In this document: positions 1 through 64,000 of the stretch, in pieces
How positions within the stretch are numbered: position 1 is the stretch's first letter
How the letters are laid out: each line of letters starts with the position of its first letter
Assembly (NCBI GenBank): GCA_902775895.1
Contig: CACYNO010000008.1
Span: 17,557 to 81,556 of the forward strand
DNA length: 64,000 nucleotides
Direction of reading: 5' to 3'
Source: an uncultured Lachnospiraceae bacterium
GTDB taxonomy: Bacteria > Bacillota > Clostridia > Lachnospirales > Lachnospiraceae
Notes under the pieces: model-generated
The model's database searches: none
Seen by the model: the letters and a program-made list of their open reading frames with translations, nothing else
Told to the model about the DNA's origin: nothing
Translations under genes and position numbers: made by a program

Positions 1-1209
1 CCCGATTTCAGCCACGAATTCGGAATTGCTATAGATATCGGTACAACTACAGTTGCCGCAGCTTTGGTGGATATCACGGACGGATGCATAATAGACACTG
101 TTTCCTGCATCAACTCCCAGCGTCCTCTCGGTCAGGATGTTATAAGCAGACTGCGCTCTGCCACTTCAGGCAACGCGAGGCTTTTAAAGAAGCTGATAGA
201 AAAGGACCTGATCAAACTTGGTGAAAAGTTCTTTATCAAACAACCCGAAGCCTATGTAAAAGTACGTAAGATCACGATCGCATGCAATACCGTTATGAGC
301 CACATACTTCTCGGATACCCGTGTGACGGGCTTGCCACAGCCCCTTTTAAACCATTCTCTCTTGCGGAATCAAAGCTTTCTCCTGCTGAATTGTTTACGG
401 AAAACGATACCTCAAGGATTTTCTCCGAAAACTGTGTTTTTGATATATTACCCGGGATAGGTCCTTTTGCAGGTTCTGACATTGCAGCCGGACTCATGAA
501 ATACGGTTTTGCCGATGATATAAATGATACTGCTTTTATCGATCTGGGAACCAACTCCGAGATAGCTCTTATTCACGATAAAACTATTTATATCACTGCC
601 GCCGCTGCAGGACCGGCTTTTGAGGGTGGTCATATATCGTGTGGCATTCCCGGTATACCCGGTGCCATCAAAGAATTGAGCATTTCAGATAATAAATGCT
701 ACATAAAGACAATTGATGATAAGATGCCCGAAGGAATTTGCGGAACAGGTATTGTCAGTGCCGTATCTTCATTTCTAAAAAACGGTATTATAGACAAAAC
801 CGGAAAATATAACGATACATACTTTTTATCAGGCTTTACATTTTATGAAAACATCACTCTGACACAAGATGACATAAGAGAATTTCAACTGGCAAAAGGC
901 GCCATCAGAGCCGGACTTGAGTCCTTAATGAAGAAAGCACAGATTACCGACATCAACAAACTTTTCATCGCCGGAGGATTCGGCACCAACCTGAACCCGG
1001 ATGATGCAGTTGAGATCGGTCTCATCCCACCGGGTCTGAATGACAAATGCACAGCTGTAGGTAATTCTTCTTTAGAAGGCGCTATCGCCTACCTGACCGA
1101 TAAAGAATCATTTAAAAAGATAAACCGGGTGATCGATATATCGGAAGAGATCAATCTGGCAAATGACAGTGATTTTCAAAGTCTTTATATAAAAAATATG
1201 AATTTCTGA
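1..1209 (+). CDS. DUF4445/ASKHA-fold corrinoid reductive-activation protein (RACo/RamA-like), 5' end outside window
   Basis: Frame is open from nt 1 (PDFSHEFGIAIDIGTTTVAAALVD = ASKHA DxGTT phosphate-1 motif). Listed ORF 64..1209 starts at an internal TTG. Ends 14 nt before the metH-like gene. Confidence 0.7.
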   Translation, partial: PDFSHEFGIAIDIGTTTVAAALVDITDGCIIDTVSCINSQRPLGQDVISRLRSATSGNARLLKKLIEKDLIKLGEKFFIKQPEAYVKVRKITIACNTVMSHILLGYPCDGLATAPFKPFSLAESKLSPAELFTENDTSRIFSENCVFDILPGIGPFAGSDIAAGLMKYGFADDINDTAFIDLGTNSEIALIHDKTIYITAAAAGPAFEGGHISCGIPGIPGAIKELSISDNKCYIKTIDDKMPEGICGTGIVSAVSSFLKNGIIDKTGKYNDTYFLSGFTFYENITLTQDDIREFQLAKGAIRAGLESLMKKAQITDINKLFIAGGFGTNLNPDDAVEIGLIPPGLNDKCTAVGNSSLEGAIAYLTDKESFKKINRVIDISEEINLANDSDFQSLYIKNMNF

Positions 1210-1223
1210 GATCGGAGGAAAAT

Positions 1224-3656
1224 ATGAGGCGGGAAGATTTTAAAAAACTTGCTAACGAACAGATACTGATATTAGACGGGGCCACGGGCACAAATCTTCA
1301 AAAGCTGGGACTGCCGTCGGGAGTATGTCCTGAAAAATGGATACTGGAAAATCCTGATAAATTGATCAGTCTGCAAAAAGAATACGTTGAAGCAGGGAGC
1401 ATGTTCCTGTATGCTCCCACTTTCGGCTGTAACAGGATAAAACTTGCCGAATACGGTCTTGAAAAAAAGATAGTCGAAATGAACAATGGACTTGTGGCGC
1501 TGTCTCGTAAAGCAGCATGTGATAAAGCCTACGTTTGCGGTGATATGACCATGACCGGAAAACAGTTGATCCCCACGGGTACTATGGAGTTTGAAGAACT
1601 GGTTGATATTTATAAAGAACAGGCTGATATCCTGATAAAAGCCGGAGTTGATCTTTTTGCTGTAGAGACCATGATGAGCCTGAATGAAACCAGAGCTGCC
1701 ATTATCGCCATAAGAGAGCTTTGTGACCTTCCCATTATGGCCACTCTTACATTCGAATCTGACGGACGGACTCTTTTCGGTACACCTCCTGAAGTTGTAC
1801 CGGGTGTTCTGGAAGGTCTTGGTGCAGATGCCGTGGGTATTAACTGCGGTCTGGGTCCCGAGACAATGACCGGGCTTATCGATACCATGTATATGTACTC
1901 AAATATTCCTGTTATCGCAAAACCTAATAACGGTCTGCCGAAACTCCAGGACGGAAAAACTGTATATGATATGACTCCCGAAGAATTTGTCCATGGAGCA
2001 AAAGATCTGCTTCTTACCGGGGCACGGATAATCGGCGGTTGCTGTGGCACCACTCCCGAACATATACGCATATTAAAGGAAATGATAAAAGACGTGGATC
2101 CAATGCCCGTCAGAAATGAAAAAAGACGTGTATTTTCATCAGAAAGAAAGATCGCCGAGATATTTCCGGGTGAAAAATTCACTGTCATAGGTGAGCGTAT
2201 TAATCCTACAGGGAAAAAAGCGCTGCAGGAACAGCTCAGAGCCGGCAATCTCGATATGGTAAGGAAAATGGCCGAAAGCCAGGAAGAAAACGGCGCTGAG
2301 ATCCTTGATATCAACATGGGGACCAACGGAATCGATGAAAAGGAAATGATGCTGAAAGCCGTAAATGAAGTTGGTATGGTAAGCGACTGCCCTCTATGTA
2401 TAGACTCCAGCTTTCCTGATGTTATCGAAGCTGCTCTTCGCATCTATCCCGGACGGGCACTTATCAATTCCATATCATGTGAAAAGGAAAAATTTGATAC
2501 ATTACTTCCCATAGCAAAAAAATACGGGGCAGGCTTCATACTCCTACCTCTTACGGACGAAGGAATACCGGAAACTACTGAAAAAAAACATGATATCCTG
2601 CATAATGCACTTAAGAAAATATACGAGGCAGGTTTTTCTAAAGAGGATATCATCGTCGACGCACTGGCTGCTACTGTTGGCGCCGATTCCGGTGCCGCCC
2701 TTTCATGCCTGGAGACATTTTCCCATTGTAAAAATGACCTGGGGCTTGCCAGTGTATGCGGTCTTTCCAACATATCCTTCGGGCTTCCGGGAAGGGGTTT
2801 CGTTAATTCCTCTTTCCTTGCTCTGGCAATAGCAAATGGTCTGACCATGGCTATAGCAAACCCCGAGCAGGATCTTCTGATGAATACTGCATTTGCTACT
2901 GACTTGCTGCTTAACAGACAGGGAAGTGATATAAGATATATAAACAGGATAAACTACTACGAAGAGCACGCTGACGATAGTGCCCCTGTCACGGTTTCTC
3001 CAAAGCCTAAAACGGCCCCTGTAGTAAAAAAAGAAGACCTACACCCCATTTTTAAAGCAGTACTTGACGGAGACAAGGAAAATATAATATCACTCACCCA
3101 AAAAGCTCTTGATAATGGAGAGGCTCCCGGCGACATATTGAATAACTATCTTATCTCAGCGATAAATAAAGTCGGTGAACTTTTTGAAAAGAAAGTCTAC
3201 TTTCTTCCCCAACTGATAGCCTCAGCCAATGCCATGGAGACGGCAATCGGATATCTTGAACCAATGCTGAAAAAAGGCGTCGGCGATGAAAAAGCCGTGA
3301 TAGTTATCGCCACGGTTGAAGGTGATGTGCATGATATCGGAAAAAACCTTGTTGCTCTCATGCTTAAAAATTACGGATATAAGGTAATCGACTTAGGAAA
3401 AGACGTTCCTGCTGAAACGATAATAGATACTGCAATAAAAGAAAAAGCAGACATAATTGGGCTGTCTGCTCTTATGACCACAACTATGATCCGTATGAAA
3501 GATGTAATTGATCTGGCCGGGAAGCGTGGTTGCACGGCTAAGATCATCATAGGCGGTGCCGCTATCACAGACAGCTATGCAAAGGAGATCGGTGCCGACG
3601 GATACTCCAAGGATGCTGCAGATTGCGTAAAACTGGTGTCGGAATTATTATCTTAA
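1224..3656 (+). CDS. metH: cobalamin-dependent methionine synthase, three-module form (Hcy methyltransferase + pterin-binding + B12-binding) lacking the AdoMet reactivation domain
   Basis: 810 aa. GGCCGTTPEHI Hcy/Zn motif, pterin-binding block, EGDVHDIGKN (DxHxxG) and SALMTTT B12-binding motifs. ORF stops right after the B12 domain. Confidence 0.9.
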   Translation: MRREDFKKLANEQILILDGATGTNLQKLGLPSGVCPEKWILENPDKLISLQKEYVEAGSMFLYAPTFGCNRIKLAEYGLEKKIVEMNNGLVALSRKAACDKAYVCGDMTMTGKQLIPTGTMEFEELVDIYKEQADILIKAGVDLFAVETMMSLNETRAAIIAIRELCDLPIMATLTFESDGRTLFGTPPEVVPGVLEGLGADAVGINCGLGPETMTGLIDTMYMYSNIPVIAKPNNGLPKLQDGKTVYDMTPEEFVHGAKDLLLTGARIIGGCCGTTPEHIRILKEMIKDVDPMPVRNEKRRVFSSERKIAEIFPGEKFTVIGERINPTGKKALQEQLRAGNLDMVRKMAESQEENGAEILDINMGTNGIDEKEMMLKAVNEVGMVSDCPLCIDSSFPDVIEAALRIYPGRALINSISCEKEKFDTLLPIAKKYGAGFILLPLTDEGIPETTEKKHDILHNALKKIYEAGFSKEDIIVDALAATVGADSGAALSCLETFSHCKNDLGLASVCGLSNISFGLPGRGFVNSSFLALAIANGLTMAIANPEQDLLMNTAFATDLLLNRQGSDIRYINRINYYEEHADDSAPVTVSPKPKTAPVVKKEDLHPIFKAVLDGDKENIISLTQKALDNGEAPGDILNNYLISAINKVGELFEKKVYFLPQLIASANAMETAIGYLEPMLKKGVGDEKAVIVIATVEGDVHDIGKNLVALMLKNYGYKVIDLGKDVPAETIIDTAIKEKADIIGLSALMTTTMIRMKDVIDLAGKRGCTAKIIIGGAAITDSYAKEIGADGYSKDAADCVKLVSELLS

Positions 3657-3698
3657 GTCCTATTTATTCAGATCAGAAAAATGTGTCTAAACAAGATT

Positions 3699-3737
3699 AA
3701 AGCCTGGACATTTCCACAAACCAAATGTCCCGGCTTT
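3699..3737. terminator. bidirectional hairpin between convergent genes
   Basis: AAAGCCTGGACATTT / AAATGTCCCGGCTTT arms (14/15 complementary) with 9-nt loop, between metH (+) and the 3750..4571 ORF (-). Confidence 0.5.
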
Positions 3738-3749
3738 GATTACTACAGA

Positions 3750-4571
3750 TCATCCTTCGAATATCTGGAATATAACAAATGATGCGCCACCGTTGTTGCT
3801 GACGTATTCCACGCGTACGGAGTTCCGGGAAAGGCGTTTTATGTCTATAAGGTGTCCTCCCCTTCTGACCAGTGCTGCAAATTCACGGGCCGCATCGACC
3901 ATAACCTGATTTGCTTCTTCTTCAGTAGCATAATCATCCTTGCTCACCCTGCTTACTTTGTTATATCCTCTTTCGGAATCGTACCTTACTACACCATACA
4001 TCCCTTTTGTTACGGGATTATCTTCTATATTCGTAGACCACTGTGCTTTTATTGCGTCAGGTTTATTTTCATAAACATTTTTAGGAATGAGGGGAAGCGC
4101 ATGCCCCGTTTTCTTTTTAGGTTCTTTATTTTCTTTCCCTTCAGGTAATTCAGGAAGCCTGTCAGTTTTTTCTTCTTTTATGTCAGGTTCATCACCAAAT
4201 TTTGAATGTTCCACATACCATTCGATCAGGAAATCAACATCGTTTACATATACGATCCTCTGGGAACTCCACTTGCCGGTACCTCCTAATGTATATGAAT
4301 GGTCATCAGGCTCACTAAACTGTGCATCTTTAACATTTATCTCCCAGTTTTTTCCGGCCAGCTCTCCTTCTTTTATAAAAACCGTAATAGTCTGTCCTGT
4401 TTTGACGATCTCACCAAAAACCTCAATACTGCCTATATAACCGGCTTCATTTCTTACGTTACATTTTACGATAACCTTACTCCCAATCAGCTCACTGACC
4501 AGCATTTCATCCTCCAAAACAATCAGTTTATTTTTTTCTTTGTACTTATGGCTCCGTGTGCCATAGTACAC
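3750..4571 (-). CDS. hypothetical protein
   Basis: 273-aa ORF with no overlapping stronger ORF; no family recognised. Confidence 0.5.
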   Translation of the reverse strand: MYYGTRSHKYKEKNKLIVLEDEMLVSELIGSKVIVKCNVRNEAGYIGSIEVFGEIVKTGQTITVFIKEGELAGKNWEINVKDAQFSEPDDHSYTLGGTGKWSSQRIVYVNDVDFLIEWYVEHSKFGDEPDIKEEKTDRLPELPEGKENKEPKKKTGHALPLIPKNVYENKPDAIKAQWSTNIEDNPVTKGMYGVVRYDSERGYNKVSRVSKDDYATEEEANQVMVDAAREFAALVRRGGHLIDIKRLSRNSVRVEYVSNNGGASFVIFQIFEG

Positions 4572-4579
4572 AGAACCGG

Positions 4580-5461
4580 TCAGGTAAGTTTTCTGTTAAA
4601 TAAAAATGCGTTTTTGTGATGAGGCATCATTCGCTTCATAAAATCGAAAACTTCATCCTTGTGAAAAATATCTTTATGTCTGAAAACAGACTTTTCTTCT
4701 AATTCGTGTTCAAAATAGTCAACCTCTGCCTTAAGGTCACTTATCTGCTGCTTCCAATACAAGTCTGCTTCTTCACCAACGGGAAGCGTTCTCCGTTTAA
4801 TAACGGGCGTTTTTTTCTCCATAAGTTGCCACTTCAGTGTAGCCATCTTATCACGGAGCACCCTTAGCCCTAAAGTTCTCTCATATTTTGTAATGTTAAA
4901 AGCTTTGCCGAGTATGGAATAAACCATCTCACCATGCCTGTGGGTAGCTACAGGAGCAACAAGTGCACCTGATTCCTTTGCAATATCATATACGCCGGGA
5001 AATATACCCGCCACAAGCTGATTAGGGGACAGATTCCATGTCCCTTCCGGAAACATGAGAACGTTCCCACCCATCTTCAAAAGATGTAACATCTTATCCT
5101 TTGAGGCTTTTCTGCTTTCTTTATCAGTCCTGTCAACAAGTATCACTCCGTTTGCCCACGCAAGTACACCGTCTGTTGTTTTAAAAAACTGCTCCAGACT
5201 GCCTACAAGGATATAGGCATGCCTTCCCAGAGTCATAACACTATTATCAACATCCTCTTTAAAACCATGGGTAGCTGCAAAAATGACGGGTCTGTCCTTC
5301 GGCATTTTTGCACGGCGCACTATCTCCAGCCTTGTAGGAGTCTTAAAATGGATTATCTTGTTAAAAGCCGGATTCAGAAATCTTCTGAAGGCCAGGCCAT
5401 TTTTTGAAAGAGTCTTTTGCGGATCATTATTAAGTAAATACTCCAAAAATCTGTTGTTCAT
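4580..5461 (-). CDS. PlsC-family acyltransferase (lysophospholipid acyltransferase-like)
   Basis: 293 aa. HX4D motif (ATHGFKED) and downstream FPEGT block typical of glycerolipid acyltransferases. Confidence 0.7.
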   Translation of the reverse strand: MNNRFLEYLLNNDPQKTLSKNGLAFRRFLNPAFNKIIHFKTPTRLEIVRRAKMPKDRPVIFAATHGFKEDVDNSVMTLGRHAYILVGSLEQFFKTTDGVLAWANGVILVDRTDKESRKASKDKMLHLLKMGGNVLMFPEGTWNLSPNQLVAGIFPGVYDIAKESGALVAPVATHRHGEMVYSILGKAFNITKYERTLGLRVLRDKMATLKWQLMEKKTPVIKRRTLPVGEEADLYWKQQISDLKAEVDYFEHELEEKSVFRHKDIFHKDEVFDFMKRMMPHHKNAFLFNRKLT

Positions 5462-5477
5462 AGGTCTCCCTGTTTGA

Positions 5478-5744
5478 TCATATAAATGAAACTACTATGC
5501 CAAGTATAAAGAAAAACGGTATTTCCATAAATATTGGTATTATTGATAAAATTTTAATGGACCTCCTGTTAGTCCCTCTGGCAAACAAAAACGAAAACAC
5601 CCCGGGGACTGCAGAGACAAGACTACCGATTATCATCCATGCAGAAATAATAAGAGTATGTCCGTCGATAAGACCCGCAATGGCAAATACCAGTGGCAGT
5701 ATCATTGCAGATATCGCAAAAAAAAGTGCTAATCTGTTTCTCAT
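5478..5744 (-). CDS. small integral membrane protein
   Basis: 88 aa, three hydrophobic segments, directly upstream of the acyltransferase. Confidence 0.45.
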   Translation of the reverse strand: MRNRLALFFAISAMILPLVFAIAGLIDGHTLIISAWMIIGSLVSAVPGVFSFLFARGTNRRSIKILSIIPIFMEIPFFFILGIVVSFI

Positions 5745-5813
5745 CTTGTCTGTTCCTTTTTAACGGAACTTTCCTTTCAATTATTTTCGCTCTTTATTGT
5801 AACATATAAATTT

Positions 5814-5842
5814 AAAAAAAAACCACGCATATGCGCGGTTTT
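5814..5842 (-). terminator. rho-independent terminator of the cell-wall protein gene
   Basis: Minus strand AACCGCGCATATGCGTGGTT hairpin followed by a run of T. Confidence 0.6.
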
Positions 5843-5874
5843 AAAATATATGTAAACAAAAGTGAATCCAAAAA

Positions 5875-6819
5875 TTAAAGAATCTTATACTTTACCGTAC
5901 GGAGACCCCAACTGTTACAACTATTGAATCCGAATGCTCTGAATACTCCGGGCTGAAGGTCAAGGGCACGTGAGCCACCGCCCATACCGCCTACATCATT
6001 GATAGTAGCAGTAACAACCTTGTTTCCGTATGCGATCATAACCTTGTGTCCGAGAAGATCTCTTCTTCCCCATGCCATAGGAATAGCAACACCCATAGAG
6101 CTTTCAGTTACTTTGGCACCTGTTGCAGTCGTAGACCCGCATCCCGGATCCGTCTTTCCGCCGTATGCAGATGCAACGCCTGACTTCCAGCCTGATGTAT
6201 CAACGTCTTTGGTAGATGTAATATCCGCTTTTGATGCCCATCCCTTTGCGTCGAATTTATAATTTTTACCGTCAACCTTCATAGTAGTTGAAGTAACTAA
6301 CCAACCGTTACTGCCAAAGTAAGAGTCATGGGCTGCTTCTGACTTTGTCTTGTCAAAATGCTTCCATCCGGTCTGAAGCCAACCGTTTCCTCCGAAGTAT
6401 GACCAATGGGTTTTGCAATTATTGTCAGGATTTGATGTTCCCTTGCCCATCTGCTGCCATCCGGTTCTAAGCCATCCGTTCGGTCCAAAATAACTCCAAT
6501 GCGCTGTTTTCTCTCCTTCGGCTTTGCCCATCTTGTGCCAGCCTGTATAGATAAATCCATCTTTTCCGAAATATGACCAATGAGTAGTCTTCTCTCCTTC
6601 GGCTTTGCCCATTTTGTGCCAACCCGTATAAGCTTTACCGTCTTTTCCGTAATACTTATATCTGCCGTTTTCGTTTACCCAGCCTTTTTTCACCGTTGCT
6701 GTCTTAGTAGTAGCCGCTTCAACTTCCTGAACGCCGCCTACGCCTGCACCTACAGAAAGAGTTGCTGAACAAACACCACCGGCGAGAAGTAAACCTGTTA
6801 CCAACTTACGAATTTTCAT
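5875..6819 (-). CDS. secreted cell-wall-binding repeat protein with C-terminal RlpA-like double-psi beta-barrel domain
   Basis: Signal peptide. Repeated GW..MGK....HWSYFG..G (CW_binding-like) units with near-identical DNA repeats about 6480-6650. C-terminal ASAYGG...TATG...INDVGG block. Confidence 0.7.
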   Translation of the reverse strand: MKIRKLVTGLLLAGGVCSATLSVGAGVGGVQEVEAATTKTATVKKGWVNENGRYKYYGKDGKAYTGWHKMGKAEGEKTTHWSYFGKDGFIYTGWHKMGKAEGEKTAHWSYFGPNGWLRTGWQQMGKGTSNPDNNCKTHWSYFGGNGWLQTGWKHFDKTKSEAAHDSYFGSNGWLVTSTTMKVDGKNYKFDAKGWASKADITSTKDVDTSGWKSGVASAYGGKTDPGCGSTTATGAKVTESSMGVAIPMAWGRRDLLGHKVMIAYGNKVVTATINDVGGMGGGSRALDLQPGVFRAFGFNSCNSWGLRTVKYKIL

Positions 6820-6995
6820 GATTAAAAAAGTCTCCTATTTTCTATTGTCGTTCTCCGACTTGATTTTAAATATTACAAATATGTTACAATTTGTTACGTT
6901 GTGATTATAGATCAATTACTTTAATATGTCAAATGTTTTTAGAATTTTTTTATTTCTTCATTCGTGGCTTGCATTCCTATGAATGCGTCTGCACG

Positions 6996-7033
6996 AAAAA
7001 AACACCTTGCAAGCAAGCTTGCAGGTGTTTTTT
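6996..7033. terminator. bidirectional terminator downstream of rpsI
   Basis: A-run, CACCTTGCAAGC/GCTTGCAGGTG hairpin, T-run. Confidence 0.6.
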
Positions 7034-7061
7034 CCATGCATCCGAATTCGCAGATAACTGC

Positions 7062-7466
7062 TTATCTCTTTGAGAACTGAGGAGCTTTACGCGCCTTTTT
7101 AAGTCCGTACTTTTTACGCTCTTTGGTTCTGGGATCTCTTGTTAAGTATCCTGCCTGCTTAAGAAGCGGACGATACTCTTCAAGGTCTGCCTCAAGGAGG
7201 GCTCTTGCGATACCATGTCTGATGGCTCCTGCCTGTCCTGTAGTTCCGCCTCCTTTTACGTTTACCTTAACGTCATATCTTCCTTCGGTATTGGTTGCCT
7301 GGAAAGGCTGGTTAACAATAACCTTTAATGTCTCAGGTCCGAAGTACTCGTCAAGATCTTTCTTATTAACTGTTATCTTACCGCTTCCCGGTGTAAGATA
7401 AACTCTTGCCACGCTGCTCTTTCTTCTTCCCGTTCCGTAGAACGCTCCGTTTGCTGTCTTAGCCAA
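7062..7466 (-). CDS. rpsI: 30S ribosomal protein S9
   Basis: 134 aa, C-terminal ...[14 protein letters not shown], follows rplM. Confidence 0.97.
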
Positions 7467-7483
7467 TTATTCTTCCTCCTTCC

Positions 7484-7912
7484 TTAAAATGTAAGCTCTT
7501 CAGGGTTCTGTGCGCTGTGCTTGTGCTCAGGTCCTGCATATACATGAAGCTTCTTGTACATCTGCTCGCCAAGGGCTCCCTTTGGAAGCATTCCTTTTAC
7601 TGCATGCTCAAAAACTCTTTCGGGGTGCTTCTCAAGCATCTCTTTGATAGGAACCTCTTTCGCTCCGCCGATATAACCTGAATGACGAAAGTATGTCTTC
7701 TGGTCTATCTTATTACCTGTAAGTTTAGCATCTTTTGCGTTGATAACGATCACATAATCTCCGCAGTCAACATAAGGAGTATATTCAGGCTTGTTCTTAC
7801 CCCTTAATATAGAAGCAACACGAGACGCAAGACGTCCCAGTGTGTACTGTGATGCGTCAACCACATACCATTTTCTCGTAATGGTTGAGGCATTTGCCAT
7901 TGTTGTCTTCAT
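7484..7912 (-). CDS. rplM: 50S ribosomal protein L13
   Basis: 142 aa, N-terminal ...RKWYVVDA..., canonical rplM-rpsI pair. Confidence 0.97.
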
Positions 7913-8037
7913 TTATATCATTCCTCCGTTAAAACGAAAAAAAATCATTGTGTTACCCTGCTTCCTTTTCCCGGGGCTAATGGGAAGAAAGGAAAGCGCA
8001 TTATAAAACCGTGACGCAGTATGCGCCACGGTTAGTT

Positions 8038-8066
8038 ATTATAGTAAAATTAAAACAAGGTGTCAA
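8038..8066 (-). promoter_or_regulatory. consensus sigma-70-type promoter for rplM-rpsI
   Basis: Minus strand TTGACA - 17 nt - TATAAT, followed by a hairpin-rich leader (7913-8037). Confidence 0.6.
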
Positions 8067-8085
8067 TGCATTTTGCTAATAAAAA

Positions 8086-9897
8086 TCAATCTTCATCGAG
8101 CTTTAACACACTCATGAACGCCCTCTGGGGAATATTCACCTTACCTATCTGACGCATACGCTTCTTTCCTTCTTTTTGTTTTTCAAGAAGTTTCTTCTTT
8201 CGTGAGATGTCACCACCGTAACATTTGGCAAGGACGTCTTTCCTTAAAGCTCTTACTGTCTCTCTTGCAATGACCTTATTCCCGATGGCTGCCTGTATGG
8301 GCACTTCAAAAAGCTGACGCGGGATCTCTTCTTTTAACTTCTCACACATCTTTCTTCCCCTCTCCACTGCACTTCCCGCAAATACTATGAAAGAAAGAGC
8401 ATCCACTTCTTCTCTGTTTATCAGGATATCCAGTTTACAGAGTTTGGACTCCTTGTATCCCGAAAGTTCATAGTCAAAAGAAGCATATCCTCTGGAACGT
8501 GACTTAAGGGCATCAAAGAAGTCGTATATTATCTCATTAAGGGGAAGTTCATACTTAAGCAGTGCACGGTTTTCTTCTATATATTCCATGCCATGGTATA
8601 CACCCCGCCTTTGCTGGCAAAGCTCCATAATGGTTCCCACATACTCTTTAGTCACCATAATCTCCGCATCGACCACAGGCTCCTCCATATATGATATCTC
8701 AGATACATCCGGAAGATTCGACGGATTGGTAAGCTCTATTACTTCTCCGTCAGTCTTATACACCTTATATACAACACCCGGTGCAGTGGTCACTATGTCA
8801 AGGTTATATTCTCTCTCAAGTCTCTCCTGTATGATCTCTAAATGGAGAAGCCCAAGGAATCCACATCTGAATCCAAATCCCAATGCTATGGAATTCTCAG
8901 GCTCATATGTAAGGGCCGCATCGTTTAGCTGAAGTTTTTCAAGAGCGTCTCTCAGGTCCTGATACTTTGCCCCATCAGCCGGATATATACCACAGAACAC
9001 CATGGGATTTACTTTTTTATATCCCGGAAGAGGATTTTCACAGGGCCTTTTATCTTCCGTGACCGTATCACCTACGCTTACGTCTTTAACATTCTTAATG
9101 GCTGCTGTTATATATCCGACCATACCTGCCGTCAGCTCGTCACACGGGATAAACTGTCCCGGCCCGAAAGTTCCCACTTCGGCAACTTCCTCTACGGCAC
9201 CGGTAGCCATAAGCCTGATGCGGGTGCCTTTTTTCACGGTACCTTGCATTACTCTTACAAAAATCACCGCACCTTTGTATGCATCATAAAAAGAATCAAA
9301 TATAAGAGCAGACAAAGGAGCTGTCTCATCACCTTCAGGTGCCGGTATTTTTTTTACTACTGCCTCAAGGACTTCTTCTATATTAATACCGTTCTTTGCA
9401 GAAATTAAAGGAGCATCATCCGCCTCGATCCCTATTACGTCTTCTATCTCTTCTTTAACGCGCTCAGGTTCTGCACTGGGAAGGTCTATCTTATTGATAA
9501 CGGGAAAAACCTCTAAGTTATGGTCTATCGCCAGATACACATTGGCAAGGGTCTGGGCTTCTATACCTTGAGCTGCATCCACAACAAGGATAGCTCCTTC
9601 ACATGCCGCAAGTGATCTTGACACTTCATAATTAAAGTCCACATGCCCCGGCGTATCTATAAGATTAAAGACATATTCATGACCATCTGAGGCTTTGTAC
9701 TTAAGTCTGACGGTCTGGGCTTTTATTGTAATGCCCCTTTCCCTTTCAAGGTCCATGTTGTCAAGGACCTGCTCCTGCATTTCTCTTTCGGTAAGGGTCT
9801 GGGTCTTTTCTATAAGGCGATCCGCAAGAGTTGATTTGCCGTGATCGATATGTGCTATTATGCAAAAATTTCGTATATATTCACGATTATCTGACAT
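8086..9897 (-). CDS. lepA: translation elongation factor 4
   Basis: 603 aa, [17 protein letters not shown]1 motif, DTPGHVDF, LepA C-terminal domain. Confidence 0.97.
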
Positions 9898-9914
9898 ATT
9901 ATTATCTCTCTTCT

Positions 9915-9955
9915 AAAAAATAAAGACCGTCAAACCAAATATCTTTGACGGTCTT
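9915..9955 (-). terminator. rho-independent terminator after ftsZ
   Basis: AAGACCGTCAAA / TTTGACGGTCTT stem; T-run on the minus strand. Confidence 0.6.
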
Positions 9956-9984
9956 CTATTTAATAAACGCTGACTGCGTAAAAA

Positions 9985-11118
9985 TTATTCTCCATCTTTT
10001 TTAAGGAACGTGGGGATATGAATCCCTCCACCCTGTTCTCCCTTATCAGGCTGGGATGCCGCAGGCTTTGCGGGCTCTTCGCGTGCTGGTGATGCAGCTG
10101 CTACCGGTCTGCCCATTGAAGAAGGAGCGCTTGTACCTCTTCTTGATGTCCCTGCTTTGCCAAGCTCCTTATCATCCATTCCTGTAGCGATAACGGTGAT
10201 TGTCACATTGTCACCTTCGTTCTCATCAAACATAACACCGAATATAACATTGGAATCTTCTCCTGCCATCTCTCTTACATAGCTGGCAGCCACATTCACA
10301 TCATCAAGAGATGTGTTACCGGAGATGTTGATGATAACATTTGCAGCTCCTGAAATAGTAGTCTCAAGAAGCGGACTGGAAACAGCCTGCTGCACTGCCT
10401 CAAGCGCCTTTTCATCTCCTGATGAACGACCGATACCGATATGAGCAAATCCCATATCCTTCATAACCGTCTGAACATCTGCAAAGTCAAGATTGATAAG
10501 TGCAGGATAGTTGATAAGATCAGTAATACCCTGTACTGACTGCTGGAGAACCTCATCGGCCTTCTTTAATGCCTCAGGCATGGATGTCCTCTTGTCCACA
10601 ATCTCAAGAAGCTTGTCATTCGGAATAACGATAAGGGTATCAACACTGTCTCTGAGCTTCTCGATACCTACTATCGCATTATCAAGTCTGGTGCGTCCCT
10701 CAAATGTAAAAGGTCTGGTAACTACACCTACCGTAAGAGCACCCTGACCCTTTGCCACGCTGGCAATGACCGGAGCAGCACCCGTTCCGGTTCCGCCACC
10801 CATTCCGCATGTAACGAATACCATGTCTGCTCCCTCAAGTGCTTTTGCGATCTCTTCAAGATTCTCTTCAGCAGCTTTTTCACCGATCTCAGGCTGCGCT
10901 CCGGCACCCAATCCTTTTGTAAGCTTCTCGCCGATCTGGATAGTAGTAGGAGCTTTGCAGCTGAGTAATGCCTGGCTGTCGGTATTCACCCCGATAAGTT
11001 CCGCACTGCTAACATTAGCGTCAACCATACGGTTAACCGCGTTATTTCCGGCACCTCCCACACCTACAACTTTTATCTTTGCAACAGGTTCCACATCATT
11101 TGTATTAATTTCCAACAA
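9985..11118 (-). CDS. ftsZ: cell division GTPase FtsZ
   Basis: 377 aa, [10 protein letters not shown] tubulin signature. Confidence 0.97.
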
Positions 11119-11224
11119 GGCTCTGGCCCTCCCTTATATTTCACACGTTTATTAACGTCGTTTCTATAATAATGAATACATTCTATAATATTCTATATTT
11201 TTTTAAAAGATTTTTCAACCGTAT

Positions 11225-11938
11225 TTATTCAACTTTGTTAAAATACAGATTTTTTTCCGTGCCGTCGAATCTTTCAAGATGTAATATGCCTTTCAGATCT
11301 TCCATTTCGGGAATGATCCTGGTAAGACGATCCATCTTTTCTTCCACATATTCATCCGATCCGCAAAGCACGGTAACATCCTTTATCTTTATGCTGACAT
11401 CACCGTTTTCGTCAAAGGATATCTTATCTGACGGTATCTGATGTTCGTTGAACGCTTTAGCAAATGACATGATCTTTTCTTTCATTTCCTCGTTTGCCTC
11501 AGATATATCCGCGCCCTCTTCCACAGGCGCAAATTCTATTCCTTCTATCTCAACAACTCCGTCGATAAGTCTGTCCGAAATGTCGGTAACGGTTCCTGTA
11601 TCGTCAAAGTAATTATATCCGGATTCAGTCTTAAAGAATCCAAGGTATTCCCTTTCATGTATTGTCAGTTTTAAAGTATTCGGATCCTGAATGCTCACAT
11701 CATACTTCTGTACAAACGGAACATGCTTGTTCTTTTTCCCAAAGATCTTATAAATGATCGAATTAGGAAGTTTACCTTCAAAAACGTACTCCGTGATCTG
11801 AGCATCTTCAAGACGTGTGTTGCCTTCGTAAACTATTTTTTTTGTCTTAAATCCGAAAATAATGACCAATACAGCAGTCGCAACAGCTCCTGCAACTATC
11901 AGCCCGGCAATAAGACCTCTTTTTTTTCTTTTTGTCAT
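11225..11938 (-). CDS. ftsQ: FtsQ/DivIB-type cell division protein
   Basis: 237 aa, N-terminal TM segment then POTRA-like region; position between ftsW and ftsZ. Confidence 0.65.
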   Translation of the reverse strand: MTKRKKRGLIAGLIVAGAVATAVLVIIFGFKTKKIVYEGNTRLEDAQITEYVFEGKLPNSIIYKIFGKKNKHVPFVQKYDVSIQDPNTLKLTIHEREYLGFFKTESGYNYFDDTGTVTDISDRLIDGVVEIEGIEFAPVEEGADISEANEEMKEKIMSFAKAFNEHQIPSDKISFDENGDVSIKIKDVTVLCGSDEYVEEKMDRLTRIIPEMEDLKGILHLERFDGTEKNLYFNKVE

Positions 11939-11940
11939 CG

Positions 11941-13161
11941 TTACTGTTCCTTAATCTGCCTTGAGACGTTCAGTACCATTCCCATTTCATACATCAAAAA
12001 CAGGATCGATGATCCGCCGTAACTGATAAACGGCAGGGTTACACCTGTATTAGGTATGAGATTAGTCGCCACGGCAATATTTAAAAATACCTGTATAGCA
12101 ATATGGAAGAACACTCCCATACAGATCAGCATCCCGAACCTGTCCGGAGCTCTTCTGGCTATAACAAGTATCCTCCATAACAGGAAAATAAATAATGATA
12201 CAACCAGGATTGCACCGAATATCCCCAGTTCCTCGCAGATAACCGCAAAGATCATGTCATTTTGCGCCTCGGGTATGAAGCTTAATTTCTGCATACTTCT
12301 TCCCAGACCCTTACCGAAAAAGCCTCCTGAACCTATGGCATACAACGACTGTACCGTCTGATATCCTGTAGTTTCCGCATAATCTTCCGGATGAAGCCAT
12401 ACCGCTATACGGTTTAAGCGGAAGCTTCCGGAGTCAGGATCAGCACTGTTGGCATACATTACCGCAGCTAAGGCGATAACAATTCCTATCGCTATCAGAA
12501 AAACATAGGGCTTGTATCCCGAGTATGCCACGAATGTCATTAGCAGGGATATAAGAACAACTATAATGGCACTGCTAAGGTTTGAACTTACGAGATACAC
12601 TATTGCCGCAGGGATTATCCCCGTAAAAACCCATATCCTGAAAATCTTCTTAAAGCGTACAAATTTTGCGGTACTCAAACATATCAGACTGGCTGTAAGG
12701 ATGATCACTCCTATCTTTACAAACTCTGCAGGCTGGAGTGTTGTCACTTTAAGATCAAGCCATCTTCTTGCACCGTTTATTGTTATTCCCAAAGGTGAAA
12801 ACAATGCAAACATGGATATAAGTGAAACAATAAATATGATCCACGGAACCCTGCCCCTGTTATATACGCGGTAATTTATAAAAAAAGCAAGTGCCATTGC
12901 TCCCGCACCGATGATAACGGAAAATAACTGCTTCCTGAAATAACCCCAGGTATTTCCGAAATCCTGTTGGGATGAATATTCGCTGGCACTGTATATCATG
13001 ATAAGACCAAAAGCAATGATGAAGATCACAATAAACAAAAACGAATAGTCAAATGAAAAAACATCTCTTGTTCTTGTTCCGGCAACCTTTTTTACTTTCG
13101 GTTTTTTAAATTTACTTACCTGTGATTGAGTTGATACCAATTTTTCTCTCCGATTAAACAT
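11941..13161 (-). CDS. ftsW: SEDS-family peptidoglycan glycosyltransferase FtsW/SpoVE
   Basis: 406 aa polytopic membrane protein with ...PEAQNDMIFA... and ...LPFISYGGSS... SEDS blocks. Confidence 0.85.
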   Translation of the reverse strand: MFNRREKLVSTQSQVSKFKKPKVKKVAGTRTRDVFSFDYSFLFIVIFIIAFGLIMIYSASEYSSQQDFGNTWGYFRKQLFSVIIGAGAMALAFFINYRVYNRGRVPWIIFIVSLISMFALFSPLGITINGARRWLDLKVTTLQPAEFVKIGVIILTASLICLSTAKFVRFKKIFRIWVFTGIIPAAIVYLVSSNLSSAIIVVLISLLMTFVAYSGYKPYVFLIAIGIVIALAAVMYANSADPDSGSFRLNRIAVWLHPEDYAETTGYQTVQSLYAIGSGGFFGKGLGRSMQKLSFIPEAQNDMIFAVICEELGIFGAILVVSLFIFLLWRILVIARRAPDRFGMLICMGVFFHIAIQVFLNIAVATNLIPNTGVTLPFISYGGSSILFLMYEMGMVLNVSRQIKEQ

Positions 13162-13163
13162 TA

Positions 13164-14531
13164 TTATGAATTTACATATTCTTTGAATTTACGTCCTCTG
13201 ACTTCGTAATTCGGAAACATATCCCAGCTGGCACACGCAGGCGAAAGTAGCACGCAGTCTCCGCTTTGTGCATCTCTTTTACATACGGCAACTGCCTCTT
13301 CCATATCCTTTACCTTAATGACATTTTCAAAGCCTGCTTTTTTTGCAGTTTCTGCTATCTTGTCTGCTGTCGTACCAAGTACCACAAGTTCTTTAACCTT
13401 GTCTCCGAAAGCCGCTATATATTCTTCAAAAGAACTGCTCTTATCGTAACCGCCTCCGATAAGGATAGTGGGCTTTCTCATCGCTTCTATAGCTTTGATG
13501 GAAGCATCCGGGTTCGTACCTTTTGAGTCATTATAATAATCAACGCCATTAACTGTGTTTACGAATTCTATACGATGCTCAACAGCTTTAAAATTCTTTA
13601 CTACTCTTGTAATCGTATCTACCGGAACTCCTGCTGCAACTCCTACGGCATATGCTGCCATCATATTTTCATAGTTGTGTGTTCCTAACAGATTAGTATC
13701 ATTAATGTTTACAAGCGGTGCCTTTTCCTCACCGTCCACTTTGTAGATAATGTCATCCTCAAAATAATAACCACGATCCGGTCTCTTTGTGCGTCCATAC
13801 CACACCACAGTCGCCGGACATCTGCTCTCACCGAATTCTCTGAGTCTTTCATCGTCATAATTCAGAACACAAACATCATCTTTAGTCTGGTTCTTACATA
13901 TGCTCTCTTTCACACGGGCATATTCATCCATGGTGTGGTGTCTGTCCAGATGATCCGGAGTTATATTTAAGATTGCTGCGATCTTCGGATGAAATGTGAT
14001 CATTGTTTCAAGCTGGTAGCTGCTGATTTCTGCAACCGATACTGAATCCTCAGTGGTCTTTTCAACCTCACTTGTATAAGGAATACCTATGTTTCCCACT
14101 ACAAAAGTATTTGCATTCCAGGCTTTGATTATCTCTCCTGTAAGAGTCGTGGTAGTAGTCTTTCCGTTCGTTCCCGTTATGGCAATGACTTCACCTTTTT
14201 CGAAACGATACGCAAGTTCTATCTCTCCCCATATGGTCTTGCCTTTTGCAACAACCCTCCTGAAAATCTCACTTTCCGGAAAAACCCCGGGACTTGGAAC
14301 AACCAGTACTGCAGACTCCAGCTCTTCTTCCGTAAGTTCTCCTATGATGATCTTTATCCTTTCATCCGCAAGATTTTCACGGATCTTTTCCACATTTACA
14401 TCAGGATTTTCTTCATAAAGGCATACATTTCCCACATGAGCCGACAAAAGATTTGCAGCATTGATACCGCTGACACCGGCTCCTATCACAATAGCTTTTT
14501 TAATATTATTTATGTCTTCCATTCTGATCAC
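13164..14531 (-). CDS. murD: UDP-N-acetylmuramoylalanine--D-glutamate ligase
   Basis: 455 aa, GTNGKTTTT P-loop, Mur ligase middle and C-terminal domains. Confidence 0.92.
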   Translation of the reverse strand: MIRMEDINNIKKAIVIGAGVSGINAANLLSAHVGNVCLYEENPDVNVEKIRENLADERIKIIIGELTEEELESAVLVVPSPGVFPESEIFRRVVAKGKTIWGEIELAYRFEKGEVIAITGTNGKTTTTTLTGEIIKAWNANTFVVGNIGIPYTSEVEKTTEDSVSVAEISSYQLETMITFHPKIAAILNITPDHLDRHHTMDEYARVKESICKNQTKDDVCVLNYDDERLREFGESRCPATVVWYGRTKRPDRGYYFEDDIIYKVDGEEKAPLVNINDTNLLGTHNYENMMAAYAVGVAAGVPVDTITRVVKNFKAVEHRIEFVNTVNGVDYYNDSKGTNPDASIKAIEAMRKPTILIGGGYDKSSSFEEYIAAFGDKVKELVVLGTTADKIAETAKKAGFENVIKVKDMEEAVAVCKRDAQSGDCVLLSPACASWDMFPNYEVRGRKFKEYVNS

Positions 14532-14551
14532 ACTGCCTTTCTTAAAAATCC

Positions 14552-16630
14552 TTATTCTTCTTCGTCTTCTTCATCTTGAATGTCTTTTTCGTCTTCATCA
14601 TTGTTTGCTTCATCCGTTTGATCTTCTACGGAAGTCTCCGTTTCCGTGGTTGTCTCTTCCCGGGTGTTATAATCTTCTATCTCTTGTTCCTCTTCTTTTT
14701 CGTAGTCATATTCCTCTGCATTATCAGGAGTCTCTACGCCTCCGTCAGGATTTTCTTCTTCCTCTTTCTCCGGCATCACCACATCCTTATCATCCGTTCT
14801 GCTGACGGTCAGATAAGGAAGAAGTTCTGTCATTATGGCCTTGGTCAACGTCTGGGAATCCATGCCGTCACCGCTCCCGCCCGTTGTTCCGTCCGGTTCA
14901 TCTATCAGTACATAAAGCAAAATCTTGGGATTATCCACGGGAGCAAAAGACATTACGGACACAAGCCACTTTTTATCTTTACGCGGTATTTTTTGCGCAG
15001 TTGCCGTCTTTCCGCCCATTGAATATCCTTCCACCTTTGAGTACTGTACGGCATATTGCTCAACTCCCGACTCCAGGTATCTCCTTATGGTATCTGAAGT
15101 TTCCTTCGTTACAGTCCTGCGGACAACGGAAGGATTGATAGTCTTTACCACATTTCCTTTTGAATCGGTTATCGCCTTGACCATATGCGGCTGATAATAA
15201 TTCCCTCCATTTATAAGAGAGGAATACGCTGCCACCATCTGGATCATATTGACGTTTATACTCTGTCCAAAGGAATTGGTCGCAACATCTATGTCCGTCA
15301 TGTTATCCGGGTCATAGATGATTCCTCTTTCTTCTCCGGGAAGATCTATGCCCGTCTTATTTCCGAATCCGAACATGGACTGATATTTGACCATAGTCTC
15401 AGCGCCAAGACTGAGACCTATATCCATAAGAGCCACGTTACAGGAATCCGCAAGCGCCTCTTCCAGATCAAGTTCACCGTGTCCGCCCCTGTCAATCCTC
15501 CAACACCCTACATCATAGCCTTCCACATATTTGCTTCCGGAACAGCTGAACCTGTCCCCGTCTTTTGCCTTTGCGGCTTCAAGGGCAGAGGCAACGGTAA
15601 TTGACTTAAAAGTGGAACCGGGTTCATATACCCTGGACGTACAGAAATTACTCCACAATGCGTAAAGCGTATCAGTGCGCTGATCTTCGTTCATCTTTTT
15701 TAACTCTTCAGGTTTATACACTCCCGTAAGATCCCTGGGATTGTTCAGATCAAAAAACGGGTAACTCGCCATCCCCAGTATCTCTCCTGAATTAGGATCC
15801 ATAGCGATAACTGCCGTATTTGCAGACGGTTTCTTTTTATTATATTCTTTTATGTATTTCTCAAGGATATTCTGAACACCGTAGTCCAATGTGGTTATAA
15901 TGTTATTACCGTCAACCGGTTCCTTTACTACCTTCTCCATTTCCATGTTTTCATCAATGTATGTATAAGATACCCCGTCAACTCCGGTAAGTTCATTATC
16001 ATATTTGATCTCCAGCCCTATCTCGCCTCCGTTTACCACGCTGGCAAAGCCGATAGCATCACAGGCCAGACTGTTGAAGGGATATGACCTGATAAAGGAA
16101 TCCTCAAACCACACCCCTGCTATATTCTTCTTCGTCTCATCTTCGCTGTCTTTTTCTTTATTTTCTTCTTCAAGTTTCAGGAAAGGTTCTATCTGGGATT
16201 CCTCTAAATTGGTGAGCATTTTTTCATATTTGCTGGACGGCTTTTTATTTAACTTGTCTTCTATATCCTCTCTTTTGATATCGAAATTTGAAACGAGGGC
16301 TTCGATAGTATCTCCTTTGTATTTACCGTCTTCTGATAACATTCTGTTCGGATCGATTATCAGATTGTAGACCTTTTTGCTGTATGCCAGTATGGTGCCG
16401 TTCCTGTCGCGGATCTCACCTCTTTTTCCGGTAATGGTTTTTGATGTAGTTGCCTGGTGATTTAACACTATCTTTGAATATTCCTCACCGCTCGTTACGT
16501 TTATCGCCACTACTCTTATAATCAGTATAACTGCGATTATTATAGCAACAAAAAAGGCAACGCCGGCTTTTGTTTTCATCCTGCCAAGCATTGTCTCTTT
16601 GTTTTTTTGTATATCGTTCTTCCTACTCAT
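14552..16630 (-). CDS. class B penicillin-binding protein (FtsI/SpoVD-like) with a long acidic C-terminal tail
   Basis: 692 aa, N-terminal TM, STFK active-site motif, SCN, KTA(T). Last about 100 aa are almost all D/E/T. Confidence 0.9.
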   Translation of the reverse strand: MSRKNDIQKNKETMLGRMKTKAGVAFFVAIIIAVILIIRVVAINVTSGEEYSKIVLNHQATTSKTITGKRGEIRDRNGTILAYSKKVYNLIIDPNRMLSEDGKYKGDTIEALVSNFDIKREDIEDKLNKKPSSKYEKMLTNLEESQIEPFLKLEEENKEKDSEDETKKNIAGVWFEDSFIRSYPFNSLACDAIGFASVVNGGEIGLEIKYDNELTGVDGVSYTYIDENMEMEKVVKEPVDGNNIITTLDYGVQNILEKYIKEYNKKKPSANTAVIAMDPNSGEILGMASYPFFDLNNPRDLTGVYKPEELKKMNEDQRTDTLYALWSNFCTSRVYEPGSTFKSITVASALEAAKAKDGDRFSCSGSKYVEGYDVGCWRIDRGGHGELDLEEALADSCNVALMDIGLSLGAETMVKYQSMFGFGNKTGIDLPGEERGIIYDPDNMTDIDVATNSFGQSINVNMIQMVAAYSSLINGGNYYQPHMVKAITDSKGNVVKTINPSVVRRTVTKETSDTIRRYLESGVEQYAVQYSKVEGYSMGGKTATAQKIPRKDKKWLVSVMSFAPVDNPKILLYVLIDEPDGTTGGSGDGMDSQTLTKAIMTELLPYLTVSRTDDKDVVMPEKEEEENPDGGVETPDNAEEYDYEKEEEQEIEDYNTREETTTETETSVEDQTDEANNDEDEKDIQDEEDEEE

Positions 16631-16655
16631 TTAAACCGGTTTCCTTGTGTTACTT

Positions 16656-17111
16656 TTACGGAATATCCTGATACTTCCTTATATATCCTTCTCCCTCGGC
16701 GTTATAAGTTCTTATCTGGCCTTTGTTGGGATATACCATCCCGTACTCTTTTGTTGCCTTATCATATATCTTGTTGTAATCAATATTGGTGTTGATCTCG
16801 GCTTCCAGCTCATCGTTCATGATGGTAAGCTCATTCAACTCCTCCTGCATTGCAGCCACGTCGCCGGACATACCTGCCATCTTTCCCCTTATGGTAAGGT
16901 ACTGTACACAGAATACGAAAATAATACCTGTAACCGCAACCATAGCCGCAAGATAAATCAGATTCTTTCTTTTTGCTCGTCCCGGTTGTTTGCGCGGGAC
17001 TTTCCGGGGCTCCTCCTCAGGAGGATAATCTATGCGCGGTGCGGTGGATAAGTCCATCGCCTCGCTTCCCGGGGAATAATAATCTGTATGCCTTCTGTTT
17101 TCTGCAGCCAT
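16656..17111 (-). CDS. FtsL-like cell division protein
   Basis: 151 aa, single TM plus coiled-coil, positioned between rsmH and the PBP gene. Confidence 0.5.
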   Translation of the reverse strand: MAAENRRHTDYYSPGSEAMDLSTAPRIDYPPEEEPRKVPRKQPGRAKRKNLIYLAAMVAVTGIIFVFCVQYLTIRGKMAGMSGDVAAMQEELNELTIMNDELEAEINTNIDYNKIYDKATKEYGMVYPNKGQIRTYNAEGEGYIRKYQDIP

Positions 17112-17158
17112 TGTAACCCCCTGCCTTTCTGAAACTTAAAAGAACGGTCGACTGTTTT

Positions 17159-18100
17159 TCAGTTTACCTTCTTTTCAAAAACCCTGAGCTTTGCGCTTTT
17201 TGATCTGGGATTGATCTCCATCTCTTCTTCGCCCGGCAAAATGGGTTTTTTTGTAATAACCTTTCCTTTTGATATCTTCCCACATACGCACACCGGAAAA
17301 TCCGGCGGACATGTACACGGGCTTTCCGCTTTTTTAAATGCGTTCTTTACTATCCTGTCTTCCAGAGAATGAAATGTGATGATACACAGCCTGCCACCGT
17401 CTTTTAGCAGATCTATCATCTCGGGTATCACTTTTTCTACACTCTCTAACTCTCCATTTATAGCAATCCTTATCGCCTGAAAGGTTCTTTTTGAGGGATG
17501 TCCTCCTTTTATGCGAAACCTTTCGGGAATTGCGGATCTGATAATATCGTTCAACTCAAAAGTTGTCTTAATGTGTGCTTTCTCTCTCTTACTGACTATG
17601 CAAGAGGCAATGGATGAAGCAAATTTTTCTTCTCCGTATTCCTTAAGGATACGTGTCAGTTCATCTTTCGAGGATCCGTTTACGATATCGGCTGCCGTCT
17701 TTGTCTGCCTCATGTCCATCCTCATATCAAGAGGTGCATCATTTTTATAAGAAAAACCCCTCTCCGGCGTATCGAGCTGGTGGGAAGATACCCCCAGATC
17801 CAGTACAATGCCGTCTGCTCCTTCAATACCCAGTTGCTCCAGCACCTCAGGCATACGGTCAAAATTACTCCTGACCGGAGTAAAGATGTCCGTATACTCT
17901 TTTAGTACATCCGATGCGGCTTCAATAGCCTCACCGTCTCTGTCTATTCCTATCAGCCGTCCTCTTTTCGAAAGCCTGCGGGCTATCATAAGGCTGTGAC
18001 CTCCGCCACCGAGAGTCCCGTCAACATAAATACCGTCTTCCTTTATATTCAGACTCTCGATCGTTTCCTCTAAAAGAACCGATACATGGCCAAAATCCAT
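17159..18100 (-). CDS. rsmH: 16S rRNA (cytosine1402-N4)-methyltransferase
   Basis: 313 aa, [13 protein letters not shown] motif, follows mraZ. Confidence 0.95.
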
Positions 18101-18109
18101 TTTTTCTCC

Positions 18110-18547
18110 TTAAATAACAAATCCCATATCCTGCATTCCGTCCAAAAGTCCGTCCATATTCTCACTGATATCTGACATATTGTTCTCCCAGCGTTCCTTA
18201 TCCCATATCTCGATATGTTTACCCACACCAACCATGCAGACCTCTTTTTTCAAGTCCGCATATGTTCGCAAGCCCGCAGGGACGAGTATGCGTCCCTGCT
18301 TATCAGGCTCACATTGTGTGACTCCCGCATGGAAGAATCGGGTCAATTCTCTTGCCCCTTTGTTAATAAGCGGTAATTTCTGAAGCTTTTCATCAAGAGC
18401 CTGCCATTCCAATTGGGTGTAGACAAACAAGCACCCGTCGAGTCCGCGGGTGATCATGAAGGAACCTCCAAGCTCTTCCCTGAAGCGGGCAGGCAGGATA
18501 AGGCGCCCTTTAGCGTCAAGCGTATGATAAAATTCACCATCAAACAT
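18110..18547 (-). CDS. mraZ: division/cell wall cluster transcriptional regulator MraZ
   Basis: 145 aa, duplicated DxxGR motifs (DAKGRLILP, DKQGRILVP). Confidence 0.95.
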   Translation of the reverse strand: MFDGEFYHTLDAKGRLILPARFREELGGSFMITRGLDGCLFVYTQLEWQALDEKLQKLPLINKGARELTRFFHAGVTQCEPDKQGRILVPAGLRTYADLKKEVCMVGVGKHIEIWDKERWENNMSDISENMDGLLDGMQDMGFVI

Positions 18548-18571
18548 AAGCCGTTTCTCCTGCCAAATCTA

Positions 18572-18606
18572 CCACTTTTCTCCACTAATCACTACTTTTT
18601 ACCACT
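18572..18606 (-). promoter_or_regulatory. candidate MraZ operator: four direct AGTGG/AGTAG boxes with exact 10-bp phasing
   Basis: Plus-strand CCACT at 18572, 18582, 18602 and CTACT at 18592, in the leader between the putative promoter and mraZ. Confidence 0.45.
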
Positions 18607-18615
18607 TACATGCAC

Positions 18616-18643
18616 ATAATATCACTTTAAATAGGAAAAACAA
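18616..18643 (-). promoter_or_regulatory. putative dcw/mraZ promoter
   Basis: Minus strand TTGTTT - 16 nt - (TGa)TATTAT extended -10. Confidence 0.4.
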
Positions 18644-18895
18644 GTGCGTATTTCTTTAAAAAATGGCTCAAACTCCGGTGTTTATGAAAGTGGGGACTTG
18701 TCCCGTTCTATATATAGTGGTCAAATTTAATTCATCACGCAATATATGCGCAATTATTATGTTGTTAAAATTATTATTATTTTTATAATATTATTTTATT
18801 AATTTTTTATTAACTGTTACCCTTGTTACTTATCTGCTTCTATGCTATATTTAGTCAGATATTTACAAAACAGTCCGTATTGTGGAGGTATATAA

Positions 18896-19990
18896 ATGAA
18901 ATTAGGAATCGTAGGTCTTCCGAACGTCGGAAAAAGTACACTTTTCAACTCACTTACCAAGGCCGGTGCAGACGCGGCAAACTACCCTTTCTGTACCATA
19001 GATCCGAATATCGGCATTGTCACGGTTCCTGATGAACGTCTTGAAAAACTTGCCGCTCTTTATAATTCTGAAAAGATAACACCCGCGGTTATCGAATTTG
19101 TAGATATAGCCGGACTTGTAAAAGGTGCATCCAAGGGCGAAGGTCTGGGAAACCAGTTCCTTTCAAATATCCGCGAAGTGGATGCCATAGTACACGTGGT
19201 ACGTTGTTTTGAAGATTCAAACATTGTCCATGTAGACGGCTCCATTGACCCTATCCGTGATATAGAGACTATTAATATGGAACTTATCTTCGCAGATATG
19301 GAGGTTCTTGAAAAAAGACTTTCCAAGCAGAAAAAGCTTGCCAACAACAATAAAGAGGCAGCAAAAGAAGTTGCTTTCATAGAAAAACTCATCTCCCACC
19401 TTGAGGATGGAAAACTTGCTCTCACACTTGATCTTACTGAAGATGAATCAGAGTATATGAAAGAATATAATCTTCTTACCGCCAAGCCGGTTATTTATGC
19501 AGCTAATGTTTCGGATGAGGATATATCAGATGATGCCGCAGGCAATGAAAACGTGGCAAGAGTAAGGGAATATGCCGCAAAGTCCGGCAGCGGTGTTTAT
19601 GTGGTATGCGCCCAGATAGAGGCAGAAATGTCAGATCTTGACGATGACGAAAAGAAGGAGTTTCTTGATGACCTGGGAATATCCTCATCAGGTCTGGACA
19701 AACTGATCACGGCAAGCTACGATCTGCTCGGACTTATCAGTTACCTTACTTCGGGTGAACCCGAGACCAGAGCCTGGACCATCAAAAAAGGCACAAAAGC
19801 ACCTCAGGCTGCAGGTAAGATACATACGGATTTTGAAAGAGGGTTTATTAAAGCAGAGGTCATCGACTGGAAGGAATTGCTCGAATGCGGATCACTGACC
19901 GCAGCAAAAGAAAAAGGACTTGTGCGCATGGAGGGCAAGGATTATGTCGTACAGGACGGAGATGTGATACTTTTCAGGTTTAATGTATAA
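18896..19990 (+). CDS. ychF: redox-regulated ribosome-binding ATPase YchF
   Basis: 364 aa, GLPNVGKST P-loop, C-terminal TGS-like domain. Confidence 0.95.
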   Translation: MKLGIVGLPNVGKSTLFNSLTKAGADAANYPFCTIDPNIGIVTVPDERLEKLAALYNSEKITPAVIEFVDIAGLVKGASKGEGLGNQFLSNIREVDAIVHVVRCFEDSNIVHVDGSIDPIRDIETINMELIFADMEVLEKRLSKQKKLANNNKEAAKEVAFIEKLISHLEDGKLALTLDLTEDESEYMKEYNLLTAKPVIYAANVSDEDISDDAAGNENVARVREYAAKSGSGVYVVCAQIEAEMSDLDDDEKKEFLDDLGISSSGLDKLITASYDLLGLISYLTSGEPETRAWTIKKGTKAPQAAGKIHTDFERGFIKAEVIDWKELLECGSLTAAKEKGLVRMEGKDYVVQDGDVILFRFNV

Positions 19991-20093
19991 AATAATACAC
20001 AAGGCTTTTTGCTCATTGCAATAACAAAAAAAGAAAAGGCAAACATTTCAGATATCTGAAAGTTTGACCTTTTCTTTTTATTGTCTGTATGTA

Positions 20094-21500
20094 TTACTGG
20101 TCTTTTTTAGCTGCCTCAAATCTGGCCTTCTTGTCAATATGACCTGCTGCCCAGAGTCTCTGTGCAGTATCTGTCCAGGCTTCAGCATAATCATCACATT
20201 TAGAGCAAAGATGATCCACATCCTCCGGAGACTGCATATCAGTTGAGTGAGCTCCTGTCTCTTCAACCATAGCTCTGAGCTTATCCGGATTCTCGAGCAT
20301 CGGACAAGGCTGAAGATGGTTGTCATTGAACGGCTGATTTGCCTGATATACCTTGAAGAGTGGCTGCTGCAGGCACTCAAGCCAGCTCATGTCATGAATG
20401 TTGGCATTTGAATAATGAATAAATACGCAAGGCTCAACGTCACCGTTAGGGTTAACGTGGCAGTAGTATTTTCCTCCTGCAATACATCCAGAAACGAACT
20501 CACCGTCATTCTGGAAGTCAACTACCATGATCGGTTTTCCGCCTTCATAACCTCTGATCTCACGTACTCTGTTGTACATATACTCTCTCTGCTCAGGGTT
20601 AAGAAGTAAATCCGTAGCCGCATCGTTTCCAACCGGCATGTAGTGGAAATACCATGAATACTTAACGCCTTTTGCAATAAGAAGATCAATGAACTCATCA
20701 GATGTAACAGTCTTATAGTTCTTGCTTGTGTAACAGATAGAAGTACCAAAGAGCATCTTGTTAGCCTTCATGATATCCATCGCGTGAAGAACCTTTTCGT
20801 AAACTCCCTTACCTCTACGGCCGTCATTTACTTCCTCAAAACCTTCAAGAGATACTGAAGGAGTAAAGTTTCCAACTCTTACCGCTTCCTTACAGAACGC
20901 ATCATCGATAAGTGTTCCGTTGGTGAAGCAATGGAAATGGCTGTAAGGATGTGCCTCACAAAGCTTGATGATGTCATCTTTTCTGATAAGAGGCTCACCG
21001 CCTGTCATAAGGAAAGCGTGCGTCCCGAGTGCCTCGGCCTCCGTGATAAGCTTGTCCATATCCTCGTATGAAAGCTGCTTTGTGTGTCCGTACTCAGCAG
21101 CCCAGCATCCTGTACATTTTAAGTTACAGGCACTGGTGGGATCGATAAGGATAAGCCATGGAATTGAGCATCCGTACTTTTTCTTATTCTCCTGTGCTAT
21201 CTTAAATCCTCTGAATCCCGCCTCATATGCCAGGTTCAAAGCTCTGTTCTTTATGATCTTTGGATCGATATCATCAAAAAGAGAATCTGCATATTTCATC
21301 CATTTGCTGTCCGGATCACTGAAAATATCTCTGAATCTCTGATATGCAGCAGGTGACCATGTGTCACCGAGAACCTTCTCAACGAGGTCTACAAGCTGCA
21401 GTAAAGCCTTCTGACGATCCTTTCCTGCATGCTTAAGAGCTGCATCTACCACTACTTCAAACATTTTACGTTGTGCCTTATGGGCCAAATCAAATGCCAT
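20094..21500 (-). CDS. radical SAM protein with Cys-rich C-terminal extension (function unknown)
   Basis: CNLKCTGC (CX3CX2C) cluster. Additional Cys pairs near the C-terminus. Start moved to the ATG preceded by GGAGG (ORF track 21527). Confidence 0.8.
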   Translation of the reverse strand: MAFDLAHKAQRKMFEVVVDAALKHAGKDRQKALLQLVDLVEKVLGDTWSPAAYQRFRDIFSDPDSKWMKYADSLFDDIDPKIIKNRALNLAYEAGFRGFKIAQENKKKYGCSIPWLILIDPTSACNLKCTGCWAAEYGHTKQLSYEDMDKLITEAEALGTHAFLMTGGEPLIRKDDIIKLCEAHPYSHFHCFTNGTLIDDAFCKEAVRVGNFTPSVSLEGFEEVNDGRRGKGVYEKVLHAMDIMKANKMLFGTSICYTSKNYKTVTSDEFIDLLIAKGVKYSWYFHYMPVGNDAATDLLLNPEQREYMYNRVREIRGYEGGKPIMVVDFQNDGEFVSGCIAGGKYYCHVNPNGDVEPCVFIHYSNANIHDMSWLECLQQPLFKVYQANQPFNDNHLQPCPMLENPDKLRAMVEETGAHSTDMQSPEDVDHLCSKCDDYAEAWTDTAQRLWAAGHIDKKARFEAAKKDQ

Positions 21501-21573
21501 TATGTAAAACCTCCTGTATGATCTCATTATTTTTCTACAGGCATAATCTTATTACCAATGTTGTCAAATCGCA

Positions 21574-21599
21574 TTAGACAAGGGCAATTCATTGTCTAA
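21574..21599. promoter_or_regulatory. 8-10-8 palindrome, candidate TetR operator in front of the radical SAM gene
   Basis: TTAGACAA-N10-TTGTCTAA, next to a TTGACA hexamer on the minus strand. Confidence 0.35.
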
Positions 21600-21635
21600 A
21601 AAGTAAACGCACGGGTCCTTTTGTTACCCGTGCGT
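21597..21635 (-). terminator. terminator after the TetR gene
   Basis: ACGCACGGGT / ACCCGTGCGT stem followed by a T-rich tract on the minus strand. Confidence 0.55.
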
Positions 21636-21662
21636 AATCACAATATATAGTATGTCGTCCGA

Positions 21663-22235
21663 TTATTTTGTCAAATCGTTGAGTTGTGAGAACTCAAGCT
21701 GGCATCCGATAATAAATGTCACAGTCTCGTTTACGGCCTGATGTGTAGCTTCTATAAATTCATCTCCGCTTACACCGCTGTTCAGCCAGCGCTTTACCGC
21801 CGCAGCAAGACCTTCGCAAAAGAAGTCCTCGTAGCATTTCGCCAGATCCTCCGGTACATCAGGAAGCACACTCTCGCATATACCTGCCGCTATCGGTGTG
21901 ATCCCCTGGACGAAAGTATCGTGGAAGCTGTTCTGCCCGTCTGAGTCAAAGAGTTTTTTGTAAAATGACCTGTTCTCACTGAGATATGAAAAAAGGTTGT
22001 CGAAAAACCACACCATGTCATAACCTATGATGCGCTCTTTCTTTCCGAGAAACTCATAGTCAAATATCCAGCTGACAAGATCGTATTTATCCTTAAAATG
22101 GTAATAAAAACTCTTTCTTGTAAGACCACAGTCTTCACATATTTCCGCAACCGATATCTTGTCAAAGCGTTTCTCTTTCATTATCTTTTTAAGGCTTTCA
22201 GCTATAGCCTTTTTAGTGATCGTTGAATCTGCCAT
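21663..22235 (-). CDS. TetR/AcrR family transcriptional regulator
   Basis: N-terminal HTH (ISVAEICEDCGLTRKSFYYHFKDKYDL). Start set at the ATG with GGAGG 8 nt upstream. Confidence 0.85.
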   Translation of the reverse strand: MADSTITKKAIAESLKKIMKEKRFDKISVAEICEDCGLTRKSFYYHFKDKYDLVSWIFDYEFLGKKERIIGYDMVWFFDNLFSYLSENRSFYKKLFDSDGQNSFHDTFVQGITPIAAGICESVLPDVPEDLAKCYEDFFCEGLAAAVKRWLNSGVSGDEFIEATHQAVNETVTFIIGCQLEFSQLNDLTK

Positions 22236-22336
22236 AATTCCGACCTCCGTCATTCAAAAAAGTATACACTCGTCTGTTTTTTGGAAAAAAAGTAAAAATC
22301 ATCGCATTCTGTCACCTTGATTATAGCAGATTGAAA

Positions 22337-22370
22337 TAAAAAAAGCCATATTTCAAATTTGGAAATATGA
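22337..22370 (-). terminator. terminator after the aldo/keto reductase gene
   Basis: CATATTTC / GAAATATG stem followed by GCTTTTTTT on the minus strand. Confidence 0.5.
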
Positions 22371-22379
22371 CCGGTTTTT

Positions 22380-23498
22380 TTATAATCCCGCTTCTTTTAT
22401 CTTTTCCAGCTCACTGATAATATTGATATGCTGGGGACATGCTGCCTCACATGCGCCGCACTTCACACAGTCTGCGGCATGCTTTTTATTCTGTCCGTCT
22501 ACAAACCACTGTATCTGGGTATCAGCCTTTTCCTTATCATTGTATAACGTAAGAATATTCATCGCGGAGAAGGATCCGGATATCCCCACTCCCATGGGAC
22601 AGACTTTTGCACAGTAATCGCATGATGTACATGGTATGATCTGTATCTTACCGATAGCCTCTGAAGCTTTTTTCAGCACTTCCCTTTCAGTATCGGAAAG
22701 TCCGTTGAAGCCCTTCATAAATGAAAGATTATCCTCCATTTGCTCTGTATTGCTCATTCCGGACAATACCGTTATCACTCCATCCAGATCTGCTGCGTAT
22801 TTGATAGCCCAGGATGCGCAGGAAGTGTCCGGATCAGCATCCTTCAATATCTTTTTAACATCCTCAGGCGGCTCAGCAAGCAGTCCCCCCTTAACAGGCT
22901 CCATTATTATCATCGGCAGATTATATTTTCTTGCTACCTCATAGCATTTTCCTGACTGTATGGAAGGATTATCCCAATCCGCATAATTGATCTGAAGCTG
23001 GACAAACTCAGCCTGGGGATGTGCCTTTATTATATCCTCCAGCTCCTCAGCGTTAGTATGTGCTGAAAAGCCAACATGTTTGATCTTTCCTGCTTCTTTT
23101 TGCTCTACTGCCCAGTCCCAAAGTCCGAAATCATCAAACACTTTTGTTCTTGCCTGACCAAGATTATGCAAAAGATAAAAATCAAAATACCCGGCACCGG
23201 TCTGCTTCAGAGATGTTTCAAACTGGGCAACGGCATCTTCTTTTGTCTTGCAATTAATCCATGCTGCATTTTTTGTGGCAAGCTGAAAGCTTTCCCTCGG
23301 ATATCTTTCAACCAGTGCCTGCCTTATGGCATCTTCACTTCCTGGATAAGCCCATGCTGTGTCAAAATATGTAAAGCCCTCTTTCAGAAACATATCCACC
23401 ATCTGCTTAGTCTGCTCCAGGTCTATGACTCCATCCTTTTGTGGCAGACGCATAAGACCGAATCCCAGTTTTTTAATATCTTCTCCTAAAAATGACAT
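22380..23498 (-). CDS. aldo/keto reductase fused to a C-terminal 4Fe-4S ferredoxin-type domain
   Basis: AKR blocks (GFGLMRLP, FDTAWAY) and two CxxCxxCxxxCP motifs (CTSCDYCAKVCP, CVKCGACEAACP). Confidence 0.85.
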   Translation of the reverse strand: MSFLGEDIKKLGFGLMRLPQKDGVIDLEQTKQMVDMFLKEGFTYFDTAWAYPGSEDAIRQALVERYPRESFQLATKNAAWINCKTKEDAVAQFETSLKQTGAGYFDFYLLHNLGQARTKVFDDFGLWDWAVEQKEAGKIKHVGFSAHTNAEELEDIIKAHPQAEFVQLQINYADWDNPSIQSGKCYEVARKYNLPMIIMEPVKGGLLAEPPEDVKKILKDADPDTSCASWAIKYAADLDGVITVLSGMSNTEQMEDNLSFMKGFNGLSDTEREVLKKASEAIGKIQIIPCTSCDYCAKVCPMGVGISGSFSAMNILTLYNDKEKADTQIQWFVDGQNKKHAADCVKCGACEAACPQHINIISELEKIKEAGL

Positions 23499-23530
23499 AT
23501 CTCTTCCCTTTCTTTTATTTGAAAACAGTT

Positions 23531-24274
23531 TTACCAACGATCAGGTTCTATCAAAACAGCCCTCAGATAACCCGAAGTTCCAAAATCTCTTTTACCTGAT
23601 CCGAAACCTTCCTTTAAAATCCTGTAGGTTTGCGGCAACTCCCTGTCCGTGCGCAAAGCTGCCGCTATCGCCGCACCGGTAGGTGTAACCATTTCTCCAT
23701 GTACATCAGTTATATAAACCGTTATTTTATTGTCGCGGATAATACTGCTTACTGCAGGTACCGGCACTGGAAGTATCCCATGTTGACACTGCACTGTTCC
23801 TTTTCCGTCATAAAGGGATGTAACAACAGTACGCTCTATCCCGAGATCATCCATACACACCCCTACAGCAAGGATGTCTGCAATGGAGTCAATACCTCCT
23901 ACTTCGTGGAAATGAACTTCCGATTCCGATACGCCATGTACATCGGACTCCGCCTTAGCCAGTATGCTCACAATATCTCCTGCAATACTTTTTGCTCTGT
24001 CAGTTGCAGAACTTGAATTGATAACGTTCATAACATCCGAAGGATGTCTGTGTCTTTCAACTTCCTTATTTTCGAGTATAACATCAAAGTCCGTGCAAAG
24101 TACTCCGTTTTTTTCCATCTTTATTATCTTGATGATAAAATCTTTACTTTGAATACTCCCCAGAACCTCAGTCAGTTTATCGGCATCCGCACCAAGGTCT
24201 ATAAGCGCCCCCACCGCCATATCACCACTGATCCCTGCTGAGCAATCTAGATATAATATCTTTTCCATTTTCAA
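23531..24274 (-). CDS. larC: LarC-family nickel insertion protein, N-terminal (LarC1-like) part only
   Basis: ILYLDCSAGISGDM N-terminus typical of LarC/DUF111. Only 247 aa, ending where the CTP-binding C-domain would begin. Confidence 0.75.
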   Translation of the reverse strand: MKMEKILYLDCSAGISGDMAVGALIDLGADADKLTEVLGSIQSKDFIIKIIKMEKNGVLCTDFDVILENKEVERHRHPSDVMNVINSSSATDRAKSIAGDIVSILAKAESDVHGVSESEVHFHEVGGIDSIADILAVGVCMDDLGIERTVVTSLYDGKGTVQCQHGILPVPVPAVSSIIRDNKITVYITDVHGEMVTPTGAAIAAALRTDRELPQTYRILKEGFGSGKRDFGTSGYLRAVLIEPDRW

Positions 24275-24283
24275 CCTCTCTGT

Positions 24284-25102
24284 TTACAACACCTCGTTCA
24301 TGCTCCCGCTCCTGTAGCCTTCCAGATCAAGAGAAATATATTTGAATCCCAGTTTTTTTAATCCGGATACGATGTTCTGTCTTATCTTATCTTCCGTTAT
24401 TTTTTTTATTTCATCAGTTTCCGTCTCTATCCTTGCCATATCACCATGTATTCGAACGCGAACCTGCCTCAGTCCGGTGTCATGCAGTATTTTTTCGGCT
24501 TCTTCCACCATACTTAATTTTTTTACATTTATCTCTTCCCCGTAGGGAATACGGCTTGCAAGACAGGCGAGTGACGGCTTATCCCACGAAATAAGCCCTG
24601 CCTCTTTTGACAACATTCTTATCTCAGGTTTCGATAATCCCGCTTCTTTCAGGGGACTTCTTACGCCAAGCTCTGCAATCGCCTTCAATCCGGGTCTGTA
24701 ATCCCCATCATCGTCCGAATTGGAACCATCACAAACTATTTGAACATCATTTTCTTTTGCTGTTTTTTCCACTTTTTTAAATAAAGCTTTCTTACAATGG
24801 TAACAACGGTCCGTACTGTTTTCCCGAAACTCCTTAACGGACATCATATCTGCATCAATCAATATCTGCTTTATTTCCGCATTTTTGCAAAAATTTACGG
24901 CAGCATCTGTCTCAGCTTTCGGAAAAGCGGGAGAACTCACTGTAATAGCTAGAACATTTTCCTTTCCGAGGATTTCTGCTGCCTCATGAAGCAGGAATGA
25001 TGAATCCGCACCACCCGAAAACGCAACAGCCACTTTGTTAAAAGTTCTGATCACATTTTGTAGTTTTTCAAGTTTTTCAATGACATCCAGGTCCGTATCC
25101 AT
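24284..25102 (-). CDS. larE: ATP-dependent sacrificial sulfur transferase LarE
   Basis: 272 aa, PP-loop SGGADSS, conserved Cys region (LACLASR). Confidence 0.88.
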   Translation of the reverse strand: MDTDLDVIEKLEKLQNVIRTFNKVAVAFSGGADSSFLLHEAAEILGKENVLAITVSSPAFPKAETDAAVNFCKNAEIKQILIDADMMSVKEFRENSTDRCYHCKKALFKKVEKTAKENDVQIVCDGSNSDDDGDYRPGLKAIAELGVRSPLKEAGLSKPEIRMLSKEAGLISWDKPSLACLASRIPYGEEINVKKLSMVEEAEKILHDTGLRQVRVRIHGDMARIETETDEIKKITEDKIRQNIVSGLKKLGFKYISLDLEGYRSGSMNEVL

Positions 25103-25111
25103 ATTTCACCT

Positions 25112-25864
25112 CTACCTTTCAGTCCCGCAGGCAAGCCTGTTTATCTGGGTTGCAATGTATCCTGCACCAAATCCGTTGTCAATATTTACAGTCGCTATGC
25201 CGTTTGCACAGGAATTGATCATGGTAAGAAGAGCCGAAAGACCTCCGAATGACGCACCGTATCCCACAGATGTGGGGACCGCGACCACCGGCACACTCAC
25301 CATGCCGCTGATCACGCTTGCAAGAGCCCCTTCCATTCCGGCAACCGCAACTACACAGTAAGCCTTCTGTATGCTGTCCATTTTTGAAAAAAGCCGGTGG
25401 ATCCCCGCAACTCCCACATCAAATATCCTGTTCACATTACTTCCGAAAAATTCAGCGGTACATGCCGCTTCTTCCGCTACGGGGATATCTGCCGTTCCCG
25501 CAGTGCATACAACTATATTCCCTGTACGGATCTTTCCCGTTTCTTCATATTTTAAAATTTTCGAAACGGGATCATAGGTTATACCGGGTATTTCTTTTTT
25601 CACAAGCTCATACTGCTGTTCAGACGCTCTTGTCCCGAATACCTCACCTGTTTCTTCGATCATTTTTTTATAGATAGATACAAGATATTCGTCCGGTTTT
25701 CCCTGACAAAACACCACCTCCGCAAAACCTGTTCTCAGTTCCCTTTGCGTATCCGGTTTTGCGAATTCCATTTCCTCAAAAGACCGCTTTTTAAAAAAAG
25801 CGAGAGCCTCATCAATACTGAGTTCCCCGCTTTTCACTTTTTCCAACACATCTCTGCTCTGCAT
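25112..25864 (-). CDS. larB: nickel pincer cofactor biosynthesis protein LarB (NaAD carboxylase/hydrolase)
   Basis: 250 aa, AIR-carboxylase-like fold blocks (VAVAGMEGAL, PVVAVPTSVGYG). Confidence 0.88.
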   Translation of the reverse strand: MQSRDVLEKVKSGELSIDEALAFFKKRSFEEMEFAKPDTQRELRTGFAEVVFCQGKPDEYLVSIYKKMIEETGEVFGTRASEQQYELVKKEIPGITYDPVSKILKYEETGKIRTGNIVVCTAGTADIPVAEEAACTAEFFGSNVNRIFDVGVAGIHRLFSKMDSIQKAYCVVAVAGMEGALASVISGMVSVPVVAVPTSVGYGASFGGLSALLTMINSCANGIATVNIDNGFGAGYIATQINRLACGTER

Positions 25865-25887
25865 AAAAAAACCTTTATCAAATAAGC

Positions 25888-26673
25888 TTACGCTAAAGCC
25901 ACTTTTCCGCCGTCAATACGAAGTCCCATGCCGTTAATGTGACCGGACAGGTCGCTGGCAAGAAATACTGTGGCAGAGGCAACCTCTGCAGGGTCGGCGT
26001 ATTTACCGTCCGGATACTGAGCCGCAAATGTAGCAAGAGCCTGCTCCCTTGTATAGCCCTCTCCGAGCCACTGCTCCTCTATACGTCTCATCATTGGAGT
26101 ATCTACTGCTCCGGGACATATAGTATTTACGCGGATACCTTCTTTTGCAACTTCAAGAGCGACACATTTTGACAAACCGCCTGCTGCATGTTTGGAAGAA
26201 ACATAAGGTGCCATCCCGCCTGCAGCCACGAACTGTCCCTCACTGGTGATGTTTACAATAGAACCGTGTCCCTGCTTCTTCATCTGTGGAATAGCATACT
26301 TCATGCCGTACATAACGCCAAACACATTTATATCATATACCTGCATAAAGTCTTCTTTTGTAAGTTCTTCGATCGGCTTATAGCTTCCGTTGTCTCCTGA
26401 ATTGTTCACCATGGCATCTAATGAACCCCATTTTGCGATAGTGCTTTCTACAGCATCTTTAACCTGAGCCTCATTACTCACATCAACCACAAATGTAGCC
26501 ACATGATCCTCATCAAGACCAAGCTCTGCCACAAGGGCATCCAGCTTATCCTGAGAGCGTGATGTTATGGCAACTCGCGCCCCTTCCTCAGCAAAAGCCT
26601 TGGTTACTGCTTTACCGATACCTCCCGTAGAACCGGTGATAAAAACTACTTTGTCTTTTAAGTTTGAATTCAT
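25888..26673 (-). CDS. SDR-family oxidoreductase
   Basis: TGSTGGIG cofactor motif and YVSSK catalytic YxxxK. Start set at the ATG after a GAAAGGA RBS. Confidence 0.85.
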   Translation of the reverse strand: MNSNLKDKVVFITGSTGGIGKAVTKAFAEEGARVAITSRSQDKLDALVAELGLDEDHVATFVVDVSNEAQVKDAVESTIAKWGSLDAMVNNSGDNGSYKPIEELTKEDFMQVYDINVFGVMYGMKYAIPQMKKQGHGSIVNITSEGQFVAAGGMAPYVSSKHAAGGLSKCVALEVAKEGIRVNTICPGAVDTPMMRRIEEQWLGEGYTREQALATFAAQYPDGKYADPAEVASATVFLASDLSGHINGMGLRIDGGKVALA

Positions 26674-26781
26674 TTTTATTTTTCCTTTCAATCAAGATTA
26701 AAAACTTATTTTATACTATATTAGTGTATTCTCATTGAAAATAAAAGTGAAAGATTTATTAAACAGTTCAATCCTTTCCCT

Positions 26782-27216
26782 CTACTGCACCAGTTCACCA
26801 TTCCAAGTATTTATCCCGCCGAACTCCACGATATTGGCATATCCCAGTTCTGCCAGCTTCTCTGAAGCCTGTTTGCTGCGATTACCGCTTCTGCAGTATA
26901 CAAGGATAAGCTTATCTTTATCTTTCAAAAGATCTTTTGTCGTCTCTTCGCTTATTATCTCATTTGCGATATTTATAGCTTTCGGTATATGTCCTTCCAC
27001 ATATTCTGCTGCAGTTCTAACATCGAGGATAACGTAATCTTTTTCCGTTTCCATTAACTTTGCTGCCGCATCAGATGATATCTGTTTATAGCTTGCCCCG
27101 CCCTCAAAGGTGACCAATGTCTCCTCCTGCATATTTTCATTCGTTAACGCACAACCGGTAAGAGATGTAATCGCCAGTGCTGCAAGAATCATACCCGTAA
27201 AAAACTTCTTTTTCAT
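26782..27216 (-). CDS. rhodanese-domain lipoprotein
   Basis: Lipobox LTGC. Active-site loop CRSGNRS. Confidence 0.8.
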   Translation of the reverse strand: MKKKFFTGMILAALAITSLTGCALTNENMQEETLVTFEGGASYKQISSDAAAKLMETEKDYVILDVRTAAEYVEGHIPKAINIANEIISEETTKDLLKDKDKLILVYCRSGNRSKQASEKLAELGYANIVEFGGINTWNGELVQ

Positions 27217-27357
27217 TATCAGTATCCTCCTTTTATCTGCACCATAATACCACTTTTAAAAAGAGTTTTCTGTGACAGAGTTACATTCAATCTTAATTCC
27301 TAACATTAAAAAAGCCGCGTACAACGACACGACCTTTTTTGCTAAATTTTATGATCA

Positions 27358-28314
27358 TCAGTTACCGTCAGAAGTTACCATAGGGCTGTTTACGGCGCCT
27401 GCTCCGATCTTGTGCAGATAGGTCGACAGATCTTTATAATCCGCAGTCTGGGTAGCATCATTTGTATTCCACGGTGCATCTGTCGGGAAGATAGCTATAA
27501 ATCGCTTATTAACATTCTTGCCGATTCCCGCATCGCTATAGCTTGGCAGATTCTTATAGGAATCGTCATTTACGTCATACGCCTTTATGGTAACCAGTTC
27601 CCCGCCGTAGCCTTCCTGCTGCGCCGCCCACAGATAAAATGTAACGGAATCACCTGATGCGTCAAAACTGTATTTTTCGTTGTTGGGCATGGTTATCATG
27701 AAATCATTGAAATACAGATAGGCGATACTTCCGTCGCTTGATGTCTTGGTCTCCATTCCTTTCTTTATATCATAGGCACCGGATGCCTTTGTTGTTGCCG
27801 CAGTGGTCGCCGTAGTGGTCGCGGCTGTTGAGGCAGTTGTTGTAGCGGTTGTAGTTGTAGCCGCAGTAGTGTCTCCTGCACTCAGTCCGTCTATATACTT
27901 CTTCAGCGGAGCGAGATTATTTACCTTGTACCTCTTACCACTCTCTTCAACTAATATATCTCCCTCAAAGGAAAAGCTGACAGTCTTATTTCCGGCTTTT
28001 AACACAATACCAAGTCCGTCATCCTCTACTGCCTCTTCTGTCTCCTCAGTAGCGTCAACTTCTTTTAATCTCAGATAAATATCTTCTATCTGAGTAGCAT
28101 CTGTTAAGGTGTCTGTTTTTGCTCCTGCCTCTGTCGAACGCACATAATTAACAGACTCTATATCTGATACCGCGATGGACTCAAGCGTATCCATTGCCGG
28201 CCACTCCACACTGATAGCGGGTTTATCAGAACCTCCGCAGGCCGTGAGGGTTGCTGCCGCCCCTATAAAACCAGCTGCCATAATTGCATATATTTTTTTA
28301 AAATTCCTTTTCAT
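27358..28314 (-). CDS. lipoprotein of unknown function with Thr/Ala-rich linker
   Basis: Lipobox LTAC. Internal TTAATTTTATTTASTAATTTATTAATT tract. Confidence 0.6.
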   Translation of the reverse strand: MKRNFKKIYAIMAAGFIGAAATLTACGGSDKPAISVEWPAMDTLESIAVSDIESVNYVRSTEAGAKTDTLTDATQIEDIYLRLKEVDATEETEEAVEDDGLGIVLKAGNKTVSFSFEGDILVEESGKRYKVNNLAPLKKYIDGLSAGDTTAATTTTATTTASTAATTTATTAATTKASGAYDIKKGMETKTSSDGSIAYLYFNDFMITMPNNEKYSFDASGDSVTFYLWAAQQEGYGGELVTIKAYDVNDDSYKNLPSYSDAGIGKNVNKRFIAIFPTDAPWNTNDATQTADYKDLSTYLHKIGAGAVNSPMVTSDGN

Positions 28315-28393
28315 AACCGGTCTCCTTTCTCTGCATCTAAATAATAACCTTCCCTTTAATTATACCCCTTTTACAACATTAAAAAAATAACAA

Positions 28394-28696
28394 TTATTCT
28401 ATATAATCCATACACATCCTGCTCTTTACATTTGGAACTACCAGTTCGTCTTTAACCTTTACATGAGCAGGATGATCGGCGTAGACCTTTAACGCCGCCT
28501 CATCTTTAAACAGTGAATCCAGATAAAGATCTGCATTTGAGCTTGGGAGCGGCTCCGTTATTACCCGCATCTCCAGAAGTCCGGGGATCACACCGGCCAG
28601 TTCCTCAAGTGCTTCTTTTATCGCCTTCTTGGATCTGTCCCTTTCCTCTGCAGTCAGTTCATCCTTCATTTGCCACAATATAACATGTCTAAGCAT
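28394..28696 (-). CDS. Dabb-family stress-responsive alpha/beta-barrel protein
   Basis: 100 aa, MLRHVILWQMKD... start and ...HPAHV... block. Confidence 0.75.
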   Translation of the reverse strand: MLRHVILWQMKDELTAEERDRSKKAIKEALEELAGVIPGLLEMRVITEPLPSSNADLYLDSLFKDEAALKVYADHPAHVKVKDELVVPNVKSRMCMDYIE

Positions 28697-28722
28697 AATA
28701 AAAATCTCCTTTAAATATTATC

Positions 28723-30087
28723 TTATTTTTTCTTTAATGCTCTCTTTACAAGAACGATCGCCGCCACTGCCGATACGGCTTCGGCTATAGGTATGGCAAA
28801 CCATATCATCCATTCGGGATACGGTGTACGGCTGAATATATATGCTAACGGAAGAACTATCACAAGCATACGAAGCAGCGATACAATAAGAGAAGACATA
28901 CCGCAGTTTAATGCCTGGAATACCCCCTGAAGCGCCATATTGATCCCCACAAATATCATGCATGTGCCCACTATTCGCAAAGCTCTCACACACAGAACGG
29001 CAGAGTGTTCCGACACATCAAACATGGATACCAGATTCGGCGCAAATAGCTCAAACACAACAGTTCCTGCGATCATTACCACACTGCAGAAAATCACTCC
29101 GTACTTTACTCCCTCTTTTACACGTTTGTCATTTCCCGCGCCGTAATTATATGCAATGACCGGAGTGATAACATCTCTGAGTCCGAAAAGGGCGTACAAA
29201 AGAAACTGTTCTATTTTGAAAAAAATTCCGTAAGCAGTTACCGCCGCTACAGATACGGAACCAAAGATAAGATTTATGCCATAGGACATTACCGACAAAA
29301 GCCCCTGCATAATAATTGCAGGAATCGCTATGGAAAAGATGCCCTTTACGATCTCTCCTTCAGGCTTCAGGAAACGTGCTTCCCACGGCACCTCTTTATT
29401 CTTTCCGAAATGCAGCGCCATGGCAACTATCATGGATACCACCTGCCCGATAACCGTAGCCCAGGCAGCTCCGGATATGCCAAGTGCCGGAAAGCCCAAA
29501 AGCCCGAATATCATTACAGGATCCAAGACAATATTGGTCAGTGCACCGCAGACCTGGGCTATTGTTGAATATATGGTTTTTCCCGTGGACTGTAGCAGTT
29601 TTTCAAATATTCCGAAATATATCAGACCGAAGCTGACAAACATATTTATGCGGAGGTATGAACTGCACATGGAAATACTCACCTGATCATTTGTCTGTGA
29701 TCTTGTATAAAATCCCACCACAAAAAAACCAACGGCGATGAACATCAGGTAGAATAAAAATCCTAAGAACATCCCGTTGCCTGCTGTCTTCCCGGCTTTC
29801 TCAGGATTCTTTTCACCCAGACTCCTGGAAACCAGAGCATTTACACCAACACCTGTACCGATACCAAAGGCACCTATTATCATCTGCAGGGGAAAAGCAA
29901 GGGTCAGGGCATTTACACCGTACTCTCCCATGCCTGCTATTTCAGCTGTGTCAGGCATCCTTGAAACAAACACGCTGTCCACTATGTTATAGCACGCCTG
30001 CAGGAGCATGGATATGATCACAGGGATCGCCATCTTCAGCATAACCCCGGGTATCGGCTTAGTCCCCATTACATTTTCTCTGTCCAC
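28723..30087 (-). CDS. MATE family efflux transporter
   Basis: 454 aa, 12 predicted TM, MATE N-terminal pattern (PIPGVMLKMAIPVIISMLLQ). Confidence 0.9.
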   Translation of the reverse strand: MDRENVMGTKPIPGVMLKMAIPVIISMLLQACYNIVDSVFVSRMPDTAEIAGMGEYGVNALTLAFPLQMIIGAFGIGTGVGVNALVSRSLGEKNPEKAGKTAGNGMFLGFLFYLMFIAVGFFVVGFYTRSQTNDQVSISMCSSYLRINMFVSFGLIYFGIFEKLLQSTGKTIYSTIAQVCGALTNIVLDPVMIFGLLGFPALGISGAAWATVIGQVVSMIVAMALHFGKNKEVPWEARFLKPEGEIVKGIFSIAIPAIIMQGLLSVMSYGINLIFGSVSVAAVTAYGIFFKIEQFLLYALFGLRDVITPVIAYNYGAGNDKRVKEGVKYGVIFCSVVMIAGTVVFELFAPNLVSMFDVSEHSAVLCVRALRIVGTCMIFVGINMALQGVFQALNCGMSSLIVSLLRMLVIVLPLAYIFSRTPYPEWMIWFAIPIAEAVSAVAAIVLVKRALKKK

Positions 30088-30090
30088 GTA

Positions 30091-30447
30091 TCACTCCTCA
30101 TTTTTTATCTCTTCAATACTGATAACCCGTTCAATTTGCGGATAGTCCACATATCCAGCTACACCACCGTTAAGGAAAGTGACATCCGCAGTCAGCTTAT
30201 AATTCTTCCCATCTTCCAGCTCTTCGTAACCGGGAAACCCTGTTAGTTGATATTCCTTGTCTTTAGTATAAACTTTGCCATCCTGCACAAATATCTCAAG
30301 CTCTGCACCGCTTTTTGATTCGCTCCACATCTCGTCAGAACCCCTATGAGGATGATCTGTGGTTTCCGTACCGGAGGTTCCATTGCAGCCCGCAAGCGCA
30401 ATACTCATAAATGTAACGCAGGTTGTGATAATAAAAAACTTTTTCAT
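30091..30447 (-). CDS. small lipoprotein
   Basis: Lipobox LAGC; 118 aa; 3 nt upstream of the MATE gene. Confidence 0.55.
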   Translation of the reverse strand: MKKFFIITTCVTFMSIALAGCNGTSGTETTDHPHRGSDEMWSESKSGAELEIFVQDGKVYTKDKEYQLTGFPGYEELEDGKNYKLTADVTFLNGGVAGYVDYPQIERVISIEEIKNEE

Positions 30448-30453
30448 AACCTT

Positions 30454-30624
30454 CTATCTTTTCCTTCCTCTGATCGCTTTTACGATCGCCACGATGATAA
30501 ATATTATACCGATGATGATTATTATCGGCAATGCGATAAACATGGCTATTAATTCAAGCAAAAGGAACACTATAAAACCTATACAGGCAATCCCGATAAG
30601 AAATAAGAAAAATAATGAAATCAT
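30454..30624 (-). CDS. small hydrophobic membrane protein (start uncertain)
   Basis: Only the C-terminal about 56 aa of ORF 30454..30765 look protein-like (two TM, basic tail). Confidence 0.3.
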   Translation of the reverse strand: MISLFFLFLIGIACIGFIVFLLLELIAMFIALPIIIIIGIIFIIVAIVKAIRGRKR

Positions 30625-30815
30625 ATCTGTCACCGTTCTCTCGTAGGTATGGTCTAATAATACTACATTTAAACTTCCAAATGTTCTGTTATCATTTAAA
30701 TTATATCCCATTATAGAGGACGAAAAACCTCCCACTCTCAAATAAAAAGACAGATTGTGCAGCAATTGTATTAATGGTAATATTAATCGGTAATTTTTTA
30801 GACAGGTGATAAATC

Positions 30816-31388
30816 ATGAACATTGCAGAAGTTATTTTTATGGCGATAGCTCTTGCCATGGATGCTCTGGCGGTATCTATATGCAAAGGTATGACCATAA
30901 AAAAACTGACTATTGAACATACATTAAAATGCGGATTGTATTTCGGTGGCTTTCAGGCAGCCATGCCTATTGCGGGATATTTCATCGGCAAGACATTTGC
31001 AAATGTGATAAGTTCTTTTGACCACTGGGTGGTATTTGGGATACTGACTGCTCTGGGTCTGAATATGATCATCGGTGTCATACGCGAAAAGGAAGAAGAG
31101 AAAAAGAAGCACACGTCAGATTTCTCACATAAGACCATGTTTGTACTGGCAATCGCCACCAGCATTGATGCCATGGCGATAGGCGTATCTCTTTCCGTGA
31201 TGCAGTCAGGTATATGGATAAATGCAGGCATCATCGGAGCGATAACATTTGCAATAACGGCGATCGGAGTGTATGTTGGAAACCGGTTCGGAAATAAGTT
31301 AGGATCTAAGGCGGAACTGATCGGAGGATTTATACTGATCGGAGTGGGACTGAGGGTGCTCATAGAACATTTGATAACAGGTGCCTGA
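30816..31388 (+). CDS. mntP: manganese efflux pump MntP
   Basis: 190 aa, duplicated DUF204 halves with DALAVS / DAMAIG motifs. Confidence 0.88.
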   Translation: MNIAEVIFMAIALAMDALAVSICKGMTIKKLTIEHTLKCGLYFGGFQAAMPIAGYFIGKTFANVISSFDHWVVFGILTALGLNMIIGVIREKEEEKKKHTSDFSHKTMFVLAIATSIDAMAIGVSLSVMQSGIWINAGIIGAITFAITAIGVYVGNRFGNKLGSKAELIGGFILIGVGLRVLIEHLITGA

Positions 31389-31406
31389 TAATTCCCTGAT
31401 TCTAAA

Positions 31407-31832
31407 TTAAATCGGCATATTTGGAAATCCCAATCTTTCCATCAACGCTTCCTGAAGTACCCTTGACACATTCAAATGCGCCTTGTCTGCCGCCTGATTA
31501 AGATATTCCGGTATGCTTACATTTCGGCGCACCGCTTTACTTTTTGCCATTCGTCTGTAAACATCTACATCAAGGTCAATAAGGGAAATGAAACTCTTAC
31601 CGTCTTTAGAAAACACACCCCTCTTCGGGGAAATATCTGCCGGAGATGTAGCTTCAGGGAAAGAATCATCCGGCACATCAAAAAGGGCATTACCGATATA
31701 ATCCCGTGCCATAAGAAAAGCGTCTGACAAACCCTGCCCCTGGGTCATTCCGTTCAAATCAGGAATTTCAATCAAATATGTATCATTTTTATCGTTAGTC
31801 TGTGTAAAAATAACCGGATATACAACTATCAT
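31407..31832 (-). CDS. hicB: HicB-family antitoxin (copy 1)
   Basis: YPVIF...YLIEIPDL N-domain plus C-terminal RHH-like ...NVSIPEYL.... ATGA overlap with hicA, as in copy 2. Confidence 0.85.
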   Translation of the reverse strand: MIVVYPVIFTQTNDKNDTYLIEIPDLNGMTQGQGLSDAFLMARDYIGNALFDVPDDSFPEATSPADISPKRGVFSKDGKSFISLIDLDVDVYRRMAKSKAVRRNVSIPEYLNQAADKAHLNVSRVLQEALMERLGFPNMPI

Positions 31833-32011
31833 TCTTCGCCTCCCAAATCCCATTTTTTCATTATAGCTTGCGCAAGTTTTTCATTTAATTCACGATGGCG
31901 AGGCACATATTCAACGTCTGAACCACGCCTGTAGACATCATGTCCCCCACCGTGCCGTTCTAATGAAAATCCGGCATTTTGCAATTTCCTAATTAAATCT
32001 TTACGTTTCAA
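31829..32011 (-). CDS. hicA: HicA-family mRNA interferase toxin (copy 1)
   Basis: 60 aa, KRKDLIRKLQNAGF..RHGGGHDVY pattern; TTG start with AAGGAG RBS. Confidence 0.88.
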   Translation of the reverse strand: MKRKDLIRKLQNAGFSLERHGGGHDVYRRGSDVEYVPRHRELNEKLAQAIMKKWDLGGEE

Positions 32012-32027
32012 ATAATACTCTCCTTAT

Positions 32028-32052
32028 ATAATACACAATCTTTGTGTATTAT
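32028..32052. promoter_or_regulatory. 11-3-11 perfect palindrome overlapping the hicAB-1 promoter (candidate HicB operator)
   Basis: ATAATACACAA-TCT-TTGTGTATTAT, overlapping a TTCACA-16-CATAAT promoter on the minus strand. Confidence 0.55.
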
Positions 32053-32180
32053 GCAATGTTTTTTAATAATGTGAAATATGACGAAAGTCACTGAAAGAAG
32101 CGGCGAATGCCGCAGGAATTTATAATATCATATACTTATAATATTGTCTATAAGCATTTAATAATGTTAATGAAACGTAT

Positions 32181-33011
32181 TTAATTGCTGTTGGTATTAA
32201 GCGTAATTATCACAAGCTCACGATTATTGTTGATCCTCACAGGTACTATACTGTCTCCCAGCCCCCTGCTAACCACCATATCCGTGTCTCCCATGTGGTA
32301 CACTCCCTCCGTATACTTTGGAAACAGCCCCTGTCCCGATGCGTTCAGCCCGCCGATCCACGGAAGTCTTATAAGACCGCCGTGGGCATGCCCGCTTATA
32401 ACAAGATCAAGTTTTTCGTCTGAATAATCTTCAATATACTCCGGTCGGTGGGATAAGAGTATGGTATAGATATCCCCTTCTCCGTCTTTTTCCGTAAAAG
32501 AAAGATCAAAGTGATCAAACTTTTCATAAAAGAAAGGATCATCGACTCCCGCAAGCCGGATCTTCCCCGAACCTTTGCTTAAGATAACGGATTTATTATC
32601 AAGAACCGTAACATTCTCGGAGTGCAGGTACTCTTTAAACTCATCATAATTTTTGTTTTGGGCCTCATGATTTCCCGCCACATAGTAAACCGGGGCAATG
32701 TCCTTTATCTCCGTTATCATCTTTTTAGCATTCTTTGTATCAGTAAAAAAGCGGTCAATAAAATCCCCGGTGATCACTATGATATCCGGGTTTTCTTCTT
32801 TTATTTTGTTTACGATCCGCTCATCCGGCTTTCTCCCGTGCCAGTCTGATATCTGTGCTATTTTGAAGTCATTAAATTCTTCCGGTAGTTTTGAATTTTG
32901 TATACTGTAATAAGATACATCAAACCTGGCAATGTTAATACTAACGATGCATACAAACGCAGCCGCAATGATCACCAGGGCGATGAACAGCCGTCTTTTT
33001 ATCTTTCTCAT
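32181..33011 (-). CDS. membrane-anchored metallophosphoesterase
   Basis: DWHG, GDFID, GNHE and GHAHGG metallophosphatase motifs; N-terminal TM. Confidence 0.85.
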
Positions 33012-33847
33012 TTTGATGAACCGGACATGCTTTTAAGCATTTCTATCTCTTTCTTATATCCCGGAAGTTCGTTTGGTGTCTCTAAATAAAACGGGATATC
33101 TCTGAGTGCATGATGATTTATTATCCTTTCAATCGCTTCCAGGCCTATAGATCCCTCTCCGATTTTTTCGTGCCTGTCTTTATGACTCTCAAAAGGATTC
33201 TTGGAATCGTTCAGATGAATTGCCTTGAGTCTGTTAAGACCGATTACTTTGTCAAACTCTCCAAGTACACCGTCAAGATCATTTACAATATCATACCCTG
33301 CATCGTACACATGACAGGTATCAAGGCAGACTCCCAGCTTCTCGCCAAGCGCTGTCTTTTCTATGATCTCTGCAATCTCCTCAAACCGTGAACCAACCTC
33401 AGAACCTTTACCTGCCATGGTCTCTAAAAGAACCGTGGTCTTCATATCATCCCTCATAACCTTGTCCAAATGTGCTACTATCAGCTCTATTCCCGCTTCA
33501 ACTCCCTGGCCCACGTGACTTCCGGGATGGAAATTGTACATATTCCCGGGGGTAAGATCCATTCTTTCAAGATCCTCTGTCATAGCCCTGTAGGCAAAAT
33601 CCCTGGTCTTCTCGTCCTTGGAGCAGGGATTAAGCGTATAAGGGGCATGACACAAAATGCATGGGATCTCCTTTTCCTTCGCAAAGGAATTAAACGCCTC
33701 TACATCCTCCATATCCAGCGATTTCACTGCCCCGCCTCTGGGGTTCCTGCTGAAATATTGAAATGTATTGCCACCCAGAGAGAGAATCTCCTCGCCCATG
33801 TGCATAAAGCCTTTTGAGGCCGATAAATGACATCCTATCTTAAACAT
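33008..33847 (-). CDS. nfo: deoxyribonuclease IV (endonuclease IV)
   Basis: [22 protein letters not shown] and HLND motifs. Start set at MFKIGCH with AAGGAG RBS (ORF track 33928). Confidence 0.88.
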
Positions 33848-33970
33848 ACAATCACTCCTTTTTAGATGACTACGATACTCATTATGCCAAGAATTATCAT
33901 TATAGGCAATGTCCTCATCTGTCAACAAAAAAGATCTCCGTATAGCAGGGAATCTTATTAATAATCTTAT

Positions 33971-34396
33971 TTAAACCATCATATTGGAAAAGCCCAACTT
34001 TTCCATAAGCGCCTCCTGAAGAACCCTTGATACATTTAAATGCGCTTTGTCTGCAGCCTGATTAAGATATTCCGGTATGCTTACATTTCTGCGTACCGCC
34101 TTGCTTTTAGCCATACGTCTGTACACTTCCACATCAAGATCTATAAGAGAAATAAAACTCATGCCGTCTTCTGAAAATGTCCCGCCCTCTAGCGAAATGG
34201 ATGCCGGAGAGGTTGCCTCAGGAAATGAATTATCAGGCACATCAAAAAGTGCATTACCTATATAATCCCTTGCCATCAGAAAAGCGTCGGACAAACCGTG
34301 CCCTTGTGTCATTCCGTTTAAATCAGGAATTTCGATCAAATATGTATCGTTCTCATCATTTGTTTGCGTAAAAATAACCGGATATACAACTGTCAT
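33971..34396 (-). CDS. hicB: HicB-family antitoxin (copy 2)
   Basis: 141 aa, close paralogue of 31407..31832. Confidence 0.85.
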   Translation of the reverse strand: MTVVYPVIFTQTNDENDTYLIEIPDLNGMTQGHGLSDAFLMARDYIGNALFDVPDNSFPEATSPASISLEGGTFSEDGMSFISLIDLDVEVYRRMAKSKAVRRNVSIPEYLNQAADKAHLNVSRVLQEALMEKLGFSNMMV

Positions 34397-34575
34397 ACTT
34401 TACCTCCCAAATCCCATTTTCTTATAATGGCCTGTGCCAGTTTTTCATTTATTTCACGATGACGCGGCACATATTCTACGTCTGAACCTCGCCTATATAC
34501 ATCGTGCCCAGCACCATGCCGTTCAAATGAAAATCCGGCATTTTGCAGTCTATTTATTAAATCTTTTCGTTTCAC
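34393..34575 (-). CDS. hicA: HicA-family toxin (copy 2)
   Basis: 60 aa, 51/60 residues identical to copy 1; GTG start with AAGGAG RBS. Confidence 0.88.
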   Translation of the reverse strand: MKRKDLINRLQNAGFSFERHGAGHDVYRRGSDVEYVPRHREINEKLAQAIIRKWDLGGKV

Positions 34576-34594
34576 TAAGTACGCTCCTTAAATA

Positions 34595-34619
34595 ATAATA
34601 CACAATGTTTGTGTATTAT
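34595..34619. promoter_or_regulatory. 11-3-11 palindrome in the hicAB-2 promoter
   Basis: ATAATACACAA-TGT-TTGTGTATTAT. Arms identical to copy 1; only the spacer differs. Confidence 0.55.
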
Positions 34620-34877
34620 TCAATTGTTTTTTATTTTGAAATCTGACGAAAGTCACTGAAATAAACGGCGAGCGCCGCGAAATTTATATTATCATATATT
34701 TATAATATTTTCTATAGAAAAATCGTAGCATATTTCAAGCGAAAAGCTATATGTATCTAATACGTGAAGATAAAATTGTCAGACAGAAAAAAGACCCCCG
34801 CATCTAACTGATATGTATCCCGTATTCCGGGTACATATCAAACAGGGATCTCCTAAATGATCTTATTCAAACCATCA

Positions 34878-35130
34878 TCATTTAAGCTTTATATTCTTAA
34901 CCTGAACAAATCCGCCAATAAGCCCTAATACAGGATCTGCTGCAGAGCAAATGTTGCTGACAGTAGATGTGGGGTCCATTGCTCCCGGGTTGGTCTCCCA
35001 GAAGATCAGATCGTAGCTTCCGGTCACTCCGGCCATATACCTTCTGCTCCACATTGCAGTAAGGTTTAGTCTTTTCAAAAAGTGTCTCCGCGGGAGTATC
35101 AATGCCGTTAAATACCTTTTCCGCCAGCAT
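34878..35130 (-). pseudogene. small gene split over two overlapping frames (frameshift or sequencing error); function unknown
   Basis: ORFs 34897..35130 and 34878..35102 overlap in different frames behind a consensus promoter. Neither alone looks complete. Confidence 0.35.
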
Positions 35131-35164
35131 GTTTGTCTTAACTAACCCAAGATCGTCAAAAAAA

Positions 35165-35219
35165 GTTAGCCTACGCTAACAATGCAACTGATTATACACA
35201 GCTAACTTTTATTTGTCAA
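35165..35219 (-). promoter_or_regulatory. consensus promoter plus GTTAGC-N4-GCTAAC operator
   Basis: Minus strand TTGACA (35214-35219) - 17 - TATAAT (35191-35196). Palindrome GTTAGCCTACGCTAAC at 35165-35180. Confidence 0.6.
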
Positions 35220-35260
35220 CTCTCTGTTCAACTGTTTCAGACTTGGGGAGAATAATTTTT

Positions 35261-35745
35261 TTAAAGGGATTGTATAGTAAAACTTCTTTGCTCAATTATC
35301 TTCTCACAAATATCTGCCGAATTTACAAAGCCGACTTTTTCTAATTCCTGTCTGGCTTTTTTAAGAGACTTGATAAATCTGTCAGCCATATCAAAGAAAT
35401 GTGCCATCGCAATCTTAGATCCGATGCCGGCTTTTTTTGCTTCTTTTTCAAATGAAGCTGCATTTATTTTATCGCACCTATACACTCACTGCCTAAGCCG
35501 GAAAGTATGGATAAATAATCATTTTCATCTGTTCTGAGCCATCCGGCGACTGTTTTTCTTGTAAAACCCTCAGGCAGCATCCCCTCAAAAAAGTTTTTCG
35601 TAGCTTTCGGAGAAAACGCTTCTTTTTGCAACGGGAGACTTATAGATACCGGGCGGCTTCCCGGTGCTTCGAGGTATTCATCATAATATGTAAAACAGGC
35701 ACTCTCTGTCGTTTCACCTGAAATACATCCAACATCCTTTTGTCA
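35261..35745 (-). pseudogene. hipA-like kinase toxin remnant: N-terminal domain fused to the C-terminal about 70 aa, kinase core deleted
   Basis: My minus-strand translation of 35464-35730 gives ...ACFTYYDEYLEAPGSRPVSISLPLQKEAFSPKATKNFFEGMLPEGFTRK...GSECIGAIK*. This matches the HipA N-domain pattern. ORF 35261..35485 resembles a HipA C-terminus and lies in another frame. Confidence 0.55.
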
Positions 35746-35775
35746 ACATTATAGGCGCTTGACATATTTTAGCAA

Positions 35776-36327
35776 TTATCCCGCCACCGTAAGTTCTCGA
35801 ATGGACACCCCGTTTCTATGTCTGTTTTCAAAATTGCCGGTGCATTTTTTAAATGTCGCAAATGTTTCTTTCGCTTTTGAAATATTGCCGTACACCTTCC
35901 ACATCCCGCAATATTTGTAATTCTTTGCATCATTTTCAATAAATCCTATTACATCCTCCGGCGGATATCCCAAAAACAGTCCCACTTCATGAGGAAAATG
36001 TTCCTTAGCATTTATATGTTCTTTCAGACAAGATATGCATTCAGAATGGCGCTCACATGGGTAGCCTCTCTCATTCAAGACTTTAAACGCCCTTTTGTCC
36101 TCCAGGTCAGCCTTAAGACTCGACATGCGATAGACATAAATAAGAGCCTTACCATTTTGTATTCGCATAGGTATAAGCCTGACTCCTTTGGGGAGCAATA
36201 CACTGTTAAACTCTCTTATCTCATCCAAAAGATCATATTTATCTTTATAATCACATACGAACAAGCTGCCCGTCTTTAAACCCGCCAGTGTTGGGGCACA
36301 ATGTTTTATCAGGGTCTCTTCTGACAT
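35776..36327 (-). CDS. DUF3793-like protein
   Basis: 183 aa, N-terminal ...LIKHCAPTLAGLKTGSLF...; downstream of a flavodoxin gene. Confidence 0.6.
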   Translation of the reverse strand: MSEETLIKHCAPTLAGLKTGSLFVCDYKDKYDLLDEIREFNSVLLPKGVRLIPMRIQNGKALIYVYRMSSLKADLEDKRAFKVLNERGYPCERHSECISCLKEHINAKEHFPHEVGLFLGYPPEDVIGFIENDAKNYKYCGMWKVYGNISKAKETFATFKKCTGNFENRHRNGVSIRELTVAG

Positions 36328-36377
36328 AGCGGCCTCCTTTGAGGATCATGAAAAAATCTATAACACTCCATTAATAT

Positions 36378-36800
36378 TTAAGAAAGCGCTTTTCCCAGAG
36401 CTCTGCATTTCTCAAGATCTTCATCCCCCGGTGCTTCATTTGCAGTAACACTTTCGCAAACGAGATCTATACCTTCCGATCTGCACTCCTCTTCCCATTC
36501 TCTCATCCATGTTCCGTCGCCCCATCCGTATGATCCGAAAAGGGCTATTTTCTTTCCTTGCAAGCCTGATTTAACCGAGTCCCACATGGGCTGAAAAACT
36601 GTTTCTTCCAAGACCTCAACTCCCATTGAAGGACACCCGAAGGCTATGGAATCATATTCTGATATGGCATCCGCATTAAACATTTCGGCGCTGATGATGT
36701 CTGCCTGCATTCCCGCCGCCTGTGCACCTTCCGCAACCGCCTTTGCCATATTCTCAGTATTACCTGTTCCGCTCCAATACACTACTGCTGCCTTACTCAT
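36378..36800 (-). CDS. short-chain flavodoxin
   Basis: 140 aa, VVYWSGTGNTE FMN-phosphate loop, GSYGWGDG. Confidence 0.9.
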   Translation of the reverse strand: MSKAAVVYWSGTGNTENMAKAVAEGAQAAGMQADIISAEMFNADAISEYDSIAFGCPSMGVEVLEETVFQPMWDSVKSGLQGKKIALFGSYGWGDGTWMREWEEECRSEGIDLVCESVTANEAPGDEDLEKCRALGKALS

Positions 36801-36833
36801 AATAAATACCTCCGTTATAAATCTTTAATTTGT

Positions 36834-37121
36834 TTAGTTTTTTGTATATTTTTCTAATATCTTCTGAAGCGAGGATGCTGAAGCACTTTTTACTCTTTCC
36901 ACCGTTGTGGAGCCTCCCTTCACCTCAGCCATGGCACAATGTGCCATTTTATGGGACATATATCCCGTAAAAAAGATCATAAGGTCGGGGTTTCCGATCT
37001 TATTTTTAAGTCCGCCGTTTACCGGCTTGATAAATGTCTTTACATCACATTTATATCTTTTGCATATTTCTTTGTACTTACTTTCCATACACTCATTTCC
37101 GCCTACTATAACAACGCTCAT
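36834..37121 (-). CDS. DUF2325-like protein
   Basis: MSVVIVGGNECMESKYKEICKRY... Start set at the ATG after an AAAGGAG RBS (ORF track GTG at 37151). Confidence 0.6.
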   Translation of the reverse strand: MSVVIVGGNECMESKYKEICKRYKCDVKTFIKPVNGGLKNKIGNPDLMIFFTGYMSHKMAHCAMAEVKGGSTTVERVKSASASSLQKILEKYTKN

Positions 37122-37174
37122 ATATTCTCCTTTCGTAATATGTATCAGCACGGTTTTTTATATCTTACCGTTTC

Positions 37175-37261
37175 GTTAGCTTAGGCTAACTCATGGTTGT
37201 TAAAAAAGTTAGCCCTCGCTAACACTGTGTTGATTATATACATCCGGCATTTATTTGTCAA
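37175..37261 (-). promoter_or_regulatory. consensus promoter plus two GTTAGC-N4-GCTAAC operators in front of DUF2325-flavodoxin-DUF3793
   Basis: TTGACA (37256-37261) - 17 - TATAAT (37233-37238). Palindromes at 37208-37223 and 37175-37190. Confidence 0.6.
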
Positions 37262-37278
37262 CTGTATTGAACGGTTAT

Positions 37279-37773
37279 TTATATCTTCATCCCCATTACG
37301 TAATCTCTGCTCACAAAACCGTCTCCCATATCCGTATCTATTTCCTCTTCCACATAAAACCCCAAATGCTTGTATGCTTCTATAGACCCGGTGTTATCAC
37401 GATTCACATGCAGGAAAATCTCATGAAGATCTTCTTTTCTTGCTTCAGTCTTTATAAAATCCAGAACATCGGATGAAATACCTTTGCCTCTGAATTCTTT
37501 CTCTAAATAAATCTTACTCAAGAACATCCTGCCGTCTTTGGGATAAAAACTGAAATAGCCGGCCCTCTCATCAGACTCATCCGTATAAACATAATAATAG
37601 TTGCTGCCCTCATCCAGCTGCTGTTTTATGGCAGCTTCGGAAAGAAACAACTCAAAAACATAATCTGTAAGCCCCTTATCAACGCATGTATAATAGTGCT
37701 CTTTCCATATTTTTTCCGCAAAAGGAACGAGTTCCTTTATATCTTTTTCAGTTATTTTTTTAAAATGTGTCAT
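37279..37773 (-). CDS. GNAT family N-acetyltransferase
   Basis: FRGKGIS acetyl-CoA loop. Start set at MTHFKK after a GGAGG RBS (ORF track 37830). Confidence 0.85.
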   Translation of the reverse strand: MTHFKKITEKDIKELVPFAEKIWKEHYYTCVDKGLTDYVFELFLSEAAIKQQLDEGSNYYYVYTDESDERAGYFSFYPKDGRMFLSKIYLEKEFRGKGISSDVLDFIKTEARKEDLHEIFLHVNRDNTGSIEAYKHLGFYVEEEIDTDMGDGFVSRDYVMGMKI

Positions 37774-37923
37774 GCTGCCTCCATCCATCTCGTTATACGC
37801 GCGTCCGCTTGAGTATATGTGTCTCCTCACTATTGCTTTTGGCTTTGTCAGGCGTTACAAGTATTATATCATCTCCTCAACTGCCTGAGAATCACACTTT
37901 GAAAGCCGAACTTGAGTTAAATC

Positions 37924-37976
37924 TTCCAAATCAGTGTGAACTGTGGTATTATAAAATCAAGTTAGTCAAGGCTAAC
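37924..37976 (+). promoter_or_regulatory. extended -10 promoter plus GTTAGT-N4-GCTAAC operator in front of the methyltransferase gene
   Basis: TTCCAA - 17 - (TGg)TATTAT (37947-37952). Palindrome 37961-37976 starts 8 nt after the -10. Confidence 0.5.
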
Positions 37977-38034
37977 TGTGCGCCGCATTATTTATTTTAC
38001 CGAAATATAATCCGACACCTATCATAAGGAGGAA

Positions 38035-38883
38035 ATGATGATCGCTACAGAAAAATATCATATAGAAAAAAATACTGTTCAGGAGACTCTGATGATACCT
38101 CTGTTTGGCAGGAAGCTATGCACAGAGGTATTTCCTGATCTGTACAAGGATGATACGGCCGTGATGCTGTGCGAAAAAGTTGACTACGATTTCAGTGAAA
38201 TGGAAAAAAAGAGCAAAAGCAGTTTTTATCGTTTCGGCGCATTGGAGGCGGCCATGAGACAGCTGGATATCAAATGGGAGATCGAAGATTATCTCAAGGA
38301 AAACCCGAACGCGGCAGTGATCAACATGGGCTGCGGCTTAGACAATACAGGGCGTGCAGTGGATAACGGAAAGATAAAAATATATAACATCGACTTTGCA
38401 GACATCATAAAAGCAAGAGAGACTCTGCTGCCCAACGGGGACAGAGAGGAAAGCATAGCAACGGAATTAAGTGAGCTGTCATGGCTGGACAGAATAGACG
38501 CAAGCCACGGCGCAGTATTTTTCGCTGCCGGAGTTTTCCATTACCTGACTACAGAGCAGGTAAAACGCCTTGTTCTTGAGATCGGCAAACGATTTCCCGG
38601 AGCACGTCTCGTATTCGATACTGTGGGAAGGCTCGGACATAAGCTTATGATGAAAAAAGTGCTGAAGAATTTCGGGATCACCGATGTGAGCGGATACTTC
38701 CACGTAAATAATGTGGAAAAGGAACTGGGAGACTGGTCTGAAAATATCGCTTTGAGCCACAGAGGATACATGCTCGGTTACTACGACCTCCATACCACCG
38801 GCGTCACAGGATTCCACAGATTCCTGTCAAGGGTTGGAGACGGCACTATGAAAATGCGTATCGTGAGGATGGATTTTTTATAA
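38035..38883 (+). CDS. class I SAM-dependent (TcmP/LCM-like) O-methyltransferase
   Basis: 282 aa, VINMGCGLD motif I, downstream acidic motif II. Confidence 0.7.
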   Translation: MMIATEKYHIEKNTVQETLMIPLFGRKLCTEVFPDLYKDDTAVMLCEKVDYDFSEMEKKSKSSFYRFGALEAAMRQLDIKWEIEDYLKENPNAAVINMGCGLDNTGRAVDNGKIKIYNIDFADIIKARETLLPNGDREESIATELSELSWLDRIDASHGAVFFAAGVFHYLTTEQVKRLVLEIGKRFPGARLVFDTVGRLGHKLMMKKVLKNFGITDVSGYFHVNNVEKELGDWSENIALSHRGYMLGYYDLHTTGVTGFHRFLSRVGDGTMKMRIVRMDFL

Positions 38884-38936
38884 AGCAAGATAACTCTTTA
38901 ATCCATTCTCATGCATCTGCCTGCGGATGGTGTACC

Positions 38937-40232
38937 CTACAAACAAAAAGCCGCATACAAGGGCACAGAGCATATCCCCTCTGTCTCGCCGAAATTATTT
39001 TCAGATATTCGTATAGCTTTTTCAGGCTTATATTTTTCTCTGTATTTCTTCAGACTTGCAGATCTTTTATGTCTGCCCGCCTTTATCTCTACGGGAATTA
39101 TCCCCTCCGGCATATCAAGAAGCATATCTATCTCCAAGCCGGCATCCGGTTTGTGGTACAGCAGCTCATGTCCTTTTGCTGCCAGGGACTGAACAACATA
39201 ATTTTCCGCAAGAGCGCCTTTAAAAAGATTGTCAGATGTATTAAGCAAGTCACTATACTTCATTTTGCCTGCGTAGGACAATAAACCGGCATCGGACATG
39301 TAAAGCTTAAAGCTTTTGTCATCTGCATATAATTTGAGCGGTGTTCGTATGATTTCGGTGTTGTCCACTTTGTACACCATTCCGGAAGATCTGAGCCAGT
39401 CTATAGGTTCATAAAAATCCCTTTTATTTGCATTGCTGCGTACTTCTTTGTATTTGAATTTCGGATTTTCTTTTGCCAGCTGCCTCGGTACAGATTCATA
39501 AACAGCAGCGATCTTTACACCTTCGGCAGCGCTTGTGGTATATTTGGACATGTCAGAGCTATAGGCAAGCAGTATAAAATGCTGAAGTTCTCTGTCAAAA
39601 GAGGTCACGTCACAATTTGACGAAATGTAATTATCCACACACCGGGGCATTCCGCCCACATACAGGTAATCTCTGTATAAATGTATAGCTTTCTCATGGA
39701 TTATCCCCGGCATAGGTTTCATGGCTTTATATGCGGACTCAATTTCTTCGGCAAGAAGCTCTTCTCCTGTTGCCATAAGAAATTCCTCGAAATCCATGGG
39801 ATACATCCGAACCTGCCGTATTTTCCCGACGGGAAAAGAGCCTGAAAATCGATTGATCTTCACTCCAAGAAGACTTCCTGCTCCTATTATACGATAATTT
39901 TCTTCTGCTTCACAAAAGTATTTAAGTGAGGTTATTGCTTTCTCACATTTTTGTATCTCATCGAAAAAAAGCGCAGTGGAGACATCGATCTTTCGCCCTT
40001 TGTATATTCCGATTTTCTTCAGTATTTCATAAGGTTCCAAACTTTCCTCAAATATATCCGAAAGTCCAGGTTCACTTTCGAAATTCAGATACAGATGATC
40101 ATTATATCTCTCGCTGCAGAATTTTTTTATGATCCATGTTTTTCCAACCTGTCTGGCTCCGGCAACAAGCAACGGTTCTTTTGTTTTTTTATCTTCCCAT
40201 TCTTCTAAAACGCCGTAAAATTTTCTATGCAT
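38937..40232 (-). CDS. AAA-type ATPase with C-terminal DUF4143-like domain
   Basis: 431 aa, Walker A GARQVGKT, Walker B LFFDEIQ, C-terminal ...IPVEIKAG... block. Confidence 0.8.
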   Translation of the reverse strand: MHRKFYGVLEEWEDKKTKEPLLVAGARQVGKTWIIKKFCSERYNDHLYLNFESEPGLSDIFEESLEPYEILKKIGIYKGRKIDVSTALFFDEIQKCEKAITSLKYFCEAEENYRIIGAGSLLGVKINRFSGSFPVGKIRQVRMYPMDFEEFLMATGEELLAEEIESAYKAMKPMPGIIHEKAIHLYRDYLYVGGMPRCVDNYISSNCDVTSFDRELQHFILLAYSSDMSKYTTSAAEGVKIAAVYESVPRQLAKENPKFKYKEVRSNANKRDFYEPIDWLRSSGMVYKVDNTEIIRTPLKLYADDKSFKLYMSDAGLLSYAGKMKYSDLLNTSDNLFKGALAENYVVQSLAAKGHELLYHKPDAGLEIDMLLDMPEGIIPVEIKAGRHKRSASLKKYREKYKPEKAIRISENNFGETEGICSVPLYAAFCL

Positions 40233-40414
40233 AGAACTATCCTTAAATGCTTTTATAATATTTGATTATTTTTACACCATAATATCATATTTATTGAAAG
40301 TTTTCATCTTTTTGGCATTTATTATTTGAGATTTTTCATTTTTTTATCACACGCTTTACTGTGGGTAGTCAATTGGGGTCAATTGCAAACCGAAGCTCCG
40401 GTTTGCAAAACTAG

Positions 40415-40480
40415 GGAAGACACAGGGACGGTTCTTTTGTCTTTAAATATCAAGACAAAAGAACCGTCCCTGTGTCTTCC
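40415..40480 (-). terminator. 29-bp perfect-stem hairpin downstream of the dehydrogenase gene
   Basis: GGAAGACACAGGGACGGTTCTTTTGTCTT - 8 nt loop - exact complement, 30 nt after the stop at 40510. Confidence 0.5.
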
Positions 40481-40509
40481 ATCAACAAATATATCTCTGT
40501 TTCCCGGAC

Positions 40510-41475
40510 TTATTTATATTTATAGAATCCTTCTCCGGCATTTATTCCGGTTTTTCCGGCATCTATCTTCTCTTTAAGCTTTACAGCGATCTTGGCTGCA
40601 GTAGAGTCAGGATCAGATGTAGCCTCAGGATTGTTCATGACTATGTTATAAGCTGTGGGCAGTCCTACAATATCAAGGATCCTGAAAGGTCCCGTAGGGG
40701 CGCCTGTTGCCAGCATCCAAGTCTTGTCTATAGTCTCCGGGTCTGCAACATCATTTGCGTAAAGTGCCTGAGCCGCATTCAGGAAAGGCACCAACATGGA
40801 GTTTAAGATATATCCCGGCTGTTCCTTGTGAAGTTCAAGAGGAACCATGCCGATCTGACCGGCAAACTCGGAAACCGCCTTATAGGCCCCGGGATCCGTG
40901 CCTTCATGTCCCATAACCTCTGCAGTATTCATTCTCCATATTTCATTGGCAAAATGAAGCGCAAGGTACTTCTCAGGTCTTCCTGTGTACTCTGCAAATG
41001 TGCTGGGGAGCATGGTAGATGAATTTGTTGCCAGGATAGTCTTTTCCGGCAAATGTCCTGCCAGTTCTTTGTAGAATTCTATTTTTGCCCGGGGATTTTC
41101 CGCCATAGCCTCGATCACAAGATCAGCGTTGCCAAATGCCTCATCCATATCCGTCACATACTTTATGTTATTGTATGCGTCATCGGCATTTGCCTTTAAC
41201 AGGTCAGCCTCCTCCTGAGACATCCCGGAGAAGTTTTTCTGATCCTTTACCAGACCCCTGCAAAATGTGCGGGGATCCACTCCCTCCGATGCAGCCATGG
41301 CATCTATACTCTTAAGATAAATGCCGTGGAGTCGCTCTATTTTTTCCTTTGCCCTTTCCACAGACTCAGGGCTTCTGAGCCATATGGTAACATCAAAGCC
41401 TTTGTATGCTGTCTGATATGCTATCTGACTTCCCAAAACTCCGCCGCCTGCAAGTGTAACCTTCTTAAAACTCAT
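40510..41475 (-). CDS. 3-hydroxyacyl-CoA dehydrogenase family protein
   Basis: GGGVLGSQIA Rossmann motif. Start at MSFKKVTLAGG after a GGAGG RBS (ORF track 41502). Confidence 0.85.
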   Translation of the reverse strand: MSFKKVTLAGGGVLGSQIAYQTAYKGFDVTIWLRSPESVERAKEKIERLHGIYLKSIDAMAASEGVDPRTFCRGLVKDQKNFSGMSQEEADLLKANADDAYNNIKYVTDMDEAFGNADLVIEAMAENPRAKIEFYKELAGHLPEKTILATNSSTMLPSTFAEYTGRPEKYLALHFANEIWRMNTAEVMGHEGTDPGAYKAVSEFAGQIGMVPLELHKEQPGYILNSMLVPFLNAAQALYANDVADPETIDKTWMLATGAPTGPFRILDIVGLPTAYNIVMNNPEATSDPDSTAAKIAVKLKEKIDAGKTGINAGEGFYKYK

Positions 41476-41715
41476 ATATATACACCTCCGTATTTTGATC
41501 AAAGTAATAGTTTCAAATTATAGATTATGGTGGCAATTCTATATCTTTATGTTTTATTTTAATAGTCCCAGATAGTAAATAAAAAAGAGAACCAGATTCA
41601 CGATTTTTCCCTGGTGTCTTACGGATAAACAATCCGGAAGCATAACACAAAAATATAATTTCTGATATGATTAAAAATAAGTGACTTATAATATCCAACA
41701 AAAGGAGTATTTATC

Positions 41716-42456
41716 ATGAAAAAAGATTTAGGAATCGTACAGGCTGTATTTCCCATGCCTGTGCTTATGGTGGCAAGCTACGACGAAAACGGAGTGCCCG
41801 ATGTAATGAATGCGGCATGGGGCATGATAAGCAAGCCGGACCAGATAACACTTTACTTAAGCGAACCCCACAAGACCGTAAAGAACATACGCTTTTCCAA
41901 AGCATTTACAGTCAGCCTTGCAGATGAAGCCCATGTGGCAGAGGCTGATTTCTTCGGCATGGCATCCGGCAACAATATGCCTGATAAATTCGAAAAAAGC
42001 GGTCTGACACAGACAAAAAGCAGCCGGGTCAATGCCCCCGTTGTTGAAGAATTTCCCCTTGCCATAGAGTGTGAGCTTCAGGAAATCATAGAAACAGAGC
42101 ATTCCCACGCTATCGTAGGTAAGATCGTAAATGTAATGGCAGATGAAAATGTTCTTGATGAGGAAGGAAAGGTTGATCCCGCAAAGCTAAACGCTGTTAT
42201 ATTTGACAATTTCCGCTCCGGTTATTACAAAGTCGGGGATAAGGTAGCCCAGGCATGGGATGCCGGCAAGAAATTACGCTTTGATGCATGCTTCGTCATC
42301 AGATTATCCAATGTCCGCTTTCCCTGCTTTTTATCCATTCTGAAACAGCATACAACGGAACATTTACAATTCTTTCCTGTTCTCTGTAAGGTGACATGGA
42401 AAAGCGCCAACCCTTCATATCCGTTTTGTCCTTCAACACAGTCTGCAAGCTTTTAG
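41716..42456 (+). CDS. flavin reductase-like (FMN-binding split barrel) protein, copy A, with an anomalous about 55-aa C-terminal extension
   Basis: Paralogue of 43730..44293 up to ...YYKVGDKVAQAWDAGKKL. It then reads on into the antisense of the ATPase remnant. Confidence 0.75.
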   Translation: MKKDLGIVQAVFPMPVLMVASYDENGVPDVMNAAWGMISKPDQITLYLSEPHKTVKNIRFSKAFTVSLADEAHVAEADFFGMASGNNMPDKFEKSGLTQTKSSRVNAPVVEEFPLAIECELQEIIETEHSHAIVGKIVNVMADENVLDEEGKVDPAKLNAVIFDNFRSGYYKVGDKVAQAWDAGKKLRFDACFVIRLSNVRFPCFLSILKQHTTEHLQFFPVLCKVTWKSANPSYPFCPSTQSASF

Positions 42457-42757
42457 ATTTAAGATTTTCTTCAGCTTTTACTTCTATTGGATAAACCTTG
42501 TCCATCTGTATAACAAAGTCAATCTCCATTGTGGAATTTTCATTTGAATAATAATACGGCTCCACTCCACTTGCGATCATCTGCTGTGCAACATATTGCT
42601 CCGTAAAAGAACCCTTATATTCTTTGAAAATATTGCTTCCGGACAATATGTCCTTTGCCGGAACACTTGATTTGGCACCTAAAAGACCAAGATCTGATGA
42701 AAAAAGCTTAAATATCGTAAGCTTTTCGTTTTATAAAAGTTCCTTTTTTATTGTCAT
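42299..42757 (-). pseudogene. internally deleted DUF4143 ATPase paralogue
   Basis: ATG at 42757 followed 8 codons later by a stop. The remaining sequence (...FKLFSSDLGLLG... / ORF 42299..42646) matches only the C-terminal third of 38937..40232. No Walker A. Confidence 0.7.
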
Positions 42758-42790
42758 TATATAGCTGTCCGTTCGTATATTCAGTGATTT

Positions 42791-42882
42791 TTACATTTTT
42801 CTCGGGGAATATTTTACAAAAGTTACATTTTTCTTGGTGATTGTTTTGCAAAAGTTACATTTTTCTCGGGGAATGTTTTGAG
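42791..42882. repeat. three tandem about 32-bp repeats upstream of the ATPase remnant
   Basis: TTACATTTTTCT[C/T]GG[G/T]GA[A/T]T[A/G]TTTT[A/G]CAAAAG x2.9, head to tail. Confidence 0.8.
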
Positions 42883-43022
42883 TTGGGTCAATTGCGAACC
42901 GAAGCTTTAATTACGCGGTCTTATATTTTTGCTTTATGTAAAAGTATGGATTGGCGCTAAGCCATAATTTATGATGGCATATGAACACAGGTTTAGCAAT
43001 TGGATATTACTATTTTATGTGC

Positions 43023-43060
43023 AAAAAAACTGCTCCTTTAACACAAAAGAACAGTTTTTT
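43023..43060. terminator. bidirectional terminator after the flavoprotein gene
   Basis: A-run, AACTGCTC/GAACAGTT stem (7/8), T-run. Confidence 0.5.
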
Positions 43061-43064
43061 ACAA

Positions 43065-43715
43065 TTACCAGGGAGCTTTTACCATCTGTGCCCCGAAGTT
43101 AAATGCTTTTTTCATTTCTTCCGGAAACACCTTATTATGGCGCTCCCGCTTTAGCACCGGGTCAAAAAGAGTCCAGTTAAACCTGCCGTAATCCTTGACC
43201 TGAAGTGTATTATCAACGATCATAACCTTTGTATTACCAACTGTTTCTGACAAGGTCTTCTGATAATTTTCTACGGTCTTATCATATCCCAGTGAAGCAT
43301 AGTATTCTATCGGAGCATTGCTCGTCATGATAAATAGAACCGGGACCTTACGACTGTCATACCGTTGAGGCTCCTTCTTATAGGTAATCGACTGAAATAT
43401 AAGACGTTCATAAAGCGCACGGAAACCGGCAGAGGCATCTCCCAGATAATTTGGTGTTCCAATGACAAGACCGTCGGAACTGCGTATTGCCTCCAGCACC
43501 GGTAAAAGTCCGTCCTTAAAGATACATTTCCCCTCATTAGGCTCACGCTTACAGGCAAAACATGACATACAGCCATGAAATTTGTCCAGACGATACAGGT
43601 CGATCACCTGCACGTCGGCACCTTCGGATTCCGCCCCTTTTGCCGCTTCGCGCAACAAACTCCCTGTATTCATATTAGTGCGGGGACTGGTATTGATAAC
43701 TACGATCTTTTTCAT
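43065..43715 (-). CDS. flavodoxin-fold NADPH-dependent FMN reductase / iron-sulfur flavoprotein-like
   Basis: 216 aa, NTSPRTNMNT phosphate loop, Cys cluster CMSCFAC...C. Confidence 0.8.
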   Translation of the reverse strand: MKKIVVINTSPRTNMNTGSLLREAAKGAESEGADVQVIDLYRLDKFHGCMSCFACKREPNEGKCIFKDGLLPVLEAIRSSDGLVIGTPNYLGDASAGFRALYERLIFQSITYKKEPQRYDSRKVPVLFIMTSNAPIEYYASLGYDKTVENYQKTLSETVGNTKVMIVDNTLQVKDYGRFNWTLFDPVLKRERHNKVFPEEMKKAFNFGAQMVKAPW

Positions 43716-43729
43716 AGAAATCTCCTGTC

Positions 43730-44293
43730 TTATTTTAATTTCAACCCGTCCTTGAAAGCATCCCCCACCCTGCCGGACACCTTATAATACCCGTGTGTAT
43801 ATGGATCAAATGTAATAGCCCCCAGAGCAGCAACGTCCACCTTGCCGTCCTTCATCTTATCTTCATCGACGGAGGTCCTTAACACCCTTCCGATAACCCC
43901 AAGACCGGTTTCACCGCTCTGATACTCGATGAACTCACACTCCAGGGCGATGGGGAACTCATTTATTATCGGAGCATCCACAAGCTCTGACTTGGTAAAT
44001 GTCATCCCGCTTTTTGCAAATTTGTCCTTCTCATTTCTTCCGCTGACTACACCGAAATAATCCGCTTCCGTAACGTGCGCTGCATCTGCGATGGATACCA
44101 CAAAGCCTTTTCTTGCCCTGATGTTCTCTACGGTCTTGTGTGTCTCAGTAAGGTTCAGCGCCACTTTTGTCCTGTCAACCATGGTTCCCCAGGCCGCGTT
44201 CATCACATCCACACTACCGTCCTCATTAAATGTCGAAACCATGAGTACCGGCACAGGGAAAATCGCCTCTGTTATTTCAATCTGCTGTTTCAT
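43730..44293 (-). CDS. flavin reductase-like protein, copy B
   Basis: Start at MKQQIEI after an AGGAGG RBS (ORF track 44332). Ends ...AFKDGLKLK. Confidence 0.8.
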   Translation of the reverse strand: MKQQIEITEAIFPVPVLMVSTFNEDGSVDVMNAAWGTMVDRTKVALNLTETHKTVENIRARKGFVVSIADAAHVTEADYFGVVSGRNEKDKFAKSGMTFTKSELVDAPIINEFPIALECEFIEYQSGETGLGVIGRVLRTSVDEDKMKDGKVDVAALGAITFDPYTHGYYKVSGRVGDAFKDGLKLK

Positions 44294-44310
44294 TTCGTTA
44301 CCTCCTTTTT

Positions 44311-44664
44311 TTATTTCAGTGCTTCCATCCATTCATCTTCTTTAAATCCGGCAAGGACTTTACCGCCGGTGATAAGAAGCGGTCTTTTTACCAGCATTCC
44401 GTCGGAGGCAAGGATTTTAAACATCTCCTCTTCACTCATTTCCGGCAGCTTTTTTGACAGTCCCATTTCTCTGTAAAGCTGTCCGCTGGTATTGAAAAAC
44501 TTACGGAGAGGTAAACCGCTTTTTTTATGCAACTTTTTAAGTGTCTCCTCGTCGGGGTGATCCTCCTTAATGTCGACAGACTTGTACTCTATCTTATTTT
44601 CATCCAGCCATTTCAACGCTTTTTTACAAGTTGTACATCTTGAATAGCAATACACTTTAACCAT
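44311..44664 (-). CDS. ArsC/Spx/MgsR-family thioredoxin-fold protein
   Basis: 117 aa, N-terminal CTTC (CxxC) motif. Confidence 0.8.
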   Translation of the reverse strand: MVKVYCYSRCTTCKKALKWLDENKIEYKSVDIKEDHPDEETLKKLHKKSGLPLRKFFNTSGQLYREMGLSKKLPEMSEEEMFKILASDGMLVKRPLLITGGKVLAGFKEDEWMEALK

Positions 44665-44744
44665 AGGCTCCTCCTTTTGCTAATAATATTGTCGGATTTT
44701 TGTATACAACATCACAAGTTACTATGTTGATAATTATAACATTT

Positions 44745-45545
44745 CTAAGAATTAGTGCGGGGACTGGTATTGATAGCTACGATCTTTTTCATGTAAATCT
44801 CCTGTCTTATTTCAATCTGCTGTTTCATTTTTATGCCTCCTGTCATTTCTTGGTTATTTATAATTCCTACCCATCCACTCTCTTTATAAATCTTGCAGGC
44901 ACACCACCAACCACAGTGTTTGCCTCCACATCCTTTGTCACTACTGCTCCTGCTGCAGATCACCTCAACACCTTCAGCCTCCAGCAGCTTAGCCTGCGCC
45001 CCCGGTCCTCCGAATGCAAATTCTCCCGCAAGCTCGCCTTTGGAATTCACTACACGGTAGCATGGGATATTTTCCGGATCAGGATTTTTGTGCAGGGCGT
45101 TCCCTACGGCTCTTGCCATCTTGGGATTTCCCGCCATCTCCGCCACCCGGGCATACGTGGCAACCCGGCCGTACGGGATCTTCTTAACGGCTTTGTAAAT
45201 CATTTTTGCCGGACTGTAGGATATCAGGTCATAACTGTCTGCTATCATCTGCTTTATATCCCTATCCGGGATACTACCATCCAATATAACGGTGTTCCAG
45301 TGTTCTTTATTCTGATGATATCCGGGAAGAACTGACTTATAGGCCCTGCGCCAAAAATACAGTTTGTCACTGTCTGCCTTTACATTCATATTTACAAAAC
45401 CGTTTCTCTCATAGGTCCATAAAAATGCTTTTTTATTGTCTTTGAATCTCACCAGCTGCCAGTTGTCATCATGAAAAGGAGCATCCCTGTAGGTGTCGGG
45501 AAATGAGAGTCCGTATTTAAGTACCTGCTCTCTGGTTTTTATCAT
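44745..45545 (-). CDS. YjbR/MmcQ-like domain fused to an MGMT (methylated-DNA--protein-cysteine methyltransferase) DNA-binding domain, with a chimeric C-terminal tail
   Basis: N-terminal YjbR-like block, then ...[26 protein letters not shown]...IPCYRVV.... The last about 60 aa are translated from the scar region. Confidence 0.7.
44751..44831 (-). repeat. rearrangement scar: 5' end of a second flavoprotein gene joined to the start/RBS of a deleted flavin reductase gene
   Basis: 44751-44813 aligns with 43674-43736 and 44807-44830 aligns with 44272-44295. Confidence 0.75.
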
Positions 45546-46507
45546 ACCGTTATCTCCTCAAATCTTTTAAACACTTCTTGCGGCGCGCTGATCCCGTAGG
45601 ATGCCCCTAATCCTTCCACCACACACGAAGCCGCCGCATTCCCGAACCTACCGCAAGCCTCTAAGGACAATCCCCTGCTCAATCCGTACAAAAAGCCGGC
45701 TGCAAAAGCATCTCCCGCTCCGGTGGTATCTACTACCCTTTCAACCGGGTACGGAGGGATCTCCGTACATTTTCCGTCCTTAAATATCAGACATCCGTTT
45801 TTCCCCCGTGTGATGATCACGCATTTAACCCCGGCATCAGCAAAAAGACGGGCATTCTCATAAACATCACTTATTCCCGTAAGCATTGATGCCTCTTCTT
45901 CATTCGGAAAAATGTAATCCACATATTGAAGGCACTCTTTCAGGTCCTCCAGAGTCTCACCGTTTTTCGGCTTTGTCATATCGACAGCAAGAATACGGTC
46001 AGGACGGGCCTTTATGACTTTAAAAATATCACCTAACGCACCAATATCCAAAAGCGGTGAAACAAACATAGCCGCAAAACTCACCATATCCGAACCTGTG
46101 TCAAGAAGAGGTTCAATGTCCTGATTTTCCATCTTGCGGTTACTTCCACCCGGATTAGTCAGGAAATACCGCTCTCCGCCATTATCAACCAGAACAACGT
46201 TTACACTTGTACATCCCGTCCCGGAAGTGTCCATGATGATCCCTTTATCTGATATGCCTTCAGATTTTATAAAACGCAGTATCTGCTCCCCGGCTTCATC
46301 ATCTGCAAGCTTTGAGACCAGTTCCACGTCAGCACCCAGCCTTTTTAAGATAACGGCTTCATTAAGGCCACCGCCTCCGTAAGAGACAAGAATGTCTTCC
46401 ATGGGCTGTGAACCTGCTTTTATTTTTGAAAAATCAACAGGACATGCCATTACATCGACATTTGCATGACCTATTACCGTTATTTTTTTATTTGCTGTTT
46501 TGTCCAT
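45542..46507 (-). CDS. PfkB-family carbohydrate kinase
   Basis: DTTGAGDAF ATP/anion-hole motif. Start uncertain (ORF track 46681; homology-like region starts at MDKTANKKITVIGH). Confidence 0.75.
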   Translation of the reverse strand: MDKTANKKITVIGHANVDVMACPVDFSKIKAGSQPMEDILVSYGGGGLNEAVILKRLGADVELVSKLADDEAGEQILRFIKSEGISDKGIIMDTSGTGCTSVNVVLVDNGGERYFLTNPGGSNRKMENQDIEPLLDTGSDMVSFAAMFVSPLLDIGALGDIFKVIKARPDRILAVDMTKPKNGETLEDLKECLQYVDYIFPNEEEASMLTGISDVYENARLFADAGVKCVIITRGKNGCLIFKDGKCTEIPPYPVERVVDTTGAGDAFAAGFLYGLSRGLSLEACGRFGNAAASCVVEGLGASYGISAPQEVFKRFEEITV

Positions 46508-46754
46508 AATAATTTTTTTCACCCGAATGATATTTTTTACCACTATCATTTTCTCACATTTATCGATTTTGTGGAATAGAACTGTATTTACATCCTCAAA
46601 TCGGCAATCGGTCCCATCTTCTCTACCTATGGTTGAGTTAAAAATAATGATATCAACCTCCGGTTCGTGGTAAAAAAACATGAATAATATATGCTATCAT
46701 ATAGAAATACATATCAAATGCATTTCCGAACTTCATAAAAAAGAGGTGTTTGAA

Positions 46755-47363
46755 TTGGATCAGGAAAAGATCGGAAAATTTATTGCAGCATGCAGAAAAG
46801 ATCAGGGATTTACCCAGGCAAAACTCGCAGAAAGACTCGGGCTTACGGATCGTGCAGTTTCCAAATGGGAGAACGGAAAAAGCATGCCTGATGCTTCCAT
46901 CATGCTTGATTTGTGCGAACTGCTTAAGATAAATGTAAATGAACTATTAAGCGGTGAAAGACTTGATACCGCAAGCTACAAAGAAAAAGCAGAAGATAAT
47001 CTTCTCGAATTGCATTTACAGGAAGAAAAAGCAAATAAAAAAATGCTGGGGCTCGAGATTGTCATTGGAACTATTTCTGTTATATCCTTTTGCGTAACGC
47101 TTATCATAGCTGCCGGTGCAGAAATGCCTGTTTGGGCCCGCGTCATACTGATAGTCACAGGCTCCTTTGTATTAGCCCTGGGAATTTTTTACTCCATTAA
47201 GATAGAACGTGAAGCGGGATATTATGAATGTCAGGAGTGCGGTGCAAGATATGTGCCGTCCATGAAAGCAGTTATATTCGCACCACATATCGGAAGAAGC
47301 AGGCAGCTGAAATGCCCTTACTGCGGTAAGCGTAACTATCACAAGAAAACTTTGACTAAATAG
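46755..47363 (+). CDS. XRE-family HTH regulator with two TM segments and a C-terminal CxxC...CxxC zinc ribbon
   Basis: TTG start 7 nt after AGAGGTG. HTH QAKLAERLGLTDRAVSKWENGK. CQECG...CPYCG. Confidence 0.75.
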   Translation: MDQEKIGKFIAACRKDQGFTQAKLAERLGLTDRAVSKWENGKSMPDASIMLDLCELLKINVNELLSGERLDTASYKEKAEDNLLELHLQEEKANKKMLGLEIVIGTISVISFCVTLIIAAGAEMPVWARVILIVTGSFVLALGIFYSIKIEREAGYYECQECGARYVPSMKAVIFAPHIGRSRQLKCPYCGKRNYHKKTLTK

Positions 47364-47365
47364 GG

Positions 47366-47395
47366 AAAAGGGCGGGTCCATTGACCCGCCCTTTT
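47366..47395. terminator. bidirectional terminator
   Basis: AAAAGGGCGGGTC - 4 nt - GACCCGCCCTTTT perfect stem. Confidence 0.7.
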
Positions 47396-47447
47396 CTCAC
47401 GCTTCAAATCTAATATGTGCATTTTTTCCATCCATTAATGTTTGATA

Positions 47448-48068
47448 TCAACTTCCTGATCTGCCGCTTAATATCTCAAACATAGTTTTATTCTGATCTT
47501 TAGGGTCAAGGTCCACATTTGCCGCGCTGTCTTTTAACGAGGCATCCGTTATCGGCATCTCGTAAACTATATTGTGCTCTATCCACTCATACGCCATGTC
47601 CTCAGACGTCCTGTATGACTTAAGGTCAGCTCCGTGTACCGGGTAGATATTTATCAAAGCACCACATATCAACTGCATATCTTTACTGTTTCTTATCTTG
47701 CAGGAATCAAATATCTTCCAGTTATCATATTCGTGAAGAACTTCAAATGTCATGCCGTCATAATAAAACCGGTAATAGTCATAATCTTCATCACTATACT
47801 GAAATGTCACTTCCGGTTCATCTGATAATTTCGGTTCTCCTTCATCATATCCTGCCGTGCGGACCAGTTCCTCTATACGTGACATTTTCTCAGAGGTGGT
47901 GGTTTCCGCAAATTCGGTATCCGTTGTCACAACAATATCGGAGGATGACTCTGTCTCCTCCGATGTCTGTTGTTGAGTATCACCTGTTTCTAAAGCACAT
48001 GCAGTCAGTAAAAACGCAAATGCGATAACAGGAAATTTTAAAATATGCAACTTCAATTTAACGATCAC
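47448..48068 (-). CDS. lipoprotein of unknown function
   Basis: Lipobox LTAC; 4-nt overlap with the upstream ArsR gene. Confidence 0.55.
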   Translation of the reverse strand: MIVKLKLHILKFPVIAFAFLLTACALETGDTQQQTSEETESSSDIVVTTDTEFAETTTSEKMSRIEELVRTAGYDEGEPKLSDEPEVTFQYSDEDYDYYRFYYDGMTFEVLHEYDNWKIFDSCKIRNSKDMQLICGALINIYPVHGADLKSYRTSEDMAYEWIEHNIVYEMPITDASLKDSAANVDLDPKDQNKTMFEILSGRSGS

Positions 48069-48373
48069 ACCTCTGCCGCATGCTCAAGCCCCATTTTTAA
48101 AATAGTACTCACATGCTCATCCTTGAGGAAATAATAGGAATATCTTCCTTCTTTCCTTACACCTATAAGTCTTGCGTCTTTTAAGATTCTGAGCTGATGT
48201 GATACTGCCGACTGCTCCATCCCTACACTTTCAGATATTTCCTCTACACATTTTTCTGAATCCTGGAGACAGAAAAGTATTCTTATCCGGGTCTTGTCTC
48301 CGAACACTTTAAATCCGTCGGCTACCGCCTGTGCCTTTGTTTCGTCCATAACTCTCTCCTTACTCATGTTCAT
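48065..48373 (-). CDS. ArsR/SmtB-family transcriptional regulator
   Basis: 102 aa, ...RIRILFCL...VEEISESVGMEQSAVSHQLRILKDARL... winged helix. Confidence 0.85.
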   Translation of the reverse strand: MNMSKERVMDETKAQAVADGFKVFGDKTRIRILFCLQDSEKCVEEISESVGMEQSAVSHQLRILKDARLIGVRKEGRYSYYFLKDEHVSTILKMGLEHAAEV

Positions 48374-48416
48374 ATATTCATGTATTCATATTAACATCTT
48401 TCAGAGAAAAGTCAAC

Positions 48417-49037
48417 CTATAACCTGTTTAACGAAATCTCCAGCACCAGATCCGCCTGCTTTGCCGCCACCACCATGACCCTGGGCGAAAGAGGTGGCGA
48501 ATCTTTTATATCGCTGCTGCCGTCTCCCACAATAAAAAATGTATCACTGATCTTTTTTACAACTATATCATCGCTCTTACCGAAACCCGCTATGCCGGAT
48601 GCAGCTATCAGGTAGTTCACCTTCATCCCGGAACCCAGCACCCCGTTTACAAAAGTCGCCTTGCTCCTTGGATCATCAAAGGCTTCAATAAAGATATGGC
48701 AGTCTTTTACCCTGTCTTTAATGTCTCTAAAACTTTCAAATTTATCAGTTATAGTCTCTGTCGCAAGATCATGGTTTATCATATGCAGATTTTGCACCAA
48801 TGCATCTGTTTTCAGAAGTCCCGCCTGATCAGGAAAAAAGAATTGCCGGTTCAGGTTTTTTTCTTCCACCAAATCATAGTCAATAAGCACAAATTTTCTG
48901 AACCCGCACCGTACCAGCATATGGGCGATATTCGACCCCAGCCCGCCACAGCCGGCTATACATACCTTCGTGTTTTCTATTTTCCTGATCTGTTCCGGTG
49001 TGAAATAATGTTGTGAAACTTTTTTAAAATCATTCAT
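48417..49037 (-). CDS. thiF: ThiS adenylyltransferase ThiF (short form)
   Basis: 206 aa, GCGGLGS nucleotide loop, last gene of the thi block. Confidence 0.8.
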   Translation of the reverse strand: MNDFKKVSQHYFTPEQIRKIENTKVCIAGCGGLGSNIAHMLVRCGFRKFVLIDYDLVEEKNLNRQFFFPDQAGLLKTDALVQNLHMINHDLATETITDKFESFRDIKDRVKDCHIFIEAFDDPRSKATFVNGVLGSGMKVNYLIAASGIAGFGKSDDIVVKKISDTFFIVGDGSSDIKDSPPLSPRVMVVAAKQADLVLEISLNRL

Positions 49038-49103
49038 GATACTCTCCGTATCTTTACTGCTTAAACTTTAACCGATGTTCTTTGACAAGACAGGGCGAGG
49101 CAT

Positions 49104-50234
49104 TTAAAATCCCCAGTCCTTATATACCGGCTGGTAACCTGCAGCGCGTATGGCTTCCTCCATCTCCTTTACGGAGCGGGTGTCCGTGATCTCAAACTGA
49201 CCGTCACTCTTTACCTCGTCGGCGTGTCCCCCTACCTCGGTAATAGAACCGGCGCTCATCTTTGTAACACCCAGACCGATAAGCCTGTCACGAAGTCCCG
49301 CCGGCTCCCTTGTGGATATGGTAATGCCCAGTCTCGGCATAAACAACCTGTACGCACACATGGCTTGCACAAGATCAATATCCTTTACACTGCAGGCAGC
49401 TTCAAATTCCGTAACTCCTTCGTGCTCGCATATCCTCGGTATCGACACCGCAATATCAGTTCCCGGATATTTTTTTTGAAGATACATGGCGTGCAGACCG
49501 GCAAAAAATGTATCCTTTCTCCAATCATCAAGTCCCAGAAGAGCACCGATATTTACCGTATTATAATTTGCCTGACATGCAAGCTCCGGGCTGTCCAGGC
49601 GCTTCCTGTAATTGCTTTTTTCACCTATGGGATGCAGCTTCGGAAAAATATCCTCGTTATATGTTTCCTGAAACATGGTAAATCCGTCCGTGCCGGCTTT
49701 AAAGAGCATTTGATATTCATCCTTTGTAAGTGAATATACCTCAATAGATACGGAGTCCACATATTTCCTGAGTATCCTTACACACTCAGCTATATATTCA
49801 GGCGGAGTGGCTTTCCTGCTCTCTCCTGTAAGTATTATGATGTGCCTTATCCCGCTTTCTCTGATCGCTTTTCCTTCAGCCTCCACCTCTTCAAGGCTTA
49901 GTATCCCACGCCTGACGGTATTGTTTTTATTAAACCCGCAGTAAAGGCAGCCGTTTTCGCAGACATTTGAAAGATACAAGGGAGTAAAAAGAAGTATGGT
50001 CTTTCCGAAAAACTTTTGGGTCACCCTGTTCGCTTCCTGTGCCATGGCCTCCAAAACATCCGGCTCCTGAGCTGCAGGTGATAATAGGGTCAAAAAATCC
50101 TCCGGTGTTTTGGATTCTTTTTTTATTACCCTCAGCACATCTTCTCTTGTCGCATTTTCAAACACATACCCGAAGTCATACTCTTTATATTGTCTGTACA
50201 GATCATAAAAACTCATATCAACCTCTGTGATCAA
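49104..50234 (-). CDS. thiH: 2-iminoacetate synthase ThiH (radical SAM)
   Basis: CENGCLYC (CX3CX2C); overlaps thiG by 4 nt. Confidence 0.9.
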
Positions 50235-51001
50235 TTTCTTAAAAATCCCGTAAGAGGGGTGCTTCCTTTTGCACTCTCACTCACTGCTCCCGGTCCCGCC
50301 AGATAAGCATTTCTTCCGGCTTTCACTGCCTGCGCGAATGCTTTTGTCATAAGAACCGGATTTCCCGAAGTGGCTATGGCAGTATTAATAAGCACTGCCG
50401 AAGCTCCTGTCTCCATGCACTCTGCCGCCTCTGACGGCTTTCCTATCCCCGCATCCACCACAACGGGAATGTCCATTTCCTCACACATTATGCTCACCAG
50501 TTCTTTTGTCTTAAATCCCTTGTTTGTACCTATGGGTGCTCCCAGAGGCATGACCGAAGCTGCTCCCGCATCACGCATACGCCTTGCGGCATACAGGTCA
50601 GGTGTCATGTAAGGCATGACCGTAAAACCTTCTTTCGCAAGAATATCCACGGCTTTCAGAGTCTCGCCATTATCAGGCAGGAGATATTTATTATCCGATA
50701 CCACCTCAATCTTTACCCAGTCACCGCAGCCTGCCGCTCGTCCCAGTCTTGCAATACGCACGGCTTCATCAGCATCCCTTGCGCCATGGGTATTTGGCAT
50801 AAGGATACAGTCCTTCGGGATGTGGCGGATTATGTTGTCGGTATCCGACTCAAAATCAACCCTTCTTAAAGCAACTGTGATAATATTCACTCCTCCCGCT
50901 TCCACACACTTGGGTATAAGGGAATCATCACCGAATTTGCCGGTCCCAAGAAATAAGCGGCTCTTTATTTCTATTCCGTTTATTACTAAAATATCTTCCA
51001 T
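50231..51001 (-). CDS. thiG: thiazole synthase
   Basis: 256 aa, ...LFLGTGKF..., ...[10 protein letters not shown]..., ...DAGIGKPS... Confidence 0.95.
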
Positions 51002-51004
51002 GAT

Positions 51005-51205
51005 TCAGCCGCCTCCTACGAATCGTAAAACCTCAACCACACTACCCTCTTTCAACTCACACTCTCCAAACTCCTCGGGCTTCAGTATCACCATGTCCAC
51101 CTCAGCAACTATGGTTTCAGGATCGATGTTTTTTTCATTTAAAATATCAAGAAGGCTTGCTCCCTCTTTACACTCCGTATCTTCACCGTTTAATCTGATC
51201 AGCAT
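51005..51205 (-). CDS. thiS: sulfur carrier protein ThiS
   Basis: 66 aa ending in GG(G). Confidence 0.85.
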   Translation of the reverse strand: MLIRLNGEDTECKEGASLLDILNEKNIDPETIVAEVDMVILKPEEFGECELKEGSVVEVLRFVGGG

Positions 51206-52004
51206 TTTTTTCTCCCGTTTTATAAAAATGGTTAAGAGGCCCTTTCCCCTTACCTAAATCCAAACCGTCTTTGATGGCACCCGTAACATATATCTTTGCC
51301 CGATGCACCGCTGTCTTCATATTCATACCCTTTGCAAGACCTGCGGCAATGGCACTCGAAAGTGTACAGCCTGTACCGTGGGTATTTGTATTGTCTATTC
51401 GGCGCGAGGAAAAGCAAAGGGGTTTTTCATCTTCAAAAAAAAGAATATCCGTTGATGCCTGCGGGTCTGAATCCAGGTGACCGCCCTTGATCAGTACATC
51501 GCATTTAAACTTATTTCTTAAAAACTCTCCTGCGCTTAACATTTCCTCTTCTGAACCAATCTTTATACCTGATAGTTTCTCGGCTTCAGGCACATTTGGT
51601 GTAATGATATCCGAAACCGGCAACAAATAATCGCACATGGCTTTTATACTGTCTTCGTTTATTAGTTCATTTCCTGATGTTGATACCATAACCGGATCTA
51701 CAACAATATTTTCCGCTTTCTCTTTTTCCAAAAATCCGGCAATGATCTTTATACCTTCAGGGTCACTAAGCATCCCTGTCTTTACGGCATCCGGTCTTAT
51801 ATCTGAAAAAACACTCTTCAGTTGCTTTTCCAAAAAGTCAGCCGGCACTTCTAAAATACCGTCAACTCCCAGGGTGTTTTGCGCTGTCAGTGCCGTGATA
51901 ACGCTCATCCCGTAAACCCCGTTTGCACCGAAGGTCTTTAGATCCGCCTGGATCCCGGCCCCTCCGATGGTATCACTACCTGCTATCGTAAGACATGTTT
52001 TCAT
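51183..52004 (-). CDS. thiD: hydroxymethylpyrimidine/phosphomethylpyrimidine kinase
   Basis: IAGSDTIGGAGIQADLKT and GTGCTLSSAIAA motifs. Start at the ATG 5 nt after GGAGGTG. Confidence 0.92.
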   Translation of the reverse strand: MKTCLTIAGSDTIGGAGIQADLKTFGANGVYGMSVITALTAQNTLGVDGILEVPADFLEKQLKSVFSDIRPDAVKTGMLSDPEGIKIIAGFLEKEKAENIVVDPVMVSTSGNELINEDSIKAMCDYLLPVSDIITPNVPEAEKLSGIKIGSEEEMLSAGEFLRNKFKCDVLIKGGHLDSDPQASTDILFFEDEKPLCFSSRRIDNTNTHGTGCTLSSAIAAGLAKGMNMKTAVHRAKIYVTGAIKDGLDLGKGKGPLNHFYKTGEKNADQIKR

Positions 52005-52117
52005 GGCCACCTCCATAATCCCGACAATTCATGAGCCACAGAGTTTGCAATCAAACTTTTCAAGTTTGGTTTGCAAACTTTAAATTTCAGCGGTCTCGCA
52101 TAAGCCGCTGAAATTTT

Positions 52118-53431
52118 TTATTCACCAAATATCTTCACTTCCCCGCCCTCAAGTATCTTATTCATGTTTCTAACAGAACAAAAATTACCGCACATACTGC
52201 AGCTGTCCTCTTTTTCCGGAGCGGCAGACTCTCTGTATGCTTTTGCCTTTTCCGGATCAATGGCTATCTTAAACTGCTTCTCCCAGTCAAGGACACGCCT
52301 TGCATCTGCCATGGCATTATCCGCATCTGTTGCATGAGGAAGTCCCTTTGCAATGTCTGCCGCATGAGCCGCGATCTTTGATGCCATGATGCCTTCTTTA
52401 ACATCATCAAGATCAGGAAGGCGAAGATGCTCCGCCGGGGTCACGTAGCAAAGAAACGCAGCCCCATGCCATGCTGCCATGGCCCCGCCTATTGCAGATG
52501 TTATATGGTCATACCCCGGTGCTATGTCTGTAACAAGGGGACCCAAAACATAGAAAGGTGCACCATGGCAAAGTGTTTTTTGTATCTCCATATTTGCCGC
52601 GATCTGGTTCATAGGCATATGTCCCGGTCCCTCTATCATTACCTGAACATCCCTTTCCCATGCACGGAGAGTAAGCTCTCCAAGTGTCATTAATTCTTCC
52701 ACCTGCGCCGCATCCGTCGCATCATCAATACAACCGGGACGGCACGCATCACCGAGACTTATAGTCACATCATACTCTCTGCAGATATCAAGAAGTTCGT
52801 CATAGTATTCAAAAAAAGGGTTCTCATTTCCCGTCATCTGCATCCAGGCATATATTATGGAACCGCCTCTGGACACTATATTCATCTTACGCTTGTTTCG
52901 TTTGAACTTTTCGGCAGTCTCACGGTTTATCCCGCAATGTATAGTCAGAAAATCCACCCCGTCTTGTGCATGAAGTCTGACAACATCCAGCCACTCTTTT
53001 GCGGTTATCTGCTTTAGTTCTTTTCTGTAATAAACAAGAGCATCATATATGGGAACCGTCCCCAGCATTGCCGGGCACTTTGATGCTATGTGACGCCTGA
53101 AGCTGCTTGTATCACCGCATGAACTAAGATCCATGATCGCCTCGGCACCGTAATTCACCGCCATATCCACTTTTTTGTATTCCAACTCCCAGTCCTCGGC
53201 ATCCTTTGAGGCTCCCAGGTTTACATTTATCTTTGTGGTAAGTGCATGACCTATGCCGTTGGGATCAAGTGCCGTATGATTTTTATTTGCAGGGATTATC
53301 ACCTGCCCCTTTGCAACCAGCTCTCTTAATTTTTCCGGCTCCATGTGTTCTTTTGCAGCAACCTTTTTCATTTCATCCGTGATGATCCCCTGCTTTGCAG
53401 CGTCCATCTGTGTCGTGTAATTTCTCTCCAT
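52118..53431 (-). CDS. thiC: phosphomethylpyrimidine synthase
   Basis: C-terminal CSMCGNFCS cluster. Start at the ATG with GGAG 9 nt upstream (ORF track GTG at 53440). Confidence 0.95.
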
Positions 53432-53453
53432 TATCTTCACTCCGTTTTAATAA

Positions 53454-53488
53454 TAAAAAAAGATAAGATGCCTGAAGCACCTTACCTT
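53454..53488 (-). terminator. TPP riboswitch expression-platform terminator
   Basis: Minus strand AAGGTAAGGTGC-TTCAG-GCATCTTATCTT stem (with G-U pairs) followed by TTTTTTT, between the aptamer and thiC. Confidence 0.6.
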
Positions 53489-53506
53489 AAAAGTCAGTAA
53501 AAATAT

Positions 53507-53585
53507 GCTCCCTACGTTGGCATTATCCAAATCAGGTTGGGTCGAAGTTGATTACTTCCTCTCAGCCCGCCTACGAGCTCCCCTG
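53507..53585 (-). promoter_or_regulatory. TPP (THI-box) riboswitch aptamer
   Basis: Minus strand GGGGAGC...CTGAGAGGAAG...ACCCAACCTGATTTGGATAATGCCAACGTAGGGAGC matches the conserved CUGAGA / ACCUGAU / GGAUAAUGCCA / CGUAGGGA blocks. Confidence 0.9.
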
Positions 53586-53598
53586 CTTTTCTTACCTT

Positions 53599-53627
53599 AA
53601 TCTAACACTTATTGTTTTCGCAGTCAA
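53599..53627 (-). promoter_or_regulatory. thiC promoter
   Basis: Minus strand TTGACT - 17 - TAGATT, about 7-14 nt upstream of the aptamer. Confidence 0.55.
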
Positions 53628-53664
53628 ACGATATGGTCTGTTTTGTTTTGGCATTTGCCTATGT

Positions 53665-54069
53665 CTACTCTGCTTTAAATATTTCACCGCCATTTTCACC
53701 ATACACTACGAGCAGCCGGTCATCTTCTCCTTTTACTTTAAACACTTCCATGCCTGTCCCTGCATTAGATGACAAATCCGGGATTTTTTTTATTTCTTCA
53801 CTTGTGGTTACTCCGTTTACATCGTTTAAGTCTTTATAAAAGGTCTCCCCTATCTTATCACCTTTTAAGGATTCAATTTCCACCTCGTCCACATACTTAA
53901 CCGTTTGCCAATAAACATTGTCTCCGTACTTAACATACAGCAACATGTCTGATGTCGACATTTCACCGACTTCCTGCAATTCCTTCTCCGTCTCGTTTTG
54001 CGTGTTACAGCCGATGAATGATATGCTGCATAAAGATGCTGCAATAATGACCATTAACCTTTTTTTCAT
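53665..54069 (-). CDS. small lipoprotein
   Basis: Lipobox FIGC. RBS GGAGG lies in the 23-nt gap after the Res-like ORF. Confidence 0.55.
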   Translation of the reverse strand: MKKRLMVIIAASLCSISFIGCNTQNETEKELQEVGEMSTSDMLLYVKYGDNVYWQTVKYVDEVEIESLKGDKIGETFYKDLNDVNGVTTSEEIKKIPDLSSNAGTGMEVFKVKGEDDRLLVVYGENGGEIFKAE

Positions 54070-54092
54070 TTTGATGCCTCCTGCTGATTTGA

Positions 54093-56219
54093 TTACACAC
54101 CTAAAAGTTTTTCAATATCTTCCTTATATTCGCTAATCCTTTTTTCAACATTAAAGAAATGTAAACCCCATATCCGATATTCGTTATCATCCTTTAGAAC
54201 CTTGACCGGGATGGCCTCTTCTCTCATCTGAAGCAGGAACTCCTCTTTCCACGCGTCCTTCTCCAGAAGGTGGGTGCCCTTTGGTTCAATAAATATCTGC
54301 ATCTGCTCGAAGCCGTCCGTCTTCTTCTTTTGCAGGAAGAGGACATAGTCGGGCTCGAAACGCTCACCGCCTTCAAAGGAGTACAGGTGGAACTCGCGCT
54401 CGTTTCTGACAAGGTATATCTTGCAGTAAACGTCCCTTAACTCATCCACATAGTTACGGAAATAGGCAACAAATGCCTTTTCCTCTGACGTACCGTAATT
54501 ATCCATGTATGCAAACCAGTCTGCTGCAGAAAGATCGATTCTCCAATCCTTTCTGACAGATGGATCGTTTTGCGATACACCTATGCCACCGTCGTGAGGA
54601 TCGGTGATGTTAACCGTCTTGTTCTTGAAGACCTCATGCACCTTGTGCGCCCGGAACTCCTTGGTGCCGTAGTATGTTTCTTCTATCTTCGAAATCGATC
54701 TGGCAACCTTCCCAAGCACGTAAAAGGCAGCATCGTGCATCGTCTGCATAGTCGGTTGCCCCTCTTTGCTGTGGATGTCAATCCGAATGCCGCCAAGGTA
54801 TTCGTCGCTCATCACGAACTCCCTCGTGGATTTGATGTTCGGGAAGTACGAATGCAGGGTGTTGAACTTGAAAATCGGATACTTCATCAGTGCTTTGTGG
54901 ACAAGCGCGTAGTTGCGTTTTGCCATCTCACCAATCGTCATCCTGCTCGTCTTCAACTCAACCTTTGTATCGGTGCTACCGGAAGTGTCATCCATAATGA
55001 CATCCATGCCGGACACTCCGGTCGCGGTGGTAAAGCTGTAAATGTTGTCGCGAACAGATGGAAGTAGCCCATGCACTTCCTTCCTGTCCTTAACCTTGCG
55101 GTCGTTTATGAAAACAAGCCCCTGCTTGTACAAATCGTCAGTTTTGAAAAGATCCTTAAGCACATACTCGCGCTGGACAGTCTTTTCGGTATCCAAGCCA
55201 ATCTCGCGTAGGGCGTTGTGAAGCTCAGTCACATATCGGTGATTGTTCTGGCAGTGGTAGTAAAGCTCCTCGCAAATGCGCATCTCGTTCGTGATGTCGT
55301 CATCGTACTTGCGCTGATACTTCGGCTGCTCGTCATCCAGCTGGAACGGACAGTACCTTGCACCGCGCCCAATCAGCTGTGCTTCCGATATCGTTGCCGG
55401 GGATATCTTCTTTCCACCCGATTGTCTTGTTTCGTAAAGGCGGACGATGTCGAAGAGGTTTAGAACGTCCCAGCCTTCGTCGAGCTTCTTGACCTCGAAG
55501 ATGGCTCTGTACGGATTGTCCTGATCCTCCAGCGAGTTCAAGAGAATCTGTTTCTGCGTGGCATCCTTGTCGTCGTTGACGGACACGCAGTGCTGCTCCG
55601 CGAAATCATCTCGCAATTCCTGCGCAAGCGTGTCAAGGGAAATGCCGTTTGCCGCAAAGTAGTCGAACGCTTTCTGCATGGTCGGATTGTCGATGGCGTT
55701 GGATAATTTGCGCAGCTGTTCGCCCGTCAGCTTGGATACTGTCTCGATAAACTCCGCCATGAAATCTTTGCTGTCAGCAATCTTTGCAGCCTTGAAGAGT
55801 ATCACCGGTTTGATGGCCAGACGATTGTCTTGGAATACCTTCAGCCGGTACTGGCTCAACACGAGTGCCTGCAAAGCCCTCTCCATGATGGCGAGGTCGG
55901 AGCGTAACGTGATGATGTCTTTCGAGTACTGGTCGTGGTAGAACTGCTCCAGCGGATAATTGAACACGATCTTGCTCTCATAGGCTGCCCGGATTGCCTG
56001 ATTCTCGAGATCGCATGTCGCCGTGAACTCAAGCAGCACATTCTCGTTGTTCTTGTAGAAAATACTCTTTACCGTGCTCTCCCATGAGTGGTAGTAGCTC
56101 TCTTCCTCGGCAGACATCTTCTTCTTGGTATCCACATTCAGGTGATGAGCCTCGTCAGCGTATGTCAAGATAGGTCTAACACTTTTTTCTGCCATTTTTT
56201 CGATGGCAGAAATCATCAC
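54093..56219 (-). CDS. Type III restriction Res-like helicase/nuclease lacking its N-terminal Walker A region (5'-truncated; possibly a pseudogene or one half of a split gene)
   Basis: 708 aa. DEAH at aa 22-25, LEFTATC, LDEGWDVLNLF, QLIGRGAR, C-terminal FEPDYVLF...IFIEPKG PD-ExK block. No GxGKT. The frame is closed 4 codons upstream of the start. Confidence 0.7.
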   Translation of the reverse strand: MMISAIEKMAEKSVRPILTYADEAHHLNVDTKKKMSAEEESYYHSWESTVKSIFYKNNENVLLEFTATCDLENQAIRAAYESKIVFNYPLEQFYHDQYSKDIITLRSDLAIMERALQALVLSQYRLKVFQDNRLAIKPVILFKAAKIADSKDFMAEFIETVSKLTGEQLRKLSNAIDNPTMQKAFDYFAANGISLDTLAQELRDDFAEQHCVSVNDDKDATQKQILLNSLEDQDNPYRAIFEVKKLDEGWDVLNLFDIVRLYETRQSGGKKISPATISEAQLIGRGARYCPFQLDDEQPKYQRKYDDDITNEMRICEELYYHCQNNHRYVTELHNALREIGLDTEKTVQREYVLKDLFKTDDLYKQGLVFINDRKVKDRKEVHGLLPSVRDNIYSFTTATGVSGMDVIMDDTSGSTDTKVELKTSRMTIGEMAKRNYALVHKALMKYPIFKFNTLHSYFPNIKSTREFVMSDEYLGGIRIDIHSKEGQPTMQTMHDAAFYVLGKVARSISKIEETYYGTKEFRAHKVHEVFKNKTVNITDPHDGGIGVSQNDPSVRKDWRIDLSAADWFAYMDNYGTSEEKAFVAYFRNYVDELRDVYCKIYLVRNEREFHLYSFEGGERFEPDYVLFLQKKKTDGFEQMQIFIEPKGTHLLEKDAWKEEFLLQMREEAIPVKVLKDDNEYRIWGLHFFNVEKRISEYKEDIEKLLGV

Positions 56220-57184
56220 TAAAACCCATACTTTATCTCAAACGCTTTCCTCTTAGCTGCTTCTTCATCTTGCAAATCATAAAACTCGTTTGCCGGTTTA
56301 AGTTGTATTCTATCTTCATCAATGCCTGCATCTATGAGGCTTTGTCTCATTGAGTTCATCTTATTCGGATCAAACCATATAAGCGTCCAAACAACATTCT
56401 TCCCGCTTAATAAATCTATATTACTGAAGTAGGGCATATCAATTCCCGCTAAAGAATGACCAGCCACAATTATCTCCGTGATATCCTCGTTTGCAATTCT
56501 TTGCAAATTATACATATAACGATTAATATCCTTTAAGGTGGTTCTATAATAGTCTTTTACCACCTTACAAATGCTTATCTCTTTTTCGTCAAAAACTTCT
56601 TCCGCACTCTTCTGTTTTTGTCCTATCGCCTCTATTCTTGCTAAATTGCCGTGTCCCAAAACTGGATCATCGGTGTAATCTCTAAGTGATCCATGTATAT
56701 GAATAACAGATGAATCTGAGATACCATAAACTTTTTCAAGCGTAGCTGTATAGTTGAAGTTGATGTACAAATCACGATTATCCTTATTGATCTGAGATAC
56801 CTTAGGAAGAGTATCTCTGATTTTTATTGTCCTTATCCATCTCTTCAGATATACCGCCAGCTTATTTATATACTGGTATTCTTTTGTAAAATAATCATAT
56901 AGTGTATCTTCTATGCCAACATCACCAGACTCTAAGTCCATTTCAATTGATGTAGCATTCTCAATAATAATATCCTCATCTATATTCGCTAAATTTGTCT
57001 CCAGTTCATTCCAGAGCAATTTCTTTTTTGCATCATCAGACATATTCGGATATATATAATAATGTTCCTCAAATGCTTGGAGAAAATCATAAGCAACATG
57101 CTCAAGATATGTTCTGAAATCCCAGTATTGCGTTGGCAATCTATGTGCTATGTCAAATCCGTTTCCTATAATGTATAATTTCAC
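56219..57184 (-). CDS. AbiH-family abortive infection protein homologue
   Basis: 321 aa, MKLYIIGNGFDIAHRLPTQYWDF, VIHIHGS, IIVAGHSLAGIDMPYF. GTG start 8 nt after GGGAAGAG. AT-rich relative to its flanks. Confidence 0.7.
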   Translation of the reverse strand: MKLYIIGNGFDIAHRLPTQYWDFRTYLEHVAYDFLQAFEEHYYIYPNMSDDAKKKLLWNELETNLANIDEDIIIENATSIEMDLESGDVGIEDTLYDYFTKEYQYINKLAVYLKRWIRTIKIRDTLPKVSQINKDNRDLYINFNYTATLEKVYGISDSSVIHIHGSLRDYTDDPVLGHGNLARIEAIGQKQKSAEEVFDEKEISICKVVKDYYRTTLKDINRYMYNLQRIANEDITEIIVAGHSLAGIDMPYFSNIDLLSGKNVVWTLIWFDPNKMNSMRQSLIDAGIDEDRIQLKPANEFYDLQDEEAAKRKAFEIKYGF

Positions 57185-57189
57185 TGTTC

Positions 57190-57402
57190 TTACTCTTCCC
57201 TCTTCACATAATGCAGCTCAATATCGTATCCCAGAGCCTCCATCATCTGAACAAACGTATTATTCACCACTCCGTTCGGCTTCTTGATGACGCGGTTCAC
57301 GTAGGACTTGGTGGTCTCGATCTGCTCAGCCACCGCTGCCTGTGTAGTCCCTTCTTCTATGCATTTTACTTTTACATCTATTTCAATATTGTTTCTTACC
57401 AT
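57190..57402 (-). CDS. small XRE/Cro-like HTH protein
   Basis: ...GTTQAAVAEQIETTKSYVNRVIKK... The ORF track starts at GTG 57435. The ATG at 57402 fits the promoter and RBS better. Confidence 0.6.
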   Translation of the reverse strand: MVRNNIEIDVKVKCIEEGTTQAAVAEQIETTKSYVNRVIKKPNGVVNNTFVQMMEALGYDIELHYVKREE

Positions 57403-57449
57403 ATTCGCTCTTACCCTGTTCTCAATCAGTTTCACAAAACAGATAACTT

Positions 57450-57478
57450 ATTGTACCATGAAATATGCGTTTTTTCAA
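57450..57478 (-). promoter_or_regulatory. promoter of the HTH/AbiH-like/Res-like unit
   Basis: Minus strand TTGAAA - 17 - TACAAT. Confidence 0.55.
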
Positions 57479-57480
57479 CG

Positions 57481-57514
57481 AAAAAAGAGCCGGTCAGATC
57501 ACTCCAACCGACTC
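57481..57514 (-). terminator. rho-independent terminator after the last recombinase gene
   Basis: Minus strand GAGUCGGU...ACCGGCUC stem followed by UUUUUU, 5 nt after the stop at 57520. Confidence 0.6.
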
Positions 57515-57519
57515 CTATC

Positions 57520-59139
57520 TCATTCCTGCAACAGCTTCAGAACCTCATCTGAGAACTTCCAGCGTATCTCCACATGCCTTGGATCATAAACAACTACCTT
57601 ATCAACCAAAGCCTGCACAATCTTCTGATCAAGCTCCGTGCCCCCGGAAAACTTATCCAGCGTTTCCAAAGCATCCTGCGTGCCATCATCCTGTACAACC
57701 TCTGCCTCATGAAGCCTCTCTTCCAGCTCTGCTATCTCTGCATCAAGCCTCTCAGCCCTCCGTGTCAGATCAGCACGCCTGCTCTGATATACATCCTTAT
57801 CCAGAGTACCGGCCATAAACTGATCAACATTGGCAAACCGCTCCGCATCACATTTTTCTCTGTCCTTCTGTAGCTTTGCCAGCATCTTAACTAGCCTGGA
57901 ATTATCCCGATCAGCTTCCTGCTGCCTCTGTCTCACCTTTTTCTTTGCATCTTCCGCTGTACTCAGCAGAGCTTTGATGGATTCCCAGACAACCTCATTA
58001 AGCACATCCTCCCGGATATATTCCTTACTACAGCCACCATCTCCGACCTGAGCCTGAGAATGCGGGCATCCGAAATATCTATAAGGTCTGCCTCTGATGA
58101 TTCTATCCTTAAACGGCATCGCCCGACCACAAGTGCCGCATCTGACTTTCTTCCATAAAGGATAGCTCTTATCTGTTACCTGCTTTGTCTCACGGCGCTT
58201 ACGAAAAATCTTCTGAGCCTCCATGAACTCTTCCTTCGTTACAATCCCCGGATGCTTACCCTCGACAATAATCTGTTCATCCTTTGGTATCGCTACGGAA
58301 TGCTTCCAGCCAACACCAATACCTTCACGCCTATGCCCCACTACAGCTCCATAATACATTTCTTGTTTTAGAGTACGCCTGACTGAATTATGGTTCCAGC
58401 AGTCCAGTTCCGAAGTATTCTTAAACTTATTCTTCTCCGGATGTTTCCGCTGATAATATCGTGCAGGTGTCTCGTACCCCTTTTCGTTGAGCAGTCTGGC
58501 TATATCCGTGATCCTCATACCGCTTATCGCAGCTTCAAATATTTCTCTGACAATAGGTGCCGCTTCAGGATCAACCGTCAACTTATGATAATCCTCCGGA
58601 TCTTTCATAAGCCCAAATGGCACATGACCGCCAATATATTCTCCGCGTTTCATCTTCGCACGTTTAGCTGTCGTGACCTTTACCGAAAGGTCTTTGCTGT
58701 AATAATCATATACGATATTCTTCATCACCACATCGAGTCCACCAGTGGTTCCCTTGTAGTCCAGACTATCGTAATGATCATTGATGGAAATGAACCGAAC
58801 ACCCAGGAACGGAAAAATACGTTCCAAGTAATCACCCAGCTCAATGTAATCACGGCCAAAACGGGAAAAGTCCTTCACAATGACACAGTTGATGGTTCCA
58901 CCCTTAATCTTTTCCAACAGTCGCTCAAATGAAGGCCGCTCGAAATTAGTGCCGCTGTATCCGTCATCAAAGAATTCGTACTGCTCGCATCCGGCAAGTT
59001 CAGGATCACCACTTATGAAATTCTGTATCAACGCTTTTTGGTGGGAAATACTTTCACTTTCAGCTTTGTTTTCCCGTATCATCAGGTCACGATCAGCCTG
59101 AGACAATCGGATGTATTTCCCTATCACCCATTTACCCAT
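57520..59139 (-). CDS. large serine recombinase (third in the tandem set)
   Basis: 539 aa, YIRLSQAD catalytic Ser, VKDFSRFGRDY, recombinase domain, CGTCG...C zinc ribbon, coiled-coil tail. Confidence 0.9.
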   Translation of the reverse strand: MGKWVIGKYIRLSQADRDLMIRENKAESESISHQKALIQNFISGDPELAGCEQYEFFDDGYSGTNFERPSFERLLEKIKGGTINCVIVKDFSRFGRDYIELGDYLERIFPFLGVRFISINDHYDSLDYKGTTGGLDVVMKNIVYDYYSKDLSVKVTTAKRAKMKRGEYIGGHVPFGLMKDPEDYHKLTVDPEAAPIVREIFEAAISGMRITDIARLLNEKGYETPARYYQRKHPEKNKFKNTSELDCWNHNSVRRTLKQEMYYGAVVGHRREGIGVGWKHSVAIPKDEQIIVEGKHPGIVTKEEFMEAQKIFRKRRETKQVTDKSYPLWKKVRCGTCGRAMPFKDRIIRGRPYRYFGCPHSQAQVGDGGCSKEYIREDVLNEVVWESIKALLSTAEDAKKKVRQRQQEADRDNSRLVKMLAKLQKDREKCDAERFANVDQFMAGTLDKDVYQSRRADLTRRAERLDAEIAELEERLHEAEVVQDDGTQDALETLDKFSGGTELDQKIVQALVDKVVVYDPRHVEIRWKFSDEVLKLLQE

Positions 59140-60853
59140 TCTGAACAGCTCCCTTCTTCATTTCCCTGAAAATACGGTCAAGCACATCTTTCTGTTCTCT
59201 GAACTTAAACTCTACCTCAACGCGATTATCCTCATAGATCAGAACTTTCTTCACAAGGGCATTAACCAAATCCTGATCCAGTTCCGTAGCATCTTCTACC
59301 TTATGCATAGCTTGAAGCCATTCATTATTTGCAGTAAGCACACCATCCAGCTCCTTTTTTCTCGACTTTGCCTCAGAAAGCTGCTTCTCCAAACTGGCAT
59401 ACTCTTCATCATAGGATTTCTTCGCATACTGGTAGTCCGCCTCATCAAGGATTCCTTCAGCAAAACTCTCAAACAATCCCTCCCTGCGTGAATTGACCTT
59501 TTTCAGTTCCTGCGTCAAATAATTCACCTTCGCAACATACTGATCAATCAGATTACGTTCTTTCGCCGTTCCGCGGAGCTTCTGCATCATCTTTTCTTGA
59601 TTGAGCGCATATTCCATCTGCACCTGCATTGCTGCAAATACCGCATCCACCACATCCTGATAACGAATGCTGTGTCTCGTGCAATTCCTGTAACCGCTGT
59701 CGAGATAACCGCCACAGACATAATTGGTGTAATAGAAGTTCTTATCCCTTAGCGCATTGTTGCCCTTTACAAAACGCATCCGCTTTCCACAATCTCCACA
59801 GTAGATCCTCTTTACGAACAGGTTGACAATCTTATCCCTTACCTGCTTTGATTCTGCCCATTTCTTCTGCATCCTCGCGGATCTCTCGTCAAAGATTTTC
59901 TGAACCTTATCGAACAGCTCCTGGCTGACAATTGCTTCATGTGCATCAGGAATACATCTCCATTCGTCCGGCTTTGCCCTATGGCACTTTATTCCCTGAT
60001 ATAAGGACTTCGGCATCCTCCCATACACCAGCGTCCCGGTATAAGTTGCATTCTTCATAATGTCAATGATTGTCCGTCCATGCCAAATTGTATGCTTATA
60101 CTTCTCAGCATGCCAGATTCCCAACTCTACCTTCCGCCTTGCAGGTGTAACGGCTCCCATGTCATTCAGCCTCTTGCAAATCTCGCTATGAGAAACACCT
60201 GCTGCCTTCCATTCAAAGATCATTCTCACATATGGAGCGACATCTTCATCTACCTCATATCTGTAAGCCTTGGTCTTTGATTTCACATAGCCATATGGCG
60301 GAAATGCCGGAAGATATTCTCCTTTTTCCTGCCGTGCTCTGAAGCTGGTGATGATCTTTCTGGAAATATCCTTTGCGTAGACATCATTGATCATATTTTT
60401 CAAAGGGATCATCAAAGCGCCTTCTGCGTCACCGGCGGTCAAGCTGTCATATCCATCCGTGATGGAAATGAACCGGACTCCCAGAAACGGAAATATCTTT
60501 TCCAGATACTCACCGGCTTCGATATAATCACGCCCAAACCTCGACAGATCCTTCACCAGAACGCATTTCACCTTACCGGCACGGACATCATCCATAAGCC
60601 GATTGAACTCCGGCCTGTCAAAGTTTGTTCCCTTTTTACCGTTATCCTCATATATGTCATAGAGTTTCAGATCCGGATGCTCTTCCACATATTCTTTGCA
60701 AATGCTTGTCTGATTCTCAATGGAATCCCCATCATCATCTTTACCACTGTTTTCAATAGACAGCCTCACATATATTCCCGTCATGGTATATGAGGCTGTC
60801 ACGATTGACGTATCTATCTTCTGATTGACATTTTTTCTGCTCTTTCTTGCCAT
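59132..60853 (-). CDS. large serine recombinase (second)
   Basis: YVRLSIEN, VKDLSRFGRDY, CGDCG zinc ribbon. Start at MARKSRK after GGAGG (ORF track 60967). ATGGGTAA overlap with the next gene. Confidence 0.9.
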   Translation of the reverse strand: MARKSRKNVNQKIDTSIVTASYTMTGIYVRLSIENSGKDDDGDSIENQTSICKEYVEEHPDLKLYDIYEDNGKKGTNFDRPEFNRLMDDVRAGKVKCVLVKDLSRFGRDYIEAGEYLEKIFPFLGVRFISITDGYDSLTAGDAEGALMIPLKNMINDVYAKDISRKIITSFRARQEKGEYLPAFPPYGYVKSKTKAYRYEVDEDVAPYVRMIFEWKAAGVSHSEICKRLNDMGAVTPARRKVELGIWHAEKYKHTIWHGRTIIDIMKNATYTGTLVYGRMPKSLYQGIKCHRAKPDEWRCIPDAHEAIVSQELFDKVQKIFDERSARMQKKWAESKQVRDKIVNLFVKRIYCGDCGKRMRFVKGNNALRDKNFYYTNYVCGGYLDSGYRNCTRHSIRYQDVVDAVFAAMQVQMEYALNQEKMMQKLRGTAKERNLIDQYVAKVNYLTQELKKVNSRREGLFESFAEGILDEADYQYAKKSYDEEYASLEKQLSEAKSRKKELDGVLTANNEWLQAMHKVEDATELDQDLVNALVKKVLIYEDNRVEVEFKFREQKDVLDRIFREMKKGAVQNG

Positions 60854-60863
60854 CGTTTGCCTC

Positions 60864-62492
60864 CTATTCTGCTGCTGTTCCTGAGTAATTTCCCAACAGC
60901 TCAACCAGCTTTGTGTACTGATCGCCGTATCTGAAACATAGCCTGATTTTCTTATCCTCATGAACAATTATTTCTTCCAGCAACTCCACAACAGTCTTAC
61001 GCTCAATGGAAGTGATATTCTGATATTTCTTAAAGATATCGATCCATGCATAATTCTCACGGTTTTGCTCTATGGCCTGCTGCCGTTCCTGTTCTACTGC
61101 TACAATTGCAGCTTCAGCAGACTGGATCTTACTCTCGTAGCTTTTTTTGAAAAGGAAGTATTCTTCCTGCCCAATCATTCCCTCCTGCAAGTTCTCATAT
61201 AACTTCATTTTGAAGCTACGATTTCGCTCGATATCCTCCTTCAGCTTCACGATCTGAGCATCATAATTGAAAACGTTTCTCTGTGTCTCCGGCAGAGACT
61301 CAACAATCTTCAATAGTTCTTCCATTTCTATAACACTGGCCACTCTACTGCGTATTCCCTGAAGCACCGCATCATTTAGCTCATCATCTGTAATCTGATG
61401 AGTGCTGCAGCCCTTTCCGGCTTTCCTTGTAGAGCAAATATAATAGGTGTACCGTTTGTCTCCAGAAGTATATGTCTTCCTCACCATATTCTGACCACAA
61501 TCACCGCATTTCAGATATCCTGAAAATGGATACACCACTTCTTCATCCGGTGCAGAACGAATATCCTTTTGTAGGATCCGCTGCACATCATCAAATGTTC
61601 TCCGGTCAATGATCGCCTCATGGGCATCCTCAACGCGAATCCATTCTGTCTCATCCTTCGCAACAATCTTCTTCACCTTATAATTTGGTGTACTGGTCTT
61701 ACCTTGTATCAAGGCCCCGGTATATATTTCGTTTGTCAAAATTCTCGTCACCGATCTTGGAGACCACAAAGCCTGCTTGCGCACCTTAAAGTTTGTCTGA
61801 ACCTTGATACCCATAGACAGCTTATACTCCATCGGACAGAGCACACCCTGTAGGTTCAACTTCTCCGCAATCCGTCCCTGGCTCATCCCTTCAAGCTTCC
61901 ACTTATAAATTGCTCTCACAACCTCGGAAGCATAAGTATCAGGGATCAGCCTGTTATGATCTTCTGGATCCTTTAAATATCCGTACACAGCAAAAGCACC
62001 GATAAACTGTCCTTTCTTCCTCTTGATCTCTAACTGACTGCGGATTTTCACAGAGATATCTTTGCAGTATGCGTCATTGATCAGATTCTTAAAGGGAATA
62101 ATCAGTGAATCGGACTGGTTTCGGTCAAGGCTGTCGTAACTATCATTGATAGCAATAAAGCGAACACCCATAAATGGAAAAACTCGCTCAATGTAATTAC
62201 CAGCCTCTATATAATTTCTTCCAAAACGGGAAAGGTCTTTGACAACCACGCAGTTTACCTTCCCGGAGCGAATGTCTTCCATCATCTCCTGGAATGCCGG
62301 TCTGTCAAAATTGACACCGGAATAACCATCGTCGGTTTTTTCTGAAACCACATGGATCTCCGGATGCTTTGATATGAAGTCCCTGATTAGGGCTCTTTGA
62401 TTGGTGATACTGTCGCTTTCCAGCTTATCACCGTCATCACGCGACAGTCTCGCATAAATACATGCGTTGTATTCTTTCGATAAAACACTCAT
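60864..62492 (-). CDS. large serine recombinase (first)
   Basis: 542 aa, YARLSRDD, VKDLSRFGRNY, CGDCG zinc ribbon. Confidence 0.9.
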   Translation of the reverse strand: MSVLSKEYNACIYARLSRDDGDKLESDSITNQRALIRDFISKHPEIHVVSEKTDDGYSGVNFDRPAFQEMMEDIRSGKVNCVVVKDLSRFGRNYIEAGNYIERVFPFMGVRFIAINDSYDSLDRNQSDSLIIPFKNLINDAYCKDISVKIRSQLEIKRKKGQFIGAFAVYGYLKDPEDHNRLIPDTYASEVVRAIYKWKLEGMSQGRIAEKLNLQGVLCPMEYKLSMGIKVQTNFKVRKQALWSPRSVTRILTNEIYTGALIQGKTSTPNYKVKKIVAKDETEWIRVEDAHEAIIDRRTFDDVQRILQKDIRSAPDEEVVYPFSGYLKCGDCGQNMVRKTYTSGDKRYTYYICSTRKAGKGCSTHQITDDELNDAVLQGIRSRVASVIEMEELLKIVESLPETQRNVFNYDAQIVKLKEDIERNRSFKMKLYENLQEGMIGQEEYFLFKKSYESKIQSAEAAIVAVEQERQQAIEQNRENYAWIDIFKKYQNITSIERKTVVELLEEIIVHEDKKIRLCFRYGDQYTKLVELLGNYSGTAAE

Positions 62493-62634
62493 AGCCTGAT
62501 GCTCCTTTCGACTGATATTGCTCAGTCAGAAATCCAGCAATCAGGCTTTTCAGCTTAGTGATATTTGTTTCGACCTGAGCCTATCGTAACACGCCCACGC
62601 GCCAATTGCCACGTCATAAAAAAGATGACCACCA

Positions 62635-62874
62635 TCATCTGTTCCGCAGATAATGCTCCATGCAATCCTCCAGTGTCAGATCTGTATCTGCAAACTCCAT
62701 CTTCACTACAACGTTCCCACACTTGAACAAATACGGATTTTTGATCTGACGGATAAAGTCTTTTATTCTCTCGACCTTTGGCAATGTTCTGTCAATATGT
62801 ACATCATGGATATCAACCAATTCATCTCTGCTGGCCGTTCTAACATCCACAGCTTTCATTTCTTCTAATGTCAT
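62635..62874 (-). CDS. small conserved hypothetical protein (DUF6870-like by recollection)
   Basis: 79-aa ORF directly upstream of the recombinase triplet. The family assignment is from memory only. Confidence 0.4.
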   Translation of the reverse strand: MTLEEMKAVDVRTASRDELVDIHDVHIDRTLPKVERIKDFIRQIKNPYLFKCGNVVVKMEFADTDLTLEDCMEHYLRNR

Positions 62875-62944
62875 AAAGGGAACCTCCTTCGTCCTTGCTA
62901 CTCCTTAAAGTTCCCCAGACATGAAGGATTCCGATTTTTATGCA

Positions 62945-62985
62945 AAAAAATAGCGGCTGGTAGAGAAACATATCTCCACCAGCCG
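62945..62985 (-). terminator. terminator after the endolysin gene
   Basis: CGGCTGGT(A/G)GAG stem followed by TTTTTTT on the minus strand. Confidence 0.6.
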
Positions 62986-62991
62986 TCATTC

Positions 62992-64000
62992 TTAAATCCT
63001 ACGGACGAAATCCAACGAGATCCATCCGATTCCGCTCTTTAACCTGCCCCATCCGGCAGAACTGCCTTTGATAAAACGAACTCTGCCGAAATCCGTTCCC
63101 GGACCTTTCCGGATATTCAAATCAGAGATGCTGACCTTCACCAGAAATGGCACCTTCTCCGCAGGCTCCGCCTCTTTCGGCTCATACACTGCCTTGCCGT
63201 CCACATCGAACACCTTGTATCCTGGATTCTGATCCGCACACTTCTTCGCATTGTCCAGGATCTTATAAGCGCCCTTCTGTGTCTTACTATCTGCCCAGGA
63301 CTTCCTGACACGGTACCAGCGGATCACATCGCCACCGGAATCCTTTACGTCATACTGAGTCAGGTTCCACCTCTCAATAATGGAGATCAGCTTCTCCACA
63401 TAGGTCAGGCTTGTCGCATAGCCGCCATCCTTTATGATCTGCACAGCCTTTTTGTAATCCGTGCATCCCTTCAGCCCTGCATATCTCAGCTTGCTTCCGT
63501 TCTTCGCCCCAAGCAGATAAGCGGAGTGGTCAGCAATGGAATCCTCAATGCAGGGATACTTCCGGAAGTCAGCCGTGATCGTGATCATGCTACCGTCAGG
63601 ATTCTGTTCCTGCGTCTTTTTCGTGTACTTGCTCTTGCTATCCCAGCTGGATCCGCTCCAGGTATTCCCGGACAGGCTGCACTTCATCCCGAAGATGTTG
63701 TTAGCGTTCTGAGCCAGCTCGCTCTTCCCATAACCGGATTCCAGAATGAACTGAGCCAGCGATACCGATGCCAGAATGCCGCTTTTCCTCTGATCGGCAG
63801 TGAACAGTGCACCGACCTTCTTAATTGCGTCCGCTTCAGACAGATCCTTCAGGACAGATGCCTGAGTCCCCTTTGCAGTCGAACCGCCACCGGAATCAGA
63901 TGAACCCTGCAGCGCCTTCGTCACCTTCTCTGCCAAATCCCCCATCCTCGCATACATCCAGTTGCCCGGACAGGATTTGTTCGCAAACCACCTGTGAACC
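62992..64000 (-). CDS. multidomain phage-type endolysin (amidase_2 end + glucosaminidase + SH3-like repeats), 5' end outside window
   Basis: Frame stays open upstream of the listed ATG to the window edge (...HRWFANKSCPGNW = end of a PGRP/amidase_2 domain). LAQFILESGYGKSELAQNANNIFGMK glucosaminidase block. C-terminal SH3-like WYRV / LNIRKGPG. Confidence 0.8.
   Translation of the reverse strand, partial: VHRWFANKSCPGNWMYARMGDLAEKVTKALQGSSDSGGGSTAKGTQASVLKDLSEADAIKKVGALFTADQRKSGILASVSLAQFILESGYGKSELAQNANNIFGMKCSLSGNTWSGSSWDSKSKYTKKTQEQNPDGSMITITADFRKYPCIEDSIADHSAYLLGAKNGSKLRYAGLKGCTDYKKAVQIIKDGGYATSLTYVEKLISIIERWNLTQYDVKDSGGDVIRWYRVRKSWADSKTQKGAYKILDNAKKCADQNPGYKVFDVDGKAVYEPKEAEPAEKVPFLVKVSISDLNIRKGPGTDFGRVRFIKGSSAGWGRLKSGIGWISLDFVRRI

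Follow-up and report, generated by a model that had tools for sequence, protein, structure and literature searches.

What is the role of a palindrome that recurs just downstream of three promoters when the surrounding DNA encodes no candidate to bind it? This question is raised by the 64,000-nucleotide stretch of DNA analysed here as a whole (the window), in which four copies of GTTAGY-N4-GCTAAC are present against an expectation of 0.00 from 100 dinucleotide-preserving shuffles. An earlier note on this DNA had read them as repressor-type operators past the -10 box that place three promoters in one regulon whose regulator gene lies elsewhere, and we find that the core of this reading holds.

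Palindromes, promoters and genes in the window

All four palindromes lie exactly where they had been described (35165-35180, 37175-37190, 37208-37223 and 37961-37976), and each palindrome begins 8-10 nt past a -10 box. The promoter scan confirmed two perfect TTGACA-17-TATAAT promoters on the minus strand, promoter (i) at 35219-35191 and promoter (ii) at 37261-37233, both matching the consensus at 12 of 12 positions. The operator of promoter (i), at 35165-35180, is the exact palindrome GTTAGC-CTAC-GCTAAC, scores 22.7 bits in the motif-model scan and starts 10 nt past the -10 box. The extra GCTAAC half-site noted before is indeed present in the -35/-10 spacer of this promoter (35201-35206), where it forms with the -10 hexamer a weak full site on the minus strand, GTTAGC-TGTG-TATAAT. 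Both feo promoters of the genome carry the same half-site in their spacer, as does locus L007. Promoter (ii), which precedes the flavodoxin operon, is followed by operator 1 (37208-37223, 21.6 bits), conserved in genome G006, and 17 bp further downstream by operator 2 (37175-37190, 20.4 bits). The latter aligns with the decayed copy of a second operator at promoter (i), GTTTGTCTTAACTAAC at 35131-35146, which has one mismatch to GTTAGY-N4-RCTAAC and abuts the ATG of a small ORF. The homology between promoters (i) and (ii), previously put at about 80 bp, is real and spans ~95 bp, beginning at the -35 box and taking in the second operator. On the plus strand, promoter (iii) (TTCCAA-17-TGgTATTAT, 37924-37952) is visible in the sequence with a -35 region under the threshold of the promoter scan, which makes an extended -10 promoter the best reading. 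Its operator, GTTAGT-CAAG-GCTAAC at 37961-37976, is with 23.1 bits the best match of the genome-wide scan.

The gene assignments made from the sequence were borne out by Pfam. Promoter (ii) drives a minus-strand operon that begins with a DUF2325 gene (36834-37122; PF10087, E = 1e-26), continues with a short-chain flavodoxin gene (36378-36800; PF00258, with TIGR01753 above its cut-off) and ends with a DUF3793 gene (35776-36327; PF12672, E = 3e-55). Downstream of promoter (iii), Pfam and NCBIfam profiles identify the SAM methyltransferase (38035-38883, plus strand) as being of the LCM/TIGR00027 type. This gene had been listed together with the divergent GNAT acetyltransferase gene (37279-37775, minus strand) among the controlled genes. 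The GNAT gene has its own predicted promoter at 37891-37863, 70 bp from operator (iii), and is probably not under its control. Behind promoter (i) there is only the small ORF (34878-35130, minus strand), which is split over two frames and belongs to no Pfam family. Its homologues amount to two tiny unnamed protein clusters among 5.8 billion sequences, and these consequently reveal nothing about its function; it is probably a remnant, the promoter in front of it being a duplicate. As had been stated, no gene for a DNA-binding protein is present from 34.7 to 40.3 kb.

The motif in the genome and in related species

A search of the genome with the palindrome pattern gave 10 strand-matches compared to none for a reversed control pattern. 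With the motif model at a threshold of at least 10 bits, all 12 matches in the genome fell outside ORFs of at least 120 aa, a fraction that makes up 11.6% of the genome. The corresponding intergenic bias has a P of ~6e-12, or ~3e-7 when the matches are counted as 7 separate loci; the arms of the model were chosen with the search pattern, and this selection bias spares only positions 6 and 11, the spacer and the bases flanking the arms. The motif is thus not scattered at random frequency over the genome but strongly biased to promoter regions. Outside the window, sites are found upstream of feoA-feoA-feoB, of a feoA/B fusion gene and of a Sir2 gene adjoining feo, and also upstream of a 2x[4Fe-4S] ferredoxin gene, where the site lies upstream of the -35 region, and of hydG-like and gltD-like genes for Fe-S enzymes. 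Hardly any base is preferred in the 4-bp spacer, flanking TTAGG repeats are absent and multiple sites stay separate.

Among 60 relatives, which are non-independent samples, the exact 16-mer is present upstream of feoAB, DUF2325, DUF3793/flavodoxin, a methyltransferase homologue and a FecCD-type permease gene. Footprinting, proposed earlier as a check, places the motif upstream of the same genes across genera, and in many relatives it has the same placement, 0-11 nt past the -10 box. The LCM-type methyltransferase is a regulon member limited to this lineage. Its homologues in G002 and G012 are preceded by an operator, the one in G020 is not, and in G006 the methyltransferase promoter has been deleted together with the operator, a paralogous methyltransferase fragment following DUF3793-flavodoxin there. 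The methyltransferase operator is thus not kept in all orthologues, which counts against the explanation that we favour.

A candidate regulator of the DtxR family

The earlier note had found no regulator gene nearby. This is correct for the vicinity of the promoters, yet a candidate regulator can be named elsewhere: a profile search identified a single DtxR-family gene in the genome, outside the window (G000:C3:68448-68819, minus strand). A second, weak DtxR-like match turned out to be a GntR/FadR-type protein. The regulator is a protein of 124 aa with an N-terminal winged helix-turn-helix (PF01325, 38.7-39.6 bits versus a cut-off of 26) and a dimerisation/metal-binding domain (PF02742, 64-65 bits versus a cut-off of 27). 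It stops at residue 124 and has no SH3-like C-terminal domain with ancillary-site ligands. Profile matches to PDB entries comprise MntR, DtxR and IdeR with E-values from 1e-21 to 1e-17. Neither NCBIfam equivalog level is reached: the DtxR model has its cut-off at 290 bits and the protein scores 59.6, and for MntR the values are 85.9 against 153 and 64.2 against 138 bits. The ligands Met10, Cys101, Glu104 and His105 correspond to the primary-site set of IdeR/DtxR (Met10, Cys102, Glu105, His106), and in an alignment with MntR the Met and Cys occupy the positions of Asp8 and Glu99. Replacing Asp8 by Met and Glu99 by Cys is known to favour Fe2+ (PMC10317159). All 109 homologues contain the ligand pattern [M/N/D]10-E13-H79-C101-E104-H105, in which the Cys, Glu and His residues are invariant and position 10 is occupied by Met (88 proteins), Asn (14) or Asp (7). 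The homologues with Asn or Asp at this position have a hybrid Mn/Fe-type ligand set, an observation that counts against our preferred explanation.

The earlier note matched the palindrome to none of the operator consensuses that it listed, but the DtxR/IdeR class, which had been missing from its list, does match. A single IdeR/DtxR dimer occupies two CCTAA-type pentamers 4 bp apart, and IdeR binds such a single-dimer half site with a KD of ~78 nM (PMC10317159, PMC8464063). TTAGC-N4-GCTAA has precisely this geometry (TTAGS-N4-SCTAA); it does not fit the 19-bp box that accommodates two overlapping dimers. A further link between protein and DNA comes from residue 43, which in IdeR is a Gln that hydrogen-bonds base 1 of the CCTAA repeat (PMC8464063). 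Where residue 43 of the regulator is Arg, base 1 is a G in 143 of 196 half-sites, compared to 3 of 24 half-sites, from only 6 loci, where it is Ile, Val or Thr. Across the sequences compared, residue 43 of the regulator thus covaries with the half-site base contacted by its IdeR counterpart, and residue 43 together with base 1 of the pentamer might constitute a simple specificity determinant.

The sites also keep company with the regulator gene. In 569 kb surrounding 80 regulator homologues from other species of Clostridia we counted 97 sites versus a single match for the control pattern. They fall in 36 loci, in most of which a divergent feoA(A)B operon faces the regulator gene across the sites; L118 has DUF2325-DUF3793-flavodoxin in the place of feo, again with the sites in between. 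Among the relatives, all 9 regulator-feoA intergenic regions examined contain sites. The autoregulation looked for in the present genome was not found, the regulator's own gene having no site upstream. Since the regulator is present in 59 of 61 genomes (the 60 relatives and this one), its phyletic presence or absence does not discriminate.

Alternative explanations

We have considered four other ways to account for these data. The same protein and operators could respond to Mn2+ as an MntR-type sensor, with the Feo-type transporters importing manganese. Indeed, the closest structures and models are those of MntR (2h09 and 1on1, E ~1e-21; NF008273, 86 bits), the two-domain architecture is MntR-like, Asn or Asp occupies position 10 in some homologues and some FeoB paralogues transport Mn. 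We nevertheless consider Mn2+ an unlikely effector because the regulator of this genome carries the Fe-selective pair Met10 and Cys101, stays far under both equivalog cut-offs for MntR (153 and 138 bits), and no NRAMP or MntABC gene adjoins any of the sites found. Flavodoxin, moreover, is a hallmark of iron sparing. It also speaks against manganese that the feoAABC operon of a related species responds to ferrous iron (PMC10781979). If instead another factor recognised the palindrome, for example a Fur-family paralogue or an unrecognised protein, the linkage to DtxR would merely reflect a shared feo neighbourhood. The missing operator at the regulator gene of this genome would be compatible with such a factor, as would the fact that regulator and sites always co-localise with feo/flavodoxin operons, which could carry sites for it. 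Of the two Fur paralogues, the second has its best scores with Fur models, though far under their cut-offs, so that a true Fur keeps a small probability. The sequence and spacing of the half-sites are, however, those of IdeR/DtxR, and residue 43 varies together with the contacted base. The best matches to a Fur box (GATAATGATAATCATTATC) at the regulated promoters have 6-9 mismatches out of 19, which is background (mean 8, 5th percentile 6), and the two Fur-family paralogues adjoin a rubrerythrin gene and a ZnuA-like gene and so look like PerR and Zur. Another factor therefore appears quite improbable to us.

It would be even more surprising if the palindromes acted as RNA, either as a 6-bp 5′ hairpin stabilising the mRNA or as a hairpin plus T-run terminator or attenuator at promoters (i) and (ii). 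The sites are transcribed and their hairpins fold at -3.6 to -6.7 kcal/mol; 37223-37208 and 35180-35165 were flagged by the scan as terminator-like and are each followed by 6-7 consecutive T, and a weak association links positions 6 and 11 (Fisher P = 0.011). But the T-run is confined to the paralogous promoters (i) and (ii) and follows none of 22 sites in relatives, and the arms are conserved in sequence rather than covarying, a non-pairing 6/11 combination being present at 25 of 109 sites. Some sites, moreover, occupy untranscribed positions in the -35/-10 spacer, and the sites track the gene of a DNA-binding protein and its residue 43. Finally, the blocks could be copies of a dispersed repeat, or what is left of a mobile element, with no bearing on transcription. 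One could cite for this the ~95 bp common to promoters (i) and (ii) and the decayed ORF that is all promoter (i) drives today, but the idea has practically no chance of being right. Blastn of the 96-bp block against the whole genome, a check by which the regulatory reading could have failed, returned just two copies, both in the window, and the 16-mer alone is found at non-homologous promoters of functionally linked genes across genera.

A model for a proposed low-iron switch

From the comparisons above, the palindromes are very probably operators (iron boxes) of the genome's single DtxR/IdeR-family metalloregulator; we infer that this protein binds them, that iron is the effector and that the sign of control is repression. 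Fe2+ in the Met10/Cys101/Glu104/His105 site would allow one dimer to bind each 18-bp RGTTAGY-N4-RCTAACY element, with each recognition helix reading one TTAGC pentamer as does an IdeR dimer on two CCTAA repeats. The sites would span about +1 to +20, often with a second site 17 bp further downstream, and a weaker site would overlap the -10 box and the spacer; in these positions a bound repressor would block RNA polymerase. When iron becomes scarce the repressor should leave the DNA, derepressing in the window the DUF2325-flavodoxin-DUF3793 operon, the LCM-type methyltransferase gene and the duplicated promoter of the decayed small ORF, and elsewhere in the genome sir2-feoA-feoA-feoB and the feoA/B fusion gene. 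Of the redox or iron stress suggested initially, iron is thus the signal that we retain. A single low-iron switch would then most likely govern the uptake of ferrous iron, the methyltransferase and the flavodoxin operon, two genes of which are uncharacterised, and the orphan palindrome of the window would resolve into an ordinary site for a trans-acting metalloregulator. Through its own site, the ferredoxin gene might also take part in a reciprocal switch between ferredoxin and flavodoxin.

In Faecalibacterium duncaniae, ferrous sulfate represses feoAABC, and a flavodoxin gene is induced along with this operon; the 2024 experimental paper names no regulator (PMC10781979). The present analysis addresses this gap by proposing a candidate regulator and operator for iron-responsive Feo/flavodoxin expression in abundant gut Clostridia. 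In reviews from 2023 and 2024, Fe sensing by DtxR proteins is placed in high-GC Gram-positives and in archaea (PMC10317159, PMC11672702). Our literature search, which covered open papers and excluded RegPrecise and most subscription journals, found no description of a clostridial DtxR/feo/flavodoxin regulon nor of the motif sequence. Whether a large part of the Clostridia uses an SH3-less DtxR protein that carries Met/Cys ligands as its main iron sensor in place of Fur, and combines it with a DUF/methyltransferase iron-sparing module, is, taken jointly, an evenly balanced question. Candidate users of such a DtxR protein are MAGs labelled Oscillospiraceae, Acutalibacteraceae, Ruminococcus and Lachnospiraceae, and some Tissierellales and Erysipelotrichales. 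If true, this would contradict the review-level view of DtxR proteins in low-GC Gram-positives as manganese-only, and it would tie DUF2325, DUF3793 and the LCM-type methyltransferase to flavodoxin-based iron sparing. For DUF2325 and DUF3793, both widespread domains, the low-iron response would provide a functional context.

Comparison with known systems

The proposed system resembles IdeR/DtxR of Corynebacterium, Mycobacterium and Saccharopolyspora in its PF01325 and PF02742 domains, in the Met10/Cys/Glu/His ligands and in the S37-x-P39 recognition helix. It also shares with them the TTAGS pentamer, the 4-bp spacing for each dimer, an operator over the -10 box and +1 and, as far as can be predicted here, the logic of a holo-repressor acting on iron-uptake genes. 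It differs in that the regulator lacks the SH3-like domain and the ancillary-site ligands, and in that a site for a single dimer makes up the operator, where IdeR/DtxR have two that overlap. The pentamer has a G as base 1, presumably read by Arg43, in place of the C read by Gln43 in IdeR. The host is a low-GC Clostridium and the regulon includes flavodoxin, DUF2325 and DUF3793. With MntR of Bacillus subtilis and E. coli it has in common the two domains without SH3, the best PDB and NCBIfam matches and the proposed use of one dimer per palindromic operator, but Met and Cys replace Asp8 and Glu99 and the predicted targets are feo and flavodoxin genes, not mntH or mntABC. Leyn and Rodionov (J Bacteriol 2015) reportedly predicted that archaeal DtxR-family proteins of the FetR/IdeR type repress feoAB via palindromic sites; by this description the family, the feoAB target and the palindromic sites would be alike, in a different domain of life. 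In Clostridia, Fur, for example that of C. difficile, controls feo and flavodoxin. The physiological outcome would be the same as in these Fur regulons, low iron inducing ferrous iron uptake together with flavodoxin, although the regulator belongs to an unrelated protein family and the AT-rich Fur box has no counterpart at these promoters.

Results

The palindrome GTTAGY-N4-GCTAAC occurs four times in the window against 0.00 expected from 100 dinucleotide-preserving shuffles, and all four copies lie where the earlier note had placed them, starting 8-10 nt after the −10 box at every promoter. The promoter calls also hold: promoters (i) and (ii) on the minus strand (35191-35219 and 37233-37261) are both perfect matches to TTGACA-17-TATAAT, and promoter (iii) on the plus strand (37924-37952; TTCCAA-17-TGgTATTAT) is visibly of the extended −10 type. 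Promoter (i) has its operator at 35165-35180, the previously noticed half-site GCTAAC within its spacer (35201-35206) and an additional, decayed second operator at 35131-35146. Promoter (ii) has operator 1 at 37208-37223 and operator 2 at 37175-37190, and promoter (iii) a single operator at 37961-37976. The homology between (i) and (ii), originally put at about 80 bp, runs for ~95 bp, with the −35 box at one end and the second operator at the other. It could have reflected a dispersed repeat, but a blastn search of the 1.65-Mb genome shows no copies beyond these two, which indicates a local duplication. Pfam agrees with the gene assignments (DUF2325, flavodoxin, DUF3793, GNAT and an LCM-type SAM methyltransferase). 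Fragments of a hipA-like gene (35261-35765, minus strand; Pfam Couple_hipA match at 35464-35631) separate promoter (i) from the DUF3793 gene.

A pattern search of the whole genome (G000, in which the window is C8:17557-81556) gave 10 strand-matches versus none for the reversed control pattern. With a motif model trained solely on sites from other species (threshold 10 bits), all 12 genome matches fell outside ORFs of at least 120 aa, sequence that makes up 11.6% of the genome (P ~6e-12, or ~3e-7 when the matches are grouped as 7 separate loci), a bias of the kind that the earlier note had proposed to look for. One site (G000:C1:288539-288554, 20.1 bits) lies upstream of a Sir2-family deacetylase gene directly followed by a feoA-feoA-feoB operon with three sites in its leader, including one at the ribosome-binding site of feoA1 (G000:C1:289759-289774). 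Another precedes a feoA/B fusion gene, also outside the window. The Sir2 and both feo promoters share the layout of (i) and (ii), namely TTGACA, a 17-nt spacer, the −10 box and 3-10 nt before the palindrome, with a spacer half-site that reads GTTAGC in both feo promoters and, as a variant, GTTAAA in the Sir2 promoter; with this layout, the NAD-dependent deacylase would be iron-regulated. The site GTTAGCCAAAACTAAC (G000:C6:41930-41945, 15 bits) is found ~118 bp upstream of a gene for a 56-aa 2x[4Fe-4S] ferredoxin. It precedes the probable −35 box of that gene, with a gene for a PTS EIIC-family permease divergently oriented, and its position would suit iron-dependent activation of the ferredoxin, the reverse of flavodoxin repression. 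Weaker sites occur near a hydG-like radical-SAM gene outside the window and at a gltD-like Fe-S flavoprotein gene (G000:C2:226720, 14.3 bits), from which a rubredoxin-fused GltB-like gene diverges; the 77% identical orthologue in a congener (L158, G008:C3) has an exact palindrome. With feo, ferredoxin and Fe-S enzyme genes beside the sites outside the window, the regulon points to iron.

The genome contains exactly one DtxR-family gene (C3:68448-68819, minus strand), whose 124-aa product consists of PF01325 and PF02742 with no further domain; a second weak family match turned out to be a GntR-type protein. There are two Fur-family genes, one adjoining a rubrerythrin gene and scoring best with PerR models, the other immediately preceding a gene for a ZnuA-like lipoprotein, and a search for a Fur box at all these promoters found none. 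The idea that the regulator gene might itself be preceded by the palindrome is not borne out for the DtxR-like gene in this genome, which has no operator upstream.

The exact 16-mer is present in 20 of 60 related genomes (21/61 with this one), the reversed control in one, and its identifiable neighbours are feoAB, DUF2325, DUF3793/flavodoxin and a methyltransferase homologue, as well as a FecCD-type permease, a substrate-binding lipoprotein and a gltD-like orthologue; the few sites within coding regions look like chance matches. Many promoters of the relatives keep the operator 0-11 nt past a recognisable −10 box, in keeping with the repressor-type position first proposed, and the repressor-operator reading of the palindromes is supported. 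Regulator homologues exist in 59 of the 61 genomes, and at the 9 loci where the gene is divergent from feoA-feoA-feoB every intergenic region carries 1-3 sites. A wider sample of 80 loci (569 kb, MAGs and isolates labelled Oscillospiraceae, Acutalibacteraceae, Ruminococcus, Lachnospiraceae, Tissierella or Erysipelotrichaceae) yielded 97 sites, up to one mismatch being allowed, versus one control match. They are spread over 36 loci, in most of which they separate the regulator gene from a feo operon that diverges from it; in locus L118 they lie between the regulator gene and a DUF2325-DUF3793-flavodoxin operon. Loci with a stand-alone regulator gene, as here, are mostly without a site. An additional site just 5′ of feoB is frequent in this sample, and such operators within feo operons (loci L067, L073, L083, L094, L095, L101, L112, L122, L129 and L134), like the one at feoA1 in this genome, could serve as roadblocks or regulate promoters inside the operon.

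By conservation, promoter (ii) is the core of the three: both its operators are kept in the closest relative, G006, and in many genera DUF2325, DUF3793 and flavodoxin genes have sites. Promoter (i) is a duplicate of (ii) whose second operator has decayed, and together with its downstream ORF, which is broken over two frames and almost without homologues, it probably represents a remnant. Promoter (iii) is confined to this lineage. The methyltransferase homologues have an operator upstream in the related genomes G002 and G012 and none in G020, and G006 (L022, G006:C45, 2160-2230 compared with window 37850-38075) has lost ~190 bp between the short direct repeats tatatcat and aatatcat, and with them promoter (iii), operator, ribosome-binding site and the first methyltransferase codons. 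G006 also has a second, paralogous operon behind two operators (L162, G006:C167, 841-2124) with DUF3793, flavodoxin and, at the contig end, a methyltransferase fragment, an arrangement that ties the LCM-type methyltransferase functionally to the flavodoxin module. For the GNAT gene a separate promoter is predicted 70 bp away from operator (iii), and the gene is probably outside the control of that operator.

Discussion

The palindrome might instead act in the RNA. In our scan 37223-37208 and 35180-35165 on the minus strand look terminator-like, each a hairpin (predicted fold ~ −6.7 kcal/mol) with 6-7 consecutive T after it, only ~10-30 nt past the predicted transcription start. In relatives, however, a T-run follows none of 22 sites, so that those at (i) and (ii) are probably incidental, even if they could cause local early termination or pausing. 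The hairpin arms are conserved in sequence without covariation, positions 6 and 11 do not pair in 25 of 109 sites, and sites are found also inside untranscribed promoter spacers. Taken together, the missing T-runs, the conserved arms and the spacer sites leave an RNA role as at most a local side effect of what we take to be a DNA operator.

The protein reading this operator is, by comparative genomics, most likely the DtxR-like one. The palindrome had been compared with the Rex, Fur/PerR, LexA, CIRCE, cre and CodY consensuses and fitted none of them; TTAGC-N4-GCTAA has exactly the single-dimer geometry of IdeR, where structures show one CCTAA repeat per subunit and a dimer contacting two repeats 4 bp apart, with a KD of ~78 nM for a single dimer on such a half site (PMC8464063, PMC10317159). 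In the motif model the 4-bp spacer has almost no base preference, and the motif widens by one position per side to RGTTAGY-N4-RCTAACY. [quoted passage not shown] Among loci with adjacent sites, those with Arg43 have G at the contacted base in 143 of 196 half-sites, those with Ile, Val or Thr43 in only 3 of 24, the others being T or A. This covariation at the expected contact is the most specific evidence that the protein reads the site, suggestive rather than rigorous since the minority class consists of 6 related loci only.

As to the metal, M10, E13, H79, C101, E104 and H105 fall, in a profile alignment with B. subtilis MntR, at the six metal-ligand positions, which in MntR are D8, E11, H77, E99, E102 and H103; Asp8 and Glu99 are thus replaced by Met and Cys. 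By match coordinates M10 corresponds to DtxR Met10 and C101 to DtxR Cys102, and such sulfur ligands increase Fe2+ selectivity (PMC10317159). The Cys, Glu and His are invariant in 109/109 homologues; at position 10, 88 of them have Met, 14 Asn and 7 Asp. Work on Faecalibacterium duncaniae that names no regulator shows strong repression of feoAABC by ferrous sulfate and co-induction of a flavodoxin gene with this operon (PMC10781979). That the same protein and operators would sense manganese is accordingly quite improbable. The protein scores far under both NCBIfam cut-offs, that for MntR and that for DtxR, and therefore belongs to an unnamed subfamily.

In the literature searched, RegPrecise and subscription journals being outside its scope, we found no publication on this clostridial regulon. 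The mechanism is of the known DtxR/IdeR type, and reviews of 2023 and 2024 present Fe-sensing DtxR proteins as a high-GC Gram-positive and archaeal trait (PMC10317159, PMC11672702). Unlike the known systems, the present one has the low-GC Clostridia as its host lineage, combines an MntR-like two-domain architecture with IdeR-like ligands and half-site, uses a single-dimer operator and an Arg43-guanine pairing, and has a regulon some members of which have no known function.

Follow-up and report, generated by a model that had tools for sequence, protein, structure and literature searches.

The 64-kb window (the whole stretch of 64,000 nt analysed here) contains at 54093–57478 what is, with a probability of about 0.93, the right-hand junction (attR) between an integrated temperate phage and a Type III res gene of its host; the junction evidence comes from assemblies, many of them metagenomic. 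An earlier note, made from the letters of this DNA, had regarded the HTH, AbiH-like and 708-aa helicase/nuclease ORFs of this region as one transcription unit. The sequence features it described are real, but they stand at a phage/host junction and do not form one module. The phage end is ordered as (i) three recombinases, probably of the TndX-like, DUF4368-containing kind, (ii) a promoter, (iii) the HTH gene, (iv) a cargo slot occupied by abiH and (v) the attP left arm, and the phage recombined with res at the dinucleotide GA of the DEAH Asp codon (helicase motif II, codon 181).

All features described in the following are located on the minus strand. The HTH ORF (57190–57435) encodes 81 aa if read from the GTG at 57435 and 70 aa if read from the conserved ATG at 57402. 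Its stop is separated by 5 nt from the GTG start of the AbiH ORF (56219–57184, 321 aa), the TAG of which overlaps the GTG start of the 708-aa ORF (54093–56219) at the boundary TAGTGATG. A predicted sigma-70-type promoter upstream of the HTH gene (TTGAAA-17-TACAAT, 57450–57478; 10/12 match, TG extended -10) would drive this gene and the cargo slot; it is kept at the same place in phage relatives with a third recombinase (SR539) of ~62–98 % identity. Just upstream of this promoter lies the terminator hairpin of the third serine-recombinase gene (57485–57516; 14-pair stem followed by a T-run), and both hairpin and position are kept in diverged family members. A minus-strand scan revealed as terminator-like sites only this one (57516–57485) and 53488–53460, and none between the HTH, AbiH and 708-aa ORFs.

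The G+C content shifts sharply from 0.34 to 0.50 at ~56200. The phage-derived left arm (attP half of attR; 56157–56210) is 100 % identical to the free attP form (contig L204) and harbours an inverted repeat (TCTGCCAT at 56210–56203 and ATGGCAGA at 56195–56188) as well as a terminal repeat (TTAGACCTAT, 56179–56170). Next to it are the crossover GA (56155–56156), i.e., bases 1 and 2 of the DEAH Asp codon, and the host part of the 708-aa ORF (54093–56154), which comprises res from the third base of codon 181 to codon 867 plus stop. A host lipoprotein-like gene (134 aa; 53665–54069) directly follows res and represents the flank marker leading to the empty site.

The 708-aa ORF matches the PADLOC model REase_III at positions 188–849 of 873 (E = 6.6e-92). 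The motifs named in the earlier note are present at their respective positions, namely DEAH (aa 22–25, motif II), TAT (66–68, motif III), QLIGRGAR (281–288, motif VI) and the PD-ExK block FEPDY/IEPKG (621–648). Motif I (Walker A) is indeed absent from this ORF, which begins at profile position 188, and a Mod gene is absent from the 64-kb window, as had also been noted. The GSGKT motif is carried by a separate 193-aa N-terminal Res fragment at the other prophage end (contig L075), where Mod (640 aa) is located directly upstream of the res 5' half, as it is upstream of the intact res in contig L077. Codons 1–21 of the 708-aa ORF derive from the phage and continue in frame into res at the DEAH Asp; alignment with intact res at the nucleotide level begins at 56156–56158, and the res 3' part is 99.98 % identical to an intact same-species allele, with no internal lesions. 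The res gene is inactivated, being cleanly split by the AbiH-carrying element rather than decayed. Since its two pieces lie tens of kb apart, no complete Res would be formed from the source genome. The phage arm contains a conserved in-frame ATG (ATGGCAGAA), so that the truncated Res could be translated. Two further shortened homologues were considered as cases of the same insertion and rejected: P0006 (712 aa) is a res with a frameshift, adjacent to Mod, and P0058 (718 aa) differs in upstream context.

At the empty site of same-species strains (attB; L077–L083), the gene order is Mod (640 aa), Res (867 aa), lipoprotein and thiC, and the 134-aa lipoprotein-like protein follows the intact 867-aa Res at seven of the ten places listed (L077–L083). 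The window stops inside the prophage, and attL was read from contigs of other samples (L075), both flanks being 99.9–100 % identical. In L075, the upstream flank of the empty site is followed by Mod, Res codons 1–181 extended by DYAIIGLSQRAA and a stop, and then by phage genes for SymE-like, ParA and ParB proteins. The attP of the same AbiH phage, with AbiH joined to SymE-like-ParA-ParB, was found in three metagenome contigs (L204, L207 and L210), which suggests an active phage. Positions 1–7915 of L077 correspond to L075 (99.91 % identity) and those from 7914 onwards to window positions 56156–44000 (99.984 %; res 3' part and downstream flank), while the phage side of the window corresponds to L204 up to position 7030 (99.97 %) and L075 to L204 from 7029 (100 %). 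In both comparisons (empty site L077 and attP L204) the overlap is the 2 nt GA; attB, attP, attL and attR are related by reciprocal exchange at this one dinucleotide, with flanks of 99.9–100 % identity. The GA occupies the centre of a 48-bp attP with 10-bp terminal inverted repeats, and in the free attP the left-arm sequence ends as a 35-codon dead-end ORF. A scan of viral contigs for the right arm (ATAATAGGTCTAAGTCNNNNRGCCGC) yielded only L011 and no further attL or attP; the attL and attP contigs used here were recovered through protein look-ups.

The three tandem large serine recombinase genes (57520–59139, 59132–60967 and 60864–62492) all encode proteins matching the Pfam domains Resolvase, Recombinase and Zn_ribbon_recom. 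DUF4368 is matched by the second recombinase with 31.9 bits (cut-off 25) and by the other two below cut-off (19–22 bits). This trio is kept in ~30 IMG/VR contigs. Beyond it, the window harbours a DUF6870 gene (62635–62874) and, from 62992 to the window end at 64000, the 3' portion of a gene for an endolysin (Glucosaminidase match); a holin gene of the prophage is located beyond the window end, and the left prophage end carries, among others, the SymE-like/ParA/ParB genes. L003 contains holin, Amidase_2/Glucosaminidase and DUF6870 genes, and internally deleted remnants (L048, L062 and L173) occur among the related elements. INPHARED holds no relatives of the third recombinase with more than 35 % identity, and therefore no named phage can be cited.

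The HTH ORF gave only a weak Pfam match to HTH_3 (E = 0.0019, below cut-off). The gene is found directly after the third recombinase in ~25 IMG/VR relatives irrespective of the cargo, and the conserved protein start is MV(R/K)NNIE; this small gene is a core phage gene preceding the cargo slot. AbiH is known as an abortive-infection gene of Lactococcus. The assignment of the 321-aa protein as AbiH was borne out by the profile search, with Pfam PF14253 aligned to residues 3–269 on profile positions 1–259 of 260 (E = 4.5e-52; 178 bits versus a cut-off of 30.9), and also by the PADLOC AbiH model (E = 3.6e-29). As with the Lactococcus gene, this is a full-length profile match of a single, mobile-element-borne gene; unlike the latter, it is the cargo of a Lachnospiraceae prophage, placed downstream of a conserved phage HTH gene, and a candidate by sequence. 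Across 68 related loci the slot contains 48 protein clusters, including besides AbiH also ApeA-HEPN, GmrSD, a TIR-like protein, GNAT, DUF4238 and others, most of the 48 being without annotation. With PADLOC, the ten commonest unannotated cargo proteins were mostly negative (clear match to PDC-S39, weak match to PDC-S31), and the label 'defence hotspot' thus rests on the minority of annotated cargo. The exact AbiH is present on 50 contigs and the exact 708-aa ORF on three. The identical AbiH occurs in the attP form and beside five different helicases. One is the present Res, and the phage also resides in at least four other helicase genes, which code for a DUF3427 helicase, a PLD helicase, an HsdR of EcoEI type (accompanied by hsdM) and a further ResIII helicase. 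AbiH is carried along with the phage, and the trio of HTH, AbiH and Res fragment does not recur together, AbiH being combined with five helicase neighbours and attP, and HTH with 48 cargo clusters.

The phage-end block was retrieved from 12 viral contigs via recombinase or AbiH, i.e., without use of the site itself; in 11 of these it is joined to a D-E-x-H motif, and the twelfth is attP. The junction is present in 33 species genomes, and in metagenomes 113 of 117 junctions continue into D-E-x-H, the search pattern having stopped at the crossover GA and left the host side unconstrained. The census used an exact pattern of 25–28 nt from one arm and hence samples part of the phage family. It comprises 92 distinct target peptides, with information content only at positions +1 to +12. 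It is close to certain that the target of this phage family is a ~12-bp sequence, GA|YGAR-KSN-CAY-CR, encoding D-E-x-H-(H/R). Since this target is a short motif, insertions are found in Type I HsdR, Type III Res, DUF3427, PLD, SNF2-like and other helicase genes of restriction or defence type in many Lachnospiraceae. All of ten representative fragments match Helicase_C or Type I R-subunit domains, and eight match Pfam ResIII solely at positions 131–164 of 164, which means that these eight are cut at motif II. For some of these targets, the 'defence' label is based on Pfam domains alone.

One of two options given in the earlier note was an undescribed composite defence module, in which the HTH protein, AbiH and an ATPase-dead, Res-like helicase/nuclease scaffold are co-expressed and act jointly. 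This is now extremely improbable. The stop-start overlap and the lack of a terminator between the genes, on which co-expression had been argued, do exist, and the fusion is always in frame, with the conserved ATG on the phage arm. However, both the overlap and codons 1–21 belong to the phage and are found unaltered in the free attP, and the fusion is in frame because the crossover is fixed at codon positions 1–2. One of three frames of the phage arm is open, over a stretch of 14–21 codons. Selection for a fusion protein, as might be deduced from reading frame and ATG, was rejected as unproven, the phase being set by the crossover. Furthermore, five unrelated helicase fragments, the present one and four others, adjoin the identical AbiH phage, and 47 other cargo clusters take the place of AbiH in relatives. 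About one third of the distinct downstream fragments have premature stops (21 of 63 shorter than 350 aa, 13 shorter than 200 aa) and are not under selection. Res homologues are full length (865–900 aa), contain an N-terminal GSGKT, have Mod adjacent and never adjoin AbiH, essentially as the earlier note had anticipated for a plain pseudogene.

The other option, an R-M remnant beside AbiH, is the nearer of the two, in that res is inactivated and no functional link exists between it and AbiH, but the gene is split and not decayed. That the res 5' end was deleted or decayed independently of the AbiH cassette has hardly any probability left: motif I and Mod are missing from the window and frameshift or truncation has led to decay in other res homologues (P0006, P0058), yet the missing 181 codons and Mod are present in intact form at the opposite phage end, the break coincides with the single dinucleotide common to all four att sites, and the remaining part is nearly identical to the intact allele and free of internal lesions. 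Unlikely as well is a switch serving the host ('active lysogeny'), by which regulated prophage excision would toggle restriction in the manner of the comK and spsM prophages. Excision would rebuild res, since neither half is damaged and serine recombinases excise precisely, and the attP form of the AbiH phage is seen in metagenomes. On the other hand, there is no sign of regulated excision without lysis, and the family resides in more than 90 different helicase genes and not at one conserved host locus. Moreover, many targets decayed after insertion and some elements are internally deleted (L048, L062, L173), which fits parasitic insertion over a maintained switch.

In the preferred reading, i.e., phage integration into res, codons 1–181 and the intact Mod would remain at the far (left) prophage end, and codons 181–867 lie at the right end; read-through into the res fragment may occur, probably with no functional consequence, and precise excision would restore res. 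In the lysogen, the phage promoter would drive AbiH as superinfection/abortive-infection cargo. Since Res is without the N-terminal third that bears motif I and Mod remains intact, the lysogen would be restriction-minus yet methylating (r-m+). A possibility, somewhat less likely than not, is that integration represents a hitherto undescribed strategy that widens the host range and at the same time acts against host defence ('defence-swap'), with motif II serving as attB, a restriction or defence helicase (Type I HsdR, Type III Res, DUF3427, PLD/TOTE or SNF2-type) being knocked out and the phage installing its own interchangeable defence gene, driven by the conserved promoter at the junction; such caution applies to the statement as a whole, including the adaptive anti-defence value and true novelty. 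No description of a D-E-x-H-targeting phage family was found in the literature searched, the coverage of which was incomplete, so that this absence is not proof.

A false lead is thereby removed: there is no new AbiH/Res composite, and the 'helicase' without Walker A is one half of a res gene of ordinary type. For annotation, a 'truncated DEAD/DEAH helicase' beside serine recombinases should be expected to be a split gene. What stands out is that one phage family inserts at helicase motif II of restriction/defence genes and carries swappable defence cargo, the junction-side slot representing a catalogue of candidate defence genes. An att site defined by a short protein motif shows one phage's route to many species and to several loci per genome; motif II as attB, if true, would provide a landing site in almost any host. 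Insertion would selectively disable restriction/defence helicases and spare Mod, and the resulting r-m+ lysogens are relevant to the reshaping of gut host immunity by prophages. Recombinases recognising ~12 bp around a GA core are also of interest as programmable or multi-site integration tools.

Serine-integrase prophages splitting host genes include SPbeta in spsM, skin in sigK and A118-like phages in comK. The present phage resembles these in being a prophage inside a coding sequence, without target duplication and with the gene restorable by precise excision, but differs from them (one specific gene each) in using a short motif common to unrelated genes, mostly restriction/defence helicases. 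Compared to EcoP15I-like Type III Res, the 3' fragment has motifs II–VI plus the C-terminal PD-(D/E)xK nuclease and the rebuilt locus reads mod-res, whereas the gene is in two pieces in the source genome. For TndX of Tn5397, the crossover is GA and the target is DNA coding for Fic domains (PMC4430133). Comparable to Tn5397/TndX and the multi-targeting DUF4368 clade is a large serine recombinase with a DUF4368 match, above cut-off in one of the three (PMC10083194; PMC4430133), and further features in common with TndX are the GA crossover and a target defined by DNA encoding a conserved protein domain. By gene-cluster criteria, the helicase-targeting family would be classed as multi-targeting (cf. 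PMC10083194). Unlike Tn5397/TndX, it is a tailed-phage-like prophage with three tandem recombinases directed at the D-E-x-H motif II codons of many helicase families; neither PMC10083194 nor PMC4430133 was found to mention helicases as targets. As in the P2/P4 prophage-end hotspots (PMC13586616), a fixed slot beside the attachment site carries interchangeable defence genes and a phage promoter, but the phage family is a different one and the slot abuts a junction that destroys a host defence gene.

Serine recombinase-encoding IMEs of Streptococcus suis are inserted in the SNF2 gene of Tn5252-type ICEs (PMC7168690), and thus likewise inside an SNF2/helicase-methylase gene. In contrast to the present phage, these elements are small and mobilisable and have one target gene, located on an ICE, and motif-level targeting across helicase families is not described in PMC7168690. 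One target of the present family (L051, DEAHNYKNL) looks like the SNF2/helicase-methylase class of the S. suis IMEs.

On the minus strand, a TTGAAA-17-TACAAT promoter with an extended -10 TG (57478–57450), the top consensus match of the region, is followed by an HTH gene (57190–57435; 70 aa counted from the ATG at 57402), an AbiH gene with GTG start (56219–57184; 321 aa) and a 708-aa ORF (54093–56219). Sequence reading placed a 5-nt gap before the GTG of AbiH and a TAGTGATG overlap between AbiH and the 708-aa ORF, and a terminator scan revealed no minus-strand terminator-like site between the three ORFs; in all these points, as in the ORF positions, the earlier note was accurate. Its assignment of the second gene to AbiH is substantiated by a full-length match in the Pfam profile search (E=4.5e-52). 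The predicted HTH gene stands as a conserved phage core gene, but its only Pfam match, HTH_3, remained below threshold. The 708-aa ORF, without Pfam match of its own, aligned with positions 188–849 (of 873) of the PADLOC Type III REase profile (E=6.6e-92) and therefore represents a res gene lacking about 185 N-terminal positions.

Signs of a junction at this ORF are as follows: (i) G+C content changes from ~0.50 in the res part to ~0.34 in AbiH inside 200 nt around 56200, (ii) nearly all of the best 120 homologues comprise 865–900 aa with an N-terminal DEAD/ResIII domain, and similarity to them begins exactly at ORF residue D22, residues 1–21 (MMISAIEKMAEKSVRPILTYA) matching nothing in the alignment, (iii) at the corresponding place the homologues read ...QKVVLISDEAHH, with GSGKT located ~110 residues upstream, and (iv) DNA homology to intact res genes, which have the Mod gene directly upstream, starts at window position 56156–56158. 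Upstream of the HTH gene, three tandem large serine recombinase (LSR) genes are present, each encoding Resolvase, Recombinase and Zn_ribbon_recom domains (Pfam), and a contig with the same sequence continues past them with DUF6870, endolysin and holin; this region is a prophage end. The three paralogous recombinases share ~32–35 % identity with one another and are present in every family member. The second recombinase gene has two candidate starts (59132–60967 and 60864–62492 for second and first gene, minus strand): 611 aa from a TTG, with ~100 nt overlap with the first gene, versus 573 aa on public contigs.

The empty host site (attB) was located via the 134-aa lipoprotein that comes after res in the window: contigs L077–L083 of same-species strains carry esterase and ABC transporter genes, Mod (640 aa), an intact 867-aa Res, the lipoprotein and thiC. 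For the left prophage junction (attL), residues 1–182 of the nearest intact Res served as query and yielded P0122, a 193-aa protein composed of Res residues 1–181, DYAIIGLSQRAA and a stop; on its contig L075, the same esterase and ABC transporter genes are followed by Mod (640 aa), the P0122 fragment, a SymE-like gene, ParA and ParB. Among contigs with the identical AbiH protein, L204, L207 and L210 represent the free phage site (attP), AbiH being directly followed by the SymE-like gene, ParA and ParB. The attB contig L077 matches L075 over 1–7915 (99.91 % identity) and, over 7914–20070, the window at 56156–44000 (99.984 % identity); both matches share two bases, GA, the first two of codon 181 for the Asp of DEAH. 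Likewise, the phage side of the window matches L204 up to position 7030 (99.97 % identity) and L075 matches L204 from position 7029 (100 % identity), the overlap again being GA. Thus, attP reads ...TTAGACCTATCTTGACATACGCT-GA-TGATTATGCAATAATAGGTCTAAG... and attB ...GTCGTGCTCATATCC-GA-CGAGGCTCATCACCTG..., with the right junction (attR) in the window composed of attP-left and attB-right, and attL of attB-left and attP-right. In the window, phage DNA occupies 56157 and above, the crossover GA 56156–56155 and host DNA 56154 and below. Further attL sites agree (GLVLIDE/YDIIGLS, DFIVVDD/YEIIGLS and FDCIILDE/YAIIGLS). In the related attP of contig L011, 10-bp perfect inverted repeats (TTAGACCTAT / ATAGGTCTAA) flank 48 bp with GA in the centre, and such repeats around a central crossover are the usual layout of serine-integrase attP sites. 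A second conserved inverted repeat of the phage arm, TCTGCCAT-N7-ATGGCAGA (56188–56210, minus strand; 32–55 nt from the crossover), lies beyond the 48-bp attP core; a conserved in-frame ATG comes after it, and the repeat may bind a second recombinase or a directionality factor.

With a probability of about 0.93, the locus is the attR of a prophage that splits a Type III res gene at its DEAH codons, AbiH being phage cargo. HTH and AbiH are phage genes, and in the chimeric 708-aa ORF, 21 codons from the attP left arm precede res codons 181–867. Motif I and Mod, correctly reported as missing, are absent from the window because both, judging from L075, lie at the opposite prophage end. The earlier proposal of a composite defence module, in which AbiH would be co-expressed with an ATPase-dead Res, drew on the TAGTGATG overlap; however, every base of this overlap is phage-derived and recurs unaltered in attP, in which the frame of the ORF stops after ~35 codons. 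The overlap therefore cannot reflect an evolved AbiH-Res coupling. Recurrence of AbiH with a truncated Res-like neighbour was not borne out either, since the exact AbiH protein is found on 50 contigs and the exact 708-aa ORF on 3. Moreover, the phage with identical AbiH, joined to Type III res in the window, is elsewhere joined to a DUF3427 helicase (L202, L205), a PLD helicase (L206, L211), an EcoEI-type HsdR followed by hsdM (L208) and another ResIII helicase near vsr (L209), and the composite module is thus wrong. The alternative of a decayed R-M remnant is only loosely right: res indeed lacks its 5' part, but was split by a prophage, and the fragment in the window shows no damage, consistent with a recent insertion that is polymorphic among strains. 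In SF2/Type III enzymes, a Res without the N-terminal third bearing motif I cannot hydrolyse ATP; since this third is split off while Mod is intact, loss of restriction with retained modification is the most likely phenotype of the lysogen.

The order lysin, three recombinases and HTH is common to ~30 IMG/VR contigs, only one of which (L008) has AbiH after HTH; a 62 %-identical AbiH occurs on L009 in unrelated context. The stretch from the HTH stop to the conserved attP arm spans 686–5896 nt, with 48 protein clusters in 68 loci. Annotated cargo comprises ApeA-type HEPN, GmrSD (three clusters), a TIR-like protein, GNAT, DUF2971, DUF4209/PDC-S39, DUF4238, a GTPase and ORF6N, and many clusters are without annotation. 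AbiH is interchangeable cargo and HTH a phage core gene. Diverged relatives keep a terminator hairpin, a TTGAAA-17-TAnnnT promoter and the HTH start MV(R/K)NNIE; the promoter claimed earlier and the HTH gene, being kept across relatives, are therefore real, the cargo slot that they serve being a general one and not specific to AbiH. The left end of the phage (L075 10881–20582; L204 7369–12966) encodes a SymE-toxin-like protein and ParA/ParB next to attP, as well as a CTD11-MC7-DUF2326 trio, an HTH_26 gene and an own 1076-aa SNF2/ResIII helicase.

Twelve viral contigs, selected by recombinase or AbiH independently of the site, each continue differently after the ~55-nt conserved phage arm; one is attP and the other 11 all encode an in-frame D-E-x-H. 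Scanning species genomes for the arm yielded 33 junctions from as many species records, the majority from Lachnospiraceae, and all those with enough readable downstream sequence run on into helicase motif III. In case of metagenomes, the scan pattern ended at the crossover GA, leaving the host side unconstrained; D-E-x-H was encoded at 113 of the 117 junctions, DE-x-Q/W at three and EEAH at one. The pooled 157 junctions (107 distinct host 42-mers, 92 distinct 13-residue peptides) display high information content only over GA/Y-GAR-KSN-CAY-CR (+1 to +12) and low beyond, the 12 bp of the D-E-x-H-coding attB core being GAYGARKSNCAYCR. The 14-nt consensus occurs once in the 64-kb window, at the integration site (chance expectation 0.07). 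According to Pfam analysis of ten representative fragments, target types include EcoR124-type and EcoEI-type HsdR, DUF3427 helicases and a PLD helicase; eight of the ten matched the ResIII model, at its last 34 positions only. Three were assigned Helicase_C only and appear, from their motifs, SNF2-like or methylase-helicase-like. An informal look at the target peptides revealed no recognisable RecQ, RecG or UvrB. On L191 (reverse complement), two phage-arm/helicase junctions of the same strand (2786 and 6352) are separated by 3.5 kb, and the next element includes in its "cargo" region the 3' fragment of one helicase. Nested insertions are one explanation suggested by this arrangement; another is recombination of prophages from different helicase loci, which could rearrange chromosomes.

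Downstream sequence of 2.1 kb or more was available for 63 distinct junctions; their downstream ORFs fall below 350 aa in 21 cases and below 200 aa in 13, intact remainders of most families comprising 400–690 aa. Some families may be naturally short, but many fragments carry premature stops. Internally deleted remnants retaining attL and attR within a helicase gene are present in L048 (reverse complement, 4215–6480), L062 (reverse complement, 1304–3085) and L173 (2682–12295); the L048 element is reduced to HTH, two cargo genes (one GNAT) and the tail of the third recombinase. Cargo genes may thus become fixed in the host and persist there once the phage is gone. Premature stops and deleted remnants fit neutral decay after insertion rather than selection for a scaffold protein.

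Gene-splitting serine-integrase prophages are classical (SPbeta/spsM, skin/sigK, comK phages). TndX of Tn5397 has a GA core and prefers Fic domain-encoding DNA (PMC4430133); it resembles the present phage family in being an LSR with GA core and a site set by a protein motif, which is Fic there and D-E-x-H here. TndX-like enzymes are included in the DUF4368-rich "multi-targeting" LSR clade of Durrant et al. 2022, in whose paper the targets of other LSRs are reported as not enriched near defence genes and the word "helicase" is absent (PMC10083194). In S. suis, serine recombinases of IMEs insert into one SNF2 gene of Tn5252 ICEs (PMC7168690). Deposited phage genomes contain no close relative of the present recombinases (35 % identity at most), and no description of D-E-x-H targeting was found in the literature searched, the coverage of which was incomplete. 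Integration by LSRs at a GA core, the site being defined by a protein motif, is a known mechanism; rated as new is therefore the D-E-x-H target, which is biologically pointed and coupled to a cargo hotspot. The three-gene locus itself is ordinary in kind, and its explanation exposes a motif-II-targeting phage family relevant to specialists in phage-host conflict and recombinase engineering.

Intact res relatives reside in defence islands (L001 1270–11318, L014 13100–18589) containing HTH_26, HamA plus helicase (Hachiman-like), Type III mod-res and an Mrr-like nuclease; in L014, a targeted SNF2-like helicase is followed by a 488-aa protein that, by sequence inspection, looks alkaline-phosphatase/PglZ-like. 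In the same species, res before the same lipoprotein is otherwise shortened in L084 (954–2228; 424-aa product) and L085 (81–800; 239-aa product) with different upstream DNA, the res locus being variable beyond prophage insertion. Further along the window, a TPP riboswitch (53492–53594, minus strand; Rfam RF00059, 63 bits) precedes thiC and heads a thiC-thiD-thiS-thiG-thiH-thiF operon, and the "terminator-like" site at 53488–53460 is probably its expression platform.
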